Assembly (NCBI RefSeq): GCF_054482595.1 | Contig: NZ_CM137008.1 | Length of the DNA: 64,000 bases | Reading direction: 5' to 3' (one strand) | In this document: one piece after another, positions 1 to 64,000 of the stretch | How the letters are laid out: every line of letters begins with the position of its first letter | Numbering within the stretch: position 1 is the stretch's first letter | The notes under the pieces: model-generated | Told to the model about the DNA's origin: nothing | Databases searched by the model: none | What the model saw: only the letters and a program-made list of their open reading frames with translations | Program-made: the position numbers and the translations under genes

Positions 1-645
1 AGTCCCTCCGATGATAGTTTTCGTCTGACCATCAAAGTGCGGCAATTAAGCGAAGGATTTCGTGACGAACAGTGGATTTCTGCACTGGCGGCCCCACTGC
101 TGGGCGATCTGTTGCGCGAAGTGGTATGGCCGACAGATGTGTCCACGCTGGATGTTGATGCAATGGTGGTACGCGAAACCACCCACCGTTTCAGCCGCTT
201 ATCCTTTCACCGGGCAATGGTCGGGCGACGTTTGCCGCTTCTGAAAACCGCCTCGGGCCTGACCTGGCTGGCCTTTTGCCCGGAACAAGAACGCAAGGAA
301 TTAATCGAAATGTTAGCCTCCCGCCCCGGTGATGACTATCAACTGGCACGAGAACCGTTAAAGCTGCAAGCCATTCTGGCGCGCGCGCGCAAAGAGGGTT
401 ACGGACAGAACTACCGCGGCTGGGATCAGGAGGAGAAGATCGCCTCTATCGCCGTACCGCTGCGCAGTGAACAACGGGTGATTGGCTGTTTGAATCTGGT
501 GTATATGGCGAGCGCAATGACCATCGAACAGGCAGCGGAAAAGCATCTTCCGGCACTACAACGGGTAGCAAAACAGATCGAAGAAGGGGTTGAATCGCAG
601 GCTATTCTGGTGGCCGGACGGCGAAGCGGCGTGCATTTACGCTAG
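1..645 (+). CDS. mhpR: IclR-family transcriptional regulator, C-terminal part (gene starts before the window); position and sequence consistent with MhpR
   Basis: ORF 37..645 in frame from the window edge; IclR-type effector-domain C-terminus; lies immediately upstream of the lacI region as mhpR does in E. coli. Confidence 0.6.
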   Translation, partial: SPSDDSFRLTIKVRQLSEGFRDEQWISALAAPLLGDLLREVVWPTDVSTLDVDAMVVRETTHRFSRLSFHRAMVGRRLPLLKTASGLTWLAFCPEQERKELIEMLASRPGDDYQLAREPLKLQAILARARKEGYGQNYRGWDQEEKIASIAVPLRSEQRVIGCLNLVYMASAMTIEQAAEKHLPALQRVAKQIEEGVESQAILVAGRRSGVHLR

Positions 646-759
646 TTACGCCAATGTGTAATTTGGCCCATTCTCATCGTTATTCGCCCATTTGCCCACA
701 TGCACAGTACGGGCTGCACGCTACGCTAATGACATCAATACTGTGATGTGGAGCAAATC

Positions 760-1536
760 ATGAAAATTACGCAAATTCGTAATGCCACCCAAATTATCCA
801 ATACGCTGGCAAAACATTTCTTATCGACCCGTTACTCGCGCCTAAAGGAAGTTATCCGGGTTTTGCCGGAACGGCACGCGCAGAAATCCGCAATCCAACG
901 GTAGAATTACCGTGCGATTTAACAACGTTACTCAACGTTGACGCCCTAATCGTGACTCATTTACATGAAGATCACTGGGACGAAACAGCCTCCCGCGTCG
1001 TCCCTAAAGATAAACTGATTTATGTGCAAAATGAGCAAGATGCTGAATCACTGCATAAACAAGGATTTACACATCTTACCGTACTTACCGATGAGACTAA
1101 ATTTGGCGATATTACTCTGCATAAAACGACAGGGCAGCACGGCTCCGATCGCACCTATGCCGACCCGGCGATGGCGAAGCGTTTAGGCGCAGCCTGCGGC
1201 GTTGTTTTCCAGCACCCGACAGAGAAAACGCTCTATCTGGCTGGCGATACCCTCTGGCGTGACGACGTCGAGGCTACAATGCTAACTTTCCAACCAGAAG
1301 TGGTTGTGTTGAATGCCGGATTTGCGCATGTTCTGGGGCATGGCGCGATAATTATGGGAGCAGAAGATATTCTCAAAACACATTTTACCCTGCCAGAAGC
1401 GCAAATTGTCGCGACACATATGGAGGCCGTAAACCACTGTTTGCTGACGCGTGATGCGCTCAAGGAATACGCCAGAGATAATCAAATTATCGAATTTGTG
1501 AACGTACCAGAAGATGGTGAAACGTTGACATTCTAA
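760..1536 (+). CDS. Metallo-beta-lactamase-fold hydrolase (HxHxDH motif)
   Basis: ORF 748..1536 with likely ATG at 760 after GGAG; translation contains THLHEDHWD metal-binding motif typical of MBL-fold proteins. Confidence 0.7.
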   Translation: MKITQIRNATQIIQYAGKTFLIDPLLAPKGSYPGFAGTARAEIRNPTVELPCDLTTLLNVDALIVTHLHEDHWDETASRVVPKDKLIYVQNEQDAESLHKQGFTHLTVLTDETKFGDITLHKTTGQHGSDRTYADPAMAKRLGAACGVVFQHPTEKTLYLAGDTLWRDDVEATMLTFQPEVVVLNAGFAHVLGHGAIIMGAEDILKTHFTLPEAQIVATHMEAVNHCLLTRDALKEYARDNQIIEFVNVPEDGETLTF

Positions 1537-1555
1537 TTCGGAGATAAAGAGTGTT

Positions 1556-2509
1556 ATGCGCCCGCTAACTGTTGCCATTATCGCCGTTGCCGGTTTTAGT
1601 CCTTTTCACCTTTCCGTACCGTTTATCGTATTTAGCGAAAAAATGGCGGAGAAAAAACACTTTCACGTAATTATCTGCGCTGAAAAGCCGGGAAACGTGG
1701 ACTCTGCCGATGGGTTTTCCGTAACCGCCACCCATGACTATACCGCAGTCATCCAGGCGGATATTGTGATAATTCCTTACTGGGGAACCATTACACAAAA
1801 ACCGCCACAAAAACTGCTGGAAGCCTTAACGACCGCACGGGATAACGGCGCACAGATTGTCGGGCTTTGCCTGGGCACGTTTGTGCTCGGCTATGCAGGT
1901 TTACTGAAAAATAAGCGTGCCGCCACGCACTGGGAGTTCGAGCGTGAATTTCAGGCACGTTTTCCACAAACACATCTGGATATTAACGCGTTGTACGTAG
2001 ACGATGACGGCATTATTACCTCTGCCGGTACTGCCGCGGCGCTGGATTGCTGTTTGTATATTGTTCGGCAACATTTTGGCAGCGACTATGCTAACCATAT
2101 TGCCCGACGGATGGTCGTACCGCCATATCGCACTGGCGGTCAGGCGCAGTTTATTGAGCAACCAGTGCCGAAAAATACCCATGATGAACGCATTAATCTC
2201 CTGCTGGATTACCTGCGGCAAAACATTGCGCAACAGCATGATCTCGACTCGCTGGCGCAGCGAGTAATGATGAGTCGCCGCACATTAACTCGCCATTTTA
2301 TGAAAGCGACCGGTTCGAGTATCGCCGAATGGCTTATTACTGAACGCTTACGCCGTAGCCAGGAACTGTTGGGATCCAGTCAATTGCCCGTTGAGCGGAT
2401 AGCAGCTGAGGTGGGTTTTCTCTCACCTGTGACCTGGCGTCAGCATTTTAAATCTCACTTCGGCGTCAGCCCCGCCGAATGGCGCAAAACCTTTCGCGGT
2501 ATGGCATGA
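1556..2509 (+). CDS. GlxA/FtrA-like transcriptional regulator: N-terminal DJ-1/PfpI (class I glutamine amidotransferase-like) domain + C-terminal AraC-type HTH
   Basis: 317-aa ORF, RBS GGAG upstream; GLCLGTF nucleophile-elbow-like motif in N-half, AraC-family HTH in C-half; 3' end overlaps the lacI promoter. Confidence 0.7.
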   Translation: MRPLTVAIIAVAGFSPFHLSVPFIVFSEKMAEKKHFHVIICAEKPGNVDSADGFSVTATHDYTAVIQADIVIIPYWGTITQKPPQKLLEALTTARDNGAQIVGLCLGTFVLGYAGLLKNKRAATHWEFEREFQARFPQTHLDINALYVDDDGIITSAGTAAALDCCLYIVRQHFGSDYANHIARRMVVPPYRTGGQAQFIEQPVPKNTHDERINLLLDYLRQNIAQQHDLDSLAQRVMMSRRTLTRHFMKATGSSIAEWLITERLRRSQELLGSSQLPVERIAAEVGFLSPVTWRQHFKSHFGVSPAEWRKTFRGMA

Positions 2510-2510
2510 T
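2482..2510 (+). promoter_or_regulatory. lacI promoter (-35 gcgcaa 2482-2487, 17-bp spacer, -10 catgat 2505-2510)
   Basis: Sequence cgaatggcgcaaaacctttcgcggtatggcatgatagcgcc is the well-known PlacI region; -35 is the wild-type gcgcaa (not the Iq gtgcaa). Confidence 0.7.
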
Positions 2511-2545
2511 AGCGCCCGGAAGAGAGTCAATTCAGGGTGGTGAAT

Positions 2546-3628
2546 GTGAAACCAGTAACGCTATACGATGTCGCAGAGTATGCCGGTGTCTCTTATCAGA
2601 CCGTTTCCCGCGTGGTGAATCAGGCCAGCCACGTTTCTGCGAAAACGCGGGAAAAAGTGGAAGCGGCGATGGCGGAGCTGAATTACATTCCCAACCGCGT
2701 GGCACAACAACTGGCGGGGAAACAGTCGTTGCTGATTGGCGTTGCCACCTCCAGTCTGGCCCTGCACGCGCCGTCGCAAATTGTCGCGGCGATTAAATCT
2801 CGCGCCGATCAACTGGGTGCCAGCGTGGTGGTGTCGATGGTAGAACGAAGCGGCGTCGAAGCCTGTAAAGCGGCGGTGCACAATCTTCTCGCGCAACGCG
2901 TCAGTGGGCTGATCATTAACTATCCGCTGGATGACCAGGATGCCATTGCTGTGGAAGCTGCCTGCGCTAATGTTCCGGCGTTATTTCTTGATGTCTCTGA
3001 CCAGACTCCCATCAACAGTATTATTTTCTCCCATGAAGACGGTACGCGACTGGGCGTGGAGCATCTGGTCGCATTGGGTCACCAGCAAATCGCGCTGTTA
3101 GCGGGCCCATTAAGTTCTGTCTCGGCGCGTCTGCGTCTGGCGGGCTGGCATAAATATCTCACTCGCAATCAAATTCAGCCGATAGCGGAACGGGAGGGCG
3201 ACTGGAGTGCCATGTCCGGTTTTCAACAAACCATGCAAATGCTAAATGAGGGCATCGTTCCCACTGCGATGCTGGTTGCCAACGATCAGATGGCGCTGGG
3301 CGCAATGCGCGCCATTACCGAGTCCGGGTTGCGCGTTGGTGCGGATATCTCGGTAGTGGGATACGACGATACCGAAGACAGCTCGTGTTATATCCCGCCG
3401 TTAACCACCATCAAACAGGATTTTCGCCTGCTGGGGCAAACCAGCGTGGACCGCTTGCTGCAACTCTCTCAGGGCCTGGCGGTGAAGGGCAATCAGCTTT
3501 TGCCCGTCTCTCTGGTGAAAAGAAAAACCACCCTGGCGCCCAAGACGCAAACCGCTTCTCCCCGCGCGTTGGCCGATTCATTAATGCAGCTGGCACGACA
3601 AGTTTCCCGACTGGAAAGCGGGCAGTGA
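2546..3628 (+). CDS. lacI: Lactose operon repressor LacI (360 aa, GTG start)
   Basis: Translation MKPVTLYDVAEYAGVSYQTVSRVVNQ... matches LacI; GTG start at 2546 as in E. coli. Confidence 0.97.
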   Translation: MKPVTLYDVAEYAGVSYQTVSRVVNQASHVSAKTREKVEAAMAELNYIPNRVAQQLAGKQSLLIGVATSSLALHAPSQIVAAIKSRADQLGASVVVSMVERSGVEACKAAVHNLLAQRVSGLIINYPLDDQDAIAVEAACANVPALFLDVSDQTPINSIIFSHEDGTRLGVEHLVALGHQQIALLAGPLSSVSARLRLAGWHKYLTRNQIQPIAEREGDWSAMSGFQQTMQMLNEGIVPTAMLVANDQMALGAMRAITESGLRVGADISVVGYDDTEDSSCYIPPLTTIKQDFRLLGQTSVDRLLQLSQGLAVKGNQLLPVSLVKRKTTLAPKTQTASPRALADSLMQLARQVSRLESGQ

Positions 3629-3641
3629 GCGCAACGCAATT
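3621..3641 (+). promoter_or_regulatory. lac auxiliary operator O3
   Basis: ggcagtgagcgcaacgcaatt overlapping the lacI stop codon. Confidence 0.7.
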
Positions 3642-3663
3642 AATGTGAGTCAGCTCACTCATT
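3642..3663 (+). promoter_or_regulatory. CAP (CRP) binding site of the lac promoter
   Basis: aatgtgagtcagctcactcatt; TGTGA...TCACT half-sites intact, one substitution (tcagc vs K-12 ttagc). Confidence 0.8.
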
Positions 3664-3676
3664 AGGCACCCCAGGC

Positions 3677-3706
3677 TTTACACTTTATGCGTCCGGCTCG
3701 TATGTT
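3677..3706 (+). promoter_or_regulatory. lac promoter Plac (-35 tttaca 3677-3682, 18-bp spacer, -10 tatgtt 3701-3706)
   Basis: ggctttacactttatgcgtccggctcgtatgttgtgtg, classical lacP architecture. Confidence 0.85.
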
Positions 3707-3712
3707 GTGTGA

Positions 3713-6825
<3,113 letters not shown>

Positions 6826-6831
6826 TAATAA

Positions 6832-8130
<1,299 letters not shown>

Positions 8131-8139
8131 GCAAACAAT

Positions 8140-8170
8140 GTCGGATGCGGCGCGAGCGCCTTATCCGACC
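8140..8170. repeat. REP (palindromic unit) in lacY-lacA intergenic region
   Basis: gtcggatgcggcgcgagcgccttatccgacc. Confidence 0.7.
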
Positions 8171-8195
8171 AACATATCAGGACGGAATGATCGCA

Positions 8196-8807
8196 ATGAA
8201 CATGCCAATGACCGAAAGAATAAAAGCAGGCAAGCTATTTACCGATATGTGCGAAGGCTTACCGGAAAAAAGACTTCGTGGGAAAACGTTAATGTATGAG
8301 TTTAATCACTCGCATCCATCAGAAGTTGAAAAAAGGGAAAGCCTGCTTAAAGAAATGTTTGCCACGGTAGGGGAAAACGCCTGGATAGAACCACCTGTCT
8401 ATTTCTCTTACGGTTCCAACATCCATATAGGCCGCAATTTTTATGCAAATTTCAATTTAACCATTGTCGACGACTACACGGTCACGATCGGTGATAACGT
8501 ATTGATTGCACCCAATGTTACTCTTTCCGTTACGGGACACCCTGTACACCATGAATTGAGAAAAAACGGTGAGATGTACTCTTTTCCGATAACGATTGGC
8601 AATAACGTCTGGATCGGAAGTCATGTGGTTATTAATCCAGGCGTCACCATCGGGGATAATTCTGTTATTGGCGCGGGTAGTGTCGTCATAAAAGACATTC
8701 CACCAAACGTCGTGGCTGCTGGCGTTCCTTGCCGGGTTATTCGCGAAATAAACGACCGGGATAAGCAATATTATTTCAGAGATTACAAAGTTGAATCGTC
8801 AGTTTAA
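8196..8807 (+). CDS. lacA: Galactoside O-acetyltransferase LacA (203 aa)
   Basis: MNMPMTERIKAGKLFTDMCEGLPEKRLRGKTLMYEFNHSHPSEVEKRESL..., hexapeptide-repeat acetyltransferase; ATG at 8196 chosen within ORF 8145..8807. Confidence 0.92.
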   Translation: MNMPMTERIKAGKLFTDMCEGLPEKRLRGKTLMYEFNHSHPSEVEKRESLLKEMFATVGENAWIEPPVYFSYGSNIHIGRNFYANFNLTIVDDYTVTIGDNVLIAPNVTLSVTGHPVHHELRKNGEMYSFPITIGNNVWIGSHVVINPGVTIGDNSVIGAGSVVIKDIPPNVVAAGVPCRVIREINDRDKQYYFRDYKVESSV

Positions 8808-8819
8808 ATTATAAAAATT

Positions 8820-8885
8820 GCCTGATGCGCTTCGCTTATCAGGCCTACAAGTTCAGTGATCTACATTAGCCGCATCCGGCATGAA
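8820..8885. repeat. REP pair downstream of lacA / cynX
   Basis: gcctgatgcgcttcgcttatcaggcctac ... gccgcatccggc. Confidence 0.65.
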
Positions 8886-8909
8886 CAAAGCGCAGGAACA
8901 AGCGTCGCA

Positions 8910-10064
8910 TTATGCCTCTTTGACCCACAGCTGCGGAAAACGTGCTGGTGCAAAACGCAGGGTTATGATCATCAGCCCAACGACGCACAGCGCATGAAAT
9001 GCCCAGTCCATCAGGTAATTGCCGCTGATACTACGCAGCACACCAGAAAACCACGGGGCAAGCCCGGCGATGATAAAACCGATCCCCTGCATAAACGCCA
9101 CCAGCTTGCCAGCAATAGCCGGTTGCGCAGAGTGATCGAGCGCCAGCAGCAAACAGAGCGGAAACGCGCCGCCCAGACCTAACCCACACACCATCGCCCA
9201 CAATACCGGCAATTGCAGCGGCAGCCAGATAAAGCCGCAGAAACCCACCAGTTGTAACGCCAGTGCCAACAGCAAAAGTTTGCGCCGATCCTGATGGCGA
9301 GCCATAGCAGGCATCAGCAAAGCTCCTGCGGCTTGCCCAAGCGTCATCAATGCCAGCAAGGAACCGCTGTACTGCGCGCTGGCACCAATCTCAATATAGA
9401 AGGCGGGTAACCAGGCAATCAGGCTGGCGTAACCACCGTTAATCAGACCGAAGTAAACACCCAGCGTCCACGCGCGAGGAGTGAAAACCACGCGAACCGG
9501 AGTGGTTGTTGTCTTGTGGGAAGAGGCGACCTCGCGGGTGCTTTGCCACCACCAGGCAAAGAGCGCAACAACGGCAGGCAGCGCCCACCAGGCGAGTGTT
9601 TGATACCAGGTTTCGCTATGTTGAACTAACCAGGGTGTCAGGGCGGCACCAAGCCCACCGCCGCCCATCAGAGCCGCGGACCACAGCCCCATCACCAGTG
9701 GCGTGCGCTGCTGAAACCGCCGTTTAATCACCGAAGGCATCACCGCCTGAATGATGCCGATCCCCACCCCACCGAGCAGTGCGCTGCTAAGCAGCAGCGC
9801 ACTTTGGGGGTAAAGCTCACGCATCAATGCACCGACGGCAATCAGTAACAAACTGATGGCGACGCTGCGACGTTCGCTGACATGCTGATGAAGCCAGCTT
9901 CCGGCCAGCGCCAGCCCGCCCATGGTAACCACCGGCAGAGCGGTCAACAGGGCAGCCACGCTAAAGCTCATTCCGCTTGCCTGGCGCAATTGCGGTAGCA
10001 GTGGCCCGACGGAGGTGAGCAGTGGTCGCATATTAAGACCAATCAGCACCAGAACCAGCAGCAT
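8910..10064 (-). CDS. cynX: Cyanate transporter CynX (MFS)
   Basis: Polytopic membrane protein downstream of cynS; start set at internal Met (MLLVLVLIGLNMRPLL...) to give the expected 384 aa. Confidence 0.85.
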   Translation of the reverse strand: MLLVLVLIGLNMRPLLTSVGPLLPQLRQASGMSFSVAALLTALPVVTMGGLALAGSWLHQHVSERRSVAISLLLIAVGALMRELYPQSALLLSSALLGGVGIGIIQAVMPSVIKRRFQQRTPLVMGLWSAALMGGGGLGAALTPWLVQHSETWYQTLAWWALPAVVALFAWWWQSTREVASSHKTTTTPVRVVFTPRAWTLGVYFGLINGGYASLIAWLPAFYIEIGASAQYSGSLLALMTLGQAAGALLMPAMARHQDRRKLLLLALALQLVGFCGFIWLPLQLPVLWAMVCGLGLGGAFPLCLLLALDHSAQPAIAGKLVAFMQGIGFIIAGLAPWFSGVLRSISGNYLMDWAFHALCVVGLMIITLRFAPARFPQLWVKEA

Positions 10065-10096
10065 CGTGAACGTCTTTTGATGGTTACGCATGGCTG

Positions 10097-10585
<489 letters not shown>

Positions 10586-10597
10586 TTAAAAATAAGG

Positions 10598-11257
10598 TTA
10601 CGCTGCGGTCGGTTGGCGTAGCGGTATGGCACAAACGCGAGGATTAGCGGCCAGTGGCACAAACTGGCGGGTTGCGCCGTCAAACGCTGCGATGCTGCCG
10701 CTTTCAATGTCGTAGACCCAGCCGTGCAGGGCGATCCGCCCCTCTTCGAGCGCCAGGCGCACCGATGGATGAGTTTGCAAATTAGACAACTGAGCAATGA
10801 CGTTTTCACGTACCATCGCCGCAGCTTTTGACGGTAAATCGGGATGCGGGCGCGCCTCATTAACGACGCGGGCTGAATCGGCATAACGCAGCCAGTGGGA
10901 GACGGCAGGCATATGGTCCATGCACTGACAGCTGGCAATGGCGGTCATTGCGCCACAGTTGGAATGACCGCAAATCACAATGTCAGATACCCGAAGCGCG
11001 GCGACGGCATACTCCACCGAAGCAGAAACGCCACCGGGTTCCGGCCCGTAGGAAGGGACGATATTGCCCGCATTGCGAATAACAAACAGATCGCCAGGCT
11101 CACGTTGCGTCACCAGCTCAGGGACCAGACGGCTGTCGGAGCAGGAGATAAAAAGTGTGCGCGGGCTTTGCTGTGTCGCCAGCTGTTTAAACAAGGCTTC
11201 CCGCTTCGGAAATGCCTCGCGCTGGAATTTAAGGAATCCATCAATAACCTCTTTCAC
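10598..11257 (-). CDS. cynT: Beta-class carbonic anhydrase CynT, 219 aa
   Basis: [49 protein letters not shown]... beta-CA signature CSDSR. Confidence 0.95.
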
Positions 11258-11366
11258 CGTTAACCTCTGTCTGTCTCTGGAATGAGAGGCAGACTACTCG
11301 CCGATTGTCATAAGGTAAAAGTCTCATTTATGATGAGTTCTATTGGATTTACTTATAGGTTGGCGA

Positions 11367-12266
11367 ATGCTCTCTCGACATATCAATTATTTTCTTGCCG
11401 TGGCTGAACATGGCAGCTTCACCCGTGCCGCCAGTGCGTTGCACGTCTCCCAGCCTGCGCTTTCCCAGCAGATTCGCCAGTTAGAGGAGAGTTTAGGCGT
11501 GCCGCTGTTTGACCGTAGCGGGCGAACGATTCGTCTCACTGATGCAGGAGAAGTCTGGCGACAGTACGCCAGCCGGGCGTTACAGGAACTGGGAGCGGGT
11601 AAACGGGCGATTCATGATGTTGCCGATTTGACGAGAGGATCGCTGCGTATCGCCGTCACCCCCACCTTTACGAGCTACTTTATCGGCCCCTTAATGGCGG
11701 ATTTCTATGCGCGCTACCCCGGCATCACGCTCCAGCTACAGGAAATGTCGCAGGAGAAAATCGAAGATCTGCTTTGCCGCGACGAGTTGGACGTTGGGAT
11801 TGCCTTCGCGCCTGTGCATTCGCCGGAGCTGGAGGCAATTCCTTTACTGACAGAAAGTTTAGCGTTAGTCGTGGCGCAACATCATCCGCTGGCCGCCCAT
11901 GAACAGATGGCGTTGAGTCGCTTGCATGATGAAAAACTGGTCCTGCTCAGCGCGGAATTTGCCACCAGAGAGCAAATTGACCACTACTGCGAGAAAGCGG
12001 GGCTGCATCCACAGGTGGTAATTGAGGCGAACTCAATTAGCGCGGTTCTGGAGCTGATTCGCCGCACTTCCCTTTCCACATTGTTACCAGCAGCGATTGC
12101 CACACAACATGACGGGCTTAAAGCTATTTCTCTTGCCCCGCCACTACTGGAGAGAACGGCGGTTTTGTTGCGGCGGAAAAATAGCTGGCAGACAGCCGCC
12201 GCGAAGGCATTTTTGCACATGGCGTTGGAGGAATGCGCGGATGTTGGCGGGAATGAATCACGGTAG
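11367..12266 (+). CDS. cynR: LysR-family regulator of the cyn operon CynR (299 aa)
   Basis: Divergent from cynTSX; Lys[45 protein letters not shown]; start set at internal Met of ORF 11343..12266. Confidence 0.88.
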
Positions 12267-12294
12267 CCGCTGACACAGGTCTGCGGCTGGAATT

Positions 12295-12357
12295 GCCTGA
12301 TGCGCTACGCTTATCAGGCCTACGAGTTCAGTGTAAGGCGTTCACGCCGCATCCGGC
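12295..12357. repeat. REP pair between cynR and codA
   Basis: gcctgatgcgctacgcttatcaggcctac ... gcgttcacgccgcatccggc. Confidence 0.7.
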
Positions 12358-12396
12358 ATAAACTACGCTCGCTTTGTCAACACACAGCCCAGCCGA

Positions 12397-13680
12397 TCAC
12401 CGTTTGTAATCGATGGCTTCTGGCTGCTCCAGATATACGGTGGTTTGTGCCGGTTGTGTGCTGGCGATCACCTTACCGCCACGTACAGAATAACGTACCG
12501 GAACCTGACGGCGCAGCGCATCAAATCCATTTTCAGCCGGCAGGATAATCAGGTTCGCGCTGTTTCCGGCGGCAATGCCGTAATCCTGCAAATTCAACGT
12601 CCTGGCGCTGTGGTGGGTGATTAAATTCAGGCCATCGTTAATCTGCCCATAGCCCATCAGCTGGCAAACATGCAGCCCCATATGCAGCACTTGCAGCATA
12701 TTCGCCGTTCCCAGCGGATACCACGGATCGAAGACATCATCGTGACCAAAGCAGACGTTAATGCCGGACTCCAGCATCTCTTTAACGCGCGTGATGCCGC
12801 GACGTTTTGGATACGTATCGAAACGTCCTTGCAGATGAATATTGACCAGCGGGTTGGCGACAAAGTTAATACCGGACATTTTCAGCAAGCGGAACAGGCG
12901 TGAGGTATACGCCCCGTTATAGGAGTGCATTGCCGTGGTGTGGCTGGCGGTGACTCGCGCGCCCATGCCTTCACGGTGCGCCAGGGCAGCAACGGTTTCG
13001 ACAAAGCGCGACTGCTCGTCATCGATCTCATCACAGTGAACGTCGATGAGACGGTCGTATTTTTGCGCCAGGGCGAAGGTTTTATGCAGCGACTCCACGC
13101 CGTATTCACGGGTAAATTCAAAATGCGGAATCGCCCCCACTACATCTGCCCCTAAGCGTAACGCCTCTTCCAGCAACGCTTCACCGTTGGGATACGACAA
13201 AATCCCTTCCTGAGGGAAGGCGACGATTTGCAGATCAATCCACGGCGCGACTTCCTGCTTCACTTCCAGCATTGCTTTCAGCGCAGTTAGCGTTGCATCC
13301 GAAACATCGACATGGGTACGCACATGCTGAATGCCGTTGGCAATCTGCCATTTCAGCGTTTGCCAGGCGCGTTGTTTCACATCGTCATGGGTTAATAACG
13401 CTTTGCGCTCGGCCCAGCGTTCAATGCCTTCAAACAGCGTGCCGGACTGATTCCAGTTCGGTTGTCCGGCGGTTTGCGTGGTGTCCAGGTGAATATGCGG
13501 CTCCACAAATGGCGGTATAACTAAACCTTGTTCGGCATCCAGGCTGTTTTCAGTTATGGGCATCACGCCGGATTGCGCATCAATGGCGCTGATTTTTCCG
13601 TCCTGCAGATGAATCTGCCACTGCCCCTCTTTGCCTGGTAACCGGGCGTTAATAATTGTTTGTAAAGCGTTATTCGACAC
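12397..13680 (-). CDS. codA: Cytosine deaminase CodA (427 aa, GTG start)
   Basis: [38 protein letters not shown]... amidohydrolase; start overlaps the codB stop. Confidence 0.92.
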
Positions 13681-14929
13681 TGTTAGCCTCCACATGCGTC
13701 ATTGCTGCTGTCGTTTTACGATTCAAAATCGGGTTAAGGATCAGATAGCTCAGCGCGCCACCTAATACCGCGTTGACCGGAACAATTCCCGGTAACCAGT
13801 GGCCTGCAGCAATCCCCAAGGCGACCGCCAGAATCGCCACCCAATTGACACTCATCATACGCGTGGTCGCAAAGTGCTCATAGCGGCGACGGTTCATCAG
13901 ATAGTCGGCAATGATCACGCCACCCACTGGAGGAATAGCTGCCGAAAGGAAGGTCAACCAGCCGACAAAATTGTTATACAGCCATAATGCGCAGACCGTA
14001 CCGATAATACCGTTGATTACCGAAAGGGTTTTGCTCGACATCCCGGTAATGTTGGCGAAACCTAAACCCGACGCATAGAGCGCGTTATCGTTGGTGGTCC
14101 AGATATTTAGCCCCAGCACCACAATCGCAGGCAACAGCAGGCCCTGAGCAATCATCACATCAGAGATATCCGCCAACCCCAGTGCCGCCGCTCCCGCTGC
14201 ACCGAAAATAAACATCAACGAGTTGCCGAGGAAAAAGGCCACCATCGCCACCAGCACCGCCAGTTTGGCATTGCGACCAAACCGGACAAAGTCAGCGGTG
14301 AGCGTACCCGCACTGATAAATGACCCCACAACCAGCGCCAGCGCGACATTGAAATCTAACGGTTGTGCGGGAACGACCGCTTTTAATGCGTCCAGGCCGC
14401 CCATGCCGTTAACAGCCAGCCACACGGAATAACCACCAAGGCAGGCGATAGCCGGAACCGCAATCACCGAAAGAACCGTCAGCGCCGAAATGCCAAAGAA
14501 GACGGTGACGGTCATCAGTAAACCGGAAACGGCAATCAGCAAATTAATATCCAGCCCGGTTGCCTTGCCCACCGGAATGGCAAACATCGCCACACCGACG
14601 CCAAACCAGCCAACCTGGGTGCCGCCCAGCAGCAGTGAAGGCAGCCATGAGCCTTTAACACCAAACGAGAAGCGAGCAAGAAGATGGGTGGTCAGGCCGG
14701 TTTTTGCACCAATGTAACCGAGAAATGAAGTGTAAATACCGAGGAGAAGATTACCGATGAGAACTGCGAGGAAGAAATCATGATAGCTAAGACCGGTTCC
14801 GAGAGTGCCGCCGGTCCACATACTGGCGGAAAAGAAGGTTAATCCCAGCATGACGAACGTCAATGCCAATACCCCTTTCCGCGCCGACTGCGGGACTGGC
14901 CCCTGGCTAAAGTTGTTATCTTGCGACAC
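13670..14929 (-). CDS. codB: Cytosine permease CodB (NCS1 family, 419 aa)
   Basis: [41 protein letters not shown]..., 12-TM transporter directly upstream of codA. Confidence 0.93.
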
Positions 14930-15081
14930 GAAATTCCCCCTTTTTGCTGTTTGAAACCCAAAAAATCCGCCGCATTCTATTCATCTGAAGATAAAAAGCA
15001 ATCGTTTTCGTGGGGAAATATATTTTTTATATGAATGAGTGCAAAAAGGTGGGGGAAAAATTATCGGTGTAAAAACAGTGG

Positions 15082-15816
15082 GTAGGCATAATAAGACGCG
15101 GTAAGCGTCGCATCAGGCATCGGCGCATGGTGTCGGATGCGGCGCGAGCGCCTTATCCGACCTGCGGTTCAGGCCTGTAGGCATGATAAGACGCGCCTGC
15201 GTCGCATCAGGCATCTGCGCATGGTGTCGGATGCGGCGCGAACGCCTTATCCGACCTGCGGTTCAGGCCTGTAGGCATGATAAGACGCGCCTGCGTCGCA
15301 TCAGGCATCGGCGCACGGTGTCGGATGCGCCGCGAGCGCCTTATCCGACCTACGGTTCAGGCCTGTAGGTATGATAAGACGCGCCTGCGTCGCATCAGGC
15401 ACTGAGCACGGTGTCGGATGCGGCGCGAGCGCCTTATCCGACCTACGGTTCAGGCCTGTAGGCATGATAAGACGCATCAGCGTCGCATCAGGCATCGGCA
15501 CACGGTGTCGGATGCGGTGCGAGCGCCTTATCCGACCTACGGTTCAGGCCTGTAGGCATGATAAGACGCATCAGCGTCGCATCAGGCATCGGCACACGGT
15601 GTCGGATGCGGCGCGAGCGCCTTATCCGACCTACGGTTCAGGCCTGTAGGTATGATAAGACGCATCAGCGTCGCATCAGGCACTGAGCACGGTGTCGGAT
15701 GCGGTGCGAGCGCCTTATCCGACCTACGGTTCAGGCCTGTAGGCATGATAAGACGCGCCAGCGTCGCATCAGGCATCTGCGCACAACTGTCGGATGCGCC
15801 ACGCGACGCATCCGAC
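15082..15816. repeat. BIME / REP array: about 8 tandem units of about 94 bp, each containing two oppositely oriented palindromic units
   Basis: gtcggatgcggcgcgagcgccttatccgac recurs at about 15131, 15226, 15319, 15413, 15507, 15601, 15683 and 15790, interleaved with cgtcgcatcaggcatc. Confidence 0.9.
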
Positions 15817-15822
15817 AATACC

Positions 15823-17709
15823 TTACTCTTCCATCGCCTGGCGGATCTGATCCAACGACGCCGGATCATCAATGGTCGTCAGATCCCCCGGATCGCGTCC
15901 TTCGCAAATCGCCTGGATCGTGCGGCGCAGCATTTTTCCGGATCGCGTTTTTGGCAATTGCGAGACAAACCAGACGTGCGCCGGGCGGCCAAAGTTGCCA
16001 ATCTGGCTGTCCACCAGCGCCATAATCGCCTTCTCTTGCGAATGCGCCACATCACGATCTTCCAGACTGTCGCTCTCTTTCGGAATGACAAACGCCACCG
16101 CCACCTGCCCTTTCAGCGCATCGTTCACCCCAACCACCGCCACTTCGGCAACGCCCGGATGACTGGAGATACTCTCTTCAATCTCGCGCGTCCCCAGCCG
16201 ATGCCCGGCAACGTTAATTACATCGTCAGTGCGCCCGAGAATAAAGTGATAACCGTCAGCGTCACGGATGCCCCAATCAAAGGTGGCGTACACCGGGCGG
16301 GAAAACAGCGACCAGTAAGTCTTCACAAAGCGGTCGTCGTCGCCCCAGATGGTCTGAATACAGCCCGGCGGCAGCGGCCCTTCCACCACCAGCATCCCTT
16401 TCTCGTTGACGCCACACGGTTCGCCGGTGACTTCATTAAGCAACTGCACGTTATAGCCATACATCGGCACGCCGGGGCTTCCCAGACGCGTCGGCCTGTC
16501 GTCCAGACCGCGAGCAATCGCCATAATCGGCCAGCCGGATTCGGTCTGCCAGTAGTTGTCGATAACCGGCACATCCAGCGTATTGCTTACCCAACTGGCG
16601 GTTGGCTCGTCCAGCGGCTCCCCCGCCAGATAGAGTACTTCCAGCGACGAAAGATCGTGTTTGCGAATTTCAGCGGTAGGGAATTTTTTCAGCACGCGAA
16701 TGGCGGTCGGCGCCGAGAACATCCGGCTAACCTGATATTTCTCGACGATTTTCCACCACACGCCGCAGTCCGGCCAGGTCGGTAATCCTTCGTAAACGAT
16801 AGTCGCCATCCCCGCCAGCAGCGGCGCGTAGACGATATACGAATGCCCCACCACCCAGCCGATATCCGAAGCACAAAAGAACACACCGCCCGCTTTGCCG
16901 CCAAAAATGGTGTCCATCGAGGTCGCCAGCGCCACCGCATATCCGCCGACGTCACGCTGCACGCCTTTAGGTTTGCCGGTCGTGCCGGAGGTGTAGAGAA
17001 TGCAGGAGGTTTCGTTGGATTCCAGCCACGCCACCGGTACCCGCGCGCCGATGTGTTGATGGCGCAACGACGCGAAATCGACATCCCGCCCGCTGACGCG
17101 CGCCATTTTCGCCAGCCCGCGATCCACCAGCAAAACATGGCGCGGCTGGTGCTGCGCCTGACTTATCGCATCGTCGAGCAATTTTTTATAGGGAATGATT
17201 TTGCCACCGCGCGCTCCGGCATCAGCCGAGACAATCAGCACCGGTTTAGCATCATCAATTCGCGCCGCCACGCTATGAGAGGCAAATCCACCAAACACCA
17301 CCGAGTGAATAGCGCCAATGCGCGCGCAAGCCAGCAGGGTTATATGCGCTTCGGCAATCATCGGCATATACACCAGCACCCGTTCGCCACGCTGCACGCC
17401 CAGTGAGCGCAGCATTGACGCCACCGCGTTCACTTCGTCATGCAGCTGACGAAAGGTAAAGGTGCGCTCTTCTTCTGTTTCCGAAGAGACGGCAATCAGC
17501 GCCAGCGCCTCTGGCTGTTTCTCCAGCCAGCGATCGATAGCGTTGTGACACAAGTTGGTTCGGCCTTCACAAAACCAACGGGCAAACGGCGGATTGCTGT
17601 GATCGAGCGTTTGCGTAAAGGGCGTCTGCCAGTCAATACGCCGGGCCTGCTCGGCCCAGAACTGCTCCGGTTCGTTAATCGAACGCTGATAAAATTCGCT
17701 AAAAGACAT
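15823..17709 (-). CDS. prpE: Propionyl-CoA synthetase PrpE (628 aa)
   Basis: Acyl-CoA synthetase (AMP-forming) fold, last gene of the prp operon. Confidence 0.95.
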   Translation of the reverse strand: MSFSEFYQRSINEPEQFWAEQARRIDWQTPFTQTLDHSNPPFARWFCEGRTNLCHNAIDRWLEKQPEALALIAVSSETEEERTFTFRQLHDEVNAVASMLRSLGVQRGERVLVYMPMIAEAHITLLACARIGAIHSVVFGGFASHSVAARIDDAKPVLIVSADAGARGGKIIPYKKLLDDAISQAQHQPRHVLLVDRGLAKMARVSGRDVDFASLRHQHIGARVPVAWLESNETSCILYTSGTTGKPKGVQRDVGGYAVALATSMDTIFGGKAGGVFFCASDIGWVVGHSYIVYAPLLAGMATIVYEGLPTWPDCGVWWKIVEKYQVSRMFSAPTAIRVLKKFPTAEIRKHDLSSLEVLYLAGEPLDEPTASWVSNTLDVPVIDNYWQTESGWPIMAIARGLDDRPTRLGSPGVPMYGYNVQLLNEVTGEPCGVNEKGMLVVEGPLPPGCIQTIWGDDDRFVKTYWSLFSRPVYATFDWGIRDADGYHFILGRTDDVINVAGHRLGTREIEESISSHPGVAEVAVVGVNDALKGQVAVAFVIPKESDSLEDRDVAHSQEKAIMALVDSQIGNFGRPAHVWFVSQLPKTRSGKMLRRTIQAICEGRDPGDLTTIDDPASLDQIRQAMEE

Positions 17710-17748
17710 AATGCTCTCCTGTTGAACTTACGCCTTACCGCTGTTTGC

Positions 17749-19200
17749 TTAAATGACGTACAGGTCGAGATACTCATTGACCGGCATCTGTTCCAGGCGA
17801 GTTCTGTCGAGAGAAACCTCCAGAATGCGCTGCTGCTGGCGAGTCGGGAACTGGCGCGCGAGATTGATTTTGAATTTATCCACCAGCTTCGGAATGCCAT
17901 CCTGACGGCGGCGAGCATGACCAATGGGGTACTCCACCACCACTTCTTCAAAGCGCGTGCCGTCGGTGAACTCAAGAGTAATGGCATTGGCGATGGCGCG
18001 TTTTTCCGGGTCGTGGTAGTCAGCGGTAAACGCCGGATCTTCAAAGCAATTGATCTTCTCGCGCAGGGCGTCGATGCGTTTATCTTGCGCAACGTTGTCC
18101 TCGTAATCTGCCGCCGTTAAGCGCCCGAACAGCAGCGGGATCGCCACCATGTACTGAATGCAGTGGTCGCGGTCTGCCGGGTTATTGAGCGGCCCCTTTT
18201 TGTCGATGATGCGAATACAGGCTTCGTGGGTGCGGATGGTCACTTTTTCGATATCTGCCGCCGTTTTGCCTGCTGCCTGCATCTGTTCATAGAGCGTCAT
18301 CGCTGCTTCAACTGCCGTCTGGGAGTGGAACTCCGCCGGGAAGGAGATTTTGAACAGCACATTTTCCATCACGTAAGAACCGTACGGACGCTGGAAGCGG
18401 AACGACTCACCTTTAAAGGAGACGTCATAGAAGCCCCACACAGGCGCAGTCAGGGCTGACGGGTAACCCATTTCGCCCGTTTTCGCCATCAGTGCCAGAC
18501 GTACCGCGCGGGAAGTGGCATCGCCCGCCGCCCAGGATTTACGCGTGCCGGTGTTCGGCGCATGGCGATAGGTGCGCAGCGACTGACCGTCCACCCACGC
18601 CAGCGAAACAGCGTTGAGAATTTCCTCGCGGGTCAGGCCAAGCATTTCGGCGACCACGGCGGTGGAAGCCACTTTCACTAACAGAACGTGGTCGAGGCCG
18701 ACGCGGTTAAAGGAGTTTTCCAGCGCGATGCAGCCCTGAATTTCATGGGCTTTAATCATTCCGGTCAGCACCTGTTTCATGGTCAACGGCGCTTTGCCGC
18801 TGGCGACCGCGTTGCGCGAAAGCCAGTCTGCCGTTGCCAGAATGCCGCCGAGGTTGTCGGAAGGATGGCCCCACTCTGCCGCAAGCCAGGTATCGTTGAA
18901 ATCGAGCCAACGGATCATCGCGCCGATGTTAAATGCCGCCTGGACGGGGTCGAGCTGGAACTGAGTTCCGGGGACGCGCACGCCGTTAGGTACGACGGTG
19001 CCGGGGACAATTGGCCCCAGCAGTTTTTTACAGGCCGGGTATTCGAGAGCTTCAAGACCGCAGCCGAGCGTGTCGAGCAGGCAGTAATGTGCGGTGTCGT
19101 AGGCCACTTTGGAGCTGATTTCGTAGTTCATCACGTAATCGACGATATCAACGATTTCACGATCAAATTCCGGGCGGATGTTGTTGATTTGAGCTGACAT
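17749..19200 (-). CDS. prpD: 2-methylcitrate dehydratase PrpD (483 aa)
   Basis: MmgE/PrpD family, [23 protein letters not shown]... Confidence 0.95.
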
Positions 19201-19233
19201 TGGGTACGTTTCCTTATTGTTATTCGTAGAGGT

Positions 19234-20403
19234 TTACTGGCGCTTATCCAGCGCGACAAACTGGCGGTCTTCCGGTCCAACATAATTGGCGGAAGGACGG
19301 ATAATTTTGTTGTCCTGACGTTGTTCGATAATGTGCGCCGCCCAGCCGGTGACGCGAGCGATAACAAACAGTGGTGTGAACATCTCGGTGGGAACGCCCA
19401 TCATGTTGTAGGAAACAGCGGAGAACCAGTCGAGATTGGGGAACATCTTTTTGCTCTCCCACATCACCGTTTCCAGGCGATCGGCGATGTTGTACATCTT
19501 CAGCGAGCCGCCTTCCTGCGAGAGCTGCTTCGCCACACGTTTAATCACCTGGTGGCGCGGGTCGGCGATGGTATAAACCGGATGCCCAAAACCAATGACC
19601 ACTTCTTTGTTTTCCACGCGCTTGCGGATATCTGCTTCGGCTTCGTCTGGCGTTTCGTAGCGTTGCTGGATCTCCAGCGACACTTCATTCGCCCCGCCGT
19701 GTTTCGGCCCGCGCAGTGCGCCAATCGCGCCAATAATCGCGGAATACATATCAGAGCCGGTGCCCGCAATCACCCGACTGGTAAAGGTGGAAGCGTTAAA
19801 CTCGTGTTCGGCGTACAGCACCAGCGAAATATGCATCGCCTTTTCCCAGCTTTGCGACGGCTTTTCGCCGTGCAGCAGATGCAGGAAGTGACCGCCGATG
19901 GAGTCGTCATCGGTTTCCGGCTGGATGCGTTCGCCGTTATGGCTGTAGTGATACCAGTAGAGAAGAATCGAGCTAAGTGACGCCAGCAGTTTGTCGGCAA
20001 TATCCCGCGCGCCAGAGACGGTATGCCCCTCTTTTTCTGGCAGCGTGCAGCCGAGCGCGGAAACGCCGGTGCGCATAACATCCATCGGGTGTGACGCCGC
20101 CGGTAAGGCTTCCAGCACGGTACGCACGTTAGCCGGTAAACCGCGCAGGGCTTTCAGTTTCGTTTTGTAGGCGGCGAGTTCGTCACGGGTCGGCAGTTTG
20201 CCGTGGATCAGCAGATGCGCCACTTCTTCAAATTCGCAATGTTCCGCCAGATCAAGAATATCGTAGCCACGGTAATGCAAGTCATTGCCACTTTTACCCA
20301 CGGTGCAGAGCGCCGTATTGCCCGCCGGAACGCCAGAAAGCGCCACAGATTTTTTCGGTTTAATGACATGGGTACTGTTTTGCAGGATCGTTGTGTCGCT
20401 CAT
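19234..20403 (-). CDS. prpC: 2-methylcitrate synthase PrpC (389 aa)
   Basis: Citrate synthase family; start set at [19 protein letters not shown] because the longer ORF extends into a REP element. Confidence 0.92.
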
Positions 20404-20445
20404 ATTGTCCTCGTCATTGTTATCATTTGTAGGGTCGAGATTGTT

Positions 20446-20530
20446 GTCGGATGCGACGCCATGCGTCTTATTCGACCTACAGTTCAGTACACCCGTAGGC
20501 CTGATAAGCCGCGTCAGCGGCGCATCAGGC
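20446..20530. repeat. REP pair between prpB and prpC
   Basis: gtcggatgcgacgccatgcgtcttattcgacctac ... gtaggcctgataagccgcgtcagcggcgcatcaggc. Confidence 0.75.
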
Positions 20531-20562
20531 ATCGGTTGTCGAATACAACCAACGGGCGTTTT

Positions 20563-21453
20563 TTATTTCACCTGGCTACGGGCAAACAGGTCGTCGAGCT
20601 TCGCTTCGTACTGGTAGTAGTTGATGCTTTCGTACAGCTCGTTGCGGGTCTGCATGGTGTCGATGACACTTTTCTGCGTGCCTTCCTGACGCAGGACGTT
20701 GTAGACATGCTCAGCGGCGCGGTTCATGGCGCGGAACGCTGAAAGCGGGTACAGCGCCATTGCGACATGGGCGCTGCGTAATTCGTCGATGGTAAACAGC
20801 GGCGTTGCGCCAAATTCGGTAATATTGGCGAGGATTGGCACCTGCACCGCATCGGCAAACTGGCGGTACATGGCGAGTTCGGTAATCGCCTCCGGGAACA
20901 ACATCTCGGCACCCGCTTCAACATAGGCCTGCGCACGCTCGATCGCCGCATCCAGCCCTTCTACCGCCAGCGCATCGGTGCGCGCCATGATCACAAAATC
21001 AGGATCGGTTTTCGCATCCACCGCCGCGCGGATCCGATCCACCATCTCCTCTTTCGAGACGATCGCTTTGTTCGGGCGATGACCACAGCGTTTTGCACCA
21101 ACCTGATCTTCAATATGCAATCCCGCCGCACCGGCTTTAATCATCGATTTCACCGTACGCGCAACGTTAAAAGCAGAAGAACCAAAACCGATATCCGCAT
21201 CCACCAGCAGCGGCAGCGAACAAACGTCGGTGATACGGCGAATATCTGTCAACACGTCATCAAGAGTAGAAATACCGAGATCGGGCAGCCCCAGCGACCC
21301 TGCCGCCACGCCACCGCCGGAGAGATAAATTGCCTGATATCCGGCACGCTGCGCCAACAGCGCATGGTTGGCGTTGATGGTGCCAACAATCTGCAATGGA
21401 TTTTCTTTAGTCAGTGCAGCGCGAAACGCTTTACCTGGGGAGTGTAGAGACAT
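20563..21453 (-). CDS. prpB: 2-methylisocitrate lyase PrpB (296 aa)
   Basis: PEP mutase/isocitrate lyase superfamily, [48 protein letters not shown]. Confidence 0.95.
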
Positions 21454-21500
21454 AGCCCATCCTTTGTTATCAACTTGTTATTTGCGTTGATAAACACAAA

Positions 21501-21516
21501 GCAAGGGGTGTGCCAC
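21501..21516 (-). promoter_or_regulatory. Sigma-54 (-24/-12) promoter of prpBCDE
   Basis: Minus strand reads TGGCAC-ACCCC-TTGC (GG and GC elements at correct 5-bp spacing) about 50 bp upstream of prpB; divergent prpR encodes a sigma-54 activator. Confidence 0.75.
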
Positions 21517-21691
21517 AATTGCCTTAATAAAATTAAATCTTTAATTTCAATTCGTTAGAGATAAAGTCATGAACTAATCCGCAAATATGCGTTTCAGTTA
21601 ACGTTTCAGGCAATGTTTCACCGCGTTTCATTGCAACAATTATGAAACAAGACTAAACCCAATATTCGGTTTCTTAACTTTGCGGTGCGCT

Positions 21692-23278
21692 ATGGCACAT
21701 CCACCACGGCTTAATGACGACAAACCGGTTATCTGGACGGTATCTGTAACGCGCCTGTTCGAGCTGTTTCGCGATATCAGCCTCGAGTTTGATCACCTGG
21801 CGAACATTACCCCTATTCAGCTTGGCTTTGAAAAAGCAGTGACCTACATCCGCAAGAAACTGGCAAACGAACGCTGTGACGCCATCATCGCTGCTGGCTC
21901 TAACGGCGCGTACCTGAAAAGCCGCCTGTCAGTGCCAGTTATTTTGATTAAACCGAGCGGCTACGATGTGTTACAGGCACTGGCAAAAGCCGGAAAGCTC
22001 ACCTCTTCTATCGGCGTTGTCACTTATCAGGAAACTATTCCGGCACTGGTGGCGTTTCAAAAAACCTTTAATTTGCGCCTCGATCAACGTAGCTACATTA
22101 CCGAAGAAGACGCACGCGGGCAGATTAACGAGCTAAAAGCTAACGGCACCGAAGCGGTGGTCGGCGCGGGGCTGATTACCGATCTGGCAGAAGAAGTCGG
22201 AATGACCGGAATTTTTATCTATTCCGCCGCCACCGTGCGCCAGGCGTTCAGCGATGCGCTGGATATGACGCGCATGTCGTTACGCCATAACACTCACGAT
22301 GCTACCCGTAACGCCCTGCGTACTCGTTACGTGCTGGGCGATATGCTCGGTCAATCACCACCGATGGAACAAGTACGGCAGACTATTTTGCTGTATGCCC
22401 GCTCCAGTGCAGCGGTGTTGATTGAGGGGGAAACGGGGACGGGCAAAGAGCTGGCGGCCCAGGCGATTCATCGGGAATATTTTGCCCGCCACGATGCGCG
22501 ACAGGGCAAAAAGTCGCATCCGTTTGTTGCCGTCAACTGCGGGGCGATAGCCGAATCGCTGCTGGAATCGGAGCTGTTTGGCTATGAGGAAGGGGCGTTT
22601 ACCGGCTCGCGACGCGGAGGTCGCGCCGGGCTGTTCGAAATTGCCCACGGCGGTACGCTGTTTCTGGATGAGATTGGCGAAATGCCGCTACCTTTGCAGA
22701 CTCGCCTGTTACGGGTGCTGGAAGAAAAAGAGGTTACTCGCGTCGGCGGGCATCAGCCTGTTCCGGTGGATGTGCGGGTCATTAGCGCCACTCACTGCAA
22801 TCTGGAAGAAGATATGCGGCAAGGGCAGTTTCGCCGTGATCTGTTTTATCGGCTGAGTATTTTGCGTCTGCAATTGCCACCACTGCGCGAGCGGGTGGCA
22901 GATATTCTGCCACTGGCGGAAAGTTTTTTGAAAGTGTCTCTGGCGGCGCTCTCCGCCCCATTTTCTGCTGCATTACGCCAGGGGTTACAGGCAAGTGAAA
23001 CTGTGCTGCTGCGCTACGACTGGCCGGGCAATATTCGTGAACTGCGCAATATGATGGAGCGACTGGCGCTGTTTTTAAGTGTGGAACCGACGCCGGATTT
23101 AACGCCGCAGTTTTTGCAGCTGCTACTGCCGGAACTGGCGCGCGAGTCGGCGAAAATTCCCGCTCCACGCTTGCTGACACCACAACAGGCACTGGAGAAA
23201 TTTAAAGGCGATAAAACAGCAGCGGCGAATTATTTAGGCATAAGCCGGACGACGTTCTGGCGGCGGCTGAAAAACTGA
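21692..23278 (+). CDS. prpR: Sigma-54-dependent activator of the prp operon PrpR (528 aa)
   Basis: AAA+ sigma-54 interaction domain (GETGTGKE Walker [16 protein letters not shown]), C-terminal Fis-type HTH. Confidence 0.93.
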
Positions 23279-23375
23279 ACTGCCGAATGCAGCGCGAACG
23301 CTTTATCCGGCATAAATTTCAATAGATGATCACCGATAAACTTACGCATCGGGGATGTTTACATAGGATTCAGAA

Positions 23376-23651
23376 TTACTTCTTCTTATAAATATTTGCC
23401 GTGCCGTGGATCTTATTGTCAGTTTGACCGGAGGTCAGTACCAACACATCAGCCCCTTTTTCATCCGCTTTTTTGATCAAATCTTCTTTCGCGTCTGCGG
23501 TCGACATTTCATTGCTGGTTGAAATATCACCTATTTTTTCATATTGCGATTCGACTTTTTCAAATTCCGCTTTAGTCATCAATTCAGCGGCATAGACATT
23601 GGTAACGGCAAACGCTAACGCACCGACTAACATTTTAGAGATTATTTTCAT
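23376..23651 (-). CDS. yahO: Small periplasmic DUF1471 (BhsA/YdgH-like) protein YahO
   Basis: 91 aa, signal peptide [22 protein letters not shown]-terminal GTANIYKK typical of the family. Confidence 0.8.
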
Positions 23652-23797
23652 ATTACGGCTCCAGAGTTGTTATCACACTATCACCCACCGACATTATTGG
23701 GTTGATTAATAATTAGTTCAGTCAGGGCATAAACGCCAGTAACCGGAAATAAGACACTTTGTGATCTCTCTCGCACCCGATTATTTTTGGTAGAAAT

Positions 23798-24469
23798 ATG
23801 ATGCAGTTACTTCACTTATTTATGGATGAAATCACTATGGATCCTTTGCACGCCGTTTACCTGACCGTAGGACTGTTCGTGATTACTTTTTTTAATCCGG
23901 GAGCCAATCTCTTTGTGGTAGTACAAACCAGCCTGGCTTCCGGTCGACGCGCAGGAGTGCTGACCGGGCTGGGCGTGGCGCTGGGCGATGCATTTTATTC
24001 CGGGTTGGGTTTGTTTGGTCTTGCAACGCTAATTACGCAGTGTGAGGAGATTTTTTCGCTTATCAGAATCGTCGGCGGCGCTTATCTCTTATGGTTTGCG
24101 TGGTGCAGCATGCGCCGCCAGTCAACACCGCAAATGAGCACACTACAACAACCGATTAACGCCCCCTGGTATGTCTTTTTTCGCCGTGGATTAATTACCG
24201 ATCTCTCTAACCCTCAAACCGTTTTATTTTTTATTAGTATTTTCTCAGTAACATTAAATGCCGAAACACCAACATGGGCACGTTTAATGGCCTGGGCGGG
24301 GATTGTGCTCGCATCAATTATCTGGCGAGTTTTTCTTAGTCAGGCGTTTTCTTTGCCCGCTGTACGTCGTGCTTATGGGCGTATGCAACGCGTTGCCAGT
24401 CGGGTTATTGGTGCAATTATTGGTGTATTCGCGCTACGCCTGATTTACGAAGGGGTGACGCAGCGGTGA
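23798..24469 (+). CDS. yahN: LysE/RhtB-family amino-acid exporter YahN
   Basis: 223-aa polytopic membrane protein. Confidence 0.8.
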   Translation: MMQLLHLFMDEITMDPLHAVYLTVGLFVITFFNPGANLFVVVQTSLASGRRAGVLTGLGVALGDAFYSGLGLFGLATLITQCEEIFSLIRIVGGAYLLWFAWCSMRRQSTPQMSTLQQPINAPWYVFFRRGLITDLSNPQTVLFFISIFSVTLNAETPTWARLMAWAGIVLASIIWRVFLSQAFSLPAVRRAYGRMQRVASRVIGAIIGVFALRLIYEGVTQR

Positions 24470-24594
24470 GCAGATAATTTACTCTCTACGTAATCAACCT
24501 GATTTGCCGAATCCCGACCATCGGCGATGATAGCCCCCGTAATGCGTGGTCCTTATTTCCGATAAGTTTACTTGAGTCTTTAGCTTCCCATTTC

Positions 24595-24624
24595 AGCCCA
24601 CTCTCCCCTGTGTGGGCTTTTTTC
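24595..24624 (+). terminator. Intrinsic terminator downstream of yahN
   Basis: agcccac-tctcccctg-tgtgggct stem-loop followed by TTTTT. Confidence 0.6.
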
Positions 24625-25143
24625 ATTGGTCTGACCCGTCCTGAATAGCCAAACAATGGCAATGTTCCACTTTGCAGGGATGATAATAAGGGGATCTGAT
24701 TCAGAAGAGTTTTGAAAAGTTGGACCGCCATCGAGGCCTCGAACCCCGTACCATACAACAATCCTGGTTGTCGTCTGCTCTTCCTGATGAGCTAATGGCG
24801 GTTTTTGATATGAGCCTTACAGCATATTTTCTGTCAGGCTTGAGTGCGATGCGTAAGATACAGAAAAGACCCCACACAAACATGATGGAATTATGATTTT
24901 TTTCATATGAATGTCAACCCACACATTCACAAAACATCTGCATGAGATCATTTTTTATACACCACATAGCTGCAAAACCACTGCTGGTGCTTTTTTAAGC
25001 GAAGCGTCGCCGATCACAACAAAATATCGGCGAAAAAGGCGGTGGAATGCCATTTGGCATACGGATATACAGATGAAATGATTACCTGCATTGCGATTCA
25101 CTCTCTGGTGGAATAACAACTTGCAGGTGGAACCCTTTCTGAA

Positions 25144-25959
25144 CTAAAGAGTGTAGCGGATTTTAACGTGCTTATTTACAGGATAATATCTGTCACCTAA
25201 TTCCTGCACTCTATTAGATATCCATTCATTTAATCGTGCATCATCTCTGTATGTTTTTACGTCCAGAACAGAGAGCAATAACATCACCAGTGATTCAGGA
25301 AAAACAGGGTAGATATTTTTTAAGTGTAATAATAATCCATGCGCAAGCGCCTGCTTAATGGGCGCGTCTGTCTCCGGAATAGACGACATTTCGCGAAGCC
25401 ATTTTTCCACATGCATACACTCTTTCCCTTTAGGGAAAAGTCTCAGCAAAGGCATATGGTGTTCAAGAAGAATACATTTGCAATCTGTTCGCACTGAATT
25501 GATAAACTGCACTAATTTCTTAAGCCCGGTAAAGCGTCCAGCCTGCACATTTGCTTTAATATCAAGAAACGCATCATCCTAGTCATATACCCAAACTGTC
25601 CCTTTTTGATTTTCAAGTATGCGAAAAACAAACTTAACCGGGTGATCAGGGTAATCCATCCAGTCATAAAATCCAGGGAAATCATTAAACTGCACATTTA
25701 TGGTGAGTGCGTTATCGTCTGACCACTCACAGTCTCGTACGGCAGCCATGAGATGAATGAGTTTGTCGTCATCGACTAAATCATCACGACAATCATAAGG
25801 ATAATCATAATATTGTTTAATCAAAACCTTGAATATATCGACACAGGAAACCAGGGAGCTTTTGATATCCTCTGGTAACTGATTGTTTTTAACCGTATTA
25901 AGTATGCTTTGTTGCGTATATGGCATCAAATTATTGTGCGGAGCTTTTAATGATATCAT
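25144..25959 (-). pseudogene. yahL: yahL-like gene interrupted by an in-frame TAG (two in-frame ORFs of 126 and 134 codons)
   Basis: ORFs 25579..25959 and 25144..25548 are in the same frame, separated by a TAG at 25579-25581 and 10 codons; combined length about 270 aa equals intact YahL. Confidence 0.55.
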
Positions 25960-26201
25960 CGCGATCTCTCTTAAATAAAAATAAACGTCGCAGATAATAA
26001 AGCTCTGATTAAACCAGGCACTATCAGAAATCGCTCATAACTAACGTGTGAAGTATTAGGTACTGGAGGGAGTTAATTTAACAATTTGAATTTACGTTAT
26101 AGGTTTTACTGCTACTTTGATATTATTTCGCTCTCCTTAACTAAAAAGTTAAGTGGAGAGCGAAGTTAATATGTTAAACCACAGCGTATTTATTAATTTT
26201 T

Positions 26202-27251
26202 TCAGTCTGTTAGTGTGCGATTATCGATAACAAAACGATATTTCACATCACCACGCAGCATTCGCTCATAGGCTTCATTAATTTGATCGGCCCGAATCAT
26301 CTCTATATCAGCCACGATGCCATGTTCGGCGCAAAAATCGAGCATCTCCTGAGTTTCTGGAATGCCGCCAATCATAGAACCGGCTATCGCACGGCGTTTC
26401 ATGATCAGGTTGAAAACTTCCGGCGATTTATGCGGTGTCGCAGGCGCACCAACCAGCGTCATGGTGCCATCACGCTTCAGCAAGGTGGTAAAATCGTCGA
26501 GATTATGTGGCGCAGCTACTGTATTCAAAATGAAATCGAAACTCTTCAGATGAGCCGCCATCTCATCGGCATTGCGTGAGTTAACAACTTCATCGGCCCC
26601 CAGGGCTTTTGCCGCTTCGCGTTTTGCCTCAGAAGTGGTAAATGCCACCACATGTGCCCCCATCGCGTGGGCCAGCTTAATCCCCATATGTCCCAGACCG
26701 CCGATGCCGACCACGCCCACTTTTTTACCCGGTCCGGCCTGCCAGTGGCGCAACGGGGAGTAAGTAGTGATCCCCGCGCACAGTAATGGGGCTACCGCTG
26801 CCAGCTGCTCTTGCGGGTGACGAATACGCAGAACATATCGCTCATGAACGACGATCTGTTGTGAGTAGCCGCCCAGCGTATGGCCCGGTTCGTCCGGCGT
26901 CGGCGAGTTATAGGTGCCGGTCATGTGATCACAGTAGTTTTCCAGCCCGTCTTCACACTCTTCGCAATGTTTACAACTGTCGACAATGCAGCCGACACCG
27001 ACCAGATCGCCCGGCGCATATTTTTTTACCTGATCACCAACGGCTACCACACGCCCCACAATTTCATGACCCGGCACGCAGGGATAAACCGTCCCCGCCC
27101 ACTCGGAACGGACCTGGTGGAGATCGGAATGGCAGACGCCACAGTAAGCGATTTCGATTTTGACATCATTCGGTCCCGGTTCACGCCGTGTGATATCCAT
27201 CGGTTCAAGTGGTTGTTTAGCGGAATATGCACCAACAGCTTTGATCTTCAT
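26202..27251 (-). CDS. yahK: Zn-dependent NADPH aldehyde reductase / alcohol dehydrogenase YahK (349 aa)
   Basis: MDR/CAD-family motifs GVCHSDLH, GHEIVG, GIGGLGH. Confidence 0.9.
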   Translation of the reverse strand: MKIKAVGAYSAKQPLEPMDITRREPGPNDVKIEIAYCGVCHSDLHQVRSEWAGTVYPCVPGHEIVGRVVAVGDQVKKYAPGDLVGVGCIVDSCKHCEECEDGLENYCDHMTGTYNSPTPDEPGHTLGGYSQQIVVHERYVLRIRHPQEQLAAVAPLLCAGITTYSPLRHWQAGPGKKVGVVGIGGLGHMGIKLAHAMGAHVVAFTTSEAKREAAKALGADEVVNSRNADEMAAHLKSFDFILNTVAAPHNLDDFTTLLKRDGTMTLVGAPATPHKSPEVFNLIMKRRAIAGSMIGGIPETQEMLDFCAEHGIVADIEMIRADQINEAYERMLRGDVKYRFVIDNRTLTD

Positions 27252-27337
27252 TGTGTTTACTCCTGATTAGCTATGTGTATTTGGCGACGCCTGATATGTC
27301 ATCGCGGCAAAACGCGTCCATTGAATATAGCCAATAT

Positions 27338-28294
27338 TTAAACCACCCGATCCAGCCCCAACATGCCGCGAGCCTGAATGAAACAGAGCAGCAACGTTCC
27401 CCATAAGGCCATCGTCAGGTAGGGGCTTATACCGAGAATATTGAAGCCGCTTTCAATAATTTGCAGAAGAAACAGCGCCAGCACCATACCAATTATCCGC
27501 CCGCTGCCGCCGTCCGGATTAACCCCGCCGAGTACTGCCGCGAGGATTGACACCAGCAAGTACGATTCGCCATAAGAGGCCTTAGCCGAGTTGAGTTTCG
27601 ACATCATCAAAAATGCCGCTACCGCACAAAGCAAGGCGGAAATGACATAAACCCAAATCAGCACCCGACGAGTGTTAATGCCGGAGTAAAGTGTTGCTCG
27701 TTCGTTAGACCCAATCAGGTAAATGGCTTTACCGAGCGGCGTTTTCTCCAGCAATATCCACAGCCCCAGTGCCACTGCGGCAAACAACCACATCGGTAGC
27801 GGAATACCGAACCATTGCGCATGATTCAACCACAGCACCCATGAGGGATAATTGGCAATGGCGCTACCACCTGTCACCAGAATATTTATCCCTTTGAGCA
27901 ACGTCATCATCCCAAGCGTTGCAAGAATTGGCGACACTCGAATACCAGCAATCAATACGCCGTTACATAAACCGATTATCACCGCCGCGCCAGCGCCCGC
28001 CAGTAACGTAGCGACAACCGTAGCAATACCCGGTGGATACTGAGTCGCCACCCACGCCATCACCAGTGAACAGGCGTTAGCAGTGGCTATAATTGACAAG
28101 TTAATGCCACCGCAAAGCATGGTCACCGCCATAGCCAACGCCAGAATGCCCAGCACGGGCATTTGCGAAGCGACGGACTGGAAATTACTTATCGACCAGA
28201 AAATCTCCGGCATAGTAATGCTGAACGCGGCAACAGTTAGCACCAGCAGGCCGATCAAGTAAAACTCAACGTTATTACGCCACGATTTTTTCAT
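27338..28294 (-). CDS. ABC transporter permease (CUT2/ribose-type)
   Basis: Polytopic membrane protein; start overlaps upstream stop in an ATGA arrangement. Confidence 0.8.
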   Translation of the reverse strand: MKKSWRNNVEFYLIGLLVLTVAAFSITMPEIFWSISNFQSVASQMPVLGILALAMAVTMLCGGINLSIIATANACSLVMAWVATQYPPGIATVVATLLAGAGAAVIIGLCNGVLIAGIRVSPILATLGMMTLLKGINILVTGGSAIANYPSWVLWLNHAQWFGIPLPMWLFAAVALGLWILLEKTPLGKAIYLIGSNERATLYSGINTRRVLIWVYVISALLCAVAAFLMMSKLNSAKASYGESYLLVSILAAVLGGVNPDGGSGRIIGMVLALFLLQIIESGFNILGISPYLTMALWGTLLLCFIQARGMLGLDRVV

Positions 28295-29262
28295 AGCAGA
28301 CTCCGGTTCTGATGCTGACTCCACGCCGTGGCACTAATGCTGGCAACGATGATGATGCCGGTGATCAATGTTTGCCAGTAAGACGAGACTCCCAATAAAT
28401 TTAGCCCGTTTTGCATCACTGCCAACAACACCACGCCGAGCAAAGTACCGGTTAACGTGCCGCGCCCGCCGAGCAAACTAGTGCCGCCAAGCACCACCGC
28501 AGCCAGTACTGTCAGCTCATAACCCAGAAGAGAATCGGGGGCGACAGTCATCACCGTCCACGACTGCACTACACCCGCAGCGCCAGACATCAATCCCATA
28601 TAGCCATAGACGAAAAGTTGCAGTTTCAGCACGCTAAAGCCGATGCGACTGGCTGATTCGCGGTTCCCGCCAAGGGCATAAATTTTGCGCCCTACACTGG
28701 TGAAATTCATGATAAACGCTGTTAGCAGCACCACCGTAATCATGGCGATCAGCGGCAGACCAAGGCCATAGTCATAGCCATCAGCATCGGTGTACTTGAA
28801 CAACATAACCCCCTGCTCAAACCACGGCGGAAAGTCGTACAGCCACACACCTTTACTCAACCATAACAGCAGGCCATAGAAAATATTCAGCGTCGAGATA
28901 GTGATGATGATAGAAGGCACCCGTAGGCGATTAACCAGTAAGGCGTTAATTAAGCCAAGTAAAATGCCGATGCAGCCCGCCAGTGCAAACGCGACAGCGA
29001 AGTTGCCACCAATTTTTTGCAGCAACAGCACCATGCCGTATTGCGCCATGATGGTCATTGCTGGAAACGAAATATCAATTCCACCGGAAATCAACACCAC
29101 AAACAAACCACAGGCGAGAATAGTCAACATGGCATAGTTATTGGCGAGATCGTACAAATTACCGAATGTCAGAAACTCGTCGCTGCGCCAGGCAAGGCCA
29201 ACAAACAGCACCACAATCAGTAATGCCAGCCAGAATTCATGGCGTTTTTTCAGTTCAGCCAT
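28291..29262 (-). CDS. ABC transporter permease (CUT2/ribose-type)
   Basis: 323-aa polytopic membrane protein, overlaps ATPase gene stop. Confidence 0.8.
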   Translation of the reverse strand: MAELKKRHEFWLALLIVVLFVGLAWRSDEFLTFGNLYDLANNYAMLTILACGLFVVLISGGIDISFPAMTIMAQYGMVLLLQKIGGNFAVAFALAGCIGILLGLINALLVNRLRVPSIIITISTLNIFYGLLLWLSKGVWLYDFPPWFEQGVMLFKYTDADGYDYGLGLPLIAMITVVLLTAFIMNFTSVGRKIYALGGNRESASRIGFSVLKLQLFVYGYMGLMSGAAGVVQSWTVMTVAPDSLLGYELTVLAAVVLGGTSLLGGRGTLTGTLLGVVLLAVMQNGLNLLGVSSYWQTLITGIIIVASISATAWSQHQNRSLL

Positions 29263-30739
29263 TTACCACCTCCGCAATCCTGGCCTGAGAACTGCTGTCA
29301 GGCAGGAAGCTATGGGTGATCTGTCCTTTTTGCATTACCAAAATCCGGTGGCTTTGATACCACGCTTCTTCAATTTCATCGCAGATCATCAATACCGCAA
29401 TGCCATGAGCCGCCAGATCGCTGATAATGCCGTATATTCCTGCTTTGTTGGCGATATCAACACCGACTGTCGGGCTATCGAGAATCAACAGTCGTGGCCC
29501 AATCGCCAGCCATTTGGCGATCGATACTCGCTGCGCGTTACCACCAGAAAGCGTATTCACCGGGAGATGAGGATCAGAGACTTTGATGGTCAATGCCTTG
29601 ATTAGCCTGTCCACCAGGTCACGCACTTTAGTTTCACTCAGAAAGCCGAAGCGATCTTTTACCTTGTGAAAAACAGTGCTAATGATGTTGTCTTCAATAG
29701 ATTGCGCCATCACCAAACCGCGCGACATGCGATCTTCCGAAACATAACCAATACCGTGGCGGATGGCGTCCTGGTTACTATGCAGTGTAACCAGCTGGCC
29801 GTTGATGAGGATCTCGCCAGAATCCGGTCGGGTCATACCAAACAGACTCAGACATAATTCCGTGCGCCCCGCACCAAGCAGGCCAACAATCGATACCACT
29901 TCGCCCGCTTCCACCCGCAAGTTAATATTTAGATATTCCCCATGACGACTTAAATTACGCACCTCCAGCACCGGGGTGCTGGATTTTCCCTGCCACAACT
30001 CTCGCACCTGATATTCAAACTCCTGGCCGGTCATCAGGAAACCGAGTTGTTTTGTGGTCATCTCTGCAGCCGGAAAAGTCCCGACCAGCTCACCATCTTT
30101 CAGCACTGAAATACGGTCGGAAACTTCCATCACTTCTTCCAGACGATGACTGACGAAGACCACGCAGATCCCGCGTTCCCGCAATTGATGCACCACCTGT
30201 AATAACCCTTGCACTTCCTGATGGGTCAGCGAAGCGGTTGGTTCATCCATCACGATCAACCGTGCGTCCTGCGCCAGTGCACGGCAAATTGCCACCAGCT
30301 GACAGCGGGCAATTGAAAGCTCAGAAACGAGCGTATCCAGTGGCAATGTGACGTTAATACTGGTCATTGCCGCCTGCGCCACCTCACGCAGACGACGTCG
30401 GTTAACAAACAGACCGTGGTGATAGTGATTCACGGCGATATTCTCCCAGACACTCAGGTTAGGAAATAAAGAGAGGTCCTGATAAATCACCTGAATCCCC
30501 TGCGCCACCGAAGCGGCGGGTGTCAGCTTTGACCATTTTTTCCCACCAAGCGTAATTTCCGCTCCCTCATCCGGGCGATAAACACCGGACATAATTTTGA
30601 TCAACGTCGATTTACCACAGCCGTTTTGCCCGGCAAGGCAGTGCACTTCACCCGACATAAAGTCGAGAGAAACATCGCGCAGCGCTCGCGTGGCATGAAA
30701 CGTTTTGTTGATATGACGAAGGGAAAGGAAGGTTTCCAT
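29255..30739 (-). CDS. Sugar ABC transporter ATP-binding protein with duplicated ABC domains
   Basis: Two Walker A motifs (GQNGCGKST and a second degenerate domain), LSGG signatures; about 495 aa typical of RbsA/LsrA-type ATPases. Confidence 0.85.
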   Translation of the reverse strand: METFLSLRHINKTFHATRALRDVSLDFMSGEVHCLAGQNGCGKSTLIKIMSGVYRPDEGAEITLGGKKWSKLTPAASVAQGIQVIYQDLSLFPNLSVWENIAVNHYHHGLFVNRRRLREVAQAAMTSINVTLPLDTLVSELSIARCQLVAICRALAQDARLIVMDEPTASLTHQEVQGLLQVVHQLRERGICVVFVSHRLEEVMEVSDRISVLKDGELVGTFPAAEMTTKQLGFLMTGQEFEYQVRELWQGKSSTPVLEVRNLSRHGEYLNINLRVEAGEVVSIVGLLGAGRTELCLSLFGMTRPDSGEILINGQLVTLHSNQDAIRHGIGYVSEDRMSRGLVMAQSIEDNIISTVFHKVKDRFGFLSETKVRDLVDRLIKALTIKVSDPHLPVNTLSGGNAQRVSIAKWLAIGPRLLILDSPTVGVDIANKAGIYGIISDLAAHGIAVLMICDEIEEAWYQSHRILVMQKGQITHSFLPDSSSQARIAEVVNG

Positions 30740-30787
30740 AACATCCCCTGGCAATAAGAATCGGGGCTTTCGCCCCGAAGAAATGGA

Positions 30788-31774
30788 TTAATAAAGTGAG
30801 TCGATATTGTCTTTGTTGACCAGTAATACCTTATGGAAACGGATAATTCGCTTATCCATATCTACGTCGGCCTTACCCAGATTCTGCATTTCTAATCCAG
30901 GTTTGATCTCTTCACCCTTCAGCAACGTGCTGGCGACGGCTGCGAGTGCGTAACCTGCAGAGGCCGGATCGTAAGTAATCCCTTCGGTGATATCACCACT
31001 TTTAATCAGTGATGCCGCCTGTGAAGGGATCATCATGCCATAGACTGCGACTTTATTTTTCGCCCGTTTCTCTTTCACCGCACGTCCCGCGCCAATCGGA
31101 CCGTTTGAACCAAAGGAGACAACCGCTTTTAAGTCAGGATAGGTTTTCATCAGGTCCAGTGTGGTACGACGTGAGTCATCCACACTCTCGGCAACCGGCA
31201 TGCGGCGGGTAACTTCATGCATATCCGGGTAATGCTCTTTCTGGTATTTCACCAGCAAGTCAGCCCATAAGTTATGCTGCGGCACGGTCAAACTACCCAC
31301 GTAAATCACATAGCCGCCCTTGCCCCCCATGCGTTTCGCCATATGCTCAACATATTCAGCGGCAAATTTTTCGTTATCAATGATTTCGATATCCCAGTTA
31401 GCACTTGGCTGACCGGGGGATTCGTTGGTCAGAACCACAATTCCGGCATCTCGCGCTTTTTTGAATACCGGTTCCAGCACGTTGGCATCGTTTGGCACGA
31501 TAGTAATTGCATTAACCTTACGGGCGATTAAATCCTCAATAATTTTAACCTGTTGCGGAGCATCAGTACTTGAAGGCCCCACCTGTGACGCATTAACACC
31601 AAAGGCTTTACCCGCCTCAACCACACCTTCGCCCATGCGATTAAACCACGGCATACCATCGACTTTAGAAATATTCACCACGACTTTTTCCGCTGCCTGG
31701 AGCGGCGCAGAAATTAGCGCAGCGCCTAATAACAGCGAAGACACCATATTGATAACAAAACGTTTATTCATCAT
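30788..31774 (-). CDS. Periplasmic sugar-binding protein, LsrB/RbsB-like
   Basis: Signal peptide MMNKRFVINMVSSLLLGAALISAPLQA; C-terminus RIIRFHKVLLVNKDNIDSLY resembles LsrB ...VIFNKDNIDKYDF (recalled from memory). Confidence 0.8.
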   Translation of the reverse strand: MMNKRFVINMVSSLLLGAALISAPLQAAEKVVVNISKVDGMPWFNRMGEGVVEAGKAFGVNASQVGPSSTDAPQQVKIIEDLIARKVNAITIVPNDANVLEPVFKKARDAGIVVLTNESPGQPSANWDIEIIDNEKFAAEYVEHMAKRMGGKGGYVIYVGSLTVPQHNLWADLLVKYQKEHYPDMHEVTRRMPVAESVDDSRRTTLDLMKTYPDLKAVVSFGSNGPIGAGRAVKEKRAKNKVAVYGMMIPSQAASLIKSGDITEGITYDPASAGYALAAVASTLLKGEEIKPGLEMQNLGKADVDMDKRIIRFHKVLLVNKDNIDSLY

Positions 31775-32024
31775 TTCAGCCTCATTGCAGGGTAGTCAGG
31801 AAGTGTTCGCCCAAATTAGCGCGCTGGAGAGAATAAGAATTTTCGAATATTTTTATGCAGAATAAACAGCCCTATTTCAGGCAGCTATTAAAAATATGGT
31901 TATAAATATGGACAAAACGGGCAGCAACAATAAGTGTGACATTCATCACGTTAAAAATAGCAAAATAAACAAAATTAGCGATATTTTATGTGTGTGAGTT
32001 TATTTCGCGTATATAAATAGTTAT

Positions 32025-32435
32025 CTACACAACGTCAATAAGGGCATATTCTTCAAAGATAACGTCCATTTCTGGTGAATAGCTTCCTTCTGCCTGGAAA
32101 AAACGACGGTGTTCATTACGCCAATATTCAAGACTGAGGTCACCTTCACCTTCCTTACGGGCAAGCTCCGCGGTGACATCAGAAAAGCGCAGTAAATGCA
32201 GGCCAATCACTCTGATAACACATACAGGCTCACCACGGCTATTTTCTACAATCTTATACTCACCAATCATCGGAAATGAGTTGTCTTCAATACATCCTGC
32301 CAGCGAACCACAGGAAGCTGTTTTAACACCAGTCGCAATCAACGTTGCGAGGTGATCGGCCAACGCTGCAGAATCGCCAAAAGTACAAAAGGAAGCATGG
32401 GGATATTTTTGTAAGATTTTTTCTTTTATGGTCAT
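32025..32435 (-). CDS. ASCH-domain protein
   Basis: 136-aa protein with a beta-barrel ASCH-like core; start set at MTIKEKILQKYP. Confidence 0.55.
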   Translation of the reverse strand: MTIKEKILQKYPHASFCTFGDSAALADHLATLIATGVKTASCGSLAGCIEDNSFPMIGEYKIVENSRGEPVCVIRVIGLHLLRFSDVTAELARKEGEGDLSLEYWRNEHRRFFQAEGSYSPEMDVIFEEYALIDVV

Positions 32436-32733
32436 GAGAATATTTTCGCGATTACGGAAAAACAAATCACATCTTAATTACTGTTGGTAACCATCAGCAA
32501 GAGTATCATTGGTTTTTCGATACTGAATCTTTTTTATCCGAAGCAGGTCACATTTATGGCCTGATAAATACCTTTGTTAAAACTCACTTTTGTGTATTTC
32601 TCTCAAATAATCCCCTGGAAATTATGCCGGGAGATTATAAAGTTCAGGATCATTCATTAGCAAACCATTCCCGCCCCACTCCCTGGGGCTTAAATCTCTT
32701 ACTATTCACCGTTGCAGGCGTTTCAAATGCGCA

Positions 32734-34116
32734 TCAACCTGCCACACTCCCCCACACCAGTTGCCCTTTATGGAACGTTGCGGTTCTCGGCGAGATACGC
32801 GCCACCGCCTCGGCGGAACAGGAGGCGTCCACCAGCACAAAGCTGGCGTCATCCTGCGCTTTTGGCCATACACGCTCGCCTTTTTCATTCAGCGGCAATA
32901 CATCGCCAGTGGCTAGAAACAGCGAACGGGAGAGGTTCTGTTCGTTAGGACGAATATAGAGCTGCGCGTAGAGATTGGCTTTTTCCAGCATGTCGCCCAG
33001 ACCATAAGGCGACCAGTGGTCGATAACGCTGTCAGTGCCAGTCATCACTTTTACGCCTTTGTCGTGTAACTGTTTGAGCGGCATATGCAGCGTACCAATC
33101 GGCACCGTCGAGGCGATAGAAATTTGCTGCACCACCATCCGGTTAGCCAGTTCATCTACCTGTTGCTCGTTGAGTGTTGCCAGCGCAAAGGCGTGACTGA
33201 TGGTCAGCTTGCCCTTCAGCTGTGGCGTTTTCTCTACCGTTTCAACCATATAATTGATGGCTGCCACGCCCGACGGAGTGGTTTCGTGCAGGTGAATATC
33301 GACGCCTTTGTCGTAGTCCAGCGCAATCTGGAACATGGTATCGAGGGATTTTTCCATCGCGCCATCGACACTGGTCGGGTCCAGCCCGCCGACGTAATGC
33401 GCCCCCGCCTGCATCGCTTCGCGCATTAAGGGTTCCGATTTCGACAGCAGCAAACCGTGCTGCGGGAAGGCGACGATTTCACACTCGAAGCCCGCCTGAC
33501 GTCGCGCCAGCACCGCCTGCAAATTTTGCAGATTTTTCAGGCCGGAAACCGGTTCGATATTGCAGTGGCTGCGGGCAATGGTGGTGCCTTTCGACTGCAA
33601 TAAATCAATCAGTTTTTCTGCCCGCTCCTGAGTGTACGGTTGCAGCTCCGGCAGCATTTTCTGCTCGAGTTTGATCATGTCCTGGATGGTGGTGCCTGCC
33701 GGGCGATTGAGCGAGCGCCACGGCCCGCCGTAAAAGGTTTTGTCGAGATGAATATGCATGTCGCGGGTGGTGGGCAGCATCAGCTTATCGCCAGCGTCAT
33801 AGTGCGGCAGCGTGGCATCCGGGTGCTGCTTATTCTCGCGCAGCGCGACAATTTTGCCGTTCTGAATCTCCACGGTCTGGCGCGCCGTGCGGGTCTGCAC
33901 CGCCACGCCATTTTCGTAGTCAAATCCAGTTTCCAGCAGCACGTTGTCGAGATAGTAATGCGGGTCAGTGATTTTCATGGTGTTGTTCGCTTCGCAGTTT
34001 GTGGTGCCAGAGACCGCCGCATGGGCGAGCGGCACAGAGGTACCAAACAGCGCGGCGGCGGTGACCATCTTACCGCTCTGGCTCAGAAATTCACGGCGGC
34101 TATTGCTTTCTTTCAT
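32734..34116 (-). CDS. yahJ: Tat-exported amidohydrolase-family deaminase YahJ (460 aa)
   Basis: Twin-arginine signal SRREFLSQSGKMVTAAALFG; metal-dependent amidohydrolase motifs (HIHLD, DIHLHE). Confidence 0.85.
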   Translation of the reverse strand: MKESNSRREFLSQSGKMVTAAALFGTSVPLAHAAVSGTTNCEANNTMKITDPHYYLDNVLLETGFDYENGVAVQTRTARQTVEIQNGKIVALRENKQHPDATLPHYDAGDKLMLPTTRDMHIHLDKTFYGGPWRSLNRPAGTTIQDMIKLEQKMLPELQPYTQERAEKLIDLLQSKGTTIARSHCNIEPVSGLKNLQNLQAVLARRQAGFECEIVAFPQHGLLLSKSEPLMREAMQAGAHYVGGLDPTSVDGAMEKSLDTMFQIALDYDKGVDIHLHETTPSGVAAINYMVETVEKTPQLKGKLTISHAFALATLNEQQVDELANRMVVQQISIASTVPIGTLHMPLKQLHDKGVKVMTGTDSVIDHWSPYGLGDMLEKANLYAQLYIRPNEQNLSRSLFLATGDVLPLNEKGERVWPKAQDDASFVLVDASCSAEAVARISPRTATFHKGQLVWGSVAG

Positions 34117-34125
34117 CTTACGTCC

Positions 34126-35076
34126 TTACGTTTTAATAATATGGGTGCCCGTTTCACCGCGCAGCGCCGCAGGCAGGCATTCCGGCGTGGTGATAATCAC
34201 TTCTTTGCCGCCCTGTTCCAGGAACGTCAGGCTGGCGATGATTTTTGGCAACATGCTGCCAGGCGGAAAATGCCCTTCCTGCATATAGCGGGTCATGGTG
34301 GCAATATCCACGCGATCCAGCGCCTGCTGCTGCGGTTTACCAAAATGAATACACACTTTTTCCACGCCGGTGGTGATCACCAGAATGTCGGCGTGAATTT
34401 CACGGGCCAGCAGCGCGGTAGAGAGATCTTTGTCGATAACCGCGTCCACGCTTTGGTAATCTCCCGCGTCAGTACGCACCACAGGAATTCCGCCGCCGCC
34501 CGCGCCAATCACCACAAAGCCTTGTTGGATCAGCGCCTTAATGGCAGGTGCTTCGACAATACGTTTCGGTTCCGGCGAGGCGACCACGCGGCGATAGCCC
34601 CGTCCGGCATCTTCAACAAAACGCCAGTCAGGGTTTGCCTTTTGTAGTTCGTCACGCTGGCTGTCACTAAAGAATGCGCCGATGGGCTTGGTGGGATGGG
34701 CAAATCCCGGATCGTTTTTATCCACTTCCACCTGAGTCACCACGGTGACGGCTTTTTTCTCGCCGTGACGCGCCAGCCGGTTGTTCAGCGCCTGTTGGAT
34801 CAGATAGCCGATGCCGCCTTGCGTATCCGCCACACAGTTCGCCAGGGGCGTTAAGGGCAGCCCTTCGCGCTCGTGGGCAATCTCCGCGCGGCGTAAATCC
34901 AGCCCGACCTGCGGCCCGTTGCCGTGGGTCAGCACAATGTCGTAATCGGAAGCCAGCATTTCCAGCACCGTATCAGCGACGGCTTTCACCGCCTCCGCCT
35001 GATGCTCAATCGACTGGCTGGCGTTATCTTTGATAATGCTGTTGCCACCAATGGCAACGACCACAAGTTCTTTCAT
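34126..35076 (-). CDS. yahI: Carbamate kinase-like protein YahI (316 aa)
   Basis: Amino-acid kinase fold, VVAIGGNSI, THGNGPQVG motifs of carbamate kinases. Confidence 0.88.
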   Translation of the reverse strand: MKELVVVAIGGNSIIKDNASQSIEHQAEAVKAVADTVLEMLASDYDIVLTHGNGPQVGLDLRRAEIAHEREGLPLTPLANCVADTQGGIGYLIQQALNNRLARHGEKKAVTVVTQVEVDKNDPGFAHPTKPIGAFFSDSQRDELQKANPDWRFVEDAGRGYRRVVASPEPKRIVEAPAIKALIQQGFVVIGAGGGGIPVVRTDAGDYQSVDAVIDKDLSTALLAREIHADILVITTGVEKVCIHFGKPQQQALDRVDIATMTRYMQEGHFPPGSMLPKIIASLTFLEQGGKEVIITTPECLPAALRGETGTHIIKT

Positions 35077-35126
35077 CTTGTTATGTCCGCTACAGAGGGT
35101 GATGGGGTTATGACCAACGCCAGACT

Positions 35127-35484
35127 GCCTGATGCGCTACGCTTATCAGGCCTACAATTCTCGTGCCACTCGTAGGCCGGATAAGGCGTTCACGCCACAT
35201 CCGGCAATGGTGACAAATGCCTGATGCGCTACGCTTATCAGGCCTACAATTCTTGCGCCATTCGTAGGCCGGATAAGGCGTTCACGCCGCATCCGGCAAT
35301 GGTGACAAATGCCTGATGCGCTACGCTTATCAGGCCTACAAATTCTTGCGCCACTTGTAGGCCGGATAAGGCGTTCACGCCGCATCCGGCAATGGTGACA
35401 AATGCCTGATGCGCTACGCTTATCAGGCCTACAGATTCTTGCGCCACTTGTAGGCCGGATAAGGCGTTCACGCCGCATCCGGCA
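35127..35484. repeat. BIME / REP array, about 4 tandem units of about 94 bp
   Basis: gcctgatgcgctacgcttatcaggcctaca ... gccggataaggcgttcacgccgcatccggc repeated at about 35127, 35218, 35312, 35406. Confidence 0.9.
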
Positions 35485-35496
35485 TGAACATGTAGG

Positions 35497-36915
35497 TCAG
35501 ACGCCGTAACGTTCGCACCAGCCAAGAATGGCTTTCTCGAAGCAGGCGAATGGCGGATGCACAATGCCCGCGCCAATCATGCCGACGCCCGCATCTTTAT
35601 GGGCGATGGCGGTGTTGATCACCGGCAGAATGCCGCTGCTACCCACGCGGGTGATGTCGATTGCCGACGGCACGCCCATAAAACCGAGCAGCGGAATGGT
35701 GACGTTGGGGTTTTCGCCAAGGGTGATTTCGCGCATCTGACGGGAGAAATCGATAGCCTCTTCCACCGTGCCGCCCACCAGCGCAACGATTGCAGGCGCG
35801 GTCGCCATGGCAAATCCGCCAATACCGTAGGTTTCGGTGATGGCGCTGTCGCCGATATCCAGCCCCGAATCTTCCGGCTTATAACCAGCAAACATCGGGC
35901 CGATGACCTGCTGCGCTGGGCCGGTAAACCACTGCCCCGGCAGGCCGCTGACCCGCAGGCCGAACTCGACGCCGTTACGCGCCATGGTGGTAACGACGGT
36001 GCTGTATTCGATGCCGTGCGCCGCATCCATCGCCGCTTTACACATCGCCATCCACGTCGGGCCGGAGAAGTAATCGCTACTGGCAACAAACTCAAACACT
36101 TCGCGCTGTTGCGCGACGGAATAGCCCGCCTGGATAATCCCCGGCGTCAGCGCCTGAATCAGCAGCGTCGTCCCGGCGTTATTGCGGTTATGGCACTCAT
36201 CGCCCATATGCAGCGCCTGCGCCAGCATTAAGCGCAGATCGATTTCGCCGATAATTTTCATCGCGTCGCGCAGTATTGGTCCCTGCACATCACGCATCCA
36301 GTTCAGGCGGTCAATCACGCTCTGGTCGTTAGCGCCCATACGCAAAATCTTCGCCATCTGCTCGCTCATGTTGGTATAAGCGATGTTGCCGTAGGTTTTG
36401 TTTTTTACGATGTGCATAAACATCGAGGCCGAGGTAACACCCGCCATCGATCCCACGCAGTCGTGCTCGTGACACGGCGAGAAGGTGATCTCCCCGGAAG
36501 CCGCCAGTTCAGCCGCCTCGTCGAGATCTTTCGCCAGTCCTTCGAACACCAGCGCTCCGGTGACCGCGCCTTTCATCGCGCCGCACATTTTTTCCCAGGT
36601 GATCGGCGGCCCGGCGTGAAGAATGGTTTTCGGCGTCATGCCCGGCACCACGTTAATCGCCTGCTCAAAACCAATCAGCACCGGATGCGACTGGATAATG
36701 CGCTCCAGCGCCTGCTGGTTAGCGGCGGCGATTTTGTCTGCCAGCGGCGAATCGGCAATGTTGTCCAGCGCCTGCACCACCTGCATATTGCCCTGCCCCG
36801 GCGGCGTCCAGTCGAGTTGAGTCACTTCTACATGCTGCTTTTTCAGGTCATCGCTAAACATGGCGATGCCGACGTTAATAACGTTCAATGGTTGGCTAAA
36901 CAGTGACTGGCTCAT
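35497..36915 (-). CDS. yahG: DUF1116-family protein YahG (YlbE paralog)
   Basis: 472 aa; start overlaps yahF stop (ATGA). Confidence 0.8.
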   Translation of the reverse strand: MSQSLFSQPLNVINVGIAMFSDDLKKQHVEVTQLDWTPPGQGNMQVVQALDNIADSPLADKIAAANQQALERIIQSHPVLIGFEQAINVVPGMTPKTILHAGPPITWEKMCGAMKGAVTGALVFEGLAKDLDEAAELAASGEITFSPCHEHDCVGSMAGVTSASMFMHIVKNKTYGNIAYTNMSEQMAKILRMGANDQSVIDRLNWMRDVQGPILRDAMKIIGEIDLRLMLAQALHMGDECHNRNNAGTTLLIQALTPGIIQAGYSVAQQREVFEFVASSDYFSGPTWMAMCKAAMDAAHGIEYSTVVTTMARNGVEFGLRVSGLPGQWFTGPAQQVIGPMFAGYKPEDSGLDIGDSAITETYGIGGFAMATAPAIVALVGGTVEEAIDFSRQMREITLGENPNVTIPLLGFMGVPSAIDITRVGSSGILPVINTAIAHKDAGVGMIGAGIVHPPFACFEKAILGWCERYGV

Positions 36916-38462
36916 CAGGCTTCCTCCCCTTTGCAGATAAATTCACGCGCCAGCAATCCGGTATTGGTGCTGCTGCTCGCCAGAATCACTCCGGCATCAA
37001 GCAGCATCTGGCTTTGTTGTTCTAACGATGGCGTATCAAGATCGGTACCCAGCACATAGGCGAGAATGATCAACTCGCGTCCTTCGGCAGCGGCGATCGC
37101 TTTCGCTTCTTTGATCGCCTCGATGGTGGAGCCGACCGGATCTTCATGCGATCCAAATCCGAGCACAAAATCCATCACGATCACCGCCACTTCTGGATCG
37201 CGCGCCTCTTCGATCAAGCGACTGATGCGGTTGGTGGGGTCAATCATTGGATGCGGCTTGCCGTTGGTGAAGTCGTCATCGCCAAAGTCGAGGAAGGTGT
37301 GTTTGATGCTGCGATTGATATCTTTCAGGCGGAATTCAGGATCGGGCTGGATGTTGCTGTAGACATCGCCGTGTTTTTCCATCACCGCGAACATGGTTTC
37401 GTCACACAGCGTACCGCCGCAGAACAGGCCACGAATGTATTTCTGCTGGGGTTGCAGACGCGCACGCACATCCGCAATCAACGGCTGGTTAAGCGTATGC
37501 AGGTCGAGATTTTCCTGTTTCACGCCGGAGAGCATCACCGCTTTTAGCGCCGCTTCTTTGCTGCCGCGAGCAAACTGTAGCCCCTGCTCGTCAACCGGCG
37601 TTTCGCCACGACCGAGGAAGCAGACCACCACCGGCTTGCGGCAGGCGCGGGCGCGTTCCAGCACTTTACGGGCCACCGCAGGCGCGGGAGGTTTTGAAAT
37701 CAGCGCGATAATTTCAGTTTGCGGATCGTTTTCCAGCATCCCGATGGCGTCGAGCATCATCAGGCCGCCGATTTTCTCGCTCAGGTCGCGCCCGCCGGTG
37801 CCAATCAGTTGTGAAACGCCGCCACCAAATTCATGAATGCGGACGCTCAGCTCCTGGCTGCCGGTGCCGGATGCGCCAACAATACCGATGTTGCCGCGAT
37901 GCACGGCGTTACCAAAACAGAGCGCCGCGCCGTTGATAATCGCCGTGCCACAGTCTGGCCCCATCATCAGCAGCCCTTTTTCGTGGGCCAGTTGCTTGAG
38001 CGCCAGTTCATCTTCAACCGAGACGTTATCGGAAAACAGCATCACGTTGAGATCGTTTTGCAGCGCCTGACGCGCTTCGCGAGCGGCAAACAGACCGTTG
38101 ACCGAAATCACCGCCAGGTTACTTTCCGGGATATGCTTTTTGGCGCTGGCAATAGTGGCGTAACGCGCCTCGTGCGAGCCGCTTTGCGCTTTGCTGTTGA
38201 ACAGTTCTTCAATCTCCACCAGCAACTGCTCGTTGTCCGCCCCCGATTTACCATTGATGACAATCATCAGGTCGCCGTTTTTCGCCTGTTCCAGCTCCGG
38301 CGTGAGCAGTCCTAAATTTTTCAGCACACCTTTGTTCATTTCGGTCGCCATCGCCACAAATGCCTGCTCGACGCCGTCGAGTTTATTTGCACGCGTGGAG
38401 ATAGACATCAGCGAGACAGAATCAAAATAGGTATTCGGTTTAATGACTATTTTAACTGACAT
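36915..38462 (-). CDS. yahF: FdrA-like protein YahF (CoA-ligase / succinyl-CoA synthetase alpha-like fold)
   Basis: 515 aa, CoA-binding Rossmann-like N-terminus and ligase-CoA domains. Confidence 0.8.
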   Translation of the reverse strand: MSVKIVIKPNTYFDSVSLMSISTRANKLDGVEQAFVAMATEMNKGVLKNLGLLTPELEQAKNGDLMIVINGKSGADNEQLLVEIEELFNSKAQSGSHEARYATIASAKKHIPESNLAVISVNGLFAAREARQALQNDLNVMLFSDNVSVEDELALKQLAHEKGLLMMGPDCGTAIINGAALCFGNAVHRGNIGIVGASGTGSQELSVRIHEFGGGVSQLIGTGGRDLSEKIGGLMMLDAIGMLENDPQTEIIALISKPPAPAVARKVLERARACRKPVVVCFLGRGETPVDEQGLQFARGSKEAALKAVMLSGVKQENLDLHTLNQPLIADVRARLQPQQKYIRGLFCGGTLCDETMFAVMEKHGDVYSNIQPDPEFRLKDINRSIKHTFLDFGDDDFTNGKPHPMIDPTNRISRLIEEARDPEVAVIVMDFVLGFGSHEDPVGSTIEAIKEAKAIAAAEGRELIILAYVLGTDLDTPSLEQQSQMLLDAGVILASSSTNTGLLAREFICKGEEA

Positions 38463-39315
38463 AATTCCCTCCGTAGGTTTGGCTCAGCGCACAACCATCG
38501 GCCATGCCATACAGCATGTCGCAGCCGGAACTGGAGCCAATATGTTTAATTTTTTCTATTGCCTGAGTTGAATTCCCAGGGACGCCATAAATAATGTTGT
38601 GAATAAAACGATGAATATTTTCCCGGCAGCGTTGTTGTAATGCGGCTTCCAGCGTTATGGCACTTAATAATGTGGTGTTATTTCTGCCGCGTTGCAGACC
38701 GCGATAAAATTCCTCTTTGTATTTTTCCGCCGGATGCCCGGAAATAAATAAAATAAGTACCAGTCCGGTCAGATAATCATCGGCTGATGGCGTAAGGCCA
38801 ATCCCTAACCCCATCATACTGGCGACCGCTGCGGCGATATTTTGTTTTTCGTTTACTGCCTGAATAACTGCCCGTCGTTTAATATGTAGTTCTTTATTTA
38901 ACGCCTGATAAAACGGATTATCGCCGCGATAATTAAACAGGGTTTCATTTTCCCCCAGGTGCTGATGAATAATGTCGTGCCACTGTTGCCAGGCGATAAG
39001 GTGAAAATTCACAGCGGTCATTTGCAAGGTTGGGGACAGCCAACGCCGACAACGACTCATCTCTATATGAAGATGTTGACCAACCGTAATACCTTGATCG
39101 TCAAACTGAACCTTATCACCATGCCGGAACAGATCATCAAAGTGAGTGAGTGCCAACCGACAACTGTTTGGCGCATTGTCGTACTCTTCACAAAGCAGCG
39201 TCAGCAACTGCTGGCGAGCCGGGAGTGCGATATTTACCGCTCTGGCAAAGACCTGTTCAACCTGTCCTTGCCCCCGCTGCGCCAGAAAATCCGCATCCGC
39301 AGTTAGCGCCCACAC
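38452..39315 (-). CDS. yahE: DUF2877-family protein YahE (YlbF paralog)
   Basis: 287 aa, overlaps yahF start by 11 nt. Confidence 0.75.
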   Translation of the reverse strand: MWALTADADFLAQRGQGQVEQVFARAVNIALPARQQLLTLLCEEYDNAPNSCRLALTHFDDLFRHGDKVQFDDQGITVGQHLHIEMSRCRRWLSPTLQMTAVNFHLIAWQQWHDIIHQHLGENETLFNYRGDNPFYQALNKELHIKRRAVIQAVNEKQNIAAAVASMMGLGIGLTPSADDYLTGLVLILFISGHPAEKYKEEFYRGLQRGRNNTTLLSAITLEAALQQRCRENIHRFIHNIIYGVPGNSTQAIEKIKHIGSSSGCDMLYGMADGCALSQTYGGNYVS

Positions 39316-39354
39316 ACACCGTTTTTCTGGTGTGTTGATTGCAAGCCTCCCGGT

Positions 39355-39960
39355 TTATGCACCTGCGGCAATCAGTAACTGCGCAATCTCTTCAAAGCCC
39401 CGTTCCCGCGCCAGTTCCAGTGGCGTTTTGCCATATTTATCCGTCAGATGCGGGCTGGCACCGTGTTCCAGCAATAACTGCACAATCGCCTGCTGTTTAA
39501 TACCACCATCATTAAGCACAATCGCTTCCAGTAGCGGCGTCCAGCCTACATGGTTGGTCTGGTTAACGTTAATCTCCGTATGCGCCAAAAGCTCTTTTAC
39601 AATACTTAAATGGCCTTTTTCACAGGCAGGCGTCAGGCCGACACCGCCAAAACGGGTTACGCAATTAAGATCGGGTTTAGCCGGTAAAATAATTCGTAGT
39701 AGAGTTAAATCATCGTTCAGACAGCTAATTAAAAAAGGATTTAAACAGGTATGATCTTGCTTATTAATATCCGCTCCGGCATCAATTAATGCCTGAACGC
39801 AAGCATATTGCTGATATAAACTTGCCAGCGTAATTGCCGTTTTCCCCTGACGATCGCAGGTATTAATATCGACACCCAGCGCAAGGCAGGTTTTTACTTT
39901 ATCGATATCACCCTGTTGTGCAGCCAATAAATAGTCGGCAGGTAGATTTTTTATACTCAT
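39355..39960 (-). CDS. yahD: Ankyrin-repeat protein YahD
   Basis: 201 aa with repeated ...G.TPL..A...G motifs typical of ankyrin repeats. Confidence 0.8.
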   Translation of the reverse strand: MSIKNLPADYLLAAQQGDIDKVKTCLALGVDINTCDRQGKTAITLASLYQQYACVQALIDAGADINKQDHTCLNPFLISCLNDDLTLLRIILPAKPDLNCVTRFGGVGLTPACEKGHLSIVKELLAHTEINVNQTNHVGWTPLLEAIVLNDGGIKQQAIVQLLLEHGASPHLTDKYGKTPLELARERGFEEIAQLLIAAGA

Positions 39961-40217
39961 TCACATTCCCCTGGTTTTTGTGGCTGTTTTCGATGAATTG
40001 AGAATAGCAACGATAATCTGATAAAAGAACCCGCTTAAATTTAATTCGCTGTATTTCGCCTTTTTGTTGAATGATGTTCAACAATCTTTTCGCAGTGTGC
40101 GGTAGTGCAATATTTGTTTCTTTGACCCGATACCCTTTCACTCAATCAGGTTTTATTTCTCTATAGTCTGCACATGTAAGAGTAGCTTTCGTCCATGTCT
40201 AACCAGAGGGGAACAAG

Positions 40218-40715
40218 ATGAACGGACTCACGGCAACGGGTGTCACCGTCGGTATTTGTGCAGGGCTTTGGCAGTTAGTGTCTTCACATGTCGGGCTCTC
40301 TCAGGGATGGGAATTATTAGGAACCATTGGCTTCGTCGCCTTTTGCAGTTTTTATGCCGCAGGCGGCGGTAAATCGGGGTTTATCAGAAGTCTGGCGGTT
40401 AATTATTCCGGGATGGTGTGGGCATTTTTCGCCGCGCTGGCTGCCGGTTGGCTGGCCTCTGTAAGTGGACTGTCCGCGTTCTGGGCGAGCGTAATTACTA
40501 CCGTACCCTTCTCGGCGGTAGTGGTCTGGCAAGGGCGTTTCTGGTTACTGTCCTTTATTCCCGGTGGCTTTCTCGGCATGACGCTGTTTTTTGCCAGCGG
40601 GATGAACTGGACGGTGACGTTACTGGGTTTTCTGGCGGGTAACTGCGTGGGGATAATTTCAGAATATGGTGGACAAAAATTAAGCGAAGCGACGACTAAA
40701 CGCGACGGGTATTAA
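40218..40715 (+). CDS. yahC: Inner-membrane protein YahC (DUF1097-like)
   Basis: 165 aa, 4-5 predicted TM helices. Confidence 0.7.
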   Translation: MNGLTATGVTVGICAGLWQLVSSHVGLSQGWELLGTIGFVAFCSFYAAGGGKSGFIRSLAVNYSGMVWAFFAALAAGWLASVSGLSAFWASVITTVPFSAVVVWQGRFWLLSFIPGGFLGMTLFFASGMNWTVTLLGFLAGNCVGIISEYGGQKLSEATTKRDGY

Positions 40716-40806
40716 AAGTTATTCAAAAATGATTATCTATCTTTAACCGATACCTCTACAGTCATAGCTGGAGAAATTCATAGTAGATAATGGCGAGAAT
40801 GGTTTA

Positions 40807-41739
40807 ATGAACTCAATTTTTACCGAAGAGAATCTGTTGGCATTTACTACCGCTGCGCGTTTTGGCAGCTTCAGTAAAGCCGCAGAAGAGTTGGGTTTAA
40901 CCACTTCCGCCATTAGCTACACCATCAAGCGTATGGAGACGGGGCTGGATGTGGTGCTGTTCACTCGCAGTACCCGCAGCATTGAGTTAACGGAGTCCGG
41001 GCGTTATTTTTTCCGCAAAGCTACCGACCTGCTGAATGATTTTCACGCCATCAAACGCAGTATCGATACTATTTCGCAGGGCATAGAAGCACGTGTGCGC
41101 ATTTGTATTAATCAGCTGCTTTATACGCCCAAACACACCGCACGCTTGTTACAGGTGCTGAAAAAGCAGTTTCCTACCTGCCAGATTACCGTCACCACCG
41201 AAGTGTATAACGGCGTCTGGGATGCGATTATTAATAATCAGGCCAATATCGCCATCGGCGCACCCGATACACTACTGGACGGCGGCGGTATTGATTACAC
41301 TGAAATTGGCGCGATTCGCTGGGCTTTTGCTATCGCCCCGGATCACCCGTTAGCCTTTGTGCCGGAACCCATCGCCGAAAGCCAACTGCGTCTCTACCCT
41401 AATATTATGGTGGAGGACACCGCGCATACGATTAATAAAAAAGTGGGCTGGTTGCTGCACGGGCAGGAGTCAATTCTGGTGCCAGATTTCAACACCAAAT
41501 GTCAGTGCCAGATTTTAGGTGAAGGAATTGGTTTTTTGCCGGATTACATGGTCCGTGAGGCGATGACGCAATCCCTGCTGGTTACCCGACAAATCCATAA
41601 TCCGCGCCAGGATTCGCGCATGTTACTGGCGACTCAGCATTCTGCTACGGGTCAGGTGACGCAGTGGATTAAAAAACAATTTGCGCCAAATGGCATATTA
41701 ACGGGGATCTATCAGGATTTACTGCATCGGGAGAATTAA
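40807..41739 (+). CDS. yahB: LysR-family transcriptional regulator YahB
   Basis: N-terminal LysR HTH AARFGSFSKAAEELGLTTSAISYTIKRME. Confidence 0.85.
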   Translation: MNSIFTEENLLAFTTAARFGSFSKAAEELGLTTSAISYTIKRMETGLDVVLFTRSTRSIELTESGRYFFRKATDLLNDFHAIKRSIDTISQGIEARVRICINQLLYTPKHTARLLQVLKKQFPTCQITVTTEVYNGVWDAIINNQANIAIGAPDTLLDGGGIDYTEIGAIRWAFAIAPDHPLAFVPEPIAESQLRLYPNIMVEDTAHTINKKVGWLLHGQESILVPDFNTKCQCQILGEGIGFLPDYMVREAMTQSLLVTRQIHNPRQDSRMLLATQHSATGQVTQWIKKQFAPNGILTGIYQDLLHREN

Positions 41740-41780
41740 TCGCTGCCAACCTCCCGATGCGCTGTGAATAGCGGTTTACA

Positions 41781-42869
41781 TCAACCACCTGCTTTCATTA
41801 CCCATTCAGAGATAAATTTATTACCCGGTACTGGCGGAGAGTACAAATAGCCCTGCAAAAAGTGAACGCCTTTACCGATCATTAAATCCGCCTGCTCCTG
41901 GGTTTCTACCCCTTCCGCCACGATACTCAGACCAGGCTTACGCGCTAGTTCGACAATATTGTCCACAATATGACCGGAGATTTCGTCGACACTCGCCATT
42001 TGCACAAATGACTTATCGATCTTAATAAAATCGACCGGGAACGCCTGCAAGTAACGATAGGTCGCATAACCCGTACCAAAGTCATCCAGCGCAAAGGTAA
42101 TGTTGTGCTGATGAAGGCTGTCAAATATCGCTCTGGCTTCTGGCGTTACCGGAATAGGGTTACGTTCCGTTAGCTCGAGAACCAGCTTGATTTTATCGTT
42201 ACCTAATTTCTTAACCAGGTTCAGACACTCTTTTTCAAATCCCGCTGCCAAAAAACAACCCGCCGAGACGTTGATGCCAATATGGAAATTGTCCGGCAGC
42301 AAATGTTTTACCGGCATCAGAATATCCGCAGTCTGTTTCATCAGTTGGCGGGTCATTATGACAATAAGACCGGATGACTCCGCCAGAGGAATAAACTGAT
42401 CCGGTGGGATAATTCCCGTTTGTGGATGTTCCCAGCGGACAAGTACCTCACAGCCCGTCAGTACCCCAGTCTGCGCGCAGAAAACCGGTTGGATCCACGG
42501 TTTGAATTCGTGGTTTTCCAACGCCAGACTGATGGCTTCAGGCGTGACGATATGGTGACAACGGTTATCAGGGATATAAAAATTATTTTTATTTCCCGTG
42601 CCACTGATGACTTGCGGATGATATTGAAAAAAGATATCCCGCCAGAAGGTAATATCACTCTGGATGCCTAGTTTTTCATACAGCTGCTTCTTTTGATGTG
42701 AAATTGTCTTTGCACTGCGATTTCTGTACTGTGAGATTTCTGTAACCGACATTCCCTCCATTAGCAGCTTGAGTAAAAGCCGTTCTTTTTCGGACACGAT
42801 ACCAGGCAACGTCAAATTCACCGTTGCCCCGAACTCTTCCAAAAAAACACTCAAATCATGCGAAGCCAT
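41781..42869 (-). CDS. pdeL: c-di-GMP phosphodiesterase PdeL (YahA): LuxR-type HTH + EAL domain
   Basis: N-terminal LuxR HTH (LLKLLMEGMSVTEISQYRNRSAKTISHQKKQLYEKLG), C-terminal EAL domain (ELTE, DDFGTGY motifs). Confidence 0.9.
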   Translation of the reverse strand: MASHDLSVFLEEFGATVNLTLPGIVSEKERLLLKLLMEGMSVTEISQYRNRSAKTISHQKKQLYEKLGIQSDITFWRDIFFQYHPQVISGTGNKNNFYIPDNRCHHIVTPEAISLALENHEFKPWIQPVFCAQTGVLTGCEVLVRWEHPQTGIIPPDQFIPLAESSGLIVIMTRQLMKQTADILMPVKHLLPDNFHIGINVSAGCFLAAGFEKECLNLVKKLGNDKIKLVLELTERNPIPVTPEARAIFDSLHQHNITFALDDFGTGYATYRYLQAFPVDFIKIDKSFVQMASVDEISGHIVDNIVELARKPGLSIVAEGVETQEQADLMIGKGVHFLQGYLYSPPVPGNKFISEWVMKAGG

Positions 42870-42939
42870 CGAACACACCTTGATTAAATCTTGTGCGCCA
42901 GCTAAATCTGCGAGTCTTCACTCTGACTGATAAAGCTGG

Positions 42940-42988
42940 CTGCAAGAAAATGACACAGAGAGCCGAATTATCTCCCGTTCGGCTCTCT
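42940..42988 (-). terminator. Probable intrinsic terminator downstream of the autotransporter gene
   Basis: 11-bp perfect stem agagagccgaa / ttcggctctct (42957-42988) with 10-nt loop; on the minus strand followed by a U-rich tract (gugucauuuucuu). Confidence 0.5.
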
Positions 42989-43010
42989 CTCCTTTTACTC
43001 ATTATTCAGA

Positions 43011-46000
43011 TCAGAATTGCCACTTAATGCCAACCATTGCAGAGGTGTCATTATATCCCCTATCGGCAACCTGAACGCCCACATTCCCCCAGACATTCAG
43101 GTTGGCATTTAGCTGTCCTTCCACCCCGGTTTTTATCTCAGCAATATTTCGGGCTCCATCCTGAGTGACGGACACGCCATCCATACTGGTGCTGAAATCC
43201 TTACTGTTATGCAGCCAGTTCACTTCTACAAACGGCTGGAACTCGCGGGATTTACCGTCATCCATTTTATGGTGGCTCTTCAGCCAGGTTTTTACGCCAA
43301 GTCGGGTTTGAACATTGCCATCACCGTTGCTATGAACGAGGGTTCCGTTGCTTTCGCGGTGCTTATCGGCTTTGACTCCCATCCAGGTAACCTGTGCTTG
43401 CGGCTGAACATACCATTCATTACGCGTTCCCTGGCTGCCATTAAATTCAGCTAATTTGTGTTTGTATCCAGCTTCCAGTGAAGCGGTAAATCCTTTTGAT
43501 TTATAGGATTCACTTTGTAAGTCATCCCCTTTCACTGTGTTATCAAACCAGCTGTACTGCGCCCAACTGTCGAGATACGCGCCATTACGCGACTCGTCAT
43601 CGGCATACCAGGTGGCATAGAGGCCGGTGCTATATCCGTTCACACTCGCTTTTGCACGATAACCGGTTCGCGAGGAAATGGTTTTGCTGTCGCTGTTGCC
43701 ATATCCCGCCATGACCCCAACATGCCAGCTGTCGCTGCCGTTTTGGCTCCACTGCGCGACATCGCCTCCCAGTTGCAGAACATAGCGATTGCTTTGGGTT
43801 TTCAGCTGGCCGCTGCCATCACGCCATTTATTATGACCACCTTCATGGCGCATCCACATAGTGGTTTGTTTCTGCTCACCCGTCACCATGTCGGTATAGT
43901 ACGTATTACCCAGACGCTCATGCAGACGCGTGGTGAACATTGTATTCGCTGCTGCAAGGTTCGCAATGTAGCTACCCGCCTCCGGTCGCAGGTCATTATC
44001 CACATTCAGATCCGGACCCGGCGTAGGTGTCGGGTTAGGGTTCGGCTCTGGATTCGGGTTTGGCTCCGGATTCGGCATCGGGTCTGGCTCCGGCTGCAGT
44101 TCAGGAGAATCACTGCCGCTGGTCAGATACCAGTTACCACTATTTGCCCCTTGTCCACGCGCGAGAGTGTAGTCATACGCCCCCGCAACGATACGACCAG
44201 CCTGAACAAATTCGCCCTCAGACTTACCGTCTACATGGATAAGTTCGATACCGTTAAGGGTTTTCGCACCTGTACCGCCAGCGTTATTCACCGTAACGGC
44301 AGTCGTGCCGCTAGTATCGCCCTCGACAACCAATTTATCGGTTACTGAGTCATCGCCATTCAGTACCGTATTCATTACTAGTTGACCGTTATTACCGTGG
44401 TAGTTCCCCTTCACCACTAACACATTGCCAGCTTGCTGTCCTGACATTCCGGTCATCAGCGTACCGTTGTTGGTCAGATTGCCGCCCAGGGTGTAATTCA
44501 CAGACGCAGCCGCTCTTTTTTCAGTGCTATTATTCAACGCCAGGGTACCGTTGTTCTCAACGTTTGCGCTACCCAATCCCTGCGCATGACTTACCAGGAC
44601 ATTAGCCGAATTAGCAATGTTCACATTCGCCGTCAGGTTGCTGTTATCGCCCGCGATGTCCAGCGTGCCGCCCTGAATATTCAGCTCTCCGCTCCCCGTT
44701 AACGAACCGGTTGAAGTGCCCCCGTTGGTAACCGTCAGACTGCCGCCATTTAAGCTCAGCAGTGAATCGGCGCTGCCATTGAGCGTGCCCACGGTCTGGC
44801 TGTGACCATTCATATCCAGTTCAGTCTCTGCCGCCAGACGCAGTTCATGGGTATTACCCAACACGTTATCGTTATTCAACAAAAGCGTCCCACTGCGCAG
44901 ATCGGTAACACCGGTATAGTCGTTGTCTTTGTTAGAAAGCGATACGGTCTGACCCTTCTGGCTGCTGAATGCCAGGTCACCACTGCCGGTAATCTTTGCG
45001 CTGAGATCGGCGGCATTCTCGCTTTTACCGTTAGAGCTCAGCACCAGAGCATCGCTGTCGGTAGCGTGTAAATCAAGCTGGGTCAGGCCGTAACCGATAT
45101 ACAGACCGTCATTGTTTACCCCACTCGTCAGACGATAGTCGTAAGTGCCGACGGCCGCTTTTTGCCCATTCTGCTGAATATCACGTTGGGCGCTGCTGGA
45201 GAGGATTTGCCCATTTTTATCCTGCAATTGCAGATTGCCCGCATCGCCCAGAACTTCCGCACCTTGCGCATCAACCAGCTTAATGGCGCTGTTACCATCA
45301 TCGACTTCAGTGAGCGATAACGCAGAGTCAATATCACGAGATACTGAGCGGACAACGTCACTGTCAGAAACCTGAATCACACCCTCGCCGCGCAAATCCA
45401 GCGTTTTACTAACGTTGACCGTCCCTTCTGTCATCTGTGCACCTGCTGTCAGGGCACCAAAATCAACGGTTCCGCCGGAGAATCCCAAAGTGCTAATGGA
45501 GTGAGCGCCCTTACCCACTGTTACCTGGCTTCCCTGACCCGCAGTGATCCCGCCTCTCTGCAGAAACTCAGCATTCTTTTCCAGGTTAAATGTCGTGTTC
45601 TGAAACGCCAGTGAACCCTGGAACCAGTCTGTATAAGCAAACTCATCGAAGGAGAATTCGTGATTCCCCATGTTTATTTCAACAATACCTCTACCTTGAA
45701 GATCGTTATCAAATACCCAATCTTTATTGGCATTGATTTGCAGTTTGCCATCAACATCCAGGTCCGCACGGCCGATGTTCTTGTCTTCAGAAATAACCGC
45801 GACAGCACCAGAAGCGACATCAATATATCCGCTGAATGCATAGTTATTGCCGGTCAGTGCCACTGTCCCACTGTCGATACTTATTGTACCATTGCCGGAA
45901 ATCTTATTGGCAAAGGTCATGCTATCGTCAGCCTTCAGGTGTAATTTCCCGCGGTTGTTGATCTCTGCTGTACCTATATTTTTGGTGATCCCTAAAGCGC

Positions 46001-46994
46001 CATTTTGCTCAATTTTGACTTTACCACTAAAGGCAGAGTTATCACCGGTTAAGTAAGTCGTGCCATTGAGCGCATTGATATAGCCCAGGCCCTCGCTGCC
46101 ACTGACAATATCCGCGGAAATAGTCGCGTTTTTATCCGTGTGGTTTAAGGTGATTTTCTTATCGGATGTCTTTGCCCACACAAACTCAATTTTTTCGGCA
46201 TCAATAATCCCTGCAGCCTTCGCAGCACTTCCTTCCTGTGCATCTAACGCTAACTCAGAGTTGGTGCTTAAACTAATTTTCGGTGCGGATATTTTACCTC
46301 CATCTGATACGACTAATGTTGTATCAGAACGTTGGTCGTAATAACCCAGGCTAATATGTTCACGAGCATTAACTTCACCACCGTTATTAACCGACAGGAA
46401 CTGATTACCGCCATATCCGCCGTAAACGCCCATAAAGAAGGTCCCTGCATTTACCTGACTACCTTCGCCGCTTACATTCCCCTGCGTATAAGTCAGACGA
46501 CTGGTGCCCTTAACATGAATTTTGCCGCCATTGGAGACATTAAAATAGCCTTGATCATGTCTCATGCCTGAGTTTGACTCATACAAATCATCAGCATATA
46601 ACTCGCTGCCAGCATTGGAGACATTCAGGAACCCCGTACCTTTCAGCAAAAAGTTAAGCGGGCCATTGATTGTTACCTTTCCTCCGGTAATATCCAACCC
46701 ACCACCAGAAGCGAGAGTCAGACGCGGACGGGAAGTATCTGTCGTATTGATTACCAGATTGGCATTGTCAGTCACCGTAATACGGTAATCGATGCTCTGG
46801 TTCTCTTTGCCAAAATCAATAGTTTTATCCTGGTTTACGATGACATCATCGGCGAATACCAGAGATGAATATAAACTTATCGCGCTAATTAAAACAGCCC
46901 GGGACTTTTTTCCTTTTACTCTGCTCCCCAGCTCAGAGCAGACGCTCCAACAGTTACGGGACCTGTTCCACTTTAGCCGATATATTTTATTCAT
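43011..46994 (-). CDS. ehaA: AIDA-I-type autotransporter adhesin, EhaA-like (1327 aa from the ESPR Met)
   Basis: Extended signal peptide MNKIYRLKWNRSRNCWSVCSELGSRVKGKK; long beta-helical passenger; Pro-rich linker PEPDPMPNPEPNPNPEPNPNPTPTPGP; C-terminal beta-barrel ending ...VGIKWQF; size and location between yahA and betT match EhaA as I recall it. Confidence 0.7.
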   Translation of the reverse strand: MNKIYRLKWNRSRNCWSVCSELGSRVKGKKSRAVLISAISLYSSLVFADDVIVNQDKTIDFGKENQSIDYRITVTDNANLVINTTDTSRPRLTLASGGGLDITGGKVTINGPLNFLLKGTGFLNVSNAGSELYADDLYESNSGMRHDQGYFNVSNGGKIHVKGTSRLTYTQGNVSGEGSQVNAGTFFMGVYGGYGGNQFLSVNNGGEVNAREHISLGYYDQRSDTTLVVSDGGKISAPKISLSTNSELALDAQEGSAAKAAGIIDAEKIEFVWAKTSDKKITLNHTDKNATISADIVSGSEGLGYINALNGTTYLTGDNSAFSGKVKIEQNGALGITKNIGTAEINNRGKLHLKADDSMTFANKISGNGTISIDSGTVALTGNNYAFSGYIDVASGAVAVISEDKNIGRADLDVDGKLQINANKDWVFDNDLQGRGIVEINMGNHEFSFDEFAYTDWFQGSLAFQNTTFNLEKNAEFLQRGGITAGQGSQVTVGKGAHSISTLGFSGGTVDFGALTAGAQMTEGTVNVSKTLDLRGEGVIQVSDSDVVRSVSRDIDSALSLTEVDDGNSAIKLVDAQGAEVLGDAGNLQLQDKNGQILSSSAQRDIQQNGQKAAVGTYDYRLTSGVNNDGLYIGYGLTQLDLHATDSDALVLSSNGKSENAADLSAKITGSGDLAFSSQKGQTVSLSNKDNDYTGVTDLRSGTLLLNNDNVLGNTHELRLAAETELDMNGHSQTVGTLNGSADSLLSLNGGSLTVTNGGTSTGSLTGSGELNIQGGTLDIAGDNSNLTANVNIANSANVLVSHAQGLGSANVENNGTLALNNSTEKRAAASVNYTLGGNLTNNGTLMTGMSGQQAGNVLVVKGNYHGNNGQLVMNTVLNGDDSVTDKLVVEGDTSGTTAVTVNNAGGTGAKTLNGIELIHVDGKSEGEFVQAGRIVAGAYDYTLARGQGANSGNWYLTSGSDSPELQPEPDPMPNPEPNPNPEPNPNPTPTPGPDLNVDNDLRPEAGSYIANLAAANTMFTTRLHERLGNTYYTDMVTGEQKQTTMWMRHEGGHNKWRDGSGQLKTQSNRYVLQLGGDVAQWSQNGSDSWHVGVMAGYGNSDSKTISSRTGYRAKASVNGYSTGLYATWYADDESRNGAYLDSWAQYSWFDNTVKGDDLQSESYKSKGFTASLEAGYKHKLAEFNGSQGTRNEWYVQPQAQVTWMGVKADKHRESNGTLVHSNGDGNVQTRLGVKTWLKSHHKMDDGKSREFQPFVEVNWLHNSKDFSTSMDGVSVTQDGARNIAEIKTGVEGQLNANLNVWGNVGVQVADRGYNDTSAMVGIKWQF

Positions 46995-47566
46995 CACAAT
47001 CTCCAGCAATACATCCAAATAAAACCAAGATTGCATAAACAGCAACGCATTAAATGCCATTCTGGTTACTGTTCATCGCATATAAAAATTCAAAAATTTT
47101 GCATAGCATTGGCAACCACATATCTGAGTATGTAGTTCAGAGGGTAATAAAATAGCAAGTTATTACTTAAAACTTATTTTAAGTTAACACTCTTAACTTT
47201 ATCATTACATTCCTCCCAGTCTCTAATACCTGCGCATTATATGTATCCAGGAACTCAAATCAACTCAAAATATAAACAAAAGCAAGAGGAATACATTTAA
47301 TATACAGCCGATAAAAGCGGTAACTCTTATTAGGTATCAAAATATAAGAATCGTCTTATTAATAAATATATAACACTATAGGACTGAATCCATTCAGCTA
47401 ATACAAAATAAAATCGTTAATTAATAAAATATAAAATCATGAAGTGATACAAGAGGAATTGCAGGATATGACATGACAATCATATATAATATATGCATAA
47501 TTTTTTACAGCGAGTCAATGATTCCCGCGCCATATGCAGACATGGCGCGGTTTTATGCAAAAACAA

Positions 47567-64000: not shown

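What the first reader, a model, noticed from the sequence alone, without database searches (positions are those of the whole stretch)
748..2546. lacI promoter embedded in the 3' end of an upstream AraC/GlxA-type gene; two-gene module between mhpR and lacI
Between mhpR and lacI lie an MBL-fold hydrolase gene and a DJ-1/PfpI-AraC regulator gene. The last 10 codons of the regulator (...AEWRKTFRGMA-stop) are encoded by the same bases as the classical lacI promoter (cgaatggcgcaaaacctttcgcggtatggcatga). As I recall the K-12 map, mhpR and lacI are separated by under 100 bp, with the K-12/plasmid sequence upstream of cgaatggcgc differing (gacaccat...). If so, K-12 retains only the 3' stub of this regulator gene and its PlacI is a relic of coding sequence. 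In this strain lacI could also receive read-through transcription from the upstream pair.
Basis: partly seen in the sequence, partly recalled or inferred. Interest (0 to 1): 0.7.

Follow-up and report, generated by a model that had tools for sequence, protein, structure and literature searches.

The report
lacI promoter is an ovrA gene relic
In this E. coli strain the textbook lac-repressor promoter lies inside the last ten codons of an intact regulator gene (ovrA). K-12 and most other strains keep only that 34-base gene stub after a 1.8-kb deletion, so the finding is a real but modest evolutionary footnote about known parts.

Summary
**Observation: confirmed.** Between mhpR (stop 643-645) and lacI (GTG 2546) lie two genes:
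- an MBL-fold hydrolase gene, 760-1536
- a DJ-1/PfpI + AraC-HTH regulator gene, 1556-2509

The classical PlacI hexamers sit inside the regulator's last codons. The -35 GCGCAA (2482-2487) encodes W309-R310-K311. The -10 CATGAT (2505-2510) covers A317 plus the TGA stop.

**The module is known.** It is O-island 19 of EHEC O157:H7 (z0443 + z0442/ovrA).

**Distribution in 5426 complete E. coli genomes:**

| Form | Genomes |
|---|---|
| Intact module | 435 |
| K-12-type junction (34 bp of ovrA kept) | 4223 |
| Second short junction variant | 165 |
| Independent deletion from yaiL (99 bp of ovrA kept) | 487 |

**The long form is ancestral.**
- Fourteen Citrobacter species share the order MBL-ovrA-lacI-lacZ; where the locus reaches far enough (six loci), mhpR lies upstream.
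- C. sedlakii has exactly the same ovrA-stop / -10 / lacI layout.
- Orthologues that have no lacI nearby still end in ...SPxEWRKTF.

So K-12's PlacI is a relic of coding sequence, and "OI-19" is an ancestral segment that most strains lost, not an acquired island.

**Read-through into lacI** is plausible, because no terminator was found in the 36-bp gap, but it is untested.

The searchable literature does not mention the overlap. Interest is modest.

The parts
1..645 (+). mhpR 3' part. Stop codon is TAG at 643-645; the short alleles use TGA or TAA instead.
646..759 (+). mhpR-MBL intergenic region. No consensus sigma-70 promoter and no terminator is detected. A sigmaS-type -10-like element gCTACGCTAAt lies at 721-730; calling it a promoter element is my inference.
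   Evidence: Sequence; scan; fold not significant (z -1.7). Z0443 is 10-fold RpoS-dependent in EDL933 (PMC2907692). Only 45% nucleotide identity to C. sedlakii here.
760..1536 (+). MBL-fold metallo-hydrolase gene, the orthologue of z0443 in OI-19. It carries a THLHEDH metal-binding motif.
   Evidence: Pfam Lactamase_B_2, E 6e-11. RefSeq annotation. 99.2% amino-acid identity to O157:H7 SS52. 14-15 synonymous versus 2 nonsynonymous differences against the most divergent alleles.
1556..2509 (+). ovrA (z0442 orthologue). A GlxA/FtrA-like regulator with a DJ-1/PfpI domain and an AraC-type HTH.
   Evidence: Pfam. NCBIfam FtrA 324.6 bits, below the 425-bit cut-off. RefSeq names it 'ovrA: OI-19-encoded virulence regulator OvrA'. 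99.7% amino-acid identity to O157:H7. 24-25 synonymous versus 2-4 nonsynonymous differences.
2411..2509 (+). The part of ovrA (32 codons plus stop) that survives in the 487 genomes with the yaiL-side deletion (B2-type, e.g. Nissle 1917, ECAMP047).
2476..2509 (+). The part of ovrA (codons E308-A317 plus stop) that survives in K-12-type genomes. The 2015C-3905-type junction keeps identity from 2473.
   Evidence: (all short matches start at query base 7 = 2476).
2482..2487 (+). PlacI -35 hexamer GCGCAA. It is formed by codons tgG CGC AAa (W309 R310 K311).
   Evidence: Sequence. Hexamer assignment follows Calos 1978 as cited in PMC7049694 and my own knowledge. Invariant in all alleles aligned.
2505..2510 (+). 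PlacI -10 hexamer CATGAT. It is formed by gCA TGA t, that is A317 plus the ovrA stop codon. The spacer to the -35 is 17 bp.
   Evidence: Sequence. Consistent with the NheI/A-to-C -10 mutation described in PMC7049694. Identical in C. sedlakii.
2510..2545 (+). 36-bp ovrA-lacI spacer, which is the lacI 5' leader. The transcription start is at about 2518 (own knowledge: Steege 1977, Calos 1978). No terminator.
2546..3628 (+). lacI.
646..2475 (.). The segment missing from K-12-type genomes (net 1824 bp). It corresponds to O-island 19, given as 1834 bp in EDL933.

Best explanation
Window 760-2509 is the two-gene unit z0443-ovrA ('O-island 19'): an MBL-fold hydrolase gene followed 19 bp later by its GlxA/FtrA-like AraC-type regulator. 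lacI follows ovrA after only 36 bp.

The weak constitutive lacI promoter is built from the end of the ovrA reading frame. The -35 is the Trp-Arg-Lys codons that close the AraC-type HTH domain, and the -10 spans the last Ala codon and the TGA stop.

This layout is ancestral, because it is shared with Citrobacter. In about 90% of E. coli genomes the module was lost by deletion at least twice:
- once between the mhpR stop codon and ovrA codon 307/308 (the K-12 type)
- once from the yaiL side to ovrA codon 286 (the B2 type)

Each time the ovrA 3' end survived. I infer it was retained because it carries the lacI promoter. K-12's PlacI, and the copy on every lacI-bearing vector, is therefore a fossil of ovrA's C-terminal codons.

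**Shown:** sequence identity, allele classes and counts, Citrobacter synteny, conservation of the C-terminal peptide.
**Inferred:** that PlacI fires in the long context, that selection for lacI expression explains retention of the stub, and that z0443-ovrA form one operon whose transcripts can run into lacI.
For: - **Anatomy:**
- **K-12 short form and junction:**
- **Allele counts:** 435 long, 4223 K-12-type, 165 second short variant, 487 yaiL-type with a 99-bp remnant that PGAP annotates as a GlxA pseudogene.
- **Citrobacter synteny:** MBL 77-81%, OvrA 76-80%, LacI 80-83% and LacZ about 80% amino-acid identity in 14 species (LacI in 13; L006 has none). MhpR is found upstream in six loci.
- **C. 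sedlakii L014:** ...ggtatggcatga|TAGCGC...GTGAAACC, the same layout as E. coli.
- **C-terminus:** GVSPAEWRKTF is conserved in all Citrobacter, and SP(V/S)EWRKTF in Kluyvera and Erwinia, which have no lacI downstream. The HTH_18 match runs to K311.
- **Conservation peak:** bins 2441-2520 are the most conserved stretch of the module between E. coli and C. sedlakii, 92-95% against about 70%.
- **Hexamers:** invariant in every allele examined.
- **Not a recent import:** long alleles differ from each other by up to 2.6%, overwhelmingly at synonymous sites. There are no IS elements, integrase genes or flanking repeats, and GC is only mildly lower, 0.47-0.49.
- **Identity of the module:** OI-19/ovrA, from PMC8565820 and PMC10877973.
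Against: - No other Escherichia species representative in the GTDB set shows an ovrA hit. Ancestry inside the genus therefore rests on Citrobacter synteny plus the two kinds of remnant.
- The K-12 junction contains 6-9 bases (TGACACCAT) that I could not derive from either flank. The second short variant (TAATGCCGC) differs from it by five transitions, and I found no intermediate alleles. Whether there were one or two short-form deletion events is unresolved.
- Extra synonymous conservation of the last 23 codons (0.62-0.90 versus about 0.48) is seen in all Citrobacter, not only where lacI abuts ovrA. It cannot be attributed to the promoter alone.
- Promoter activity in the long context was not measured here, and the consensus scan does not even detect PlacI because the promoter is weak.
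Confidence: 0.9

Rival explanations
1. The short K-12 form is ancestral. The MBL-ovrA module was inserted upstream of lacI in some lineages (a true acquired 'O-island'), and the ovrA reading frame happens to finish in pre-existing promoter DNA.
For: The module is called an O-island, and reviews treat such islands as acquired foreign DNA. Only 8% of E. coli genomes carry it. No other Escherichia representative has it. GC is slightly below the flanks.
Against: The last 10 codons are the conserved end of the AraC HTH domain and are present in Citrobacter, Kluyvera and Erwinia orthologues. B2-type genomes keep 99 bp of ovrA although they lack the module. Citrobacter shares the synteny. There are no mobility genes or flanking repeats.
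Confidence: 0.04
2. In long-form strains lacI is mainly expressed as the third gene of a z0443-ovrA-lacI transcript, driven by an RpoS-dependent upstream promoter or by mhpR read-through. The embedded PlacI contributes little or is occluded.
For: No intrinsic terminator is predicted on the + strand between mhpR, z0443, ovrA and lacI. The gaps are 19 and 36 bp. Z0443 and Z0442 are 10- and 6.8-fold RpoS-dependent in EDL933. A sigmaS-like -10 lies at 721-730 (my inference).
Against: In the same array the Z0442 signal is very low (log2 5.0 versus 10.0 for Z0443), and lacI is not in the RpoS-dependent list although mhpR, Z0443, Z0442 and lacZ are. The PlacI hexamers are invariant in long alleles and in C. 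sedlakii, which argues that the promoter is used.
Confidence: 0.25
3. The stub was retained passively. Deletion endpoints simply fell upstream of lacI, and the stub is not needed for lacI expression.
For: Only two or three deletion events are documented, so endpoint positions carry little statistical weight.
Against: The stub contains the experimentally defined -35 and -10 of PlacI (Calos 1978, via PMC7049694). Both hexamers are invariant across diverged short alleles, while the adjacent spacer and discriminator positions vary.
Confidence: 0.1

Closest known systems
O-island 19 (z0443 + z0442/ovrA) of EHEC O157:H7 EDL933. Primary paper: Liu B et al. 2020, J Infect Dis 221:820. Reviews: PMC8565820, PMC10877973.
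   Same: Same two genes in the same place between mhpR and lacI. OvrA is 99.7% and the MBL protein 99.2% identical to O157:H7 SS52. RefSeq uses the name ovrA for this gene.
   Different: The window strain is not O157: it is 98.7-98.9% identical at nucleotide level to O157 and 100% to strain XH990. The literature presents OI-19 as a virulence-related island whose regulator activates LEE1/ler. It does not mention lacI or mhpR, the promoter overlap, or that the island is ancestral. The primary paper could not be read.
The lacI promoter of E. coli K-12 (Calos 1978; lacIq up-mutation in the -35).
   Same: The 70 bases from 2476 to the lacI GTG are identical to K-12.
   Different: Here the promoter lies inside an intact reading frame. 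In that frame the lacIq change, which I recall as GCGCAA to GTGCAA, would be R310C in OvrA. The literature available here confirms only that it is a single -35 point mutation giving 10-fold higher expression.
GlxA/FtrA-type AraC-family regulators (DJ-1/PfpI-like N-terminal domain plus two AraC HTH motifs), e.g. NCBIfam NF006902 FtrA and GbdR.
   Same: Same domain architecture. Best NCBIfam match is FtrA, E 6e-97. The gene is paired with a neighbouring enzyme gene in many Proteobacteria.
   Different: It scores below the FtrA equivalog cut-off (324.6 versus 425 bits), so it is not an FtrA orthologue by NCBI's criterion. Its ligand and native target are unknown.
The 'GlxA family transcriptional regulator' pseudogene that PGAP annotates upstream of lacI in B2-type genomes (e.g. 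ACSYBV_RS06305).
   Same: It is the same ovrA 3' remnant, so databases already implicitly record that DNA upstream of lacI derives from this gene.
   Different: It is 99 bp rather than 34 bp and comes from a different deletion, on the yaiL side. The K-12 stub is too short to be annotated.

Membership tests
OvrA / OI-19 module | Near-identity to z0442 and z0443 of O157:H7, and a position between mhpR and lacI | tested here: met
   99.7% and 99.2% amino-acid identity to O157:H7 SS52, with the same neighbours. One nonsynonymous difference in ovrA, H35R.
OvrA / OI-19 module | Binds the LEE1 promoter motif GACATTTAATGATAATG and activates ler | not testable with these tools
   Reported for EHEC. In the window there are only two 3-mismatch matches, in lacZ at 4128 and at 24246, and none near the module.
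GlxA/FtrA-type AraC regulators | DJ-1/PfpI-like N-terminal domain plus a C-terminal AraC-type double HTH | tested here: met
   DJ-1_PfpI residues 6-171 (E 3e-12); HTH_18 residues 233-311 (E 3e-19).
FtrA equivalog (NF006902) | Score at or above the curated cut-off of 425 bits | tested here: not met
   324.6 bits.
MBL-fold metallo-hydrolases | Lactamase_B-type domain with an HxHxDH metal-binding motif | tested here: met
   Lactamase_B_2, E 6e-11. THLHEDH is visible in the translation.
Sigma-70 promoter PlacI | -35 GCGCAA, 17-bp spacer, -10 CATGAT, identical to the mapped K-12 promoter | tested here: met
   The hexamer assignment is supported and by my own knowledge of Calos 1978.
Sigma-70 promoter PlacI | Initiates transcription at about 2518 in this genomic context | not testable with these tools
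   Needs 5'-end mapping in a long-form strain.
Horizontally acquired genomic island | Mobility genes, flanking repeats or a tRNA site, atypical composition, and absence from related genera at the same locus | tested here: not met
   No integrase, IS element or flanking repeats. GC is 0.47-0.49 against 0.52-0.56 in the flanks. Syntenic in 14 Citrobacter species.
Operon read-through into lacI | No terminator between ovrA and lacI, and a transcript spanning the junction | tested here: inconclusive
   No terminator-like site and no significant structure. Existence of a spanning transcript was not tested. Array data are ambiguous.

The most novel reading that the evidence does not exclude
In the ancestral, long arrangement lacI is the distal gene of a stationary-phase (RpoS-dependent) z0443-ovrA-lacI transcription unit, with PlacI acting only as an internal basal promoter. 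If so, Lac repressor dosage, and therefore the lactose induction threshold, is growth-phase-coupled in about 8% of E. coli including O157:H7. The deletions in K-12-type and B2-type strains would have uncoupled it. A corollary is that the famously poor -35 of PlacI was originally fixed by the need to encode the conserved Trp-Arg-Lys of OvrA.
Probability: 0.25. Interest if true: 0.55.

Novelty: new member of a known kind. Interest (0 to 1): 0.4.

Why it matters
PlacI is one of the first promoters ever sequenced, and it is carried on thousands of expression vectors. Showing that it is the leftover C-terminal coding sequence of a neighbouring regulator gene explains where it came from, and why K-12's mhpR-lacI spacer looks the way it does.

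The result also corrects the framing of "O-island 19". The ovrA module is an ancestral enterobacterial segment that most E. coli lost. It is not foreign DNA gained by EHEC. OvrA's control of LEE is therefore likely a co-option of an older local regulator of the adjacent MBL hydrolase.

In practice, lacI regulation in O157:H7 and other long-form strains cannot be assumed to equal that of K-12. None of this changes how the lac system is understood to work.

Tried and rejected
1. **LacI divergence, withdrawn.** My first tblastn suggested Citrobacter LacI was only 42-50% identical. That came from an off-by-one reading frame in my query. The correct value is 80-83%.
2. **Synonymous conservation as evidence for the promoter.** I tested whether synonymous-site conservation at the ovrA 3' end is specific to genomes where lacI abuts ovrA. 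It is elevated in all 14 Citrobacter (0.62-0.90 versus about 0.48), so it is not specific evidence.
3. **Origin of the K-12 junction filler.** GACACCAT does not occur elsewhere in the first 4000 bases of the window. The flanks share only a weak imperfect repeat, CGCC(G)AATG at 649-656 and 2474-2482. Diverse K-12-type alleles all carry TGACACCAT, and none is intermediate to the TAATGCCGC variant. The mechanism, and whether there were one or two events, is unresolved.
4. **Terminator, RNA structure and RNA family searches** around the junctions found nothing above chance.
5. **OvrA-box search** near the module found nothing.
6. **Literature searches** for any prior note of the overlap found none. 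The primary OvrA paper and Steege 1977 are not held.
7. **Other Escherichia species** could not be examined directly. The single genome-contig scan returned none among its top hits, and the cap prevents a second scan.
Full report
**What is in the sequence.** The start of the window reads as follows:
- mhpR 3' end, with stop TAG at 643-645
- a 114-bp spacer
- a 19-bp gap
- a 317-codon gene at 1556-2509
- a 36-bp gap
- lacI from GTG 2546, then Plac/lacO and lacZ

Pfam assigns Lactamase_B_2 to the first protein. It assigns DJ-1_PfpI (residues 6-171) and HTH_18 (233-311, model positions 1-79 of 80) to the second. NCBIfam's best match for the regulator is FtrA, but at 324.6 bits it is below the 425-bit equivalog cut-off.

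The regulator ends ...GVSPAEWRKTFRGMA*. The bases cgaatggcgcaaaacctttcgcggtatggcatga (2476-2509) encode its last ten codons and stop.

**The promoter overlap.** The classical lacI promoter is -35 GCGCAA, a 17-bp spacer, and -10 CATGAT. This assignment follows Calos 1978 as cited in PMC7049694. That paper's description of a PvuI site just upstream of the -35, and of an NheI site whose creation changes an A to C in the -10, fits these hexamers.
- The -35 falls at 2482-2487, which is tgG CGC AAa, codons W309-R310-K311. These lie inside the Pfam HTH_18 match.
- The -10 falls at 2505-2510, which is gCA TGA t, codon A317 plus the ovrA stop.
- The transcription start recalled from Steege 1977 and Calos 1978 would be at about 2518. 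This is my own knowledge, because the paper is not held.

A generic consensus scan does not flag this promoter because it is weak. It does flag Plac.

**Comparison with K-12 and other E. coli.** In the K-12 derivative C600, mhpR and lacI are 76 bp apart and no genes lie between them. The sequence reads ...catttacgtTGAcaccatCGAATGGCGCAAAACC..., identical to the window from 2476 onward.

Among 5426 complete E. coli genomes the alleles are distributed as follows:

| Allele | Genomes | Source |
|---|---|---|
| Both genes intact (O157:H7, O55:H7, O145:H28, some APEC and commensal strains) | 435 | |
| K-12-type junction | 4223 | |
| Second short junction of the same length...cgtTAAtgCCGCCGAATGG, identical to ovrA from 2473 | 165 | |
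| Whole mhp cluster absent; yaiL joined to the last 99 bp of ovrA (2411-2509) | 487 | |

- In the last class, PGAP annotates the remnant as a GlxA-family pseudogene "missing N-terminus". Nissle 1917 belongs to this class.
- All short-form matches to a probe covering 2470-2560 begin at exactly 2476.
- The -35 and -10 hexamers are invariant in every allele I aligned. Neighbouring spacer (2497 C/T) and discriminator positions vary.

**Which form is ancestral.** A scan of one genome per species found no other Escherichia representative with the gene. It did find orthologues at 76-80% amino-acid identity in 14 Citrobacter species.
- In these loci the order MBL-ovrA-...-lacI-lacZ is conserved, with mhpR upstream where the locus reaches it (six loci). 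One locus, L006, has no lacI. LacI is 80-83% and LacZ about 80% identical.
- C. sedlakii has exactly the E. coli layout. ovrA ends ...ggtatggcatga and is followed by TAGCGC...GTGAAACCGGTAACG, with the -10 identical and the -35 reading GCGAAA.
- Most of the other Citrobacter loci, typified by L010, carry a roughly 200-codon convergent ORF between ovrA and lacI.
- The peptide SP(A/V/S)EWRKTF closes the protein in all Citrobacter, and also in Kluyvera and Erwinia, where no lacI is nearby. These codons are therefore native coding sequence and were not recruited from a promoter.

Together with the two independent E. coli deletions that stop at different points inside ovrA, this shows that the long form is ancestral and the K-12 promoter region is a gene stub.

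Other evidence points the same way. The long alleles differ among themselves by up to 2.6%, almost entirely at synonymous sites: ovrA has 24-25 synonymous versus 2-4 nonsynonymous differences, and the MBL gene 14-15 versus 2. There are no mobility genes or flanking repeats, and GC is only slightly reduced. This is vertical inheritance under purifying selection, not a recently acquired island.

**What the module is.** It is O-island 19 of EHEC O157:H7 EDL933, made up of z0443 and z0442 (ovrA).
- OvrA is reported to bind the LEE1 promoter and activate ler. Deleting z0443 had no virulence phenotype (PMC8565820, PMC10877973).
- These reviews treat O-islands as acquired DNA and never mention lacI or mhpR.
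- A survey of lac-region flanks lists mhpR as the 5' neighbour of lacI in strain Sakai, overlooking the two genes (PMC4549013).
- I found no paper noting that PlacI lies in ovrA. The primary OvrA paper could not be read.
- The MBL-regulator pair is conserved widely. It is co-directional in Kluyvera, Erwinia, Aeromonas and Geomonas, and divergent in Marinobacter and Burkholderiales. I infer from this that OvrA's original role is local control of the hydrolase gene.

**Read-through.** No terminator-like site, significant RNA structure or Rfam family lies on the + strand between mhpR and lacI. Transcripts of the upstream genes could therefore enter lacI.

In a published EDL933 array, the WT/rpoS expression ratios are mhpR 33-fold, Z0443 10-fold, Z0442 6.8-fold and lacZ 25-fold. 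However, the Z0442 signal is very low (log2 5.0 versus 10.0 for Z0443), and lacI is not in the list (PMC2907692). A sigmaS-type -10-like element (gCTACGCTAAt, 721-730) precedes the MBL gene, but that region is poorly conserved in C. sedlakii. Calling it a promoter is my inference only. Read-through remains plausible and untested.

**Conservation of the overlap.** Between E. coli and C. sedlakii, bins 2441-2480 and 2481-2520 are 92% and 95% identical. These are the highest values in the module, which averages about 70%. Synonymous-codon identity in the last 23 codons is also raised in Citrobacter species where lacI does not abut ovrA. The signal is therefore suggestive of dual constraint but is not specific to the promoter.

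**Unresolved detail.** The K-12 junction contains TGACACCAT, which derives from neither flank. The second short variant has TAATGCCGC at the same position, differing by five transitions. I found no intermediate alleles. The three forms also use three different mhpR stop codons: TAG, TGA and TAA. Whether there was one deletion followed by local change, or two deletions at the same weak repeat, cannot be decided here.

**Verdict.** The components (OI-19/ovrA and PlacI) are known. The link between them, and the ancestral status of "OI-19", appear not to have been described in the literature I could search. It is a neat evolutionary explanation for a textbook promoter, of modest general significance.

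Noticed in passing
L084 (E. coli GF4-3, guinea fowl) 3540-7067; corresponds to the window from about 2537 onward: This strain has mhpR-MBL-ovrA and a diverged lacI leader up to about the Shine-Dalgarno sequence. The lac operon itself is replaced by an adenylate-forming enzyme / CoA-transferase / fabG cluster. This is a rare fifth arrangement: only about 5 genomes failed to cover the 2470-2560 probe.
   Followed up: partly
L010 5948-6556 (minus strand), and similarly in most of the other Citrobacter loci: A 202-aa ORF resembling a SAM-dependent methyltransferase (VDIGCGNG motif) lies convergent between ovrA and lacI. In L010 it overlaps the ovrA stop by 4 nt. In these species ovrA ends RGD*/RGV*/RGA* rather than RGMA*. 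No family search was run on it.
   Followed up: no
window 643-645; L001 1584-1586; L085 1496-1498: mhpR uses a different stop codon in each structural class: TAG (long), TGA (K-12-type) and TAA (2015C-3905-type). The deletion breakpoint therefore sits essentially at the stop codon.
   Followed up: partly
window 2497: A C/T polymorphism in the PlacI spacer is shared by long alleles (L086, L087) and short alleles (W4, WP9-S17, AVS0155). In the ovrA frame it is the synonymous third base of R314. It is either older than the deletion or recurrent.
   Followed up: no
window 721-730: gCTACGCTAAt, 30 nt upstream of the MBL start codon, resembles the extended sigmaS -10 consensus. It fits the 10-fold RpoS dependence of Z0443 in EDL933, but the region is only 45% identical in C. 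sedlakii.
   Followed up: partly
window 2323-2333 and 2473-2483: An exact 11-nt direct repeat, CGCCGAATGGC, inside ovrA. It encodes (I/P)AEW at the end of each of the two AraC HTH sub-domains, and the second copy abuts the K-12 breakpoint.
   Followed up: no
window 4128-4144 (+) and 24246-24262 (-): Two 3-mismatch matches to the published OvrA-binding motif GACATTTAATGATAATG, against 0.18 expected; 2 of 100 shuffles reach 2 matches. The first lies inside lacZ. Probably chance.
   Followed up: no
L020-L083 (loci from the genome-contig scan): The MBL-hydrolase / GlxA-type regulator pair is conserved across Gamma- and Betaproteobacteria and Geomonas. It is co-directional in some lineages and divergently transcribed in others (Marinobacter, Burkholderiales). 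This points to a regulator-target module of unknown substrate.
   Followed up: partly

Follow-up and report, generated by a model that had tools for sequence, protein, structure and literature searches.

The stretch of DNA analysed here, referred to as the window, comprises 64,000 nucleotides of contig NZ_CM137008.1 and carries two tandem arrays of REP palindromes, both of them extragenic: array 1 lies between the stop codon of prpE (15823) and the start of codB (14929), and array 2 between yahG and yahI. Since the 1990s the literature has covered REP and BIME clusters, their make-up from Y, Z1 and Z2 types, their placement at 3' gene ends and the variation of their copy number between strains, and array 1 is known biology, a real and unusually long REP/BIME-2 repeat of an ordinary and previously described kind. 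The features around array 1 are as follows.

13670-14929, minus strand: codB, cytosine permease, first gene of codBA; downstream of array 1, same strand as prpE
15017-15045, minus strand: sigma-70 promoter-like site TTTGCA-17-TATATT in the spacer between array 1 and codB, a consensus match only
15082-15816: array 1, typed as BIME-2; seven full units of 93-95 bp and a truncated eighth, delimited by Tandem Repeats Finder, anchors, REP coordinates and typing
15095-15114, minus strand: weak terminator-like hairpin with a T-rich tail, within the Z2 REP of unit 1
15823-17709, minus strand: prpE, propionate--CoA ligase, last gene of prpBCDE; stop codon TAA at 15825-15823

A preliminary description had assigned the arrays to convergent or operon-internal positions, which does not hold for array 1: it is not convergent, because prpE and codB share one strand, and it separates the end of prpBCDE from the promoter region of codBA. 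Array 2, in the order fdrA-yahG-array-yahI-yahJ on one strand, is plausibly operon-internal. The spacer between array 1 and codB measures 152 bp and is conserved across the alleles compared, and the -35 hexamer of the promoter-like site within it is 37 bp beyond the end of the array.

Transcripts of prpE would run into array 1. An intrinsic (Rho-independent) terminator reading of the array was rejected on anatomy, as no hairpin-plus-U terminator follows prpE apart from the single weak site at 15114-15095 (minus strand), which is the sole one in array 1 and occupies the last REP transcribed from prpE. A U tract is absent from REPs in general, and terminator-like sites in the array 1 region number 2, against 0.9 +/- 1.0 expected from shuffles.

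Structure and family of array 1

The periodicity reported earlier, about eight tandem 94-bp units between codB and prpE, was reproduced. Tandem Repeats Finder returned 15082-15798 with a period of 94, 7.6 copies, 93% matches, 0% indels and a score of 1178, and eight 'GTAGG[CT]AT' anchors stand in register at 15082, 15177, 15271, 15365, 15458, 15552, 15646 and 15739, spaced by 93-95 bp. The earlier coordinates, 15082-15816, are exact because unit 8 closes with a 28-nt palindrome at 15789-15816. Two opposed REP palindromes per unit had been recognised correctly, whereas the second palindrome put forward, cgtcgcatcaggcatc, is merely the 3' half of the 37-nt Z2 REP GTAGGCATGATAAGACGCGCCAGCGTCGCATCAGGCA. 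The array holds eight Z2 REPs on the plus strand, seven Y REPs on the minus strand and one terminal palindrome, with linkers of 11-12 nt tail-to-tail and 11 nt head-to-head that are the same in every unit.

15082-15176: unit 1, 95 bp; Z2 REP 15082-15119 (plus), variant GTAGGCATAATAAG with a 5-nt apical loop; Y REP 15132-15165 (minus), head GCAG in place of GTAG; linkers TCGGCGCATGGT (tail-tail) and GGTTCAGGCCT (head-head)
15177-15270: unit 2; Z2 15177-15213 (plus); Y 15226-15259 (minus), head GCAG; Rfam naRNA4 70.5 bits, minus strand
15271-15364: unit 3; Z2 15271-15307 (plus); Y 15320-15353 (minus); Rfam 62.8 bits
15365-15457: unit 4, 93 bp; Z2 15365-15401 (plus), variant GTAGGTAT; 11-nt linker CTGAGCACGGT; Y 15413-15446 (minus); Rfam 67.3 bits
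15458-15551: unit 5; Z2 15458-15494 (plus), loop variant GCATCAGCG; Y 15507-15540 (minus); Rfam 64.7 bits
15552-15645: unit 6; Z2 15552-15588 (plus); Y 15601-15634 (minus); Rfam 70.4 bits
15646-15738: unit 7, 93 bp; Z2 15646-15682 (plus), variant GTAGGTAT; Y 15694-15727 (minus); Rfam 60.0 bits
15739-15816: unit 8, truncated; Z2 15739-15775 (plus), then the terminal palindrome; Rfam 51.4 bits, below threshold
15789-15816: terminal palindrome, 28 nt, GTCGGATGCG-CCACGCGA-CGCATCCGAC; REP-like, not a canonical Y; starts 5-6 nt 3' of the prpE stop codon in the sense (minus-strand) direction

The array is not an assembly artefact, because an identical 3-kb locus recurs in about 19 independent complete genomes. 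Nor is it a product of chance: folded as sense-strand RNA, the array in its full length reaches -385 kcal/mol, whereas shuffled sequences reach -308 +/- 6 (z = -12.9). A CRISPR array was also considered and rejected: what repeats is the entire 94-bp unit along with the sequence between its palindromes, and unique spacers are absent, since the linkers do not change from unit to unit. In a scan of 100,044 species-representative genomes the junction of the 94-bp unit matched only the orthologous locus of E. whittamii, and therefore a unit with this junction did not show up as a dispersed family in the genomes scanned.

REPs are imperfect palindromes, 20-40 nt long, in which an internal mismatch is conserved, and reference sequences for their types are given in PMC11208160 and PMC2817692. 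In array 1 the REPs on the plus strand agree with the long Z consensus in 28-35 of its 37 positions, those on the minus strand with Y in 24-26 of 35. The GTAG tetranucleotide, which belongs to the definition of a REP as a conserved element 5' of the palindrome foot (PMC3333891), heads 8/8 Z2 REPs and 5/7 Y REPs of array 1 (the other two read GCAG) and 8/8 REPs of array 2. Long Z equals Z2, and Y together with Z2 defines BIME-2 (PMC2817692, Table 1 and text; PMC3333891). By its sequence, array 1 is thus a typical BIME-2 in which Z2 REPs on the plus strand alternate with inverted Y REPs on the minus strand, as in REP325. Descriptions of the class also name a short linker S between the REPs and flanking motifs s, l or r; the linkers of array 1 measure 11-12 nt.

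REP325, which is located between yjdM and yjdN in K-12, is composed of Y and Z2 (PMC4550694) and is the source of naRNA1-6 (RF02564), resembles array 1 in being made of tandem units of alternating, opposed Y and Z2 between co-directional genes, and its Y-Z2 tail-to-tail linker is homologous to that of array 1 in the Rfam alignment. With 6 units and 12 palindromic units it ranks among the longest arrays of K-12; array 1 has 8 units, namely 15 REPs and the terminal palindrome. The two also differ in sequence. The Y REP of array 1 reads GTCGGA...TCCGAC, a compensated change from GCCGGA...TCCGGC, its Z2 carries GGCATGAT and with it a further mismatch in the stem, and the inter-unit spacer differs as well. 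The 'GGCATGAT' head variant is shared with the Z2 REP GTAGGcatGATAAGaCGcgcCAgCGtCGCATCaGGCA at the yafM locus of K-12 (PMC2817692, Table 1), where a BIME-2 of Y and Z2 REPs flanks the RAYT gene yafM as part of a REPtron. Unlike that REPtron, array 1 and array 2 adjoin no transposase gene within the window, and they would be substrates for a transposase in trans, if at all.

BIME-1, also known as RIB or RIP, shares with both arrays the opposed REP palindromes and the position at the 3' ends of transcription units, but it is a single-copy Y+Z1 pair with a long L linker and an IHF site (PMC3333891), and neither array has this make-up: array 1 uses Z2 in tandem with linkers of 11-12 nt, and array 2 uses Z1, as BIME-1 does, in tandem and with neither L nor an IHF site. 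The suggestion that the arrays bind IHF accordingly finds no support. IHF sites belong to BIME-1 and its long L linker (PMC3333891), the L linker is absent from both arrays, and the IHF consensus WATCAANNNNTTR has no match in array 1, array 2 or the codB spacer.

The Rfam family naRNA4 (RF02564; gathering score 59.5 bits), built on REP325 (Y+Z2), gave seven matches in array 1 at 60.0-70.5 bits on the minus strand and three in array 2 at 76-78 bits on the plus strand. Seven units of array 1 and three of array 2 thus reach the gathering score, and this, with the model proposed for REP325 RNAs (PMC4550694), might be taken to mean that each unit encodes a nucleoid-associated RNA like naRNA4, a discrete RNA of ~77 nt, and that these RNAs act with HU to bridge cruciforms formed at REPs and to compact the chromosome. 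Such a role is in our view highly improbable. The Rfam model responds in practice to Y+Z BIME units of every kind and gives scores on both strands, the match in array 2 is on the strand antisense to its operon, and a 2026 re-examination of REP325 saw no change in nucleoid compaction on deletion or overexpression and no HU-dependent REP-REP contacts (bioRxiv 10.64898/2026.03.23.713779). For REP325 itself the nucleoid role is largely refuted.

With regard to RNA structure, 95.1% of stem cells are in standard pairs among 23 distinct units from 9 alleles, internal bulges are kept, and variation falls in loops and linkers. Each Z2 stem of the window allele has an extra C-U mismatch (pair 61-89), a position unpaired in 20/23 units, and the Z2 hairpins of array 1 are predicted to be somewhat weaker than canonical ones because of it. 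In the minimum-free-energy fold Y pairs with the adjacent Z2 (-40.1 kcal/mol, against -36.8 kcal/mol for two separate REP hairpins), and the RNA structure adopted is uncertain because this pairing has the lower energy. Among the 23 distinct units 0 compensatory pairs were found in the REP hairpins; the stems are almost invariant, and for that reason the covariation test speaks neither for nor against selection on structure. The asymmetry of G-U pairs and mismatches between the strands of the REP units was mixed and gave no strand call.

Array 2 and the reading frames within the arrays

The second array noted in the preliminary description, between yahI and yahG, was confirmed by Tandem Repeats Finder at about 35126-35484 (period 93, 3.9 copies, 96% matches).

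34126-35076, minus strand: yahI, carbamate kinase family, downstream of array 2
35127-35484: array 2, four units of 92-93 bp; typed as an atypical BIME, named REP23 in K-12 (PMC4765031)
35127-35155, 35219-35247, 35311-35339, 35404-35432: Z1 REPs, GTAG head on the minus strand
35172-35206, 35264-35298, 35357-35391, 35450-35484, plus strand: Y REPs
35152-35478, minus strand: 108-aa ORF, translated REP units, at the position of RefSeq yahH / 'hypothetical protein'
35244-35576, minus strand: 110-aa ORF, the second ORF of array 2
35497-36915, minus strand: yahG, DUF1116, upstream of array 2; the first REP follows its stop codon by about 12 nt

Judged by its sequence, array 2 is an atypical BIME of Y and short Z (Z1) inside the yahD-J cluster and is not of BIME-2 composition. 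The term 'atypical BIME' follows from the scheme of PMC3333891, because array 2 combines Z1 and Y but in four tandem copies, with linkers of 16 and 11 nt and no IHF consensus; in its Z1+Y content, linkers and period of 92-93 bp it differs from array 1. It is the same element as REP23/yahH, known between yahG and yahI in K-12 and O157:H7; the K-12 array has the length seen in the window, and that of EDL933 has five repeat blocks (PMC4765031). The IS621 target 11-mer occurs four times in array 2 and is absent from array 1.

Open reading frames of 42-96 aa in array 1 and of 108 and 110 aa in array 2 had been dismissed as spurious. For array 1 this stands: the frames are unannotated in the genomes inspected, have no family match, and are broken into pieces on both strands because a period of 93/94 bp is not a multiple of 3. 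For array 2 it is contested. In many genomes the RefSeq annotation has yahH or a 'hypothetical protein' within this array, and ribosome profiling of O157:H7 EDL933 placed footprints on the REP-containing ORF X002, which is yahH (RPKM 56, coverage 0.61), from which translation was argued (PMC4765031). Even so, it is most improbable that the array frames, that of YahH in array 2 included, encode real small proteins. Pfam and NCBIfam scans of four array ORFs gave nothing above any cut-off, the frames of array 2 shift in length and phase with unit number between strains and their sequences are translated REPs, and footprints could be mimicked by nuclease-resistant REP hairpins. No peptide counts are given for X002 in the mass-spectrometry columns of Table 1 of PMC4765031, and the interval from 391 kb to 570 kb, which includes the array 1 locus, contributed no novel gene to the same EDL933 screen, although prp may be silent in LB.

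Copy number across strains and species

The prpE-codB array locus is present in thousands of public genomes. Counting its units in other strains, which had been proposed as a check, revealed a polymorphism of 1-8 units. Two systematic samples of complete genomes were drawn from 5,426 genomes. Among 59 informative records one unit was found in 15, two in 34, three in 3, five in 1 and eight in 6; the second sample gave similar proportions, and no record in either exceeded 8 units. The numbers seen among the sampled genomes are 1, 2, 3, 5, 6 or 8, always whole units and with identical boundaries in all alleles; 4 and 7 were not seen in these genomes, and 6 only once. The arrays of K-12 have 1-12 palindromic units (bioRxiv 10.64898/2026.03.23.713779), so that array 1, at 15 REPs plus the terminal palindrome, does exceed the K-12 maximum and lies, as had been stated, at the upper end for E. 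coli. 'Unusually long' needs qualification, as the 8-unit allele is carried by about 10% of complete E. coli genomes in the samples, O157:H7 among them.

Exactly 8 units are carried by each of three different haplotypes, those of the window, of O157:H7 and of the FDAARGOS_1291 type, whose internal variants form differing, mosaic patterns. ATCC 43894, a laboratory stock of O157:H7, has the O157:H7 allele minus exactly three units, joined at two identical units, and in the SMBL allele unit 1 of the window is joined to the terminal palindrome. The corresponding site in E. whittamii holds 3 units, and none of the roughly 116 sampled genomes in which the locus is retained had an empty site. The array would accordingly have held the prpE-codB site since before E. 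coli and E. whittamii split, growing to 8 units in the present lineage. Whole-unit changes in copy number probably arise by recombination or slippage between the 94-bp direct repeats, and the REP-associated transposase TnpA-REP (RAYT), which cleaves and recombines BIMEs in vitro (PMC3333891), may contribute.

Strains with 1, 2 and 8 units are all common, and therefore no particular length of array 1 appears to be required; the distribution fits near-neutral length variation. One could go further and regard the array as a selfish or neutral by-product of REP/BIME amplification, by RAYT or unequal exchange, with no host function and a length set by drift. The lack of a fixed copy number between 1 and 8, the mosaic variants of the three 8-unit alleles, the clean loss of units in ATCC 43894 without obvious consequence and the want of covariation all suit this explanation, as does the fact that copy-number variation between strains is a general property of BIMEs (PMC3333891). 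We nevertheless consider it rather unlikely, since every E. coli allele examined, like E. whittamii, has kept a BIME at this exact site and between the same boundaries, no empty site was encountered, REP stems stay paired while loops and linkers vary, and REP325 has measurable local effects.

Probable local effects at the RNA and DNA levels

What the array does is probably local and at the RNA level. In this copy-number-variable BIME-2, present here in 8 units, the most likely role would be to stabilise prp mRNA through a stack of hairpins in its 3'-UTR, which would also attenuate read-through into codBA. Transcription of the propionate genes would run into up to 16 hairpins, the first of them 5-6 nt beyond the stop codon of prpE. 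If REP325 is a guide, these hairpins would be expected to block 3'-to-5' exonucleases and so stabilise prp mRNA, and partial, partly Rho-dependent termination would be expected to limit read-through into the separately regulated codBA: REP325 stabilises the upstream yjdM, and expression of the downstream yjdN is lowered about 8-10-fold, partly in a Rho-dependent manner (bioRxiv 10.64898/2026.03.23.713779). The first hairpin may in addition stall terminating ribosomes at the prpE stop codon, which is possible because it lies within 15 nt of that codon; according to Liang 2015, as reported in PMC12306157, translation is down-regulated where a REP is separated from a stop codon by fewer than 16 nt. 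The effects of REPs are strongly context-dependent, and the mRNA half-life of REP-bearing genes is generally no different (bioRxiv 10.64898/2026.03.23.713779).

At the DNA level, a BIME-2 would also be a preferred site for DNA gyrase. Its binding to array 1, mentioned in the preliminary description together with IHF, is plausible because the array belongs to BIME-2 (PMC1475751, PMC2817692), the class for which higher gyrase affinity than for BIME-1 and cleavage in vivo are recorded (Espeli & Boccard 1997, as cited in PMC1475751; PMC2817692). Array 1 might then act mainly as a strong gyrase binding and cleavage site, a topological insulator that absorbs the positive supercoils of prp transcription and shields the codBA promoter 37 bp away, with RNA effects secondary. 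Its position at the 3' end of a transcription unit and directly upstream of another promoter agrees with such a function. On the other hand, its Y and Z2 REPs are locus-specific variants (GTCGGA...TCCGAC; GGCATGAT), and the alleles of 1 and 2 units are the commonest, so that a multi-unit gyrase 'sink' is not required; a predominantly topological role is thus possible but somewhat doubtful. It is compatible with an effect on RNA, the two not being exclusive.

A more speculative reading is that unit number at prpE-codB forms a heritable, rapidly mutable 'rheostat' on which lineages have settled at different set-points, its context being the three 8-unit haplotypes and the missing lengths described above. 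We think this quite unlikely; if true, each added Y-Z2 pair would bring more protection of prp mRNA and less read-through or topological coupling into codBA.

Array 1 is passed over by annotation pipelines, whereas a repeat-derived ORF (yahH or 'hypothetical protein') is called in array 2, and genome scans will therefore keep flagging both. At prpE-codB, alleles of 1, 2, 3, 5, 6 and 8 units with identical boundaries occur naturally, a series that could show whether terminator and stabiliser effects of the REP325 type scale with the number of hairpins.

Structure and type of the prpE-codB array

The REP array between prpE and codB had been described from its sequence as about eight tandem 94-bp units at 15082-15816, each carrying two oppositely oriented REP palindromes, and these coordinates proved exact. 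Tandem Repeats Finder reproduces the periodicity on which that description depended (15082-15798, period 94, 7.6 copies, 93% matches, no indels, score 1178), and eight in-register 'GTAGG[CT]AT' anchors are spaced 93-95 bp apart. The eighth unit is incomplete and closes with a 28-nt palindrome at 15789-15816; every full unit holds a Z2 REP and an inverted Y REP.

The prpE-codB region and the parts of its repeat unit
13670-14929, minus strand: codB
15045-15017, minus strand: sigma-70-like promoter site between the array and codB
15823-17709, minus strand: prpE
Z REP, 37-38 nt, plus strand: GTAGGCATGATAAGACGCGCCAGCGTCGCATCAGGCA
Tail-to-tail linker, 11-12 nt: e.g. TCGGCGCACGGT
Inverted REP, 34 nt, plus-strand reading: GTCGGATGCGGCGCGAGCGCCTTATCCGACCTAC
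Second linker, 11 nt, invariant: GGTTCAGGCCT

The first REP of the unit matches the long Z consensus at 28-35 of 37 positions, and the inverted REP matches the Y consensus at 24-26 of 35. A long Z form identical in kind, with the same lower-case 'cat' head variant, was printed by Nunvar et al. (PMC2817692) as Z2, the partner of Y in BIME-2. As BIME-2 is defined by inverted Y and Z2 in several tandem copies with short linkers (PMC3333891), the array is, judged by its sequence, a typical BIME-2. The K-12 model element REP325, which lies between yjdM and yjdN, is also described as Y+Z2 (PMC4550694), and the Rfam consensus of its unit (naRNA4, RF02564) has a long Z like that found here; seven units exceed the Rfam gathering score for this family on the minus strand, and the Y-Z2 linker aligns with it as well. 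The Y REPs are altered in a locus-specific manner from GCCGGA...TCCGGC to GTCGGA...TCCGAC, and at the apical stem pair from T-A to C-G, with pairing kept in both cases. The Z2 REPs carry GGCATGAT and thereby gain a C-U stem mismatch; this position fails to pair in 20 of 23 distinct units. The terminal palindrome, which adjoins the prpE stop, is not a canonical REP but consists of the Y 'tail' arm and its almost perfect inverted copy (GTCGGATGCG...CGCATCCGAC); it occurs in most alleles and in Escherichia whittamii, and is replaced by an ordinary Y REP in phylogroup-B2-type alleles (EC958, uk_P46212).

On the sense strand, the prpE stop is followed after 5-6 nt by the terminal palindrome, eight Z2 and seven Y REPs, 36 nt, the promoter-like site and codB. 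Because it is flanked by the co-directional prpE end and the codBA control region, which belong to separate operons, the array, contrary to what had been supposed, is neither convergent nor operon-internal, and divides the end of prpBCDE from the control region of codBA. No hairpin-plus-U terminator was found 3' of prpE, save one weak site within the last-transcribed REP. The reading frames of the ORFs in the array (42-96 aa, both strands), which are translated REPs (e.g. MRRERLIRP...), are broken by the 93/94-bp period; the ORFs have no family match in Pfam or NCBIfam and are unannotated in all genomes inspected, and for this array the view that they are spurious stands.

Allele lengths and history at prpE-codB

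REP elements of K-12 comprise 1-12 palindromic units, with REP325 (12) among the longest (bioRxiv 10.64898/2026.03.23.713779), and BIME length is quoted as 40-500 nt (PMC1475751). With 15 REPs plus the terminal palindrome across 735 bp, the array thus exceeds anything in K-12, where the same site has two units and an intergenic region of 329 bp, versus 893 bp in the window. The K-12 reference record (NC_000913.3, 353000-355000) carries this BIME without a repeat feature. Since annotation of the array is absent from every RefSeq genome inspected, raw-sequence scans will go on turning it up.

About 19 independent complete E. coli genomes carry the same 3-kb locus at 100% identity, so the array cannot be put down to an assembly error. 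Unit counts were taken from the span between the flanks, with a flank-only query, in a systematic, unbiased sample of 59 complete genomes.

Units at the prpE-codB site
1 unit: 15/59 genomes
2 units: 34/59 genomes, two with an IS621 insertion
3 units: 3/59 genomes
5 units: 1/59 genomes
8 units: 6/59 genomes

None of the 59 sampled genomes has more than eight units, and a second, independent sample gave the same picture; a 6-unit allele occurs in NCTC9112. The copy-number polymorphism looked for at this locus is therefore present (1, 2, 3, 5, 6 and 8 units). The 8-unit allele, mostly from O157:H7, is found in about 10% of complete genomes, so that its placement at the upper end for E. coli is right as to length, yet the allele is not rare.

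All alleles share a left boundary (...AACAGTGG directly before GTAGG) and a right boundary (...CATCCGACAATACC directly before the prpE stop), and differ by whole units. Internal variants form a different, mosaic pattern in each of three 8-unit alleles (the window type, O157:H7 and the FDAARGOS_1291 type). The FDAARGOS_1291 allele equals the 5-unit PK8261 allele plus three units, as though a stretch of three had been duplicated, and the 1-unit SMBL allele is unit 1 of the window joined to the terminal palindrome. The O157:H7 laboratory stock ATCC 43894 has five units, versus eight in other O157:H7 (compared with F7386); its allele is the standard one minus exactly three units, joined between the identical units 4 and 7, which indicates very fast copy-number change or, possibly, an assembly collapse in the record. 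Read from sequence, such patterns are typical of direct repeats that undergo unequal exchange or slippage. TnpA-REP, shown in vitro to cleave and recombine BIMEs (PMC3333891), may have contributed as well. A search for the unit junction in 100,044 species-representative genomes gave only one other match, at prpE-codB of E. whittamii, where the orthologous site of Sa2BVA5 holds a 3-unit BIME-2 with the same boundaries (record 5925-6176); the element is thus old at this site and locus-specific. The same locus of E. whittamii contains, at a distance of about 4.7 kb, a second and different 92-bp REP-like tandem (2.1 copies; record 1088-1282).

In some strains the BIME is occupied by IS621 (IS110 family, bridge-RNA recombinase), e.g. 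in LR1 (NZ_CM188745.1) and the sampled records H238, H246, H16, H120, H121 and H147, inserted between GTAG and GCCTGAT of a canonical Z2 REP in the first unit. This insertion site corresponds to the natural target of IS621, published as ATCAGGCCTAC (PMC11208160). The 11-mer is absent from the window's prpE-codB array, as all of its Z2 heads have mutated to ATCATGCCTAC or the like; there are four copies in the yahG-yahI array and seven in the whole window. Solitary or paired REP-like matches, at most six edits from the Y/Z consensus, lie at ~8139-8174, 8819-8853, 12294-12358, 20492-20531 and 23281-23315, with the 11-mer at 8838, 12313 and 20495. A 7-bp duplication at the left boundary (~15075-15085 equivalent; CAGTGGGTAGTGGGTAGG vs CAGTGGGTAGG) occurs in the PK8261, FDAARGOS_1291 and LR1 alleles, with and without IS621, and might be tied to its insertion or excision or might be a simple lineage mark.

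The yahG-yahI array and yahH

The second array, also noted beforehand, spans 35126-35484 (period 93, 3.9 copies, 96% matches in Tandem Repeats Finder), with four tandem units in which a short Z (Z1, GCCTGATGCGCTACGCTTATCAGGCCTAC) alternates with a canonical Y across linkers of 16 and 11 nt. In its Z1+Y composition it resembles BIME-1, but BIME-1 is single-copy, with a long, IHF-binding L linker. The IHF consensus has no match in either array, contrary to the IHF binding that had been suggested, and the yahG-yahI array, being Z1+Y yet tandem and without this consensus, would be classed by sequence as an 'atypical BIME' under the published scheme. Its K-12 name is REP23 (PMC4765031). It begins about 12 nt past the yahG stop, between co-directional genes of the fdrA-yahG-yahI-yahJ run, and here an operon-internal position is plausible. 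Its size varies among strains from roughly half a unit to five units; the K-12 array is as long as that of the window, and O157:H7 has one unit more (our comparison and PMC4765031).

RefSeq annotates a repeat-derived ORF in this array (35152-35576, minus strand) as yahH or 'hypothetical protein'. One ribosome-profiling study of O157:H7 EDL933 argues that X002, which is yahH (REP23), is translated, and notes that it was earlier dropped from annotation owing to its repeat structure (PMC4765031). Translation is unproven, as nuclease-resistant hairpins could mimic footprints, and for this ORF the label 'spurious' is contested.

The window is E. coli DNA; over 1-38374 it matches strain AR_0085 at 99.06%, with structural differences beyond. 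In AR_0085 (record 3572145-3573353) ISVsa5 (IS4-like) splits fdrA, an insertion absent from the window (~38365-38374), which therefore derives from another strain, and the segment ~42881-47525 has no collinear counterpart in this otherwise 98-99% identical strain. The 1349-aa ORF at 43011-47060 (minus strand), between pdeL and betT, is a type V autotransporter (ESPR signal, autochaperone AC_1, beta-barrel). In both regions tested, the window is matched at 100% by XH990 and others.

RNA folding and proposed role of the prpE-codB array

An alignment of 23 distinct units from nine alleles has 72 invariant columns out of 95, with the variation in the tail-to-tail linker and apical loops, and 95.1% of stem cells are paired under the two-hairpin Rfam structure; compensatory changes in stems number zero, so covariation is silent for or against structure. 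Folded as sense-strand RNA, the whole array is much more stable than shuffles (z = -12.9). In the minimum-energy fold a Y and the neighbouring Z2 form one long hairpin (-40.1 kcal/mol, versus -36.8 for two separate REP hairpins).

The best-supported inference as to function is by analogy with REP325, which is of the same family and has the same gene arrangement. REP325 stabilises upstream mRNA and lowers the expression of the gene downstream about 8-10-fold, by termination that depends in part on Rho, leaving a ladder of RNAs that end in hairpins (bioRxiv 10.64898/2026.03.23.713779). By this analogy, prp mRNA would be protected by the array, and codBA shielded from prp transcription. Less than 15 nt separate the prpE stop codon from the first hairpin, and REPs that close are reported to stall ribosomes and reduce translation (Liang 2015, as cited in PMC12306157). 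Being a BIME-2, the array may in addition be a strong site for gyrase (PMC2817692, PMC1475751). A role of the units as nucleoid RNAs, under the naRNA4/HU model, is not favoured, as a 2026 re-examination counts against it (bioRxiv 10.64898/2026.03.23.713779). Against any strong function stand the dependence of REP effects on context (same source), the predominance of 1- and 2-unit alleles, and unit loss without obvious cost.

Both arrays are correctly interpreted as BIMEs; the preliminary description needs correcting on how the genes are oriented, on IHF, on which type each array is and on the yahH ORF. The prpE-codB array belongs to a known kind of element, at a polymorphic locus that had already been sequenced, and this locus is useful as a natural 1-to-8-unit allelic series for the dose dependence of REP effects.

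Follow-up and report, generated by a model that had tools for sequence, protein, structure and literature searches.

The region between prpB and prpR in the 64-kb stretch of DNA analyzed here (the window) is very probably the native E. coli control region of the propionate (2-methylcitrate cycle) operon, composed of a sigma-54 promoter and a PrpR enhancer. A preliminary description of the same DNA, made from its letters alone, had placed both elements in a prpR-prpB divergent region and considered them expected biology. The region 21454-21691 was found to be the exact spacer between two start codons, that of prpB (ATG at 21453, minus strand) and that of prpR (ATG at 21692, plus strand). The judgment on novelty was also appropriate, since the prpBCDE promoter and its control by PrpR, sigma-54, IHF, and CRP have been studied since 1997. 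Promoter and enhancer are already known, textbook-level and experimentally characterized, and the propionate-inducible pPro vectors as well as several propionate biosensors have been built on this promoter and its control. Only the rearranged proximal PrpR site, a feature specific to Escherichia, is mildly new. The case also has a calibration value, as a sigma-54 promoter and its enhancer were recognized correctly from raw sequence without tools.

The Propionate Locus and Its Regulator Gene

The window belongs to E. coli. A 438-bp query centered on the spacer was 100% identical to strain AR_0085. Of 5,426 complete E. coli genomes, 5,219 contained it, always with the flanking genes annotated as prpB and prpR. 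The gene prpB (20563-21453, minus strand), encoding methylisocitrate lyase, reached 558 bits with its NCBIfam equivalog and is the first gene of prpBCDE. It was followed on the same strand by prpC (about 19234-20403), prpD (17749-19200), and prpE (15823-17709), all of them above the NCBIfam equivalog cut-offs. The plus-strand open reading frame starting at the ATG at 21692 (21692-23278) encodes PrpR, a sigma-54 enhancer-binding protein, and matched the NCBIfam PrpR equivalogs with 1002 (cut-off 703 bits) and 880 bits. This gene is intact, codes for 528 amino acids and adjoins the spacer that holds the prpB promoter. The protein contained the Pfam domains PrpR_N (sensor), sigma-54 activation (PF00158, AAA+), AAA-lid and a C-terminal HTH_8, with the Walker A motif GETGTGKE and a sigma-54-contacting L1 loop reading GAFTGS (residues about 300-305).

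The same GAFTGS loop was seen in PrpR of Escherichia, Citrobacter, Kluyvera, Photorhabdus, and Herbaspirillum; the canonical GAFTGA was seen in the orthologues of Janthinobacterium, Massilia, Rugamonas, Oxalobacteraceae, and Xanthomonas. A truncation to about 423-457 amino acids, with loss of the C-terminal HTH_8, was seen in many PrpR protein clusters of E. coli. In strain SCU-484, prpR is annotated as a pseudogene with an internal stop; its half-site array was intact, as was the core of its sigma-54 element, with one base different in the N5 spacer. A decay of the regulator seems to be under way in some lineages of E. coli.

Two further observations concern the surroundings of the locus. The prpB-prpC spacer (20404-20562) measured 159 bp and carried one REP-like palindromic unit (gcctgatgcg...cttatcaggcctac), while that of K-12 measures 439 bp; hence, the REP/BIME content inside the operon differs between the two strains. 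Additionally, the lac promoter CRP site (TGTGAGTCAGCTCACT; TGTGAGTTAGCTCACT in K-12) and the lac operator GGATAACAATTTCACA were found at about 3644-3738 among the matches to the CRP pattern, so that the window spans lacI-lacZYA through prpR, as on the K-12 map.

The Sigma-54 Promoter of prpB

A -24/-12 element of prpBCDE, TGGCACACCCCTTGC, runs from 21515 to 21501 on the minus strand, with its GG (21514-21513) and GC (21502-21501) doublets exactly 10 bp apart. It was the single exact match to TGGCAC-N5-TTGC in the window and perfect to the pattern. The preliminary description had reported this element on the minus strand upstream of prpB, where it is indeed present, but had extended it to 21516, one base too far (the preceding G); the true limits are 21501-21515, and the difference had no consequence. 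The extended 17-mer GTGGCACACCCCTTGCT (21516-21500, minus strand), which contains the element, did not differ between the window and K-12. The bare pattern is weak evidence and is not significant alone, as 0.31 occurrences were expected by chance per window and at least one appeared in 27 of 100 shuffles. The weight of the element comes instead from its position, its orientation, its conservation and published binding data.

Regarding these data, a sigma-54 ChIP-seq peak of K-12 (OS01, FAT 17) lies upstream of b0331 prpB and its motif is the very same 17-mer (PMC4591121). RpoN holoenzyme also binds the prpR-prpB spacer in vitro, giving a peak in genomic SELEX (gSELEX; PMC8743547). The homologous site of Salmonella, TGGCATAGCCTTTGC, was bound by sigma-54 in ChIP-chip, and the expression of prpBCDE in that organism was 45-fold higher in the wild-type than in the ΔrpoN strain (PMC3844500). 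The identity with the OS01 motif and the sigma-54 dependence of the bound Salmonella homologue corroborated the initial reading of this element as a sigma-54 promoter.

In K-12, the predicted start lies 36 bp from the prpB gene, and the status of this promoter in EcoCyc, as of 2015, was "predicted" (PMC4591121). When the rule of that study was applied to the window, the prpB transcription start was predicted at 21489 on the minus strand, 36 nt before the prpB ATG. It would lie 19 nt from the motif center, with the C of the -12 GC 12 nt upstream of it; its exact position is a prediction from these distances.

Furthermore, all 15 orthologous loci in which prpB is divergent had TGGCA[CT]-N5-TTGC facing prpB, 29-48 nt before the ATG. 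These loci included Escherichia albertii, E. marmotae, four Citrobacter, Kluyvera, and two Photorhabdus, together with three Oxalobacteraceae/Burkholderiaceae, Xanthomonas massiliensis, and one Burkholderiales MAG.

The Probable PrpR Half-Site Array

Five YGTTTCA half-sites, located at -102 to -159 from the predicted prpB start, formed a putative PrpR upstream activating sequence (enhancer) at 21589-21649. On the plus strand, GTTTCA was present at 21591-96, 21603-08, 21615-20, and 21625-30; read in the prpB sense, these four co-oriented copies are TGAAAC at -141, -131, -119, and -107, and their starts were separated by 10, 12, and 12 bp, close to one turn of the helix. The fifth copy lay on the minus strand at 21643-48 (GTTTCA in the prpB sense). 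The seven-nucleotide half CGTTTCA was exact at 21590, 21602, and 21624, and TGTTTCA occurred at 21614 (plus strand) and at 21649→21643 (minus strand). The last plus-strand copy and the minus-strand copy made up an exact distal dyad, GTTTCAT-tgcaacaatt-ATGAAAC (21625-21648, arms 21625-31 and 21642-48), 44 bp upstream of the prpR ATG. The repeated gtttca/tgaaac motifs that had been described between 21585 and 21650, as well as the dyad among them, were therefore recovered as five copies within 21591-21648.

This half-site cluster is far beyond chance. In the 64 kb, 44 copies of GTTTCA/TGAAAC were present, five of them within 58 bp. A cluster of at least five was obtained in none of 20,000 random placements (window-corrected Poisson probability about 7e-7), and five copies were reached in none of 20,000 Markov-1 simulations with the spacer's own composition.

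The repeats had been proposed as candidate PrpR binding sites, and this assignment was strengthened by two comparisons: the hexamer matches exactly one half of the consensus CGTTTCATGAAACG from the literature, and the block aligned base for base with Salmonella-type loci that carry the exact 14-mer. This sequence is given as the consensus of the Salmonella PrpR enhancer, with 2-methylcitrate as the signal, in the account of PMC4987338 (citing Palacios & Escalante-Semerena 2004). DNase I footprinting of PrpR is reported for Salmonella DNA. PrpR, sigma-54, IHF, and CRP are required for prpBCDE expression according to reviews, and prpR, ntrA, and ihf were needed for transcription in Salmonella, as related in PMC4987338 and in a review citing the primary work. 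The PrpR footprint in the literature consulted is one on Salmonella DNA. By their sequence, the half-sites of the array are those that PrpR would be expected to contact in E. coli, and the binding geometry suggested for the E. coli proximal site is an extrapolation by analogy.

Conservation of the Half-Sites

Since independence from the motif choice of the preliminary description was wanted, all strand-collapsed hexamers of the prpR-prpB spacers were counted over nine independent lineages, ranging from Escherichia to Betaproteobacteria. GTTTCA/TGAAAC was the most enriched hexamer, with 32 copies observed against 0.53 expected from flanking coding DNA, and it was present in eight of the nine lineages. 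The hexamers ranked next (GAAACA, ATGAAA, CGTTTC, and AAACGT) were overlaps of GTTTCA. A pyrimidine preceded the hexamer in 29 of the 32 instances, so the half-site was defined as YGTTTCA. The helix-turn-helix of PrpR was kept alongside the half-site, with the sequence LGISRTT[FL]WR in orthologues from Escherichia to Oxalobacteraceae.

At least one GTTTCA/TGAAAC was found 74-206 bp upstream of the TGGCA[CT]-N5-TTGC facing prpB in 14 of the 15 loci, and at least two were found in 13 loci, a range of distances that leaves out two copies of the hexamer in prpB leaders. The spacer of Xanthomonas massiliensis had variant words only. In loci with both orientations, the GTTTCA-oriented copies were generally on the prpR side and the TGAAAC-oriented copies on the prpB side; in the Citrobacter and Salmonella-type loci, the two orientations alternated. 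The arms of the distal dyad were invariant in Escherichia, Salmonella-type loci, and Citrobacter, and Kluyvera was one base off (ATAAAC in one arm). Most of the dyad spacer (TGTTGCAA in the prpB sense, window 21632-21641) was as conserved as the arms. The word TGTTGCA differs from the half-site TGTTTCA at a single position, and seven of the nine lineages had TGTTGC/GCAACA in their spacers; the dyad spacer may be a degenerate extra half-site or part of the prpR promoter.

Within E. coli, six strains chosen to cover the identity range from its highest to its lowest values were identical in the half-site array and in the part of the spacer next to prpR, while the substitutions gathered between array and promoter, in the A/T-rich stretch. 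For promoter engineering, this means that the block 21589-21649 was invariant in the six strains and that variation is tolerated in the A/T-rich spacer.

Five betaproteobacterial PrpR orthologues (58-61% identity) were excluded from the comparison of architectures, because prpB was not within 2.5 kb and other genes lay upstream. In two of them, the upstream gene was of the GGDEF type, and in another it was a gene of more than 709 amino acids preceded by TGGCACGCTGATTGC. Several of the five retained TGAAAC/GTTTCA upstream of prpR.

IHF, CRP and the prpR Promoter

A candidate IHF bending site, assigned with low confidence, was found at 21531-21557 (about -42 to -68), where three overlapping matches to WATCAANNNNTTR, each with one mismatch, were detected. 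This stretch is A/T-rich and was the most variable part of the spacer, both within E. coli and between genera. Its position would be right for a bend, but the sequence is suggestive only.

An alternative explanation, to which we give a rather small probability, is that the GTTTCA/TGAAAC repeats, in part or as a whole, have a role other than in the activation of prpB by PrpR and serve CRP, the sigma-70 elements of prpR or mainly the autoregulation of prpR by PrpR. According to PMC9452892, in a passage citing Lee et al. (2005), a CRP site overlaps the PrpR operator and its mutation abolished the regulation by PrpR; hence, not every conserved base of the array need be there for PrpR. A single CRP site has also been said to serve both divergent promoters. 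Nevertheless, no match to TGTGA-N6-TCACA with up to three mismatches was detected in 21500-21680, the half-site array included. The spacer held only two three-mismatch matches to the CRP pattern, at 21483-98 and 21684-99, which were at chance level and were discarded.

As for prpR itself, the array ends 44 bp from its ATG, so the promoter or leader of this gene must overlap the array, and K-12 PrpR is labeled "dual regulator" in RefSeq; PrpR may regulate its own gene. The invariance of the distal dyad spacer TGTTGCAA across four genera is likewise more than a simple dyad needs. On the other hand, the scan of 21400-21750 with the sigma-70 consensus found no prpR promoter. The combination TTGCAA-N17-TAAACC, noticed by hand inspection, was weak and is not claimed as one.

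One point against the CRP and prpR explanation is that the hexamer tracked the PrpR orthologues into Betaproteobacteria, where, to our knowledge, a CRP regulon is not expected. Moreover, the hexamer corresponds to the half-site of the consensus described as footprint-derived in PMC4987338. Control by CRP or of prpR would be an overlay on the PrpR enhancer, which remains the main explanation, and not a replacement of it. The least probable reading, which takes the -24/-12 match and the repeats for chance features of an A/T-rich spacer without regulatory role and could appeal to the 36% G+C of the spacer and to the bare sigma-54 pattern in 27% of shuffled windows, was refuted by the position and orientation that both elements kept across the 15 loci and by the sigma-54 occupancy measured in vivo on the identical sequence (PMC4591121); the random placements and simulations of the array also speak against it.

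An Escherichia-Specific Arrangement of the Proximal Site

The E. coli K-12 promoter prpBp (b0331; pPro vectors) corresponds to the same locus, and both its 17-mer and its whole half-site array were identical to those of the window. The two spacers differed at three single bases, none of them in a motif: two were in the A/T-rich spacer and one was at about -6.

The comparison was extended with an exact probe of metagenome contigs, the 18-mer of the sigma-54 site of Salmonella LT2 (PMC3844500). Four of the matches encoded divergent PrpB (91% identity) and PrpR (79% identity or more). The spacer of these Salmonella-type loci reads ...cGTTTCAtaaatgttgcaaTGAAACggggtgattCGTTTCATGAAACGttagctgacacg... 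and contains a distal dyad identical to that of the window plus, at the proximal site, a perfect copy of the 14-mer CGTTTCATGAAACG, aligned with the position of the E. coli array. The likeness with E. coli covered the divergent prpR/prpB genes, the TGGCA[CT]-N5-TTGC 36-38 nt before the ATG, the identical dyad GTTTCAT-N10-ATGAAAC and the identical right half of the proximal site, TGAAACGTTA. That right half alone was invariant at the proximal site across the aligned genera.

The rest of the proximal site differed. In the Salmonella-type loci and Citrobacter it is a perfect 14-bp palindrome, whereas in Escherichia it reads ttgccTGAAACG, with the left half lost (ttgcc instead); the full palindrome was missing from the E. 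coli spacer. Furthermore, Escherichia had two additional TGAAAC copies at -131 and -107 that were missing in the other aligned genera, Citrobacter reading CTGACACG there. With these copies, Escherichia has four co-oriented half-sites 10-12 bp apart. The spacer between the array and the promoter was also about 10-25 bp shorter in Escherichia.

For Salmonella, Palacios & Escalante-Semerena (2004) reportedly described two dyad-symmetric PrpR sites, of which the promoter-proximal one had the higher affinity. The output of the E. coli system is, per review, roughly three-fold weaker than that of Salmonella prpR-PprpB. It is conceivable, though doubtful, that the proximal PrpR site was remodeled in Escherichia from the palindrome CGTTTCATGAAACG into co-oriented, helically phased half-sites, that this alters the assembly of PrpR and that it could underlie the weaker output; the link between the rearrangement and the output is speculation. 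Phased runs of co-oriented half-sites were also present in the betaproteobacterial loci. Therefore, the layout in Escherichia falls within the range of variation of the family and is not an oddity, and PrpR may tolerate, or even prefer, arrays of single half-sites over strict dyads. For promoter engineering, the architecture of the Escherichia proximal site has to be distinguished from the palindrome of Salmonella and Citrobacter.

Proposed Mode of Action

In the proposed mechanism, RNA polymerase with sigma-54 would occupy TGGCAC-N5-TTGC (21515-21501, minus strand) as a closed complex that is unable to start alone. PrpR, encoded divergently from 21692, would bind the YGTTTCA array (21591-21648) through its C-terminal Fis-type helix-turn-helix. 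Its N-terminal domain would sense 2-methylcitrate, formed from propionate via PrpE and PrpC, and give rise to an active AAA+ oligomer, which the A/T-rich spacer, presumably bent by IHF, would carry to the promoter. ATP hydrolysis by PrpR would then open the promoter and allow the transcription of prpBCDE from near 21489. The PrpR sites would also overlap the promoter region of prpR.

This arrangement resembles that of the NtrC-glnAp2 class in the fixed-spacing GG/GC promoter, the activator sites about 100-160 bp upstream, the A/T-rich loop assisted by IHF, and the AAA+ activator, which combines a loop of the GAFTGA type with a Fis-type helix-turn-helix at the C terminus. It departs from that class in three respects: the sensor of PrpR is the ligand-binding PrpR_N (2-methylcitrate) instead of a phosphorylated receiver, the L1 loop of enteric PrpR is GAFTGS and the half-site is YGTTTCA, that of NtrC being TGCACC.

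The prpB Leader

The predicted prpB 5' leader (21454-21488, minus strand) has the Shine-Dalgarno AGGA at 21463-21460 and an ATAACAA word just 5' of it. An inverted repeat, TTATCAAC/GTTGATAA (21493-21486 and 21474-21467, 8 + 8 nt with an 11-nt loop), extended over the predicted start and early leader. It was nearly invariant in Escherichia (TTATTAAC in one strain), and its core ATCAAC/GTTGAT was invariant in Citrobacter and Kluyvera. A leader hairpin was rejected, as its fold (-8.5 kcal/mol, z = -1.1) was like that of shuffles and the repeat was missing from the Salmonella-type loci. An exact match to the IHF consensus, TATCAACTTGTTA, was located inside this inverted repeat at 21468-21480. The Rfam scan of 21300-21850 gave no RNA family at E ≤ 1.

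The word (G/A)ATAACAA was observed directly 5' of the Shine-Dalgarno in prpB, prpC, and prpD (minus strand, 21464-21471, 20417-20424, and about 19212-19225, respectively), not in prpE; the prpB leaders of Photorhabdus and of the Salmonella-type loci contained it too. GATAACAA had eight occurrences in the window, where 1.9 were expected. The A-rich triplets around the ATAACAA word (AAU AAC AAG) resemble the Hfq distal-face (ARN) motifs; because of this likeness, the region of the word is a possible candidate for a translational control element.

Follow-up and report, generated by a model that had tools for sequence, protein, structure and literature searches.

An amber codon at a Dcm site in Escherichia coli yahL, probably from recurrent 5-methylcytosine deamination

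In a 64,000-nucleotide stretch of Escherichia coli DNA (contig NZ_CM137008.1 of assembly GCF_054482595.1; referred to here as the window), two minus-strand open reading frames, 25579..25959 and 25144..25548, lie side by side with a stop codon between them, which raises the question of whether they are the parts of one gene and, if so, whether the stop is an error in the data, is read through in the cell, or has inactivated the gene. The initial annotation, made from the sequence alone, proposed a yahL-like gene of about 270 amino acids split by a single in-frame TAG. Both the list of open reading frames and the translation bear this arrangement out: the two start codons are 411 nt, or 137 codons, apart (25959-25548), and translation of 25144-25959 from the ATG at 25959 to the TAG at 25146-25144 gives a frame of 816 nt and 272 codons, including the terminal TAG, in which the TAG at 25581-25579 (codon 127) is the lone internal stop. 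The features of the locus are as follows.

25144..25959, minus strand: yahL pseudogene, 816 nt, 271 codons plus stop, broken at codon 127; 100% identical to yahL of strain XH990
25579..25581, minus strand: premature TAG (amber); the intact alleles aligned with it have CAG (Gln127)
25581: mutated base, C>T on the coding strand and G>A on the plus strand; CDS nt 379
25578..25582, no strand assigned: former Dcm site, CCAGG in intact alleles and CTAGG in the window (CDS nt 378-382), with the mutation at the inner C, the base that Dcm methylates
25582..25959, minus strand: residual N-terminal reading frame from the translation, 126 aa, with an ATG start and ending at the amber TAG; the sole part of yahL expected to be translated
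25144..25548, minus strand: C-terminal remnant from the list of open reading frames, 134 aa, with a GTG start
26202..27251, minus strand: yahK, NADPH-dependent aldehyde reductase, intact, upstream of yahL and given for context
24731..24486, minus strand: yahM, which begins 413 nt downstream of yahL
23798-24469, plus strand: yahN, a neighbour in the window

The interrupted gene and its intact form

Window positions 25000-26200 match loci annotated as 'yahL: protein YahL', with at least 80% of the query covered in 3,999 of 5,426 complete E. coli genomes, and the yahL-annotated loci of approximately 4,000 genomes are 98-100% identical to the window over 1,201 nt. The gene order yahK-yahL-yahM-yahN-yahO is conserved at the window locus. 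The identification as yahL with a product of about 270 aa when the two frames are joined is upheld, as PGAP calls a CDS of 271 aa (816 nt) in strains with intact yahL, and 271 aa is also the published length of YahL (PMC11057252). Intact homologues are thus about twice the length of either fragment, rather than the approximately 130 aa that would have spoken against a split gene; a distant homologue described below has 275 aa. Alignment with intact alleles is gap-free over all 816 nt, and the only disabling difference is the replacement of CAG (Gln127) by TAG through a C>T change at CDS nt 379, so that the amber codon stands in place of a sense codon. The codon in its ancestral state is an ordinary CAG, present in about 4,000 genomes, and divergent yahL alleles encode either Q or K at position 127.

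YahL has few recognizable relatives. Searches against Pfam gave sub-threshold matches only, those against NCBIfam, PADLOC and PHROGs gave none, and a sequence search of the PDB returned no relative with a solved structure; an AlphaFold2 model built on a shallow alignment had a pLDDT of 46 and was not usable. A word-indexed protein search recovered E. coli and Shigella proteins and fragments only, and YahL is described as confined to these organisms (PMC11057252). An exhaustive HMMER search of 1.84 billion representatives found a single full-length distant relative (P0055) and otherwise fragments; this protein of 275 aa is 24-26% identical to YahL (E 4e-11) and is collinear with it across residue 127. 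Its gene (locus L019, 6001-6828; GCA_009799345.1, contig WTUQ01000002.1) lies near a DUF2686 (YjfZ-like) gene and also near a gene for an invasin/intimin-like protein of 1,350 aa. Mentions of YahL in the literature are confined to lists, and none offers a phenotype.

The G+C content of yahL is 38.8% (25144-25959) versus 53.3% for the adjacent yahK (26202-27251), which suggests that yahL is a horizontally acquired or orphan gene. The dN/dS ratio is 0.19 relative to the divergent intact allele of strain MFDS1022581, which indicates that yahL is a real protein-coding gene under long-term purifying selection. It is nevertheless dispensable, since about 1,150 of the 5,426 complete genomes (about a fifth) have the flanking regions only, and protein and contig searches show that other truncated forms of YahL circulate. 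Where yahL is missing, as in APEC IMT5155 (L016, 2500-3120), yahK and yahM are separated by a gap of 621 nt; yahN is also a frameshifted pseudogene in that strain.

Occurrence and consequences of the amber allele

The yahL sequence of the window is 100% identical to that of XH990, in which RefSeq/PGAP marks the gene (BW242_RS20125) as a pseudogene with an 'internal stop', and the window matches XH990, O157:H16 Santai, 88COLEC, SM107 and W619 at 100% identity over a 25-kb stretch; six further genomes are nearly identical over the same 25 kb. We searched for the amber allele with a 55-mer centred on the mutant T, using megablast with a 28-base exact word so that CAG alleles cannot seed a match. 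The probe matched 25 of the 5,426 complete genomes, all at 100% identity. These carriers come from different laboratories, hosts and countries and were sequenced independently, and yahL carries the RefSeq 'internal stop' flag in all seven of those inspected. The exact 126-aa N-terminal product is found on 800 public contigs (NCBI, ENA and Logan assemblies), and is far commoner than any other truncated YahL among the forms listed.

The interrupted frame is a deterministic feature of the sequence, for which chance does not come into question. Because identical sequence is present in independent complete genomes, we conclude that the amber allele is real. The proposal that the TAG is a sequencing or assembly error in an intact yahL is refuted by the 25 complete genomes and the 800 contigs; it is further countered by the five carriers that match the window perfectly across 25 kb, and by the nature of the change, which is a substitution and not a homopolymer indel, and its probability is negligible. 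An inactivating nonsense mutation that makes yahL a pseudogene, the leading one of the explanations first offered, is supported and agrees with the RefSeq flag on an identical genome. The same explanation called the lesion strain-specific, which does not hold: 14 complete genomes share the haplotype of the window, and three other haplotypes bring the total to 25. A better description of the lesion is 'lineage-shared and recurrent, at a Dcm hotspot'.

Full-length YahL could still be made if a suppressor tRNA or programmed recoding allowed read-through of the amber codon. The downstream frame is open and free of further lesions, as this would predict, but a young pseudogene would look alike. E. 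coli is not known to have a pyrrolysine system or programmed UAG read-through, and the ancestral codon is a plain CAG in about 4,000 genomes. Moreover, the check for suppressor tRNAs in XH990 covered the two genes for tRNA-Gln(CUG), glnV and glnX, both of which retain the wild-type CTG anticodon, leaving the initial suggestion of read-through unsupported. The supE (CTA) allele, searched for with the same 55-mer method and serving as a positive control for it, was found in K-12 laboratory derivatives only and in no amber carrier, among the 60 genomes listed of 158. We regard read-through as extremely unlikely.

The C-terminal 134-aa reading frame is also probably not expressed on its own, judging from its start region. 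Beyond the stop, an in-frame start codon is first met ten codons further on, as the GTG at 25548, and no Shine-Dalgarno-like sequence precedes it (the upstream sequence is TTTCTTGATATTAAAGCAAAT-GTG), which makes its expression unlikely. Around yahL we found no terminator-like sites, and promoter-like sites are not enriched. A strong sigma-70-like promoter match (TTGACA-16-CATAAT, 11/12) is located at 24917..24890 on the minus strand, approximately 160 nt upstream of yahM, and suggests that transcription of yahM is independent of yahL; any polar effect of the yahL stop on yahM is probably small.

The surroundings of yahL vary among strains. Insertion sequences are present near yahL or yahN in three TAG carriers (TUM18780, L006 3170-5055; DETEC-C31, L009 3071-4299; and FORC_042, L005 from 4559), with IS3-family elements directly 3' of yahL in two of them and IS1 beside yahN in the third, and the spacer between yahL and yahM looks like a target for IS elements. 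Where yahM would be expected in O55:H7 CB9615, the annotation has a 210-nt 'hypothetical protein' (L010, 2710-2919), compared with 246 nt for yahM, and in MFDS1022581 yahM is annotated as frameshifted.

Origin of the amber codon

In intact alleles codon 127 lies in the context GAC CAG GAT, where CCAGG forms a Dcm site whose inner C is the mutated base. Dcm methylates the inner C of CCWGG, and Vsr repairs the T:G mismatch in CTWGG/CCWGG (PMC2715241, whose reference list includes earlier work on Dcm hotspots by Lieb 1991). In natural E. coli the inner C of CCWGG changes to T about 8-fold faster than other Cs, according to Cherry 2018 as cited in PMC9520237. There are 24 transition-to-stop opportunities in yahL in all, and three Dcm sites; the site at nt 378-382 is the only one of the three that yields a stop upon deamination. 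XH990 has both dcm (1,419 nt) and vsr (471 nt), annotated as intact, and 5,358 of the 5,426 genomes contain the pair. The window and XH990 match perfectly across 25 kb, and from the intact genes of XH990 we infer that Dcm is active in the window strain.

These observations lead us to propose, with considerable confidence, that the yahL of the window is a young pseudogene that arose by one C>T change, converting CAG (Gln127) to TAG, through recurrent deamination of 5-methylcytosine at a Dcm site and escape from Vsr repair. Codon 127 in particular would have been hit because the mutated base is the C that Dcm targets. Dcm would methylate the inner C of CCAGG at this codon, and spontaneous deamination of the 5-methylcytosine would give thymine and leave a T:G mismatch; if very-short-patch repair by Vsr missed the mismatch before replication, the site would turn into CTAGG and the codon into an amber. 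Translation would then end after 126 residues with loss of the C-terminal 144, and the truncated product is presumably non-functional. A hotspot in a dispensable gene would allow the same change to have arisen, or to have spread, on at least four haplotype backgrounds. We looked for additional derived changes in the window yahL besides the stop and found none, and this lack of further decay is the reason for considering the pseudogene young.

The counterpart of this mutation, deamination on the opposite strand, gives the synonymous change CAG>CAA at nt 381, which we found in one strain only (O17_K12a; L018, 248-1063). A pure hotspot model predicts similar rates on the two strands and fits the rarity of CAA less well, although the comparison of four amber backgrounds with one CAA background is not statistically informative. 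Two further observations concern Dcm sites in yahL. Alleles of one amber haplotype (C, below) have a C>T change at the inner C of another site, at nt 106 (CCTGG>CTTGG, synonymous at Leu36; L005 and L008), which is shared by many of their intact relatives. The divergent allele of MFDS1022581 (L017, 1742-2557; about 90% nucleotide identity) has codon 126 as GAT in place of GAC and therefore lacks the Dcm site, making the hotspot mutation impossible there.

The 25 carriers fall into four yahK-yahL haplotypes.

Haplotype A, 14 genomes: the window, XH990, Santai, TUM18780, DETEC-C31 and others
Haplotype B, 8 genomes: O121:H19/O121 STEC
Haplotype C, 2 genomes: FORC_042 and JNE132847
Haplotype D, 1 genome: A17

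For each haplotype we reverted the T to C and searched for an intact parent, using the 1,058 nt of intergenic and yahL sequence as query. For haplotype B the exact intact parent allele is that of O103 ML775, from which it differs solely at nt 379 over 2,108 nt spanning yahK, the intergenic region and yahL. At least 15 genomes carry the exact intact parent allele of haplotype C, and at least 15 that of haplotype D. The revertant search found no exact intact parent for haplotype A; the closest intact alleles are those of O55:H7 CB9615 and OkiPb01695, and each is separated from the revertant by a single private SNP, from which it follows that the window allele is the inferred ancestor plus a single C>T. 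The same C>T is thus present on four haplotypes, three of which have exact intact parents differing only at the mutated base.

This distribution could also reflect one origin, with short-tract homologous recombination subsequently carrying the TAG allele to the remaining haplotypes. Recurrence is favoured by the four-gamete test, which site 379 fails with every one of the 14 other informative sites, a count that is inflated because the sample of haplotypes was built around the carriers. A further 12 pairs of sites that do not involve site 379 are also incompatible, so recombination does occur at this locus; there is, in addition, a mosaic block in yahK at nt 453-519, and the nearest flanking markers leave room for conversion tracts of about 210-550 bp. 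However, spread by recombination would need the allele to be imported three times from donors that make up approximately 0.5% of genomes, and each tract must fit between flanking markers 71-140 nt away, since apart from the stop haplotypes B, C and D match common intact alleles exactly over 1,058-2,108 nt. The base is also a documented hypermutable position. Given the rarity of the donor allele and the confinement of the tracts between close flanking markers, recurrent mutation at the hotspot is more likely than spread by recombination, which we consider possible but doubtful.

A different explanation for the abundance of the amber is positive selection for losing yahL, as might act in O121:H19 STEC and in the lineage of the window, so that the allele owes its frequency to an advantage and not to hypermutability alone. 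The amber, on four backgrounds and in 25 genomes, is indeed commoner than its synonymous sister CAA in one strain, about a fifth of genomes are without yahL, and other truncated forms exist. These numbers are nonetheless tiny, yahL is intact in about 4,000 genomes and has no known phenotype, and the dN/dS of 0.19 between divergent intact alleles reflects long-term purifying selection; we think selection for loss unlikely. A related and quite improbable idea is that the amber reflects more than passive decay and that the Dcm site on an in-frame CAG makes yahL mutationally 'pre-loaded', such that it is repeatedly switched off and its loss is favoured in some lineages, among them O121:H19 STEC and the clone of the window; if true, this would explain why the amber outnumbers the synonymous sister at the same site. 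Recurrent deamination at the Dcm site accordingly remains our preferred account of the amber codon, with methylation and deamination as its presumed cause.

Significance and relation to known systems

Neither the pseudogene call nor the mutational mechanism is new, and the yahL stop reveals neither an unfamiliar mechanism nor the function of YahL. It matters little, and offers a clean natural illustration, from wild E. coli, of the textbook amber hotspot at Dcm sites. It has some practical use as a cheap lineage marker, being common to all eight O121:H19/O121 complete genomes among the 25 carriers. It also counsels caution in the use of YahL as a universal E. coli "signature protein", in that approximately one fifth of complete genomes are without the gene and approximately 0.6% of the rest have the stop. 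A published yahL qPCR assay targets DNA 3' of the stop and would therefore be unaffected by it.

The RefSeq/PGAP annotations of 'yahL, internal stop' (for example BW242_RS20125 in XH990 and I3S_RS01715 in O121 RM8352) describe the same identical 816-nt frame, the same stop and the same call, and differ from the present account in giving neither cause nor population context. Intact yahL of K-12 resembles that of the window in being 98-99% identical at the DNA level and in having the same neighbours, yahK and yahM, whereas the window allele has Q127* together with R113, H167, N154 and L174, all four of which are found in intact alleles too.

The closest parallel is with the 5-methylcytosine deamination hotspots at Dcm (CCWGG) sites, the classic case reportedly being the lacI amber hotspots at CCAGG with CAG in frame described by Coulondre and Miller in 1978. 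The yahL change differs from these in that its origin by methylation and deamination is inferred and not measured, and in that the gene hit is no reporter but an orphan on the chromosome of wild isolates. It shares with them the CCAGG motif, the change of the inner C to T, and the conversion of an in-frame CAG glutamine codon to amber; as with them, the same change is seen on more than one independent background, and XH990 retains both dcm and vsr intact.

Follow-up and report, generated by a model that had tools for sequence, protein, structure and literature searches.

The window analysed here, a stretch of 64,000 nucleotides, carries a sugar ABC importer and an ASCH-domain gene between yahJ and yahK. 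The locus raises the question of what the importer transports, how it is controlled and how it came to lie between these two genes. The original prediction considered substrate and regulation to be unclear, with a furanose or an autoinducer-2 (AI-2)-like signal as candidates, and regarded the locus as an insertion relative to K-12.

Gene layout and identity of the transporter

The five co-directional genes described between yahJ and yahK, encoding an ASCH-domain protein, a binding protein, an ATPase and two permeases, were all found in their places:

26202-27251, minus strand: yahK
27338-28294, minus strand: aauD, orthologue of Z0419, the second of the two permeases; its longest ORF extends to a GTG at 28324
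28291-29262, minus strand: aauC (Z0418 orthologue), permease
29255-30739, minus strand: aauB, orthologue of Z0416-7, an intact ABC ATPase with two fused domains; its longest ORF extends to a TTG at 30754
30761-30778, minus strand: GC-rich hairpin in the aauA-aauB spacer, TCGGGGCGAAAGCCCCGA, flagged as terminator-like
30788-31774, minus strand: aauA (Z0415 orthologue), periplasmic binding protein with a signal peptide
32025-32435, minus strand: ASCH-domain gene, YhfF-type, 136 amino acids (Pfam PF04266, E=1.3e-22); longest ORF reaches a TTG at 32465
32634-32663, minus strand: sequence resembling a promoter, upstream of the ASCH gene: TTGCTA-18-TATAAT, 10 of 12 consensus positions; a consensus match only
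32734-34116, minus strand: yahJ

Overlaps of the ATGA type had been reported for these genes; the two permease genes do overlap in this way, whereas the overlap of aauB and aauC is one of 8 nt (ATGGCTGA). The importer is of the CUT2 type, as had been recognised, and is absent from K-12.

The transporter genes are the already characterised aauABCD (Accessory L-arabinose Uptake; Z0415-Z0419) from O-island 17 of EHEC (Cottam et al., Nat Commun 2024, 2025; PDB 9I1M), with gene order and location (yahJ/ASCH on one side, yahK on the other) unchanged. Over the 8-kb region the DNA is collinear with that of O157:H7, at 98.9 % identity, and the window shows 100 % identity to E. coli XH990 across the 8 kb compared. 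AauA matches the 9I1M protein at 327 of 328 residues (E=3.8e-214), with D200 in place of V200 as the sole difference, and it likewise closely resembles 3D02, a structure from Klebsiella. All six ligand-contact residues named for AauA (PMC12307932) are present, namely K37, W43, E118, H167, E196 and S223.

The ATPase is intact here, unlike that of EDL933/TUV93-0: codon 87 of aauB reads CAG (Gln), while it is TAG in O157:H7 OK1, and the amber codon was found in EDL933/TUV93-0 and 139 other genomes. The premature stop published at nucleotide 259 of the TUV93-0 ATPase gene is this same TAG. Against the CUT2 ATPase models AraG, YtfR, XylG and RbsA, aauB scored 380-420 bits, under every equivalog cut-off. 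The aauC product matches the AraH and RbsC permease models (150-157 bits) and is 99 % identical to the O157 copy; the aauD product matches RbsC and LsrD. It is very probable that 27338-31774 is an intact aauABCD, a CUT2-family importer whose function can be transferred from the near-identical EHEC ZAP193 locus; its direct AraC/CRP promoter, ancestral wiring and deletion in the K-12/B2 haplotype are read from the sequence.

The hairpin between aauA and aauB probably serves to stabilise or attenuate the transcript within the operon, like others that commonly follow binding-protein genes. In the part of the published L-arabinose RNA-seq list that was available, induction is 26x for Z0415, 43x for Z0417 and 7x for Z0418; since Z0417 is still induced, the hairpin is not a strong terminator.

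Ligand and transcriptional control

Substrate and regulation are no longer unclear, both having been published in 2024-2025. The crystal structure of AauA contains alpha-D-ribulose, modelled as a ring stacking on Trp43, which bears out the suggestion of a furanose importer; AauA binds D-ribulose with a Kd of ~2 uM and L-arabinose with one of ~600 uM, and D-ribulose uptake by Aau and D-ribulose kinase activity of AraB have also been published (PMC12307932). According to the published experiments on a near-identical locus, AauA binds alpha-D-ribulose tightly and L-arabinose weakly, and AauBCD brings the sugar in, spending ATP. The operon has neither a regulator nor a kinase of its own, and both act in trans: L-arabinose switches on aau transcription via the core-genome activator AraC, and the imported D-ribulose is phosphorylated by the L-ribulokinase AraB and enters the pentose phosphate pathway.

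The physiological substrate is debatable, given that L-arabinose is the only inducer of the operon and that in other taxa the cassette is located within ara loci. The main substrate could be L-arabinose (or a minor furanose form of this sugar); D-ribulose binding would then be incidental, and Aau would provide the ara regulon with a third system for arabinose uptake. Such a role would fit the induction solely by this sugar through AraC, the published partial rescue of an araE mutant on L-arabinose by an aau plasmid, and the gene neighbourhoods, where the Providencia cassette adjoins araC-araB-araA and araC stands immediately upstream of the cassette in Budviciaceae and Pasteurellaceae. However, AauA binds D-ribulose with more than 200-fold higher affinity, deletion of aau causes no growth defect on L-arabinose and Aau-dependent use of D-ribulose raises fitness (both published). 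Moreover, the FGGY kinase after the Pasteurellaceae cassette scores below the L-ribulokinase cut-off (44.8 against 428 bits), which suggests a different pentulose there. We regard L-arabinose as an unlikely main substrate.

Induction of aau by L-arabinose was shown genetically to depend on AraC, together with an effect on fitness in the gut of mice (PMC11127945); an AraC binding site at aau is not reported in the published Aau work. Upstream of aauA, the following elements could be delineated:

31859-31950, minus strand: putative aau promoter, araBAD-like
31935-31950, minus strand: putative CRP site, cGTGATGAATGTCACA
31907-31923, minus strand: putative AraC half-site I1, TGCCCGTTTTGTCCATA
31886-31902, minus strand: putative AraC half-site I2, TAACCATATTTTTAATA, with a 4-bp spacer from I1
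31859-31864, minus strand: candidate -10, TATTCT

The CRP, I1 and I2 blocks form conserved islands in a six-genus upstream alignment that is otherwise 44 % identical, and the authentic araI1-araI2 and -10 of E. coli can be aligned to the region in register. The tandem half-site pattern was found upstream of 37 of the 60 Aau-type cassettes and in none of the 20 loci of the related Rbl type, with a background of 0.002 per 490 nt. The A-boxes of the half-sites in the window are imperfect (TGCC and TAAC against TAGC), and a search of the window with the consensus of a single half-site gave no enrichment (33 matches, 43 expected). We infer that AraC and CRP act directly at this promoter. Aau-type cassettes with the conserved CRP-araI1-araI2 promoter occur in many genera, several with araC alongside, and the AraC wiring would be ancestral to the Aau-type cassette and not specific to EHEC.

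The suggestion that yahK is co-expressed with the importer finds no support, as neither 'yahK' nor 'Z0420' (a guessed locus tag for yahK) occurs in the available part of the L-arabinose RNA-seq list, which does include aau genes. No terminator was predicted between aauD and yahK, so that weak read-through into yahK may occur.

The ASCH-domain gene and the deleted haplotype of K-12

The ASCH gene had been grouped with the transporter, but it stands beside the cassette in 0 of 78 non-Escherichia loci. It is an independent YhfF-type gene, separate from the Aau cassette. Homologues of 136 residues, named YhfF by some sources, are widespread in Enterobacterales, and those in Yersinia, Pseudenterobacter and Kosakonia lie in unrelated contexts. 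The product shares the PF04266 fold family with YhfF/COG4405 (PDB relatives 1T62 and 3S9X) and contains an invariant G-x-K-T motif and an EGEGD motif. Its E95 aligns with the acid Glu74 of the N4-acetylcytidine amidohydrolase YqfB in a weak profile alignment; however, phmmer detected no similarity between the two proteins, the hhalign probability was 1 %, and the oxyanion Arg26 of YqfB is replaced by Gly in a manual alignment.

Presence was surveyed in 5,426 complete E. coli genomes, of which 2,205 have the full 8-kb stretch; aau was found in 2,213 and the ASCH gene in 2,212. This co-occurrence, the absence of a predicted terminator between ASCH and aauA, and a 3.7x induction by L-arabinose of Z0414, probably the ASCH gene, in the available part of the published list would be expected of a functional Aau accessory, for example one processing an imported modified sugar or nucleoside. 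The co-occurrence is nevertheless accounted for by one shared deleted haplotype, Escherichia sp. E2593 has ASCH without aau, and the ASCH gene is situated upstream of the AraC promoter. Together with the neighbourhoods outside Escherichia, these points make an accessory role quite improbable.

In the alignment to K-12 the aau locus is missing, with yahJ and yahK 376 bp apart. K-12-like genomes hold about 35 % of the 8-kb stretch, in three pieces, separated by two gaps:

27410-31918: deletion 1, absent from K-12, B2 and Escherichia sp. E2593; it runs from within the AraC I1 site to aauD codon 295, upper end approximate
32075-32672: deletion 2, absent from K-12 and B2 alone; it covers most of the ASCH gene and its upstream region, including the promoter-like site

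The junctions of deletion 1 are identical in K-12 and SE15, and E2593 has the same aauD junction, at 27411. In all three the aauD remnant comprises the last 23 codons (27341-27409; stop at 27338-27340) and translates to ALWGTLLLCFIQARGMLGLDRVV followed by the stop, a C-terminus conserved in AauD of Klebsiella and Franconibacter in unrelated contexts; PGAP marks the K-12 remnant as a partial pseudogene. K-12 and SE15 also retain 32015-32074, including the last 16 ASCH codons (AEMDIIFEEYALIDVV and stop), and resume at 32671-32673, while the ASCH gene is intact in the cryptic-clade E2593. The second deletion would have removed the ASCH gene from the K-12/B2 haplotype. Since truncated 3' ends of aauD and ASCH are kept, the K-12/B2 state is a deletion derivative and not a pre-insertion site, and the description of the locus as inserted does not hold.

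Could the locus still be a recent horizontally acquired island, placed into a K-12-like yahJ-yahK junction as the term O-island implies? Published work calls aau horizontally acquired (PMC11127945), it is present in just ~41 % of complete E. coli genomes, representatives of non-coli Escherichia species are absent among the top matches of the scan, and the nearest relatives outside Escherichia (Klebsiella and Franconibacter, 91-92 %) have the cassette in unrelated contexts. Yet every 'empty' allele retains the 3' end of aauD in truncated form, as well as a diverged version of the spacer between ASCH and aauA, and the junction is common to phylogroups A and B2 and cryptic-clade Escherichia. In addition, neither an integrase, an IS element nor a tRNA was detected at the locus, nor direct repeats flanking it, and its G+C (0.49-0.53) matches that of yahK and yahJ. 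A recent origin is thus highly improbable, and for the comparison with K-12 it is refuted by the aauD remnants. An older horizontal acquisition by the ancestor of E. coli and the cryptic clade is possible; the 80 loci retained from the scan of species representatives include no Escherichia other than E. coli strains.

Relation to other CUT2 importers

The Rbl system of Citrobacter rodentium (ROD_24811-61) is likewise a CUT2 importer with the order binding protein, double ATPase and two permeases, and its substrate is likely D-ribulose. Binding proteins of the Rbl group are about 58-63 % identical to AauA. Rbl loci, however, encode a dedicated FGGY pentulose kinase immediately downstream (695 bits in C. 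amalonaticus, cut-off 409), which the window lacks, and Rbl transcription responds to D-ribulose whereas that of aau does not (PMC12307932). AraFGH, the canonical high-affinity L-arabinose importer, is also of CUT2 type and shares regulator and inducer with Aau (AraC, L-arabinose and apparently CRP), and AraG is the top-scoring model for the Aau ATPase (420 bits). Nevertheless, its binding protein is unrelated to AauA at the family level, the AraF model not being among the AauA matches, and it has one permease gene where Aau has two. RhaS (TIGR02637) is the top NCBIfam model for AauA (137 bits, cut-off 342), but the rhamnose genes of RhaSTPQ are absent at aau and the solved ligand of AauA is D-ribulose.

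LsrACDB shares the CUT2 architecture, and its binding protein falls with AauA in one broad LsrB/RhaS-like branch; it differs from Aau in ligand, regulator and the accompanying genes. AI-2 (R-THMF) and ribulofuranose are chemically similar furanoses. RefSeq labels the binding protein 'autoinducer 2 ABC transporter substrate-binding protein', and LsrB structures are among its PDB matches (E about 1e-23). The likeness to LsrB, which had been noticed at the C-terminus, is real but weak (28 % identity, E=8e-24) and spans the whole protein. By published contact-residue criteria (PMC3386761), only K35 of the six AI-2 contacts of LsrB is kept in AauA, with D116, D166, Q167, P220 and A222 replaced by E118, Q166, H167, F221 and S223. 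With an NCBIfam LsrB score of 111 bits against a cut-off of 384, D-ribulose in the structure, and no lsrK, lsrR, lsrF or lsrG inside the locus, as had been stated, an AI-2 importer is barely credible and the identity of AauA as an AI-2 receptor is effectively refuted.

The presence of Aau at this locus is a real but ordinary finding, its substrate and regulation being already published. As for its history, we infer that the Escherichia ancestor already carried the locus and that a 4.5-kb deletion removed it in the K-12/B2 haplotype; K-12 would be without aau because it deleted it.

Identity of the transporter locus

The transporter genes lie co-directionally with the ASCH-domain gene between yahJ and yahK, all on the minus strand, as had been read from the sequence at the outset. 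The genes aauC and aauD overlap by ATGA, and aauB and aauC by 8 nt.

Genes of the yahJ-yahK interval, in gene order (window positions)
32734-34116, minus strand, yahJ
32025-32435, minus strand, ASCH-domain ORF of 136 aa (Pfam PF04266, E=1.3e-22, residues 27-133)
30788-31774, minus strand, periplasmic binding protein (aauA)
29255-30739, minus strand, fused two-domain ABC ATPase (aauB)
28291-29262, minus strand, first permease (aauC)
27338-28294, minus strand, second permease (aauD)
26202-27251, minus strand, yahK

The binding protein shares 327 of 328 residues with PDB entry 9I1M (E=3.8e-214), the sole difference being D200 in the window versus V200 in the structure. That entry holds AauA, the sugar-binding component of a transporter named 'Accessory L-arabinose Uptake' in enterohaemorrhagic E. 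coli (PMC12307932). Published work places the aau genes on O-island 17 as Z0415-Z0419 and assigns to them a binding protein, two permeases and, as Z0416-7, an ATPase (PMC11127945). Over 8 kb the window and O157:H7 are collinear and 98.9% identical, with the same annotated genes and the same O-island 17 position upstream of yahK; given this near-identity and collinearity, it therefore carries the same Aau locus in another strain. The 8-kb stretch is 100% identical to E. coli XH990 and occurs whole in 2,205 of 5,426 complete E. coli genomes, while K-12-like genomes hold ~35% of it in three pieces. The features expected of a CUT2 importer are there: the AraG, XylG and RbsA models cover the ATPase over its full length, the permeases hit those of RbsC and AraH, and many structures of CUT2 binding proteins are among the matches of the binding protein. 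The transporter is one already known, the characterised Aau D-ribulose/L-arabinose importer, with a solved structure for its binding protein. We also observed aauABCD, with 98-99% protein identity to E. coli, on a 4.7-kb contig named 'MAG: Bacteroidales bacterium' (SFEK01000152.1, locus L003), which is most likely an E. coli contig mis-binned into a Bacteroidales metagenome-assembled genome.

The original prediction held substrate and regulation to be unclear, a view now superseded by the published D-ribulose affinity, the AraC-dependent induction by L-arabinose and the kinase role of AraB. The published Kd values of AauA are 1.98 uM for D-ribulose and 598 uM for L-arabinose, and in the crystal alpha-D-ribulose lies between Trp43 and His167 with contacts to Lys37, Glu118, Glu196 and Ser223 (PMC12307932). 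All six contact residues (K37, W43, E118, H167, E196, S223) are present in the window protein, and the furanose importer that the prediction offered as one alternative came close to the truth, the published crystal holding alpha-D-ribulose. L-arabinose is the sole inducer of the aau promoter, which is silent in an araC mutant (PMC11127945). D-ribulose does not induce the operon, and in the presence of L-arabinose Aau imports D-ribulose, which is phosphorylated by the L-ribulokinase AraB and received by the pentose phosphate pathway (PMC12307932). The aau genes come without a kinase or regulator of their own because the core ara regulon supplies both in trans. No FGGY D-ribulokinase, the mark of Rbl-type loci, lies between yahJ and yahK, whereas the Rbl-type group, with binding proteins ~60% identical to AauA, encodes a kinase with its transporter.

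The proposed kinship with the autoinducer-2 receptor LsrB did not survive comparison. Functional LsrB proteins keep six AI-2 contacts (K35, D116, D166, Q167, P220, A222) and are >63% identical to Salmonella LsrB, while relatives with <36% identity and with D166 and A222 substituted occur without the full lsr gene set and have been linked to rhamnose uptake (PMC3386761). AauA is 28% identical to LsrB over 295 aligned residues, carries K37, E118, Q166, H167, F221 and S223 at the contact positions (one of six identical) and scores 111 bits with the NCBIfam LsrB model NF011937 against a cut-off of 384. None of lsrK, lsrR, lsrF and lsrG is found at the locus, which is flanked only by yahJ, the ASCH gene and yahK; this much of the prediction, that no such kinase, repressor or processing genes accompany the binding protein, is borne out. 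An LsrB-type AI-2 receptor is ruled out by identity, contact residues, model score and the missing lsr genes, and the product name given by RefSeq, 'autoinducer 2 ABC transporter substrate-binding protein', is at odds with both the solved ligand and these LsrB features. The rhamnose-binding protein RhaS (TIGR02637) was likewise rejected, the score of 137 bits being below the curated equivalog cut-off of 342.

Codon 87 of aauB, encoding the Q-loop glutamine of the first ATPase domain, is CAG in the window and TAG (amber) in O157:H7 OK1 (L001 7480-7482, corresponding to window 30479-30481), and as judged from its sequence the ATPase reading frame is intact in the window. The OK1 amber is identical with the stop at position 259 published for TUV93-0, which the authors of that work circumvented by using strain ZAP193. 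Of 2,218 complete genomes that carry aau, 139 have this exact amber allele, and Aau is probably non-functional in many O157:H7 strains.

The K-12 allele

Alignment to K-12, suggested as a check, confirmed that the locus is absent there, the yahJ-yahK distance being only 376 bp. The notion that the genes were inserted relative to K-12 has to be abandoned, as K-12 carries truncated 3' ends of aauD and of the ASCH gene. The yahK-yahJ spacer of K-12, far from being a clean empty site, contains three recognisable pieces. The first corresponds to window 27252-27409 at 99% identity and includes the last 23 aauD codons (ALWGTLLLCFIQARGMLGLDRVV, followed by the stop), a remnant that the PGAP annotation lists as a partial pseudogene. 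The second, of ~75 nt, is a much-altered counterpart of the ASCH-aauA spacer that reaches the right half of the predicted CRP site, and the third comprises the last 16 ASCH codons (32015-32074), after which the sequence picks up at 32673. The AauD C-terminus encoded by the remnant is also kept in AauD of Klebsiella and Franconibacter, in unrelated genomic contexts, and the remnant is therefore genuine aauD and not pre-existing host DNA.

The junctions in the B2 strain SE15 are exactly those of K-12, while in the cryptic-clade Escherichia sp. E2593 yahJ is followed by an intact ASCH gene (89% identical), the same aauD remnant from 27411 and yahK. Three allelic states can be distinguished, namely the full locus of the window, a first deletion only, and the first deletion together with a second. 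The first (27410 to about 31918) removed aau, with end points within the predicted AraC I1 site and at codon 295 of aauD, and the second (32075-32672) removed most of the ASCH gene with its upstream region. The transporter is present in 2,213 E. coli genomes and the ASCH gene in 2,212, which fits a single doubly deleted haplotype behind almost all negatives.

Gene content and a repeat search revealed no integrase, IS element, tRNA or flanking direct repeat at the borders, and the G+C of the locus (0.49-0.53) matches that of the flanks. A horizontally acquired island was considered and rejected, since mobility genes and repeat borders are missing, the G+C is flank-like and the 'empty' sites hold aauD and ASCH remnants. 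These same features argue that, relative to K-12, the locus is ancestral and K-12 a deletion derivative. An older acquisition by an ancestor of Escherichia is possible, in keeping with the lack of a representative from any other Escherichia species among the 80 loci kept. A deletion in K-12 alters the account of a 'horizontally acquired O-island'.

Three further observations concern the same region. In the alignment across the first junction, the part of the ASCH-aauA spacer kept in K-12, SE15 and E2593 (31925-32014) has many substitutions and indels and is far more diverged from the full allele than the flanking remnants (97-99% identical), which suggests that the deleted haplotype is old or stems from a diverged lineage. 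A 25-nt inverted repeat with 76% complementarity pairs 27385-27409, ending exactly at the first junction, with 32763-32787 at the 3' end of yahJ; chance is the probable explanation, as the second arm matches no junction. In E. coli SCPM-O-B-8794 (L030, 1-8000), aauABCD-yahK-yahL is present, and neither the ASCH gene nor yahJ was detected within 8 kb upstream of aau; the ORFs found there were assigned by eye as aldo-keto reductase-like, ykgEFG-like and LuxR-like, which points to a different upstream rearrangement.

The ASCH gene, yahK and other neighbours

The ASCH gene encodes a member of a 136-aa YhfF-type family that is widespread in Enterobacterales, and JGI names its homologues YhfF. No function has been assigned to its structural relatives 1T62 and 3S9X, and homologues in Yersinia, Pseudenterobacter and Kosakonia occur in unrelated neighbourhoods. 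A promoter-like site lies upstream of the gene at 32634-32663. The family has the invariant motifs G-x-K-T and EGEGD. A search for similarity to the N4-acetylcytidine amidohydrolase YqfB gave no phmmer match and an hhalign probability of 1%; in that weak profile alignment the invariant E95 stands opposite the catalytic Glu74. When the GxKT motif was aligned manually to the YqfB set Lys21/Thr24/Glu74/Arg26, K38 corresponded to Lys21, the Thr24 position was Ser/Thr and the Arg26 position Gly. Our guess, made with little confidence, is that the protein is a small hydrolase or binds nucleobases and has nothing to do with sugar transport.

No terminator-like site was found in the 86-bp aauD-yahK spacer, and read-through is therefore possible. 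The locus tag of yahK is presumably Z0420. The co-expression of yahK with the transporter that had been envisaged is possible but not supported by the L-arabinose RNA-seq data, as neither 'yahK' nor 'Z0420' appears in the supplement text, itself possibly incomplete (PMC11127945). In the same source, induction declines along the operon (Z0415 26.5x, Z0417 43x, Z0418 7x), the strain being TUV93-0 with its aauB amber codon (PMC11127945). The same data list Z0414 ('hypothetical protein') as 3.7-fold L-arabinose-induced in EHEC (PMC11127945). Z0414 is probably the ASCH gene, upstream of the putative aau promoter, and its induction is not explained by the layout of that promoter.

Elsewhere in the window, yahL (25144-25959, minus strand) has a premature stop at codon 127 (25579-25581), which is Gln in K-12, splitting it into ORFs of 126 aa and 134 aa. 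Rfam detected no RNA families inside the aau locus and only naRNA4/REP elements at 35175-35489; this yahI-yahG interval holds three full and one partial tandem REP/BIME-type elements (Rfam naRNA4, 76-78 bits versus a gathering threshold of 59.5), which yield spurious repetitive ORFs at 35152-35576.

Predicted AraC site and possible ancestry of AraC control

Neither Aau paper reports an AraC site (PMC11127945, PMC12307932). In the 250-bp ASCH-aauA spacer, read in gene orientation, we find the following candidate elements.

Predicted promoter elements upstream of aauA (window positions)
31950-31935, minus strand, predicted CRP site cGTGATGAATGTCACA, 9/10 match to the CRP consensus
31923-31907, minus strand, predicted AraC half-site I1 TGCCCGTTTTGTCCATA, 11 nt beyond the CRP site
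31902-31886, minus strand, predicted AraC half-site I2 TAACCATATTTTTAATA, after a 4-nt spacer from I1
31864-31859, minus strand, candidate -10 TATTCT, 21 nt beyond I2

This layout is shared with the araBAD promoter (CRP site, araI1 TAGCATTTTTATCCATA, 4 nt, araI2 TAGCGGATCCTACCTGA, -10), for which the reference sequence was a 100% match between araC and araB in E. coli chromosomes, and the aau promoters align in register with it. Single matches to the AraC half-site consensus are not enriched in the window (33 versus 43 expected), and those to the CRP consensus are not significant (3 versus 1.9 expected); such matches alone are at chance level, and only the tandem arrangement and its conservation across genera carry evidence. 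Upstream regions from Escherichia, Klebsiella, Franconibacter, Mangrovibacter, Symbiopectobacterium and Aeromonas align at a mean identity of 44%, with GTGA-N6-TCAC, TCCAT and the following TA-C as invariant columns. Of 60 Aau-type loci, 37 have the tandem pattern TYCATR-N4-TARC ahead of their aauA orthologue, always on the coding strand; these loci are related and do not count as independent events, but they span several families whose spacers are otherwise unconserved. The pattern is found in none of the 20 loci of the Rbl-type group, and in the remaining 2.5 Mb of locus sequence it occurs at a background rate of 0.002 per 490 nt. The araBAD-like CRP-I1-I2 arrangement predicted at 31886-31950 is consistent with the published AraC-dependent induction.

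The order of the four genes is kept in many groups among the 80 loci, the binding protein being 90-92% identical in Klebsiella, Franconibacter and Mangrovibacter, 83-86% in Symbiopectobacterium and Aeromonas, 74-80% in Yersinia, Providencia, Budviciaceae and Atlantibacter, and 65-77% in Pasteurellaceae and Vibrio. None of the 78 loci outside Escherichia has the ASCH gene, yahJ or yahK next to the cassette. The gene araC adjoins it in Providencia, Budviciaceae and Pasteurellaceae (NCBIfam AraC equivalog, 343-492 bits versus a cut-off of 208). Budviciaceae have araC immediately upstream and araB a few kb further upstream, and in Pasteurellaceae the order is araC-aauABCD, with an FGGY kinase that scores below the L-ribulokinase cut-off coming next in most loci. 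The ~60% group (Citrobacter amalonaticus, Pluralibacter, Cedecea, Serratia, Pantoea), corresponding to the Rbl type known from C. rodentium, has an FGGY pentulose kinase directly downstream (695 bits versus a cut-off of 409 in C. amalonaticus).

Two of these neighbourhoods were observed in finer detail. In Providencia (L015, L017; 8001-16980) the Aau-type cassette sits directly beside a divergent araC and araB-araA, within an L-arabinose utilisation locus. In Pasteurellaceae (L056, L041, L048, L050-L053, L057-L060; about 6900-14000) the order araC-aauABCD-FGGY kinase is conserved, the kinase being well under both the L-ribulokinase and the xylulokinase cut-offs, and the arrangement may constitute a complete AraC-controlled pentulose utilisation locus.

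Since the araI1-araI2-like site is conserved in cassettes of Enterobacterales and Pasteurellaceae and araC adjoins those of three groups, we lean, by a modest degree, towards AraC control being the ancestral wiring of a widespread Aau-type family and not an EHEC-specific 'hijack', the E. coli locus then being an orphaned relic of an old ara-regulon pentose/pentulose importer that was deleted in the K-12/B2 haplotype. In the other taxa the native substrate of the family may be L-arabinose, D-ribulose or some other pentulose. The window adds nothing fundamental to what has been published on Aau; the concrete predicted AraC/CRP site is one modest addition, and an old origin of AraC control would bring a nuance to the published 'hijacking' narrative without defining a new system. 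Experiments and structural work have already shown that gut E. coli, above all EHEC, gains a competitive advantage from Aau, which scavenges D-ribulose in the presence of L-arabinose.

Follow-up and report, generated by a model that had tools for sequence, protein, structure and literature searches.

The yah cluster of Escherichia coli: a candidate catabolic unit with a putative second AllFGH-type carbamoyltransferase, a carbamate kinase and a predicted exported deaminase

Background

The closest described relative of the genes considered here is the AllFGH-AllK set of the allantoin regulon. AllFGH (FdrA-YlbE-YlbF) was established in 2024 as an oxamic transcarbamylase using purified protein (PMC11326118), and AllK (YbcF) is a catabolic carbamate kinase (PMC11326118, PMC9843812), which bears out the oxamate/carbamoyl-transfer link of the all cluster that an earlier note on the present DNA had mentioned. 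Full AllFGH activity requires AllH, and K-12 mutants without allF, allG or allFGH yield zero oxamate from allantoin (PMC11326118). Genes resembling allFGHK have also been described in comammox bacteria and ammonia-oxidising archaea, beside biuret/triuret hydrolase genes and bmpA-nupABC (PMC12625717). The arginine and agmatine deiminase pathways combine a deiminase with an OTC-family transcarbamylase, a carbamate kinase and an antiporter.

No published functional assignment for the yah genes was found in the literature. YahJ has been listed among predicted Tat substrates, and deletion of yahJ from ExPEC mildly lowered fitness in a mouse model, the competitive index being 0.70 (PMC7549933). The y-ome paper reports that REP23 sites fill yahH. 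Here we describe the yah set as a separate orthologue group and a mobile module, together with the loss of a permease in the E. coli lineage and a LysR-type dyad, all of which are new to this analysis.

Results

The window, that is the whole 64-kb stretch of DNA analysed, is E. coli DNA that is 100% identical to strain XH990. Its minus strand carries yahD, yahE, yahF, yahG, yahI and yahJ, all six of them co-directional (Table 1). Gene junctions within the cluster are tight or overlapping, yahF sharing 1 nt with yahG and 11 nt with yahE, and no terminator-like site was found on the minus strand within it. The gene content and common direction described in the earlier note were confirmed, and all of its domain assignments were matched. 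Its range of 34126-39960 does span yahD to yahI, but yahJ falls just outside and was therefore left out of that range although the note described it. The divergent yahC, which lies upstream of yahB, together with yahB and the conserved candidate operator, belongs to the yah unit as well; these were absent from the earlier note. The region is found at a coverage of at least 80% in 4600 of 5426 complete E. coli genomes, and about 15% of complete genomes are without most of it.

Table 1 Positions of the yah features within the window
Feature	Coordinates	Strand	Evidence
yahJ: predicted Tat-exported CodA/AtzC-type metal-dependent deaminase/amidohydrolase, 460 aa	32734..34116	-	PRK06846, Amidohydro_3, Amidohydro_1
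YahJ twin-arginine (Tat) signal peptide, residues 1-33, SRREFLS ... AHA	34018..34116	-	read from sequence
yahI: carbamate kinase family protein, 316 aa	34126..35076	-	PRK12352
BIME array between yahI and yahG, 420 bp	35077..35496 (units located 35126-35526)	.	paired REPs
yahG: AllG-type (DUF1116) putative subunit, 472 aa	35497..36915	-	Pfam AllG
yahF: AllF/FdrA-type putative subunit, 515 aa	36915..38462	-	NF004760, CoA_binding, Ligase_CoA
yahE: AllH-type (DUF2877) putative subunit, 287 aa	38452..39315	-	Pfam AllH
yahD: ankyrin-repeat protein, first operon gene, 201 aa	39355..39960	-	ankyrin-repeat models
candidate operator, perfect dyad of T-N11-A type	40064..40084	.	conserved arms
yahC: DUF1097 small polytopic membrane protein, 165 aa	40218..40715	+	RefSeq annotation
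yahB: LysR-type regulator, best family matches AllS and PunR	40807..41739	+	NCBIfam

Profile searches matched YahE to Pfam AllH/PF11392 (1.9e-28), YahF to NCBIfam FdrA NF004760 (493 bits, cut-off 433) with additional CoA_binding and Ligase_CoA domains, and YahG to Pfam AllG/PF06545 (1.4e-88). Among solved structures, FdrA (PDB 3dmy) matches YahF at 3e-83 and the E. faecalis protein 3clq matches YahG at 2e-194. YahI scores 650 bits against the carbamate kinase model PRK12352 (cut-off 266) and 346.7 against the arcC equivalog model, slightly below its cut-off of 358, while YahD matches ankyrin-repeat models. Compared with the K-12 proteins, identities are 39% for YahF/AllF (E 7e-103), 45% for YahG/AllG (E 1e-119), 25% for YahE/AllH (E 1e-10) and 38% for YahI/AllK (E 7e-58), and these four are thus paralogues of the all set, as the earlier note had recognised. 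YahG residues 11-53 are the counterpart of the AllF C-end. YahG shares 73-79% identity with orthologues in Firmicutes and beta/alpha-proteobacteria, against 45% with AllG; judged from these comparisons, the yah set is a separate, strongly conserved orthologue group rather than a recent duplicate of the all genes.

YahJ scores 713 bits against NCBIfam PRK06846, and its nearest solved relatives are the AtzC-like 6nbo (8e-43), AtzC and CodA (about 1e-17). The identity between YahJ and CodA is only 26%; YahJ retains the metal-binding and catalytic residues of CodA (HxH, Q156, H214, E217, H246 and D313), with Ser in place of D314. The Tat signal can be read straight from the sequence (MKESNSRREFLSQSGKMVTAAALFGTSVPLAHA), and its RR-x-F-[LI] core is present in every YahJ orthologue from the 80 Enterobacterales and Aeromonas loci that have a YahJ-like ORF. 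A YahJ relative in Priestia is flanked by a Xan_ur_permease gene on one side and by its own TatA-TatC on the other, and in Acinetobacter a cytoplasmic relative adjoins isochorismatase, amidase, GGT-like and Bmp-ABC genes. The earlier note had regarded the periplasmic location of YahJ as an oddity, a view that does not stand: exported YahJ-type enzymes recur elsewhere beside nucleobase permeases, and the location therefore appears to be a conserved design.

YahB reaches 268 bits against NCBIfam AllS (cut-off 372) and 239 bits against PunR. On the ColV plasmid, as in 80 of 80 loci, its gene is divergent from yahD. Upstream of yahD lies the perfect dyad TTGTTGAA-N5-TTCAACAA, a pattern that is unique within the window, where 0.00 chance matches are expected. 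Most related loci, the plasmid copy among them, have the dyad about 118-135 nt upstream of yahD with conserved arms and a variable spacer, which makes it a candidate operator for YahB.

The BIME array reported between yahG and yahI in the earlier note is present, and consists of four units in tandem, each about 93 nt long and containing a pair of inverted REPs; these score as Rfam naRNA4/REP, and yahH is a spurious ORF within it. The array occupies the position at which most Enterobacterales carry a gene for a 515-aa AzgA-like permease, named xanthine/AGZA-family permease in the sources. In the Escherichia/Kluyvera/Raoultella lineage the cluster has no permease and yahC is present instead, a gene found only in this permease-less lineage. 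Permease-less relatives have yahG-yahI gaps of 79-315 bp that hold palindromic elements of their own. The absence of the permease makes the E. coli cluster an incomplete form of a wider module; gene content and substitution rates indicate that this lineage lost its dedicated permease, gained yahC and remains under selection. A role of yahC as a substitute transporter is speculative.

The wider module is mobile, and comprises a regulator and ankyrin-AllH-AllF-AllG-permease-carbamate kinase genes, to which a deaminase is added in some cases. About 80 species share the order yahD-E-F-G-(permease)-yahI-yahJ and have tight or overlapping gene junctions, which together with the lack of an internal terminator-like site supports the earlier treatment of yahDEFG-yahIJ as one unit including the deaminase. 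Buttiauxella and about 60 other Enterobacterales have YahB / D-E-F-G-permease-I-J. Brevibacillus and Paenibacillus have PucR / Ank-AllH-AllF-AllG-NCS1-CK-GuaD-like deaminase, in which the NCS1 protein is allantoin-permease-like (435 bits) and the deaminase matches 1wkq (1.5e-31). Janthinobacterium, Aeromonas and Azospirillum have Ank-H-F-G, the 515-aa permease and CK, the ankyrin protein of Azospirillum being fused to TPR repeats. ColV plasmids carry LysR / Ank-H-F-G-permease-CK with IS1/Tn3 on the flanks, and the APEC O1 tkt1 island has isochorismatase-yahE-yahF-yahG-CK. The module begins with yahD in Brevibacillus, Janthinobacterium and Aeromonas, on the ColV plasmid and in 80 of 80 Enterobacterales loci. 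The deaminase is missing from the complete modules of Aeromonas, Janthinobacterium and the ColV plasmid, and yahE is cleanly absent from Enterobacter-type clusters; no other gene of the set evolves faster, and some lineages can dispense with it. Values of dN/dS range from 0.01 to 0.28 for all eight genes, permease-less lineages included (yahD 0.07-0.13, yahC 0.04-0.12, yahB 0.01-0.03). All cluster genes remain under purifying selection.

Discussion

The catabolic route for an uncharacterised carbamoyl-containing nitrogen compound put forward in the earlier note remains the best reading of these genes. The cluster combines a diverged form of an oxalurate-splitting enzyme, a carbamate kinase, an exported deaminase and, in relatives, a nucleobase-type permease, so the operon probably extracts ATP and ammonia from a purine-like nitrogen compound. 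On the strength of gene content and synteny, we lean towards yahDEFG-(BIME)-yahIJ and the divergent yahC-yahB forming one catabolic unit. In this unit, a second AllFGH-type carbamoyltransferase, distinct from the ATCase/OTCase kind, would be made up of YahE, YahF and YahG, probably with YahD as an additional subunit or a scaffold, and YahI would be the catabolic carbamate kinase coupled to it. YahJ would act as a deaminase of the cytosine-deaminase/AtzC type exported through Tat, and YahB as the LysR regulator at the conserved dyad. In the proposed sequence, YahJ would deaminate an amino- or guanidino-substituted, nucleobase-like compound in the periplasm, and the oxo or ureido product would be taken up, in most relatives by the AzgA-like permease. 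YahDEFG and phosphate would then split a cytoplasmic N-acylureide into an amide and carbamoyl phosphate, from which, with ADP, YahI would form ATP, NH3 and CO2. Oxalurate or a close analogue would be the leading candidate substrate; to oxalurate itself we give about one third.

Several observations strain this scheme. The yah module was found to have no ring-opening enzyme, and if YahJ yields a heterocyclic product, its conversion into a linear acylureide lacks an explanation; the lack of a dedicated permease in E. coli also counts against it. Several complete modules do without the deaminase, and YahJ may therefore be an add-on that feeds a different step, or act on the product. The AllFGH subunit model may not transfer exactly, since AllH is needed for full activity there and Enterobacter-type clusters have dispensed with yahE. 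The failure of K-12 allF, allG and allFGH mutants to form oxamate means either that the yah genes were silent under the conditions used or that their products do not act on oxalurate.

That same result weighs against a plain isozyme function, in which YahEFG would serve as a redundant oxamate transcarbamylase and YahI as a redundant carbamate kinase, backing up the use of endogenous allantoin-pathway oxalurate, with YahJ and YahD functionally unrelated neighbours: no oxamate appeared despite intact yahDEFG. The paralogy of all four proteins to AllFGHK, the similarity of YahB to AllS above all and the purine-catabolism themes of the Firmicute form (PucR-type regulators, allantoin-permease-like NCS1, GuaD-like deaminase) would fit such a back-up, as would the origin of 3clq in E. 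faecalis, which PMC11326118 cites as a species with classical OXTCase activity; the E. faecalis V583 locus, however, looks degraded and has no neighbouring carbamate kinase. A back-up enzyme is nevertheless unlikely given a regulator, operator, permease and exported deaminase of its own, syntenic over about 80 species, and given identities of 25-45% to the all proteins versus 73-79% within the YahG group across phyla, which argue for a distinct, constrained function. The E. coli cluster might instead be a cryptic remnant, non-working since the permease loss and persisting by drift or for a moonlighting role. The missing permease with a BIME array in its gap, the split yahF of the E. albertii type strain, the genomes that are without most of the region and a literature in which we found no reported phenotype or expression condition are all compatible with decay. 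Against this, dN/dS is 0.02-0.28 for every gene between E. coli and the permease-less Kluyvera, Raoultella, C. amalonaticus and Pseudocitrobacter, most complete genomes retain the region, the dyad and Tat signal are conserved and the ExPEC yahJ mutant is mildly impaired; a remnant is thus quite unlikely.

Two further readings concern the chemistry. The direction could be anabolic or modifying, YahI making carbamoyl phosphate and YahDEFG transferring its carbamoyl group to an amide or heterocycle, either in detoxification or to make a ureide, before YahJ processes the product extracellularly. The AllFGH reaction is indeed freely reversible and was assayed in the carbamoylating direction (PMC11326118), and some carbamate-kinase-like enzymes are anabolic (PMC6022934). 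We regard this as very unlikely, the context being catabolic throughout (nucleobase-type importers, deaminases, PucR/AllS-like regulators), with no linked biosynthetic genes and with YahI in a family named carbamate kinase and paired like AllK. RefSeq names YahF acyl-CoA synthetase FdrA, and its CoA_binding and Ligase_CoA domains and its resemblance to succinyl-CoA synthetase alpha in profile and structure matches could suggest that YahF activates a carboxylate with CoA, with YahG and YahE accessory and YahI an unrelated enzyme of the amino-acid-kinase fold. This can hardly be credited: the homologue AllF forms part of a transcarbamylase that has been purified, neither YahF nor AllF has the SucD phosphohistidine motif GHAGA in the alignment, and a carbamate kinase travels with the AllF-type gene in every module examined except the degraded E. 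faecalis locus. The preferred reading, a catabolic carbamoyltransferase route, makes the yah module a sound lead, open to testing, towards names for E. coli genes without an assigned function.

Among known systems, AllFGH-AllK (Kim & Kim 2022, 2024) is the nearest, with adjacent, co-oriented AllF/FdrA, AllG/DUF1116 and AllH/DUF2877 genes and a carbamate kinase, matched in yah also by an AllS-like LysR-type regulator. The yah set differs in its order (H-F-G-K versus F-G-H-K), in the position of a short F/G-boundary segment on the opposite gene, and in the addition of an ankyrin first gene, a predicted Tat-exported deaminase and, in most species, a nucleobase-type permease. It has no allantoin genes nearby, constitutes an orthologue group of its own that has a separate operator, and is no replacement for allFGH in K-12 on allantoin. 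YahJ shares the fold family and the metal-binding and catalytic residues of CodA and AtzC, but carries a Tat signal, is predicted to be periplasmic and has the Ser substitution. The comammox and archaeal clusters likewise place an AllFGH-type set and carbamate kinase with N-rich ureide hydrolases and nucleoside/nucleobase-type transporters; their hydrolases, however, are of the isochorismatase family, they have neither an ankyrin protein nor an exported CodA-type deaminase, and their substrates are only predicted. The E. coli ygeW-ygeX-ygeY-hyuA-yqeA cluster of anaerobic purine/urate degradation is a third one in this species to pair a carbamoyltransferase (YgeW) with a carbamate kinase paralogue (YqeA) in the breakdown of N-heterocycles, but YgeW is an OTC/ATC-fold enzyme and the cluster has the ring-opening (hydantoinase-type) and downstream enzymes that are both missing from yah. 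By analogy, the proposed yah route would resemble the arginine and agmatine deiminase pathways, in which imino or amino nitrogen is removed to give a ureide, phosphate splits the ureide to carbamoyl phosphate, ATP is formed and a transporter is supplied. In the yah route, an unrelated enzyme of AllFGH type would serve as the transcarbamylase, the predicted exported deaminase is a nucleobase deaminase of CodA/AtzC or GuaD type, the module transporter is NCS1 or AzgA-like, and the proposed substrate is neither an amino acid nor a polyamine; the systems would be alike in working logic, while their families differ.

Gene content of the yah cluster

The 8.5-kb yah region is 100% identical to that of E. 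coli XH990 and others. Profile searches against Pfam and NCBIfam upheld the domains that the earlier note had assigned to yahD-E-F-G-I-J (ankyrin repeats, DUF2877, FdrA-like, DUF1116, carbamate kinase and amidohydrolase), and all six genes lie on the minus strand and so are co-directional, as it had described. The range it had proposed, 34126-39960, does enclose yahD to yahI, but it ends at yahI and leaves yahJ, which it also named, just outside. Family models and pairwise comparison identified all three subunits of the AllF (FdrA), AllG (PF06545) and AllH (PF11392) families in the set. YahI scored above the cut-off of the carbamate kinase model PRK12352 and, at 346.7 bits, just below that of the arcC equivalog TIGR00746 (358.25); it is therefore a member of the carbamate kinase family and not an ArcC equivalog.

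Positions of the yah genes and of other features of the window
Feature	Position	Strand	Assignment
yahB	40807-41739	plus	divergent from yahD
yahC	40218-40715	plus	divergent from yahD
Dyad TTGTTGAA-N5-TTCAACAA	40064-40084		perfect; LysR-type T-N11-A box
yahD	39355-39960	minus	ankyrin-repeat models
yahE	38452-39315	minus	Pfam AllH (formerly DUF2877), 1.9e-28
yahF	36915-38462	minus	NCBIfam FdrA, 493 bits (cut-off 433); CoA_binding and Ligase_CoA
yahG	35497-36915	minus	Pfam AllG (formerly DUF1116), 1.4e-88
YahG residues 11-53	36757-36885	minus	segment shared with the AllF C-terminus
ORF annotated yahH	35152-35478		annotated 'hypothetical protein'
yahI	34126-35076	minus	carbamate kinase PRK12352, 650 bits (cut-off 266)
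yahJ	32734-34116	minus	amidohydrolase PRK06846, 713 bits
yahJ to yahK segment	27300-32700		strain-variable
ASCH-domain protein	32025-32465		within the yahJ to yahK segment
ABC substrate-binding protein	30788-31774		sugar type; within the yahJ to yahK segment
codA	12397-13695		reference for the YahJ alignment

The yahE and yahF frames overlap by 11 nt, those of yahF and yahG by 1 nt, and 9 nt separate yahI from yahJ. Between yahG and yahI, the 420-bp spacing is filled by the BIME array recognized in the earlier note, an intergenic run of four tandem units of about 93 nt built from paired, inverted REP palindromes, with yahI beyond it. Based on the gene arrangement and on the tight junctions of relatives, the subunit genes are adjacent to, and probably co-transcribed with, the gene of a putative catabolic carbamate kinase in the manner of AllFGH. 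A terminator scan found no minus-strand terminator-like site inside the cluster, and the promoter/terminator scan gave no signal above chance. The Rfam model naRNA4 scored the array at 76-78 bits, over its gathering threshold, simply because that family is itself REP-derived. A permissive Rfam scan of 32-41 kb returned REP/naRNA4 matches only, with no riboswitch or other ncRNA upstream. The ORF annotated yahH lies entirely within the array and is probably not a gene.

The segment between yahJ and yahK encodes an ASCH-domain protein, a sugar-type ABC substrate-binding protein, an ATPase and two permeases. It is missing from K-12, complete in 2211 of 5426 genomes, and was not found adjoining the yah cluster in other genera. 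The ASCH gene and the ABC transporter were considered as parts of the unit and rejected, being strain-variable and absent from the clusters of relatives.

Relationship to AllFGH and AllK

Comparison with the K-12 all locus bore out the paralogy claimed in the earlier note: YahF matches AllF at 39% identity (E 7e-103), YahG matches AllG at 45% (E 1e-119), YahE matches AllH at 25% (E 1e-10) and YahI matches AllK at 38% (E 7e-58). The link of the all cluster to oxamate and carbamoyl transfer, which that note had mentioned, agrees with the literature, as purified AllF-AllG-AllH is the oxamic transcarbamylase that interconverts oxalurate plus phosphate and oxamate plus carbamoyl phosphate, and AllK is a catabolic carbamate kinase (PMC11326118, PMC9843812). 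Neither of these two reports mentions the yah paralogues. K-12 strains lacking allF, allG or allFGH form no oxamate from allantoin with the yah genes intact, and allFG without allH restores oxamate formation to only about 7% (PMC11326118). The best family matches of YahB are AllS (268 bits, cut-off 372) and PunR, and in this the regulators of the two sets run parallel as well.

The yah set does not sit in the allantoin context (allD/allC/allE) that marks AllF/G/H orthologues. YahG shares 73-79% identity with proteins of Brevibacillus, Paenibacillus, Psychrobacillus, Janthinobacterium and Azospirillum and about 72% with the E. faecalis protein of PDB 3clq, whereas E. coli AllG is far more distant at 45%. 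We place the yah set outside the AllF/G/H orthologue group because identity to the All proteins is 25-45%, compared with 73-79% between YahG-group proteins of different phyla, the neighbourhood contains no all genes, and the cluster has a LysR regulator and a putative operator of its own.

In an alignment with E. coli SucD, the GHAGA phosphohistidine loop is absent from both YahF and AllF; the aligned residues are K-Y-I-R-G-L in YahF-group proteins and G-F-I-C-G-L in AllF. The name 'acyl-CoA synthetase' is therefore unlikely to fit the chemistry of YahF. The structure model of YahE (pLDDT 92) pairs a beta domain at the N-terminus with a helical bundle at the C-terminus. yahE is missing from otherwise intact clusters of Enterobacter, Leclercia, Lelliottia, Silvania and Huaxiibacter (L043-L070) and of Aeromonas cavernicola (L092). 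In these Enterobacter-type clusters a tblastn search for yahE was empty within 10 kb, and the YahD-YahF gap measures 15-110 bp (277 bp in A. cavernicola). In Zophobihabitans (L072:7536-9989), YahE and YahF are fused in one 817-aa ORF. These absences and the fusion, together with the residual 7% of allFG without allH, suggest that the AllH-type protein is an accessory that can be dispensed with and that makes contact with the F subunit.

A segment of about 45 residues, with the motif VINVGI..F..L....W.P..GN, forms the C-terminal end of AllF (residues 512-554) and the N-terminal end of YahG (local alignment score 67; shuffled sequences give 23 +/- 4). From one paralogous set to the other, the boundary of the F and G genes has moved. 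The same segment is a separate 77-aa ORF in a contig resembling E. faecalis (L012:9751-9984), and these three arrangements mark the F-G junction as a structural unit.

YahJ and its relatives

The N-terminus of YahJ, MKESNSRREFLSQSGKMVTAAALFGTSVPLAHA, is a textbook twin-arginine signal. The predicted signal (SRREFLS ... AALFGTSVPLAHA-A) has the S/T-R-R-x-F-L-K motif, hydrophobic stretch and AxA site of Tat substrates, and the RR core is retained in all YahJ orthologues examined, in keeping with the Tat export described in the earlier note. Aligned with CodA, which is encoded in the same window, YahJ keeps H61, H63, Q156, H214, E217, H246 and D313 and has Ser in place of D314. Its HxH, His and Asp metal ligands and its catalytic Glu, His and Gln place it in the CodA/AtzC subgroup, and AtzC-type enzymes and CodA are its closest solved relatives. 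The family is small, with 160 clusters at E <=1e-30 in a library-wide search.

Several relatives of YahJ occur in other settings. A Priestia relative (L096:7374-11438; 51% identity) carries a signal peptide; its gene is flanked by a divergent Xan_ur_permease gene on one side and by a TatA-TatC pair of its own on the other, an arrangement suggestive of a dedicated system for exporting a nucleobase-type deaminase out of the cell. An Acinetobacter relative (L098:1-10233; 46% identity) has no signal peptide and adjoins isochorismatase-family, amidase, GGT-like (HpxW family) and Bmp-ABC transporter genes, a set reminiscent of biuret/triuret/oxamate-type ureide catabolism. On a metagenome contig (L100:8135-10347), a YahD-like ankyrin protein (39% identity, E 7e-44) with a lipoprotein-like N-terminus is encoded divergently from a YahJ-like amidohydrolase with an R-K variant Tat motif, and no AllF/G/H genes were found within 9 kb of the pair. 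This pairing suggests that the ankyrin protein may have a link to the deaminase besides that to the transcarbamylase.

A recurring module and its permease

In Brevibacillus and Paenibacillus, a PucR-type regulator gene adjoins the order ankyrin-AllH-AllF-AllG-NCS1 permease-carbamate kinase-small CDA-fold deaminase. The best match of the Firmicute NCS1 permease is an allantoin permease (435 bits, under the cut-off), and the nearest match of the deaminase is the guanine deaminase of B. subtilis (1.5e-31). Janthinobacterium and Aeromonas have ankyrin-AllH-AllF-AllG-515-aa membrane protein-carbamate kinase with a LysR gene; Azospirillum has the same 515-aa protein and an ankyrin-TPR fusion, followed by H-F-G-kinase; Buttiauxella has YahB facing D-E-F-G-515-aa protein-YahI-YahJ. 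The 515-aa protein is 65-90% identical across phyla. It had no Pfam or NCBIfam match, and a PDB sequence search with the permease gave noise only; its assignment as a permease follows the names given by several sources (xanthine or AGZA-family permease). The CodA/AtzC- and GuaD-type deaminases, AzgA-like and NCS1 permeases, and AllS/PunR-like LysR and PucR regulators all belong to nucleobase/purine catabolism.

A scan of Enterobacterales, using one genome per species, found 475 species with a YahG relative, and the closest 80 loci were tabulated. Type A clusters, with the order yahB / yahD-E-F-G-permease-yahI-yahJ and no yahC, occur in the Citrobacter freundii complex, Enterobacter, Leclercia, Lelliottia, Buttiauxella, Serratia, Providencia, Proteus, Trabulsiella, Yokenella, Atlantibacter and Aeromonas. 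Type B clusters, with the order yahB-yahC / yahD-E-F-G-short gap-yahI-yahJ and no permease, occur in Escherichia, Pseudocitrobacter, Kluyvera, C. amalonaticus, Raoultella and Klebsiella spallanzanii. The occurrence of yahC exactly mirrors the absence of the permease in the 80 loci and, as type B clusters are each other's closest relatives, the switch was probably one evolutionary event. The type B yahG-yahI gap ranges from 79 to 420 bp and holds palindromic elements specific to each lineage. The BIME array was considered as the cause of permease loss and rejected: the permease is equally missing from Kluyvera, Raoultella and C. amalonaticus, whose short gaps contain other palindromes, so that its loss is older than the REP/BIME expansion of Escherichia.

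The permease-less version is not decaying, since all eight genes show dN/dS values of 0.01-0.28 when E. coli is compared with five other genera (minimum in yahG and yahB, maximum in yahE). Of 5426 complete E. coli genomes, 4600 carry the 8.5-kb region at >=80% coverage. Between Pseudocitrobacter (L016, L017) and window 32734-41739, synonymous divergence is 0.2-0.3 for yahF-G-I-J and 1.3-2.3 for yahB-C-D-E, a recombination mosaic within the cluster that indicates recent intergeneric exchange of its downstream half. In E. albertii NBRC 107761 (L015:5616-7169), yahF is broken into two ORFs and is likely a pseudogene in that strain, and the gap after yahG holds a duplicated yahG 3'-end fragment.

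The permease gene itself occurs in 142 of 5426 E. coli genomes, with 106 of 152 placements on plasmids. These genomes carry complete, IS1/Tn3-flanked, permease-containing yah-like modules on ColV and other plasmids and on some chromosomes. In pAPEC-O2-211A-ColV (89102-96218 in the record) the order is LysR followed by ankyrin-DUF2877-FdrA-DUF1116-permease-carbamate kinase, flanked by IS1 and Tn3, with no deaminase gene. The tkt1 island of APEC O1 carries an additional paralogous set with an isochorismatase-family gene (PMC3349570). An E. coli strain with a ColV-type copy may thus combine three or four sets of the AllFGH type (all, yah, plasmid copy and tkt1 island).

A predicted operator

The degenerate pattern of the dyad upstream of yahD occurs once in the 64-kb window, against 0.00 expected matches. 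Its arms are kept and its spacer varies in most related loci, including those of Aeromonas and the ColV plasmid, where it lies about 118-135 nt upstream of yahD. The dyad is a phylogenetic footprint of an operator, to which YahB would bind. In E. coli, yahC lies between the dyad and yahB in the direction of yahB and is so placed for co-regulation.

Proposed pathway and alternatives

Homology, synteny, selection, signal peptide and dyad are observed; we infer the complex, the reaction it would catalyse, the sequence of steps and the substrate. The unit would be a YahB-controlled catabolic module in which the exported deaminase acts on a nucleobase-like compound with an amino or guanidino substituent, the product is imported, YahDEFG and phosphate cleave an N-acylureide to an amide and carbamoyl phosphate, and YahI converts the latter to ATP, NH3 and CO2. 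We lean, modestly, towards this general scheme of exported deaminase, uptake, phosphorolysis and YahI. Its weak points are that the module has no ring-opening enzyme, that some complete modules lack the deaminase, and that YahE is variably present.

Within this scheme, oxalurate itself may be the ureide, a possibility to be taken seriously without being favored. The purine-catabolism flavor of the Firmicute clusters, the YahG-type protein of E. faecalis and the ColV-plasmid copies in avian strains speak for it; the lack of oxamate in the all mutants (PMC11326118) and the long divergence of two sets under separate regulators speak against it. E. faecalis, a species with classical OXTCase activity (PMC11326118) whose strain V583 supplied the YahG-type protein of PDB 3clq, was considered as proof that YahEFG acts on oxalurate and rejected. 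The V583-like locus proves little because it is degraded, with AllG split, no carbamate kinase or ankyrin gene nearby, and fragments in many genomes. A bolder form of the phosphorolytic scheme, which we put forward tentatively and regard as rather doubtful, makes the yah-type module a hitherto unrecognised, horizontally mobile, ATP-yielding pathway for an N-rich heterocycle or acyl-guanidine other than allantoin/oxalurate (candidates being an oxidised-guanine fragment, an ammelide/azacytosine-like azine or parabanate-related compounds), with a nucleobase-type deaminase that is either exported or cytoplasmic, a permease of a nucleobase family, a four-component transcarbamylase that includes the ankyrin subunit, and uptake rewired via YahC in the E. 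coli lineage.

Four rival explanations were weighed. The set could be a redundant isozyme with unrelated neighbours, which is unlikely given the conserved synteny with permease, deaminase and operator and the outcome of the allFGH deletion. The low dN/dS makes it improbable that the E. coli cluster is a cryptic remnant. Anabolic carbamoylation is a very remote prospect in a context that is catabolic throughout, and we give scarcely any credence to a true acyl-CoA synthetase pathway in view of the AllF precedent and the missing phosphohistidine motif.

Significance and comparison with known systems

In the literature searched for the yah names, DUF1116/DUF2877, OXTCase and YahJ/Tat, the cluster occurs in gene lists, is given no function and is the subject of no functional study; papers that mention yahB, yahC or yahD contain no regulation data. 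A yahJ deletion mutant has a mild virulence phenotype (PMC7549933), a Tat-substrate list includes yahJ, and the uncharacterised clusters of a 2024 y-ome survey include one made up of yahC, E, G, H, I and J. Eight adjacent K-12 genes (yahB to yahJ) that are still in the y-ome are tied here to the AllFGH family. Screens in K-12 may have been silent because the permease is missing in Escherichia, complete copies reside on ColV plasmids of avian/extraintestinal strains, and the deaminase is exported; lacking the permease, K-12 may also be a poor host for a phenotype. Citrobacter, Enterobacter and plasmid-bearing APEC strains would be more suitable hosts. If the substrate does differ from oxalurate, the AllFGH family would represent a general class of enzymes that split ureides by phosphorolysis and conserve energy from N-rich waste in gut, soil and nitrifier communities.

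The proposed logic is that of the arginine/agmatine deiminase pathways, but those use a transcarbamylase of the ATCase/OTCase fold, which the yah module lacks, having AllFGH-type candidates instead; the likeness is functional only. With AllFGHK the paralogy was already visible in databases (Pfam names AllG and AllH). To the AllFGHK kind the yah module adds an ankyrin protein as partner, a permease of its own, a deaminase that is exported, separate regulation by another regulator, and clear mobility.

Follow-up and report, generated by a model that had tools for sequence, protein, structure and literature searches.

Islands of the pdeL promoter lying upstream of the autotransporter gene ehaA at the betT-pdeL locus of Escherichia coli

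In the window analysed here, a stretch of 64,000 nucleotides from contig NZ_CM137008.1 (assembly GCF_054482595.1), a long gene for a surface protein lies between betT and pdeL (yahA), at a place where K-12 has other DNA. This arrangement raises two questions: is the gene a recent foreign insertion into a K-12-like junction, and from which promoter might it be transcribed? The latter has a point of reference, the K-12 pdeL promoter, for which Cra and PdeL act as co-activators and H-NS as a silencer; dependence of transcription on Cra, PdeL, c-di-GMP and H-NS is known for K-12 pdeL only (Reinders et al. 2021, bioRxiv 10.1101/2021.10.01.462762). The gene itself has been described before, and what is new here is only its placement: it is preceded by a diverged version of the promoter from which K-12 expresses the adjacent gene, pdeL. 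We regard this promoter link as a modest new lead.

Identity and domain architecture of EhaA

The minus-strand reading frame is unbroken over 43011..47060 and from its first ATG would encode 1349 aa. The true start is the ATG at 46994, giving a CDS at 43011..46994 (-) of 1327 aa plus stop, because a GGAG ribosome-binding site read from the sequence (47001..47004, minus strand) lies 6 nt upstream of it, because the Pfam match to the extended signal peptide opens with residue 1 when the protein is taken as 1327 aa, and because the RefSeq annotation places the same start. At the DNA level the CDS is 100% identical to RefSeq genes named 'autotransporter adhesin EhaA', and the same allele is found at 100% identity in O111:H8 and other strains. 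The O157:H7 protein (WP_001491890.1, ATCC 35150; z0402 of O-island 15, Wells et al. 2008 as cited in PMC8565820 and PMC9289746) has the same length and aligns without gaps over the full length at 1301/1327 identical residues (98%), with nearly all of the 26 substitutions falling within the N-terminal passenger. The order betT - ehaA - pdeL is likewise that of O157:H7. The gene in the segment is therefore ehaA, a known surface adhesin gene of E. coli without a K-12 copy, and the proposal of the first-pass annotation that it encodes an EhaA-like protein is borne out.

The same annotation had described an AIDA-type autotransporter with an extended signal peptide and a Pro-rich linker, and had made the assignment hinge on a C-terminal beta-barrel; domain searches recovered each of these elements. 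The ESPR signal peptide occupies residues 1-38 (46881..46994, minus strand; PF13018, E = 2e-09), and by eye signal-peptidase cleavage probably occurs after VFA at residue 48. The passenger ends in an AC_1 autochaperone domain (residues 839-944, 44163..44480, minus strand; PF18883, E = 2.8e-28), a region that also matches the autochaperone structures of IcsA (PDB 3ML3/5KE1, E = 1e-27 to 1e-29). It is followed by a Pro-rich linker, PEPNPN..., evident in the translation (residues ~963-999, 43998..44108, minus strand; low-complexity match to PF05887), and by the translocator barrel (residues ~1046-1305, 43080..43859, minus strand; PF03797, E = 1.8e-46). The barrel also scores over the cut-off of TIGR01414 (E = 2.5e-124) and matches the beta-domain structure of AIDA-I (4MEE, E = 4.9e-92), and the passenger matches PATR repeats weakly (E >= 0.012). 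With its ESPR signal peptide, passenger and autochaperone before the linker, and C-terminal beta-barrel, EhaA is a type Va autotransporter. The domain order (ESPR, passenger, AC_1, barrel) and the likeness to AIDA-I in the barrel and to IcsA in the autochaperone place it near the classical AIDA-I/IcsA-type proteins, 'Group 8' of Clarke et al. 2022, which includes IcsA, ShdA, MisL, YfaL, UpaE and AatA (PMC9289746). However, its passenger sequence is specific to EhaA, and the full-length protein scores far under the curated cut-offs for AIDA-I, MisL, ShdA and YfaL.

By analogy with what is known for the family, the ESPR signal peptide would direct Sec export, the C-terminal beta-barrel would enter the outer membrane, and the passenger with its autochaperone domain would be threaded outward and retained at the cell surface. 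O157:H7 EhaA is described in PMC8565820 and PMC9289746 as making cells aggregate, promoting biofilms and helping bacteria adhere to the rectal epithelium of cattle; from the 98% identity we assume surface display and comparable aggregation, biofilm and adhesion activity for the protein encoded here.

Structure and history of the locus

Alignment with K-12 delimits a segment of 4642 bp without an alignable counterpart (42885..47526), with junctions at 42884/42885 and 47526/47527, homology restarting at 47527. In its place K-12 has 820 bp of unlike sequence with 33% GC. Thus, although ehaA is absent from K-12 as had been supposed, pdeL does not lie directly next to betT there: an AT-rich spacer of 874 bp, holding yahV and the pdeL promoter, intervenes. 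The K-12-derived records (BW25113, EV36) match 42879-47566 over its last 40 bp only. The segment is O-island 15 of EDL933, listed at 4643 bp with one ORF (PMC8565820), its single gene being ehaA. The difference also extends into pdeL, whose 5' third (42555..42869, minus strand; codons 1-~105, covering the N-terminus, HTH domain and linker) belongs to the same divergent haplotype: the first ~315 nt are ~80% identical to K-12, compared with ~100% for the remainder of the gene, and the mismatch pattern up to nt ~320 is common to three lineages with ehaA. The two forms therefore differ by replacement, 4642 bp against 820 bp, rather than by the clean insertion that had been proposed.

The locus is dimorphic among complete E. 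coli genomes. By megablast, the ehaA CDS is present at >=80% coverage in 1388 of 5426 (the 'E-type', ~26%, including O157:H7 and O111:H8 strains), and the K-12 form with its 820 bp and yahV in 3656 of 5426 (the 'S-type', ~67%). Identity in the pdeL 5' third is correspondingly bimodal over 5154 genomes, a strict dimorphism with 1394 records at >=95% and 3761 at 80-90%, and just 3 in the 90-95% band.

In the reading first proposed, ehaA is a recent foreign acquisition that entered a K-12-like junction and brought along an AT-rich promoter silenced by H-NS. It draws on the absence of ehaA from K-12 and ~67% of genomes, the cataloguing of the segment as an O-island, the AT-rich DNA upstream of the gene and the coincidence of the right-hand junction with the foot of a hairpin. 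The K-12 alignment largely refutes this model, as K-12 has 820 bp of unlike DNA and no empty site, and the divergence carries on into pdeL. Nor did we find a pair of direct or inverted repeats spanning the junctions of 42885-47526, or an integrase or tRNA at the segment, in which ehaA is the sole gene. The base composition of the CDS is not deviant (49.6% GC, against 51.0% for the window). The upstream region is indeed AT-rich, with 30.9% GC over the 572-bp ehaA-betT spacer (46995-47566), but this richness is confined to non-coding DNA and recurs in the K-12 counterpart. Moreover, the spacer is not mere cargo of ehaA, as both the core of the K-12 pdeL promoter and its Cra box have orthologues within it (see below), and the arrangement recurs in E. 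whittamii with divergence at the level of species. We consider the model of a recent insertion highly improbable.

The hairpin had been noted as a plus-strand terminator that might mark the insertion junction or insulate betT from antisense transcription; under the recent-insertion model it would be a scar of the event or an insulator brought in with ehaA. Its sequence is as described: the arms cgcgccat (47526-47533) and atggcgcg (47542-47549) flank a loop at 47534-47541 and are followed by gttttat, and with an extra C-G pair the stem reaches 9 bp (47525..47550; -19.7 kcal/mol, z = -2.7 against shuffles). It stands 17 nt past the betT stop codon (47567-47569) and exactly at the right-hand boundary of the variable segment, so its position at the junction is confirmed. 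However, both alleles share it as part of the conserved flank of betT, genomes without ehaA included; the last 40 bp of 42879-47566 are matched in ~4970 of 5426 genomes. Here it is terminator-like only on the plus strand, antisense to betT, its betT-strand tail falling inside the variable segment and not being U-rich, while the K-12 allele scores as a terminator on both strands. Because it is present in both alleles and its K-12 copy scores on both strands, it is most simply the terminator of betT and not an island-borne element.

In E. whittamii, too, ehaA occupies this site, in a collinear yahD -> ehaA -> hairpin arrangement whose divergence is near that of the flanking core genes. The K-12-type spacer differs by ~7% between phylogroups and is therefore old. 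One might derive the K-12 form from an ehaA-bearing form by deletion within E. coli, as the E. whittamii locus and the presence of the same promoter module and a long leader in both forms would allow. Yet a plain deletion predicts near-identical flanks, whereas pdeL diverges by ~20% over its initial ~315 nt; the K-12 leader resembles neither the ehaA leader, nor the ehaA-pdeL spacer, nor the ehaA coding sequence; and the K-12-type spacer is itself old. Such a deletion appears quite unlikely. Instead, we think it very probable that two old alternative haplotypes extend from the hairpin, the probable betT terminator, to about codon 105 of pdeL, with the promoter module kept in both and the gene of one being the ehaA of O-island 15.

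The promoter region upstream of ehaA

Three parts of the pdeL promoter of K-12 recur as islands in the AT-rich DNA 5' of ehaA: the Cra box, the -35/-10 hexamers and a palindrome resembling a PdeL box. A promoter scan predicts a sigma-70 promoter, TTGATT-16 nt-TATAAT, at 47236..47263 (-), from which transcription is predicted to start near 47229, leaving a leader of ~235 nt. The orthologous motif of K-12, TTGATC-16 nt-TATAAT, is part of the pdeL promoter fragment delimited by primers 4695 and 4283, to which RNAP is recruited (Reinders et al. 2021, bioRxiv 10.1101/2021.10.01.462762). In an alignment of 7 alleles both hexamers are invariant and the spacer between them has diverged. We infer the hexamer assignment; in Reinders et al. 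2021 the mutant K-12 oligo 'P1-' leaves the hexamers intact and alters two 9-nt blocks that adjoin them, one of these blocks being unconserved in the window, so those authors' promoter elements may be placed a few bases away.

The Cra (FruR) box, GACTGAATCCATTCAGC at 47382..47398, is identical to that of K-12 pdeL, a site known to bind Cra, which was defined experimentally with the oligo 'CB CDB' and a CB- mutant (Reinders et al. 2021 supplement, bioRxiv 10.1101/2021.10.01.462762). This 17-mer is invariant in the alignment and occurs once in the window and once in each allele fetched. It stands ~160 nt upstream of where transcription is predicted to start, a long distance for a simple activator. 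The palindrome, ATAAG-N6-CTTAT at 47344..47359, is similar to the PdeL box 'CIB' of K-12, which makes it a candidate operator for PdeL, and is the sole match in the 64-kb window. It occurs exactly once per related locus and always in the neighbourhood of the Cra box, at CIB in the K-12 type and beside the Cra box in the ehaA type, and a site of this form appeared in 49 of 20000 shuffled spacers. Its position differs: 21-22 bp promoter-proximal of the Cra box here, against 181 bp distal in K-12. The Cra-dependent PdeL box of K-12 (CDB) is poorly conserved upstream of ehaA. The CIB region has no counterpart; it falls within ~205 bp of upstream K-12 sequence that are missing here, as is yahV.

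The words common to the two spacers are the 17-mer of the Cra box, a 12-mer over the -10 and a 14-mer over the -35. The longest is 17 nt, whereas no common word in 300 shuffles exceeded 15 nt. In both spacers the -10 and -35 are offset by 27 nt, and the distance to the Cra box 150 versus 153 nt. Together with these elements, the AT-rich context and the place directly after the betT hairpin are shared with the K-12 pdeL promoter; going downstream, one meets pdeL first there and ehaA here. Outside the three islands no similarity of the two spacers rises above chance, so common descent of the region as a whole cannot be shown.

A possible wiring of ehaA and pdeL

In E-type strains the shared promoter module stands in front of ehaA, with pdeL following beyond a further hairpin. 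This hairpin, with a 12-bp stem (42957..42988) 23 nt past the ehaA stop and a U-rich tail (GUGUCAUUUUCUU) on the ehaA strand, is kept in 4 ehaA-type alleles without compensatory changes; it is a probable, and possibly leaky, ehaA terminator ahead of pdeL. From the arrangement of these elements, ehaA would be transcribed from a Cra-activated, PdeL-responsive and H-NS-silenced promoter, and pdeL in E-type strains may depend at least partly on read-through from it. More generally, we tentatively suggest, at somewhat below even odds, that ehaA lies between a Cra/PdeL-controlled, H-NS-silenced 'pdeL promoter' and pdeL itself, that EhaA is part of the bistable c-di-GMP switch known from work on PdeL in K-12, with pdeL autoregulation passing through an ehaA-pdeL transcript, and that the two haplotypes are alternative wirings. 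If so, EhaA would be made only in the PdeL-ON, low-c-di-GMP, Cra-active subpopulation, and two wirings of one switch would long have been kept side by side in the species.

Alternatively, the conserved Cra box and promoter islands may be relics without a role in ehaA expression, with ehaA essentially silent or served by another promoter within the 235-nt leader region, and with pdeL having its own promoter inside or after ehaA. The intervening hairpin, the lack of conservation in place of the K-12 PdeL sites CDB and CIB, and another minus-strand site that resembles a promoter (47205..47176, scoring 9/12) are compatible with this, and our literature search returned no ehaA expression data and no paper tying ehaA to Cra or pdeL. 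We nevertheless regard the relic reading as rather unlikely. In the stretch from ehaA to pdeL the scan detected no sigma-70-like site; on that strand the closest one is ~1.07 kb upstream, within ehaA. Furthermore, the DNA around the islands is only ~80% identical when E. coli is compared with E. whittamii and unalignable between the two types, while the islands themselves are invariant over seven alleles; such invariance amid diverged DNA points to purifying selection.

EhaA and its published context

Genes in the window are arranged in the order mhpR, lacI, prp, cyn, yah genes, pdeL, betTIBA and ykgH, in an orientation that is the reverse of K-12. Between pdeL (yahA) and betT is a minus-strand ORF with a full extent of 43011..47060, within which the ATG at 46994 is the biologically sensible start, since GGAG is found 6 nt upstream, the ESPR match begins at residue 1 and RefSeq uses the same start. 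The product from this ATG has the 1327 aa quoted in the first-pass annotation. A megablast search of 5426 complete E. coli genomes recovered the whole interval at 100% identity in strain XH990 and the CDS alone, at an identity that rounds to 100%, in O111:H8 and other strains, with all these matching genes annotated as 'autotransporter adhesin EhaA'. O157:H7 strains show 97.5% nucleotide identity to the window, and 1301 of the 1327 residues are shared, ungapped, with the O157:H7 ATCC 35150 protein WP_001491890.1. The protein contains an ESPR domain (Pfam, E = 2e-09), an autochaperone AC_1 domain (E = 2.8e-28), a Pro-rich linker and an autotransporter beta-domain (PF03797, E = 1.8e-46; TIGR01414, E = 2.5e-124). 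Among structures in the PDB it comes closest to the AIDA-I beta-domain (4MEE, E = 4.9e-92) and the IcsA autochaperone region. The original identification as an EhaA-like autotransporter is borne out, with the gene missing in K-12 and the barrel found.

The gene is also a familiar one. According to PMC8565820, O-island 15 (OI-15) of EDL933 is a 4643-bp region absent from K-12 with ehaA (z0402) as its sole gene, and EhaA is surface-located; when overproduced, it makes cells aggregate, form biofilm and adhere to bovine terminal-rectum cells, and deletion of ehaA reduces adherence in pig ileal loops. EhaA is likewise classified among the autotransporters in PMC9289746. Publications already cover ehaA and its product, the lack of the gene in K-12 and its standing as O-island 15; the finding as first stated is not new, but it correctly recognised a gene and a strain-specific segment that were both known. 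What this analysis adds is that the locus is a replacement, that the divergence reaches into pdeL and that a conserved Cra/promoter module precedes ehaA.

Two haplotypes of the betT-pdeL interval

When the BW25113 interval is aligned to the window, homology with K-12 ends on the left at 42884, 15 nt before the pdeL ATG, these nucleotides being the ribosome-binding site only, and restarts on the right at 47527. Between these junctions lie 4642 bp in the window; the 820 bp found there in K-12 do not align to it, have 33% GC and contain the small gene yahV. The locus is therefore a replacement, and not a simple insertion into an arrangement in which pdeL lies directly next to betT, as had been proposed. 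No direct or inverted repeats were found across the junctions, no gene other than ehaA is present in the segment and its coding GC is normal; the segment bears no mobility signature. We also considered whether K-12 retains remnants of ehaA. This was rejected: when the K-12 leader was aligned locally with the leader and CDS of ehaA and with the ehaA-pdeL spacer, every score fell inside the shuffle distribution, so that no deletion scar could be detected.

The divergence continues into pdeL (41781-42869), where sliding identity to K-12 is ~100% across most of the gene and drops to 80-84% in the first 300-400 nt, with 61 mismatches in the first 300 nt. The distribution of mismatches per 50 nt is the same in the window and an O157:H7-type allele, and in a third lineage with ehaA only three bins differ. 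Identity of the pdeL 5' end falls strictly into two classes, with 1394 records at an identity of at least 95%, 3761 at 80-90% and only 3 between, in agreement with the 1388 genomes with ehaA versus 3656 with the K-12-type spacer among the 5426 complete E. coli genomes; ~380 genomes have neither of the two alleles. ST131 and Nissle-type strains belong to the K-12-type group at ~93-95% identity. At the protein level there are two forms of the PdeL N-terminus, each tracking the presence or absence of ehaA; they differ at 24 positions in residues 1-104, concentrated at residues 2-24 and 84-104, and their EAL domains are almost the same. The HTH core (residues 25-83) hardly varies between the haplotypes, which led us to reject the idea that the DNA-binding helix of PdeL has co-evolved with its operators. 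The NCBI pipeline names the ehaA-linked form just 'EAL domain-containing protein'.

A hairpin lies on either side of ehaA. The one at the betT end (47525-47550) is positioned as first reported, with one extra pair lengthening the stem to 9 bp (-19.7 kcal/mol, z = -2.7). It is also seen in K-12 and in ~4970 of the 5426 genomes, and hence is part of the conserved betT flank rather than of the island. The K-12 hairpin is terminator-like on both strands, with a betT-sense tail UGUUUCUCCU; in the window the betT-sense tail, GGAAUCAUUG, falls within the variable segment and the plus strand alone passes the terminator rule. The simplest reading is that this is the betT terminator, bidirectional in form, with the haplotype boundary at its foot. 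Its proposed role as a junction marker thus stands, since K-12 homology restarts at its second base, and it might possibly also insulate betT against antisense transcription from the AT-rich region. The second hairpin (42957-42988), with a 12-bp stem, follows the ehaA stop codon; its ehaA-strand tail is U-rich but non-canonical, and it is kept in all ehaA-type alleles compared. As the promoter scan detected no sigma-70-like site in the 141 bp before pdeL, pdeL in the ehaA haplotype is probably transcribed either by read-through from the promoter of ehaA or from an internal promoter that escaped recognition. We conclude that the interval exists as two old haplotypes, whose limits are pdeL codon ~105 and the betT hairpin.

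Outside E. coli, a species-wide scan with one genome per species detected EhaA in just two places, Escherichia whittamii (91% amino-acid identity) and an evidently contaminated MAG contig, so that outgroup information is thin. The latter, JAIJJM010000200.1, a 5.1-kb contig in a 'Collinsella sp.' MAG, encodes an EhaA 99% identical to that of E. coli and has the Cra box; almost certainly, the Collinsella bin is contaminated here with E. coli DNA. The E. whittamii contig NZ_JACSQI010000015.1 is collinear with the window from yahD through pdeL, ehaA and the AT-rich spacer up to the hairpin and 26 nt at the end of betT; the remainder of the bet operon is lacking and similarity, at 73%, restarts only near the betA end (window 53424-53588). 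The flanking genes are 90-97% identical to the window and ehaA 82-96%, a pattern that fits long residence of ehaA better than recent import. Given this and the lack of mobility signs, a recent acquisition of ehaA is not supported. No compensatory changes were seen in either hairpin, the E. whittamii copies having unpaired changes; the two in its betT-hairpin stem would fit, as a single case, relaxed constraint after loss of the bet operon.

Promoter islands shared with K-12 pdeL

The ehaA-betT spacer (46995-47566) has 30.9% GC against 51% for the window, confirming the AT-rich upstream region noted at the outset. Spacers of the ehaA and K-12 types are unalignable overall, with local-alignment scores for the leader, the stretch from the -35 to the Cra box and the distal part all within shuffle distributions. 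Despite this divergence, three collinear islands are common to both: island 1, GCGCATTATATG; island 2, ATCAACT(C/G)AAAATA, 27 nt beyond island 1 in window and K-12 alike; and island 3, GACTGAATCCATTCAGC, whose distance from island 1 is 150 nt in the window and 153 nt in K-12. An alignment of four ehaA-type alleles, that of E. whittamii among them, with three K-12-type alleles shows no variation in the islands; the K-12-type alleles come from three strains, one of which is a bloodstream isolate with a spacer ~93% identical to K-12. The shared 17-mer (47382-47398) is longer than the longest common word in all 300 of 300 shuffles.

In K-12 the pdeL promoter is co-activated by Cra and PdeL and silenced by H-NS (Reinders et al. 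2021, bioRxiv 10.1101/2021.10.01.462762), and the oligo 'CB CDB' and the CB- mutant in the supplement of that study identify the Cra box as exactly this 17-mer. The RNAP-recruitment fragment described there extends from the Cra box to GAGCAAAGGCGCATTATATG, and the promoter 'P1-' mutant changes the stretch between islands. Read on the minus strand, the islands would correspond to -35/-10 hexamers, the predicted promoters being TTGATT-16-TATAAT in the window (47263..47236) and TTGATC-16-TATAAT in K-12, each found independently in the promoter scan with a score of 10/12; as the P1- oligo alters blocks next to the hexamers, the elements intended by those authors may sit a few bases away. The K-12 Cra-dependent box (CDB) is poorly conserved in the ehaA-type spacer, from which ~205 bp of the K-12 upstream region are absent. 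In the pdeL promoter of K-12 the small protein gene yahV (3161-3235 of the K-12 locus, L001) is flanked by the CIB and Cra boxes. A comparison with window 47394-47500 showed no yahV homologue in the spacer of the ehaA type, where none of the small ORFs resembles YahV, including a 25-aa ORF (47421-47498) of unrelated sequence. An Rfam search of 42600-47800 gave no match at E <= 1.

From primer positions and the Figure S1 legend of Reinders et al. 2021 we derived the K-12 CIB palindrome as TTAAATAAG-ACTAAA-CTTATTGAA. Its ATAAG-N6-CTTAT core occurs once in the 64-kb window (47344-47359; 0.08 expected), 21-22 bp promoter-proximal of the Cra box. Each related locus has exactly one such core: K-12-type loci have it at CIB, on the distal side of the Cra box and 181 bp from it, and all ehaA-type loci have it at the proximal position. 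It is missing from a further 45 kb of K-12 DNA, and 49 of 20000 shuffles of the AT-rich spacer alone hold such a site. Because the pattern was picked after inspection of the data, this evidence is only suggestive, and we regard the palindrome as a candidate PdeL box.

Together these sequence features suggest that ehaA expression might be wired into the Cra/PdeL/c-di-GMP switch; a literature search for a tie of ehaA to Cra, pdeL or H-NS regulation returned nothing relevant. The regulatory module known from K-12 pdeL stands before another gene, that of an adhesin, in ~26% of E. coli genomes, whose PdeL also has a different N-terminus. This suggests that adhesin expression may be tied to central metabolism through Cra and to c-di-GMP sensing through PdeL, a link that can be tested, and it cautions against transferring the regulation of K-12 pdeL to EHEC. 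This shared module, a by-product of the check, may interest researchers of EHEC adhesins and c-di-GMP signalling.

Other strain-variable segments in the window

K-12 also lacks a 6-kb segment between betA and ykgH (53594-59575). It holds genes for a DNA invertase of the tyrosine type (54503-55123) and for a second autotransporter (57172-59502; 776 aa), together with two ORFs that have no NCBIfam hit. In RefSeq the segment is annotated ipbA-hyxR-hyxA-hyxB, the hyx locus known to be under invertase control, and it is present in 1830 of the 5426 genomes. With ehaA on one side and the hyx autotransporter on the other, the bet operon lies between two strain-variable autotransporter genes. Two further segments are not in K-12: a 5.2-kb one between yahJ and yahK (27410-32672), encoding a four-gene sugar ABC transporter (a RhaS/LsrB-like binding protein, an ATPase and two permeases), and a 1.8-kb one between mhpR and lacI (642-2475), with a metal-dependent-hydrolase-like ORF (748-1536) and an FtrA-like AraC-family regulator (1556-2509). 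Tandem arrays with units of ~93-94 bp are found at 15271-15702, where the unit matches the K-12 stretch between codB and prpE, and at 35121-35484, where it matches the K-12 yahH region and, more weakly, other K-12 sites; both look like REP/BIME-type intergenic repeats expanded here.
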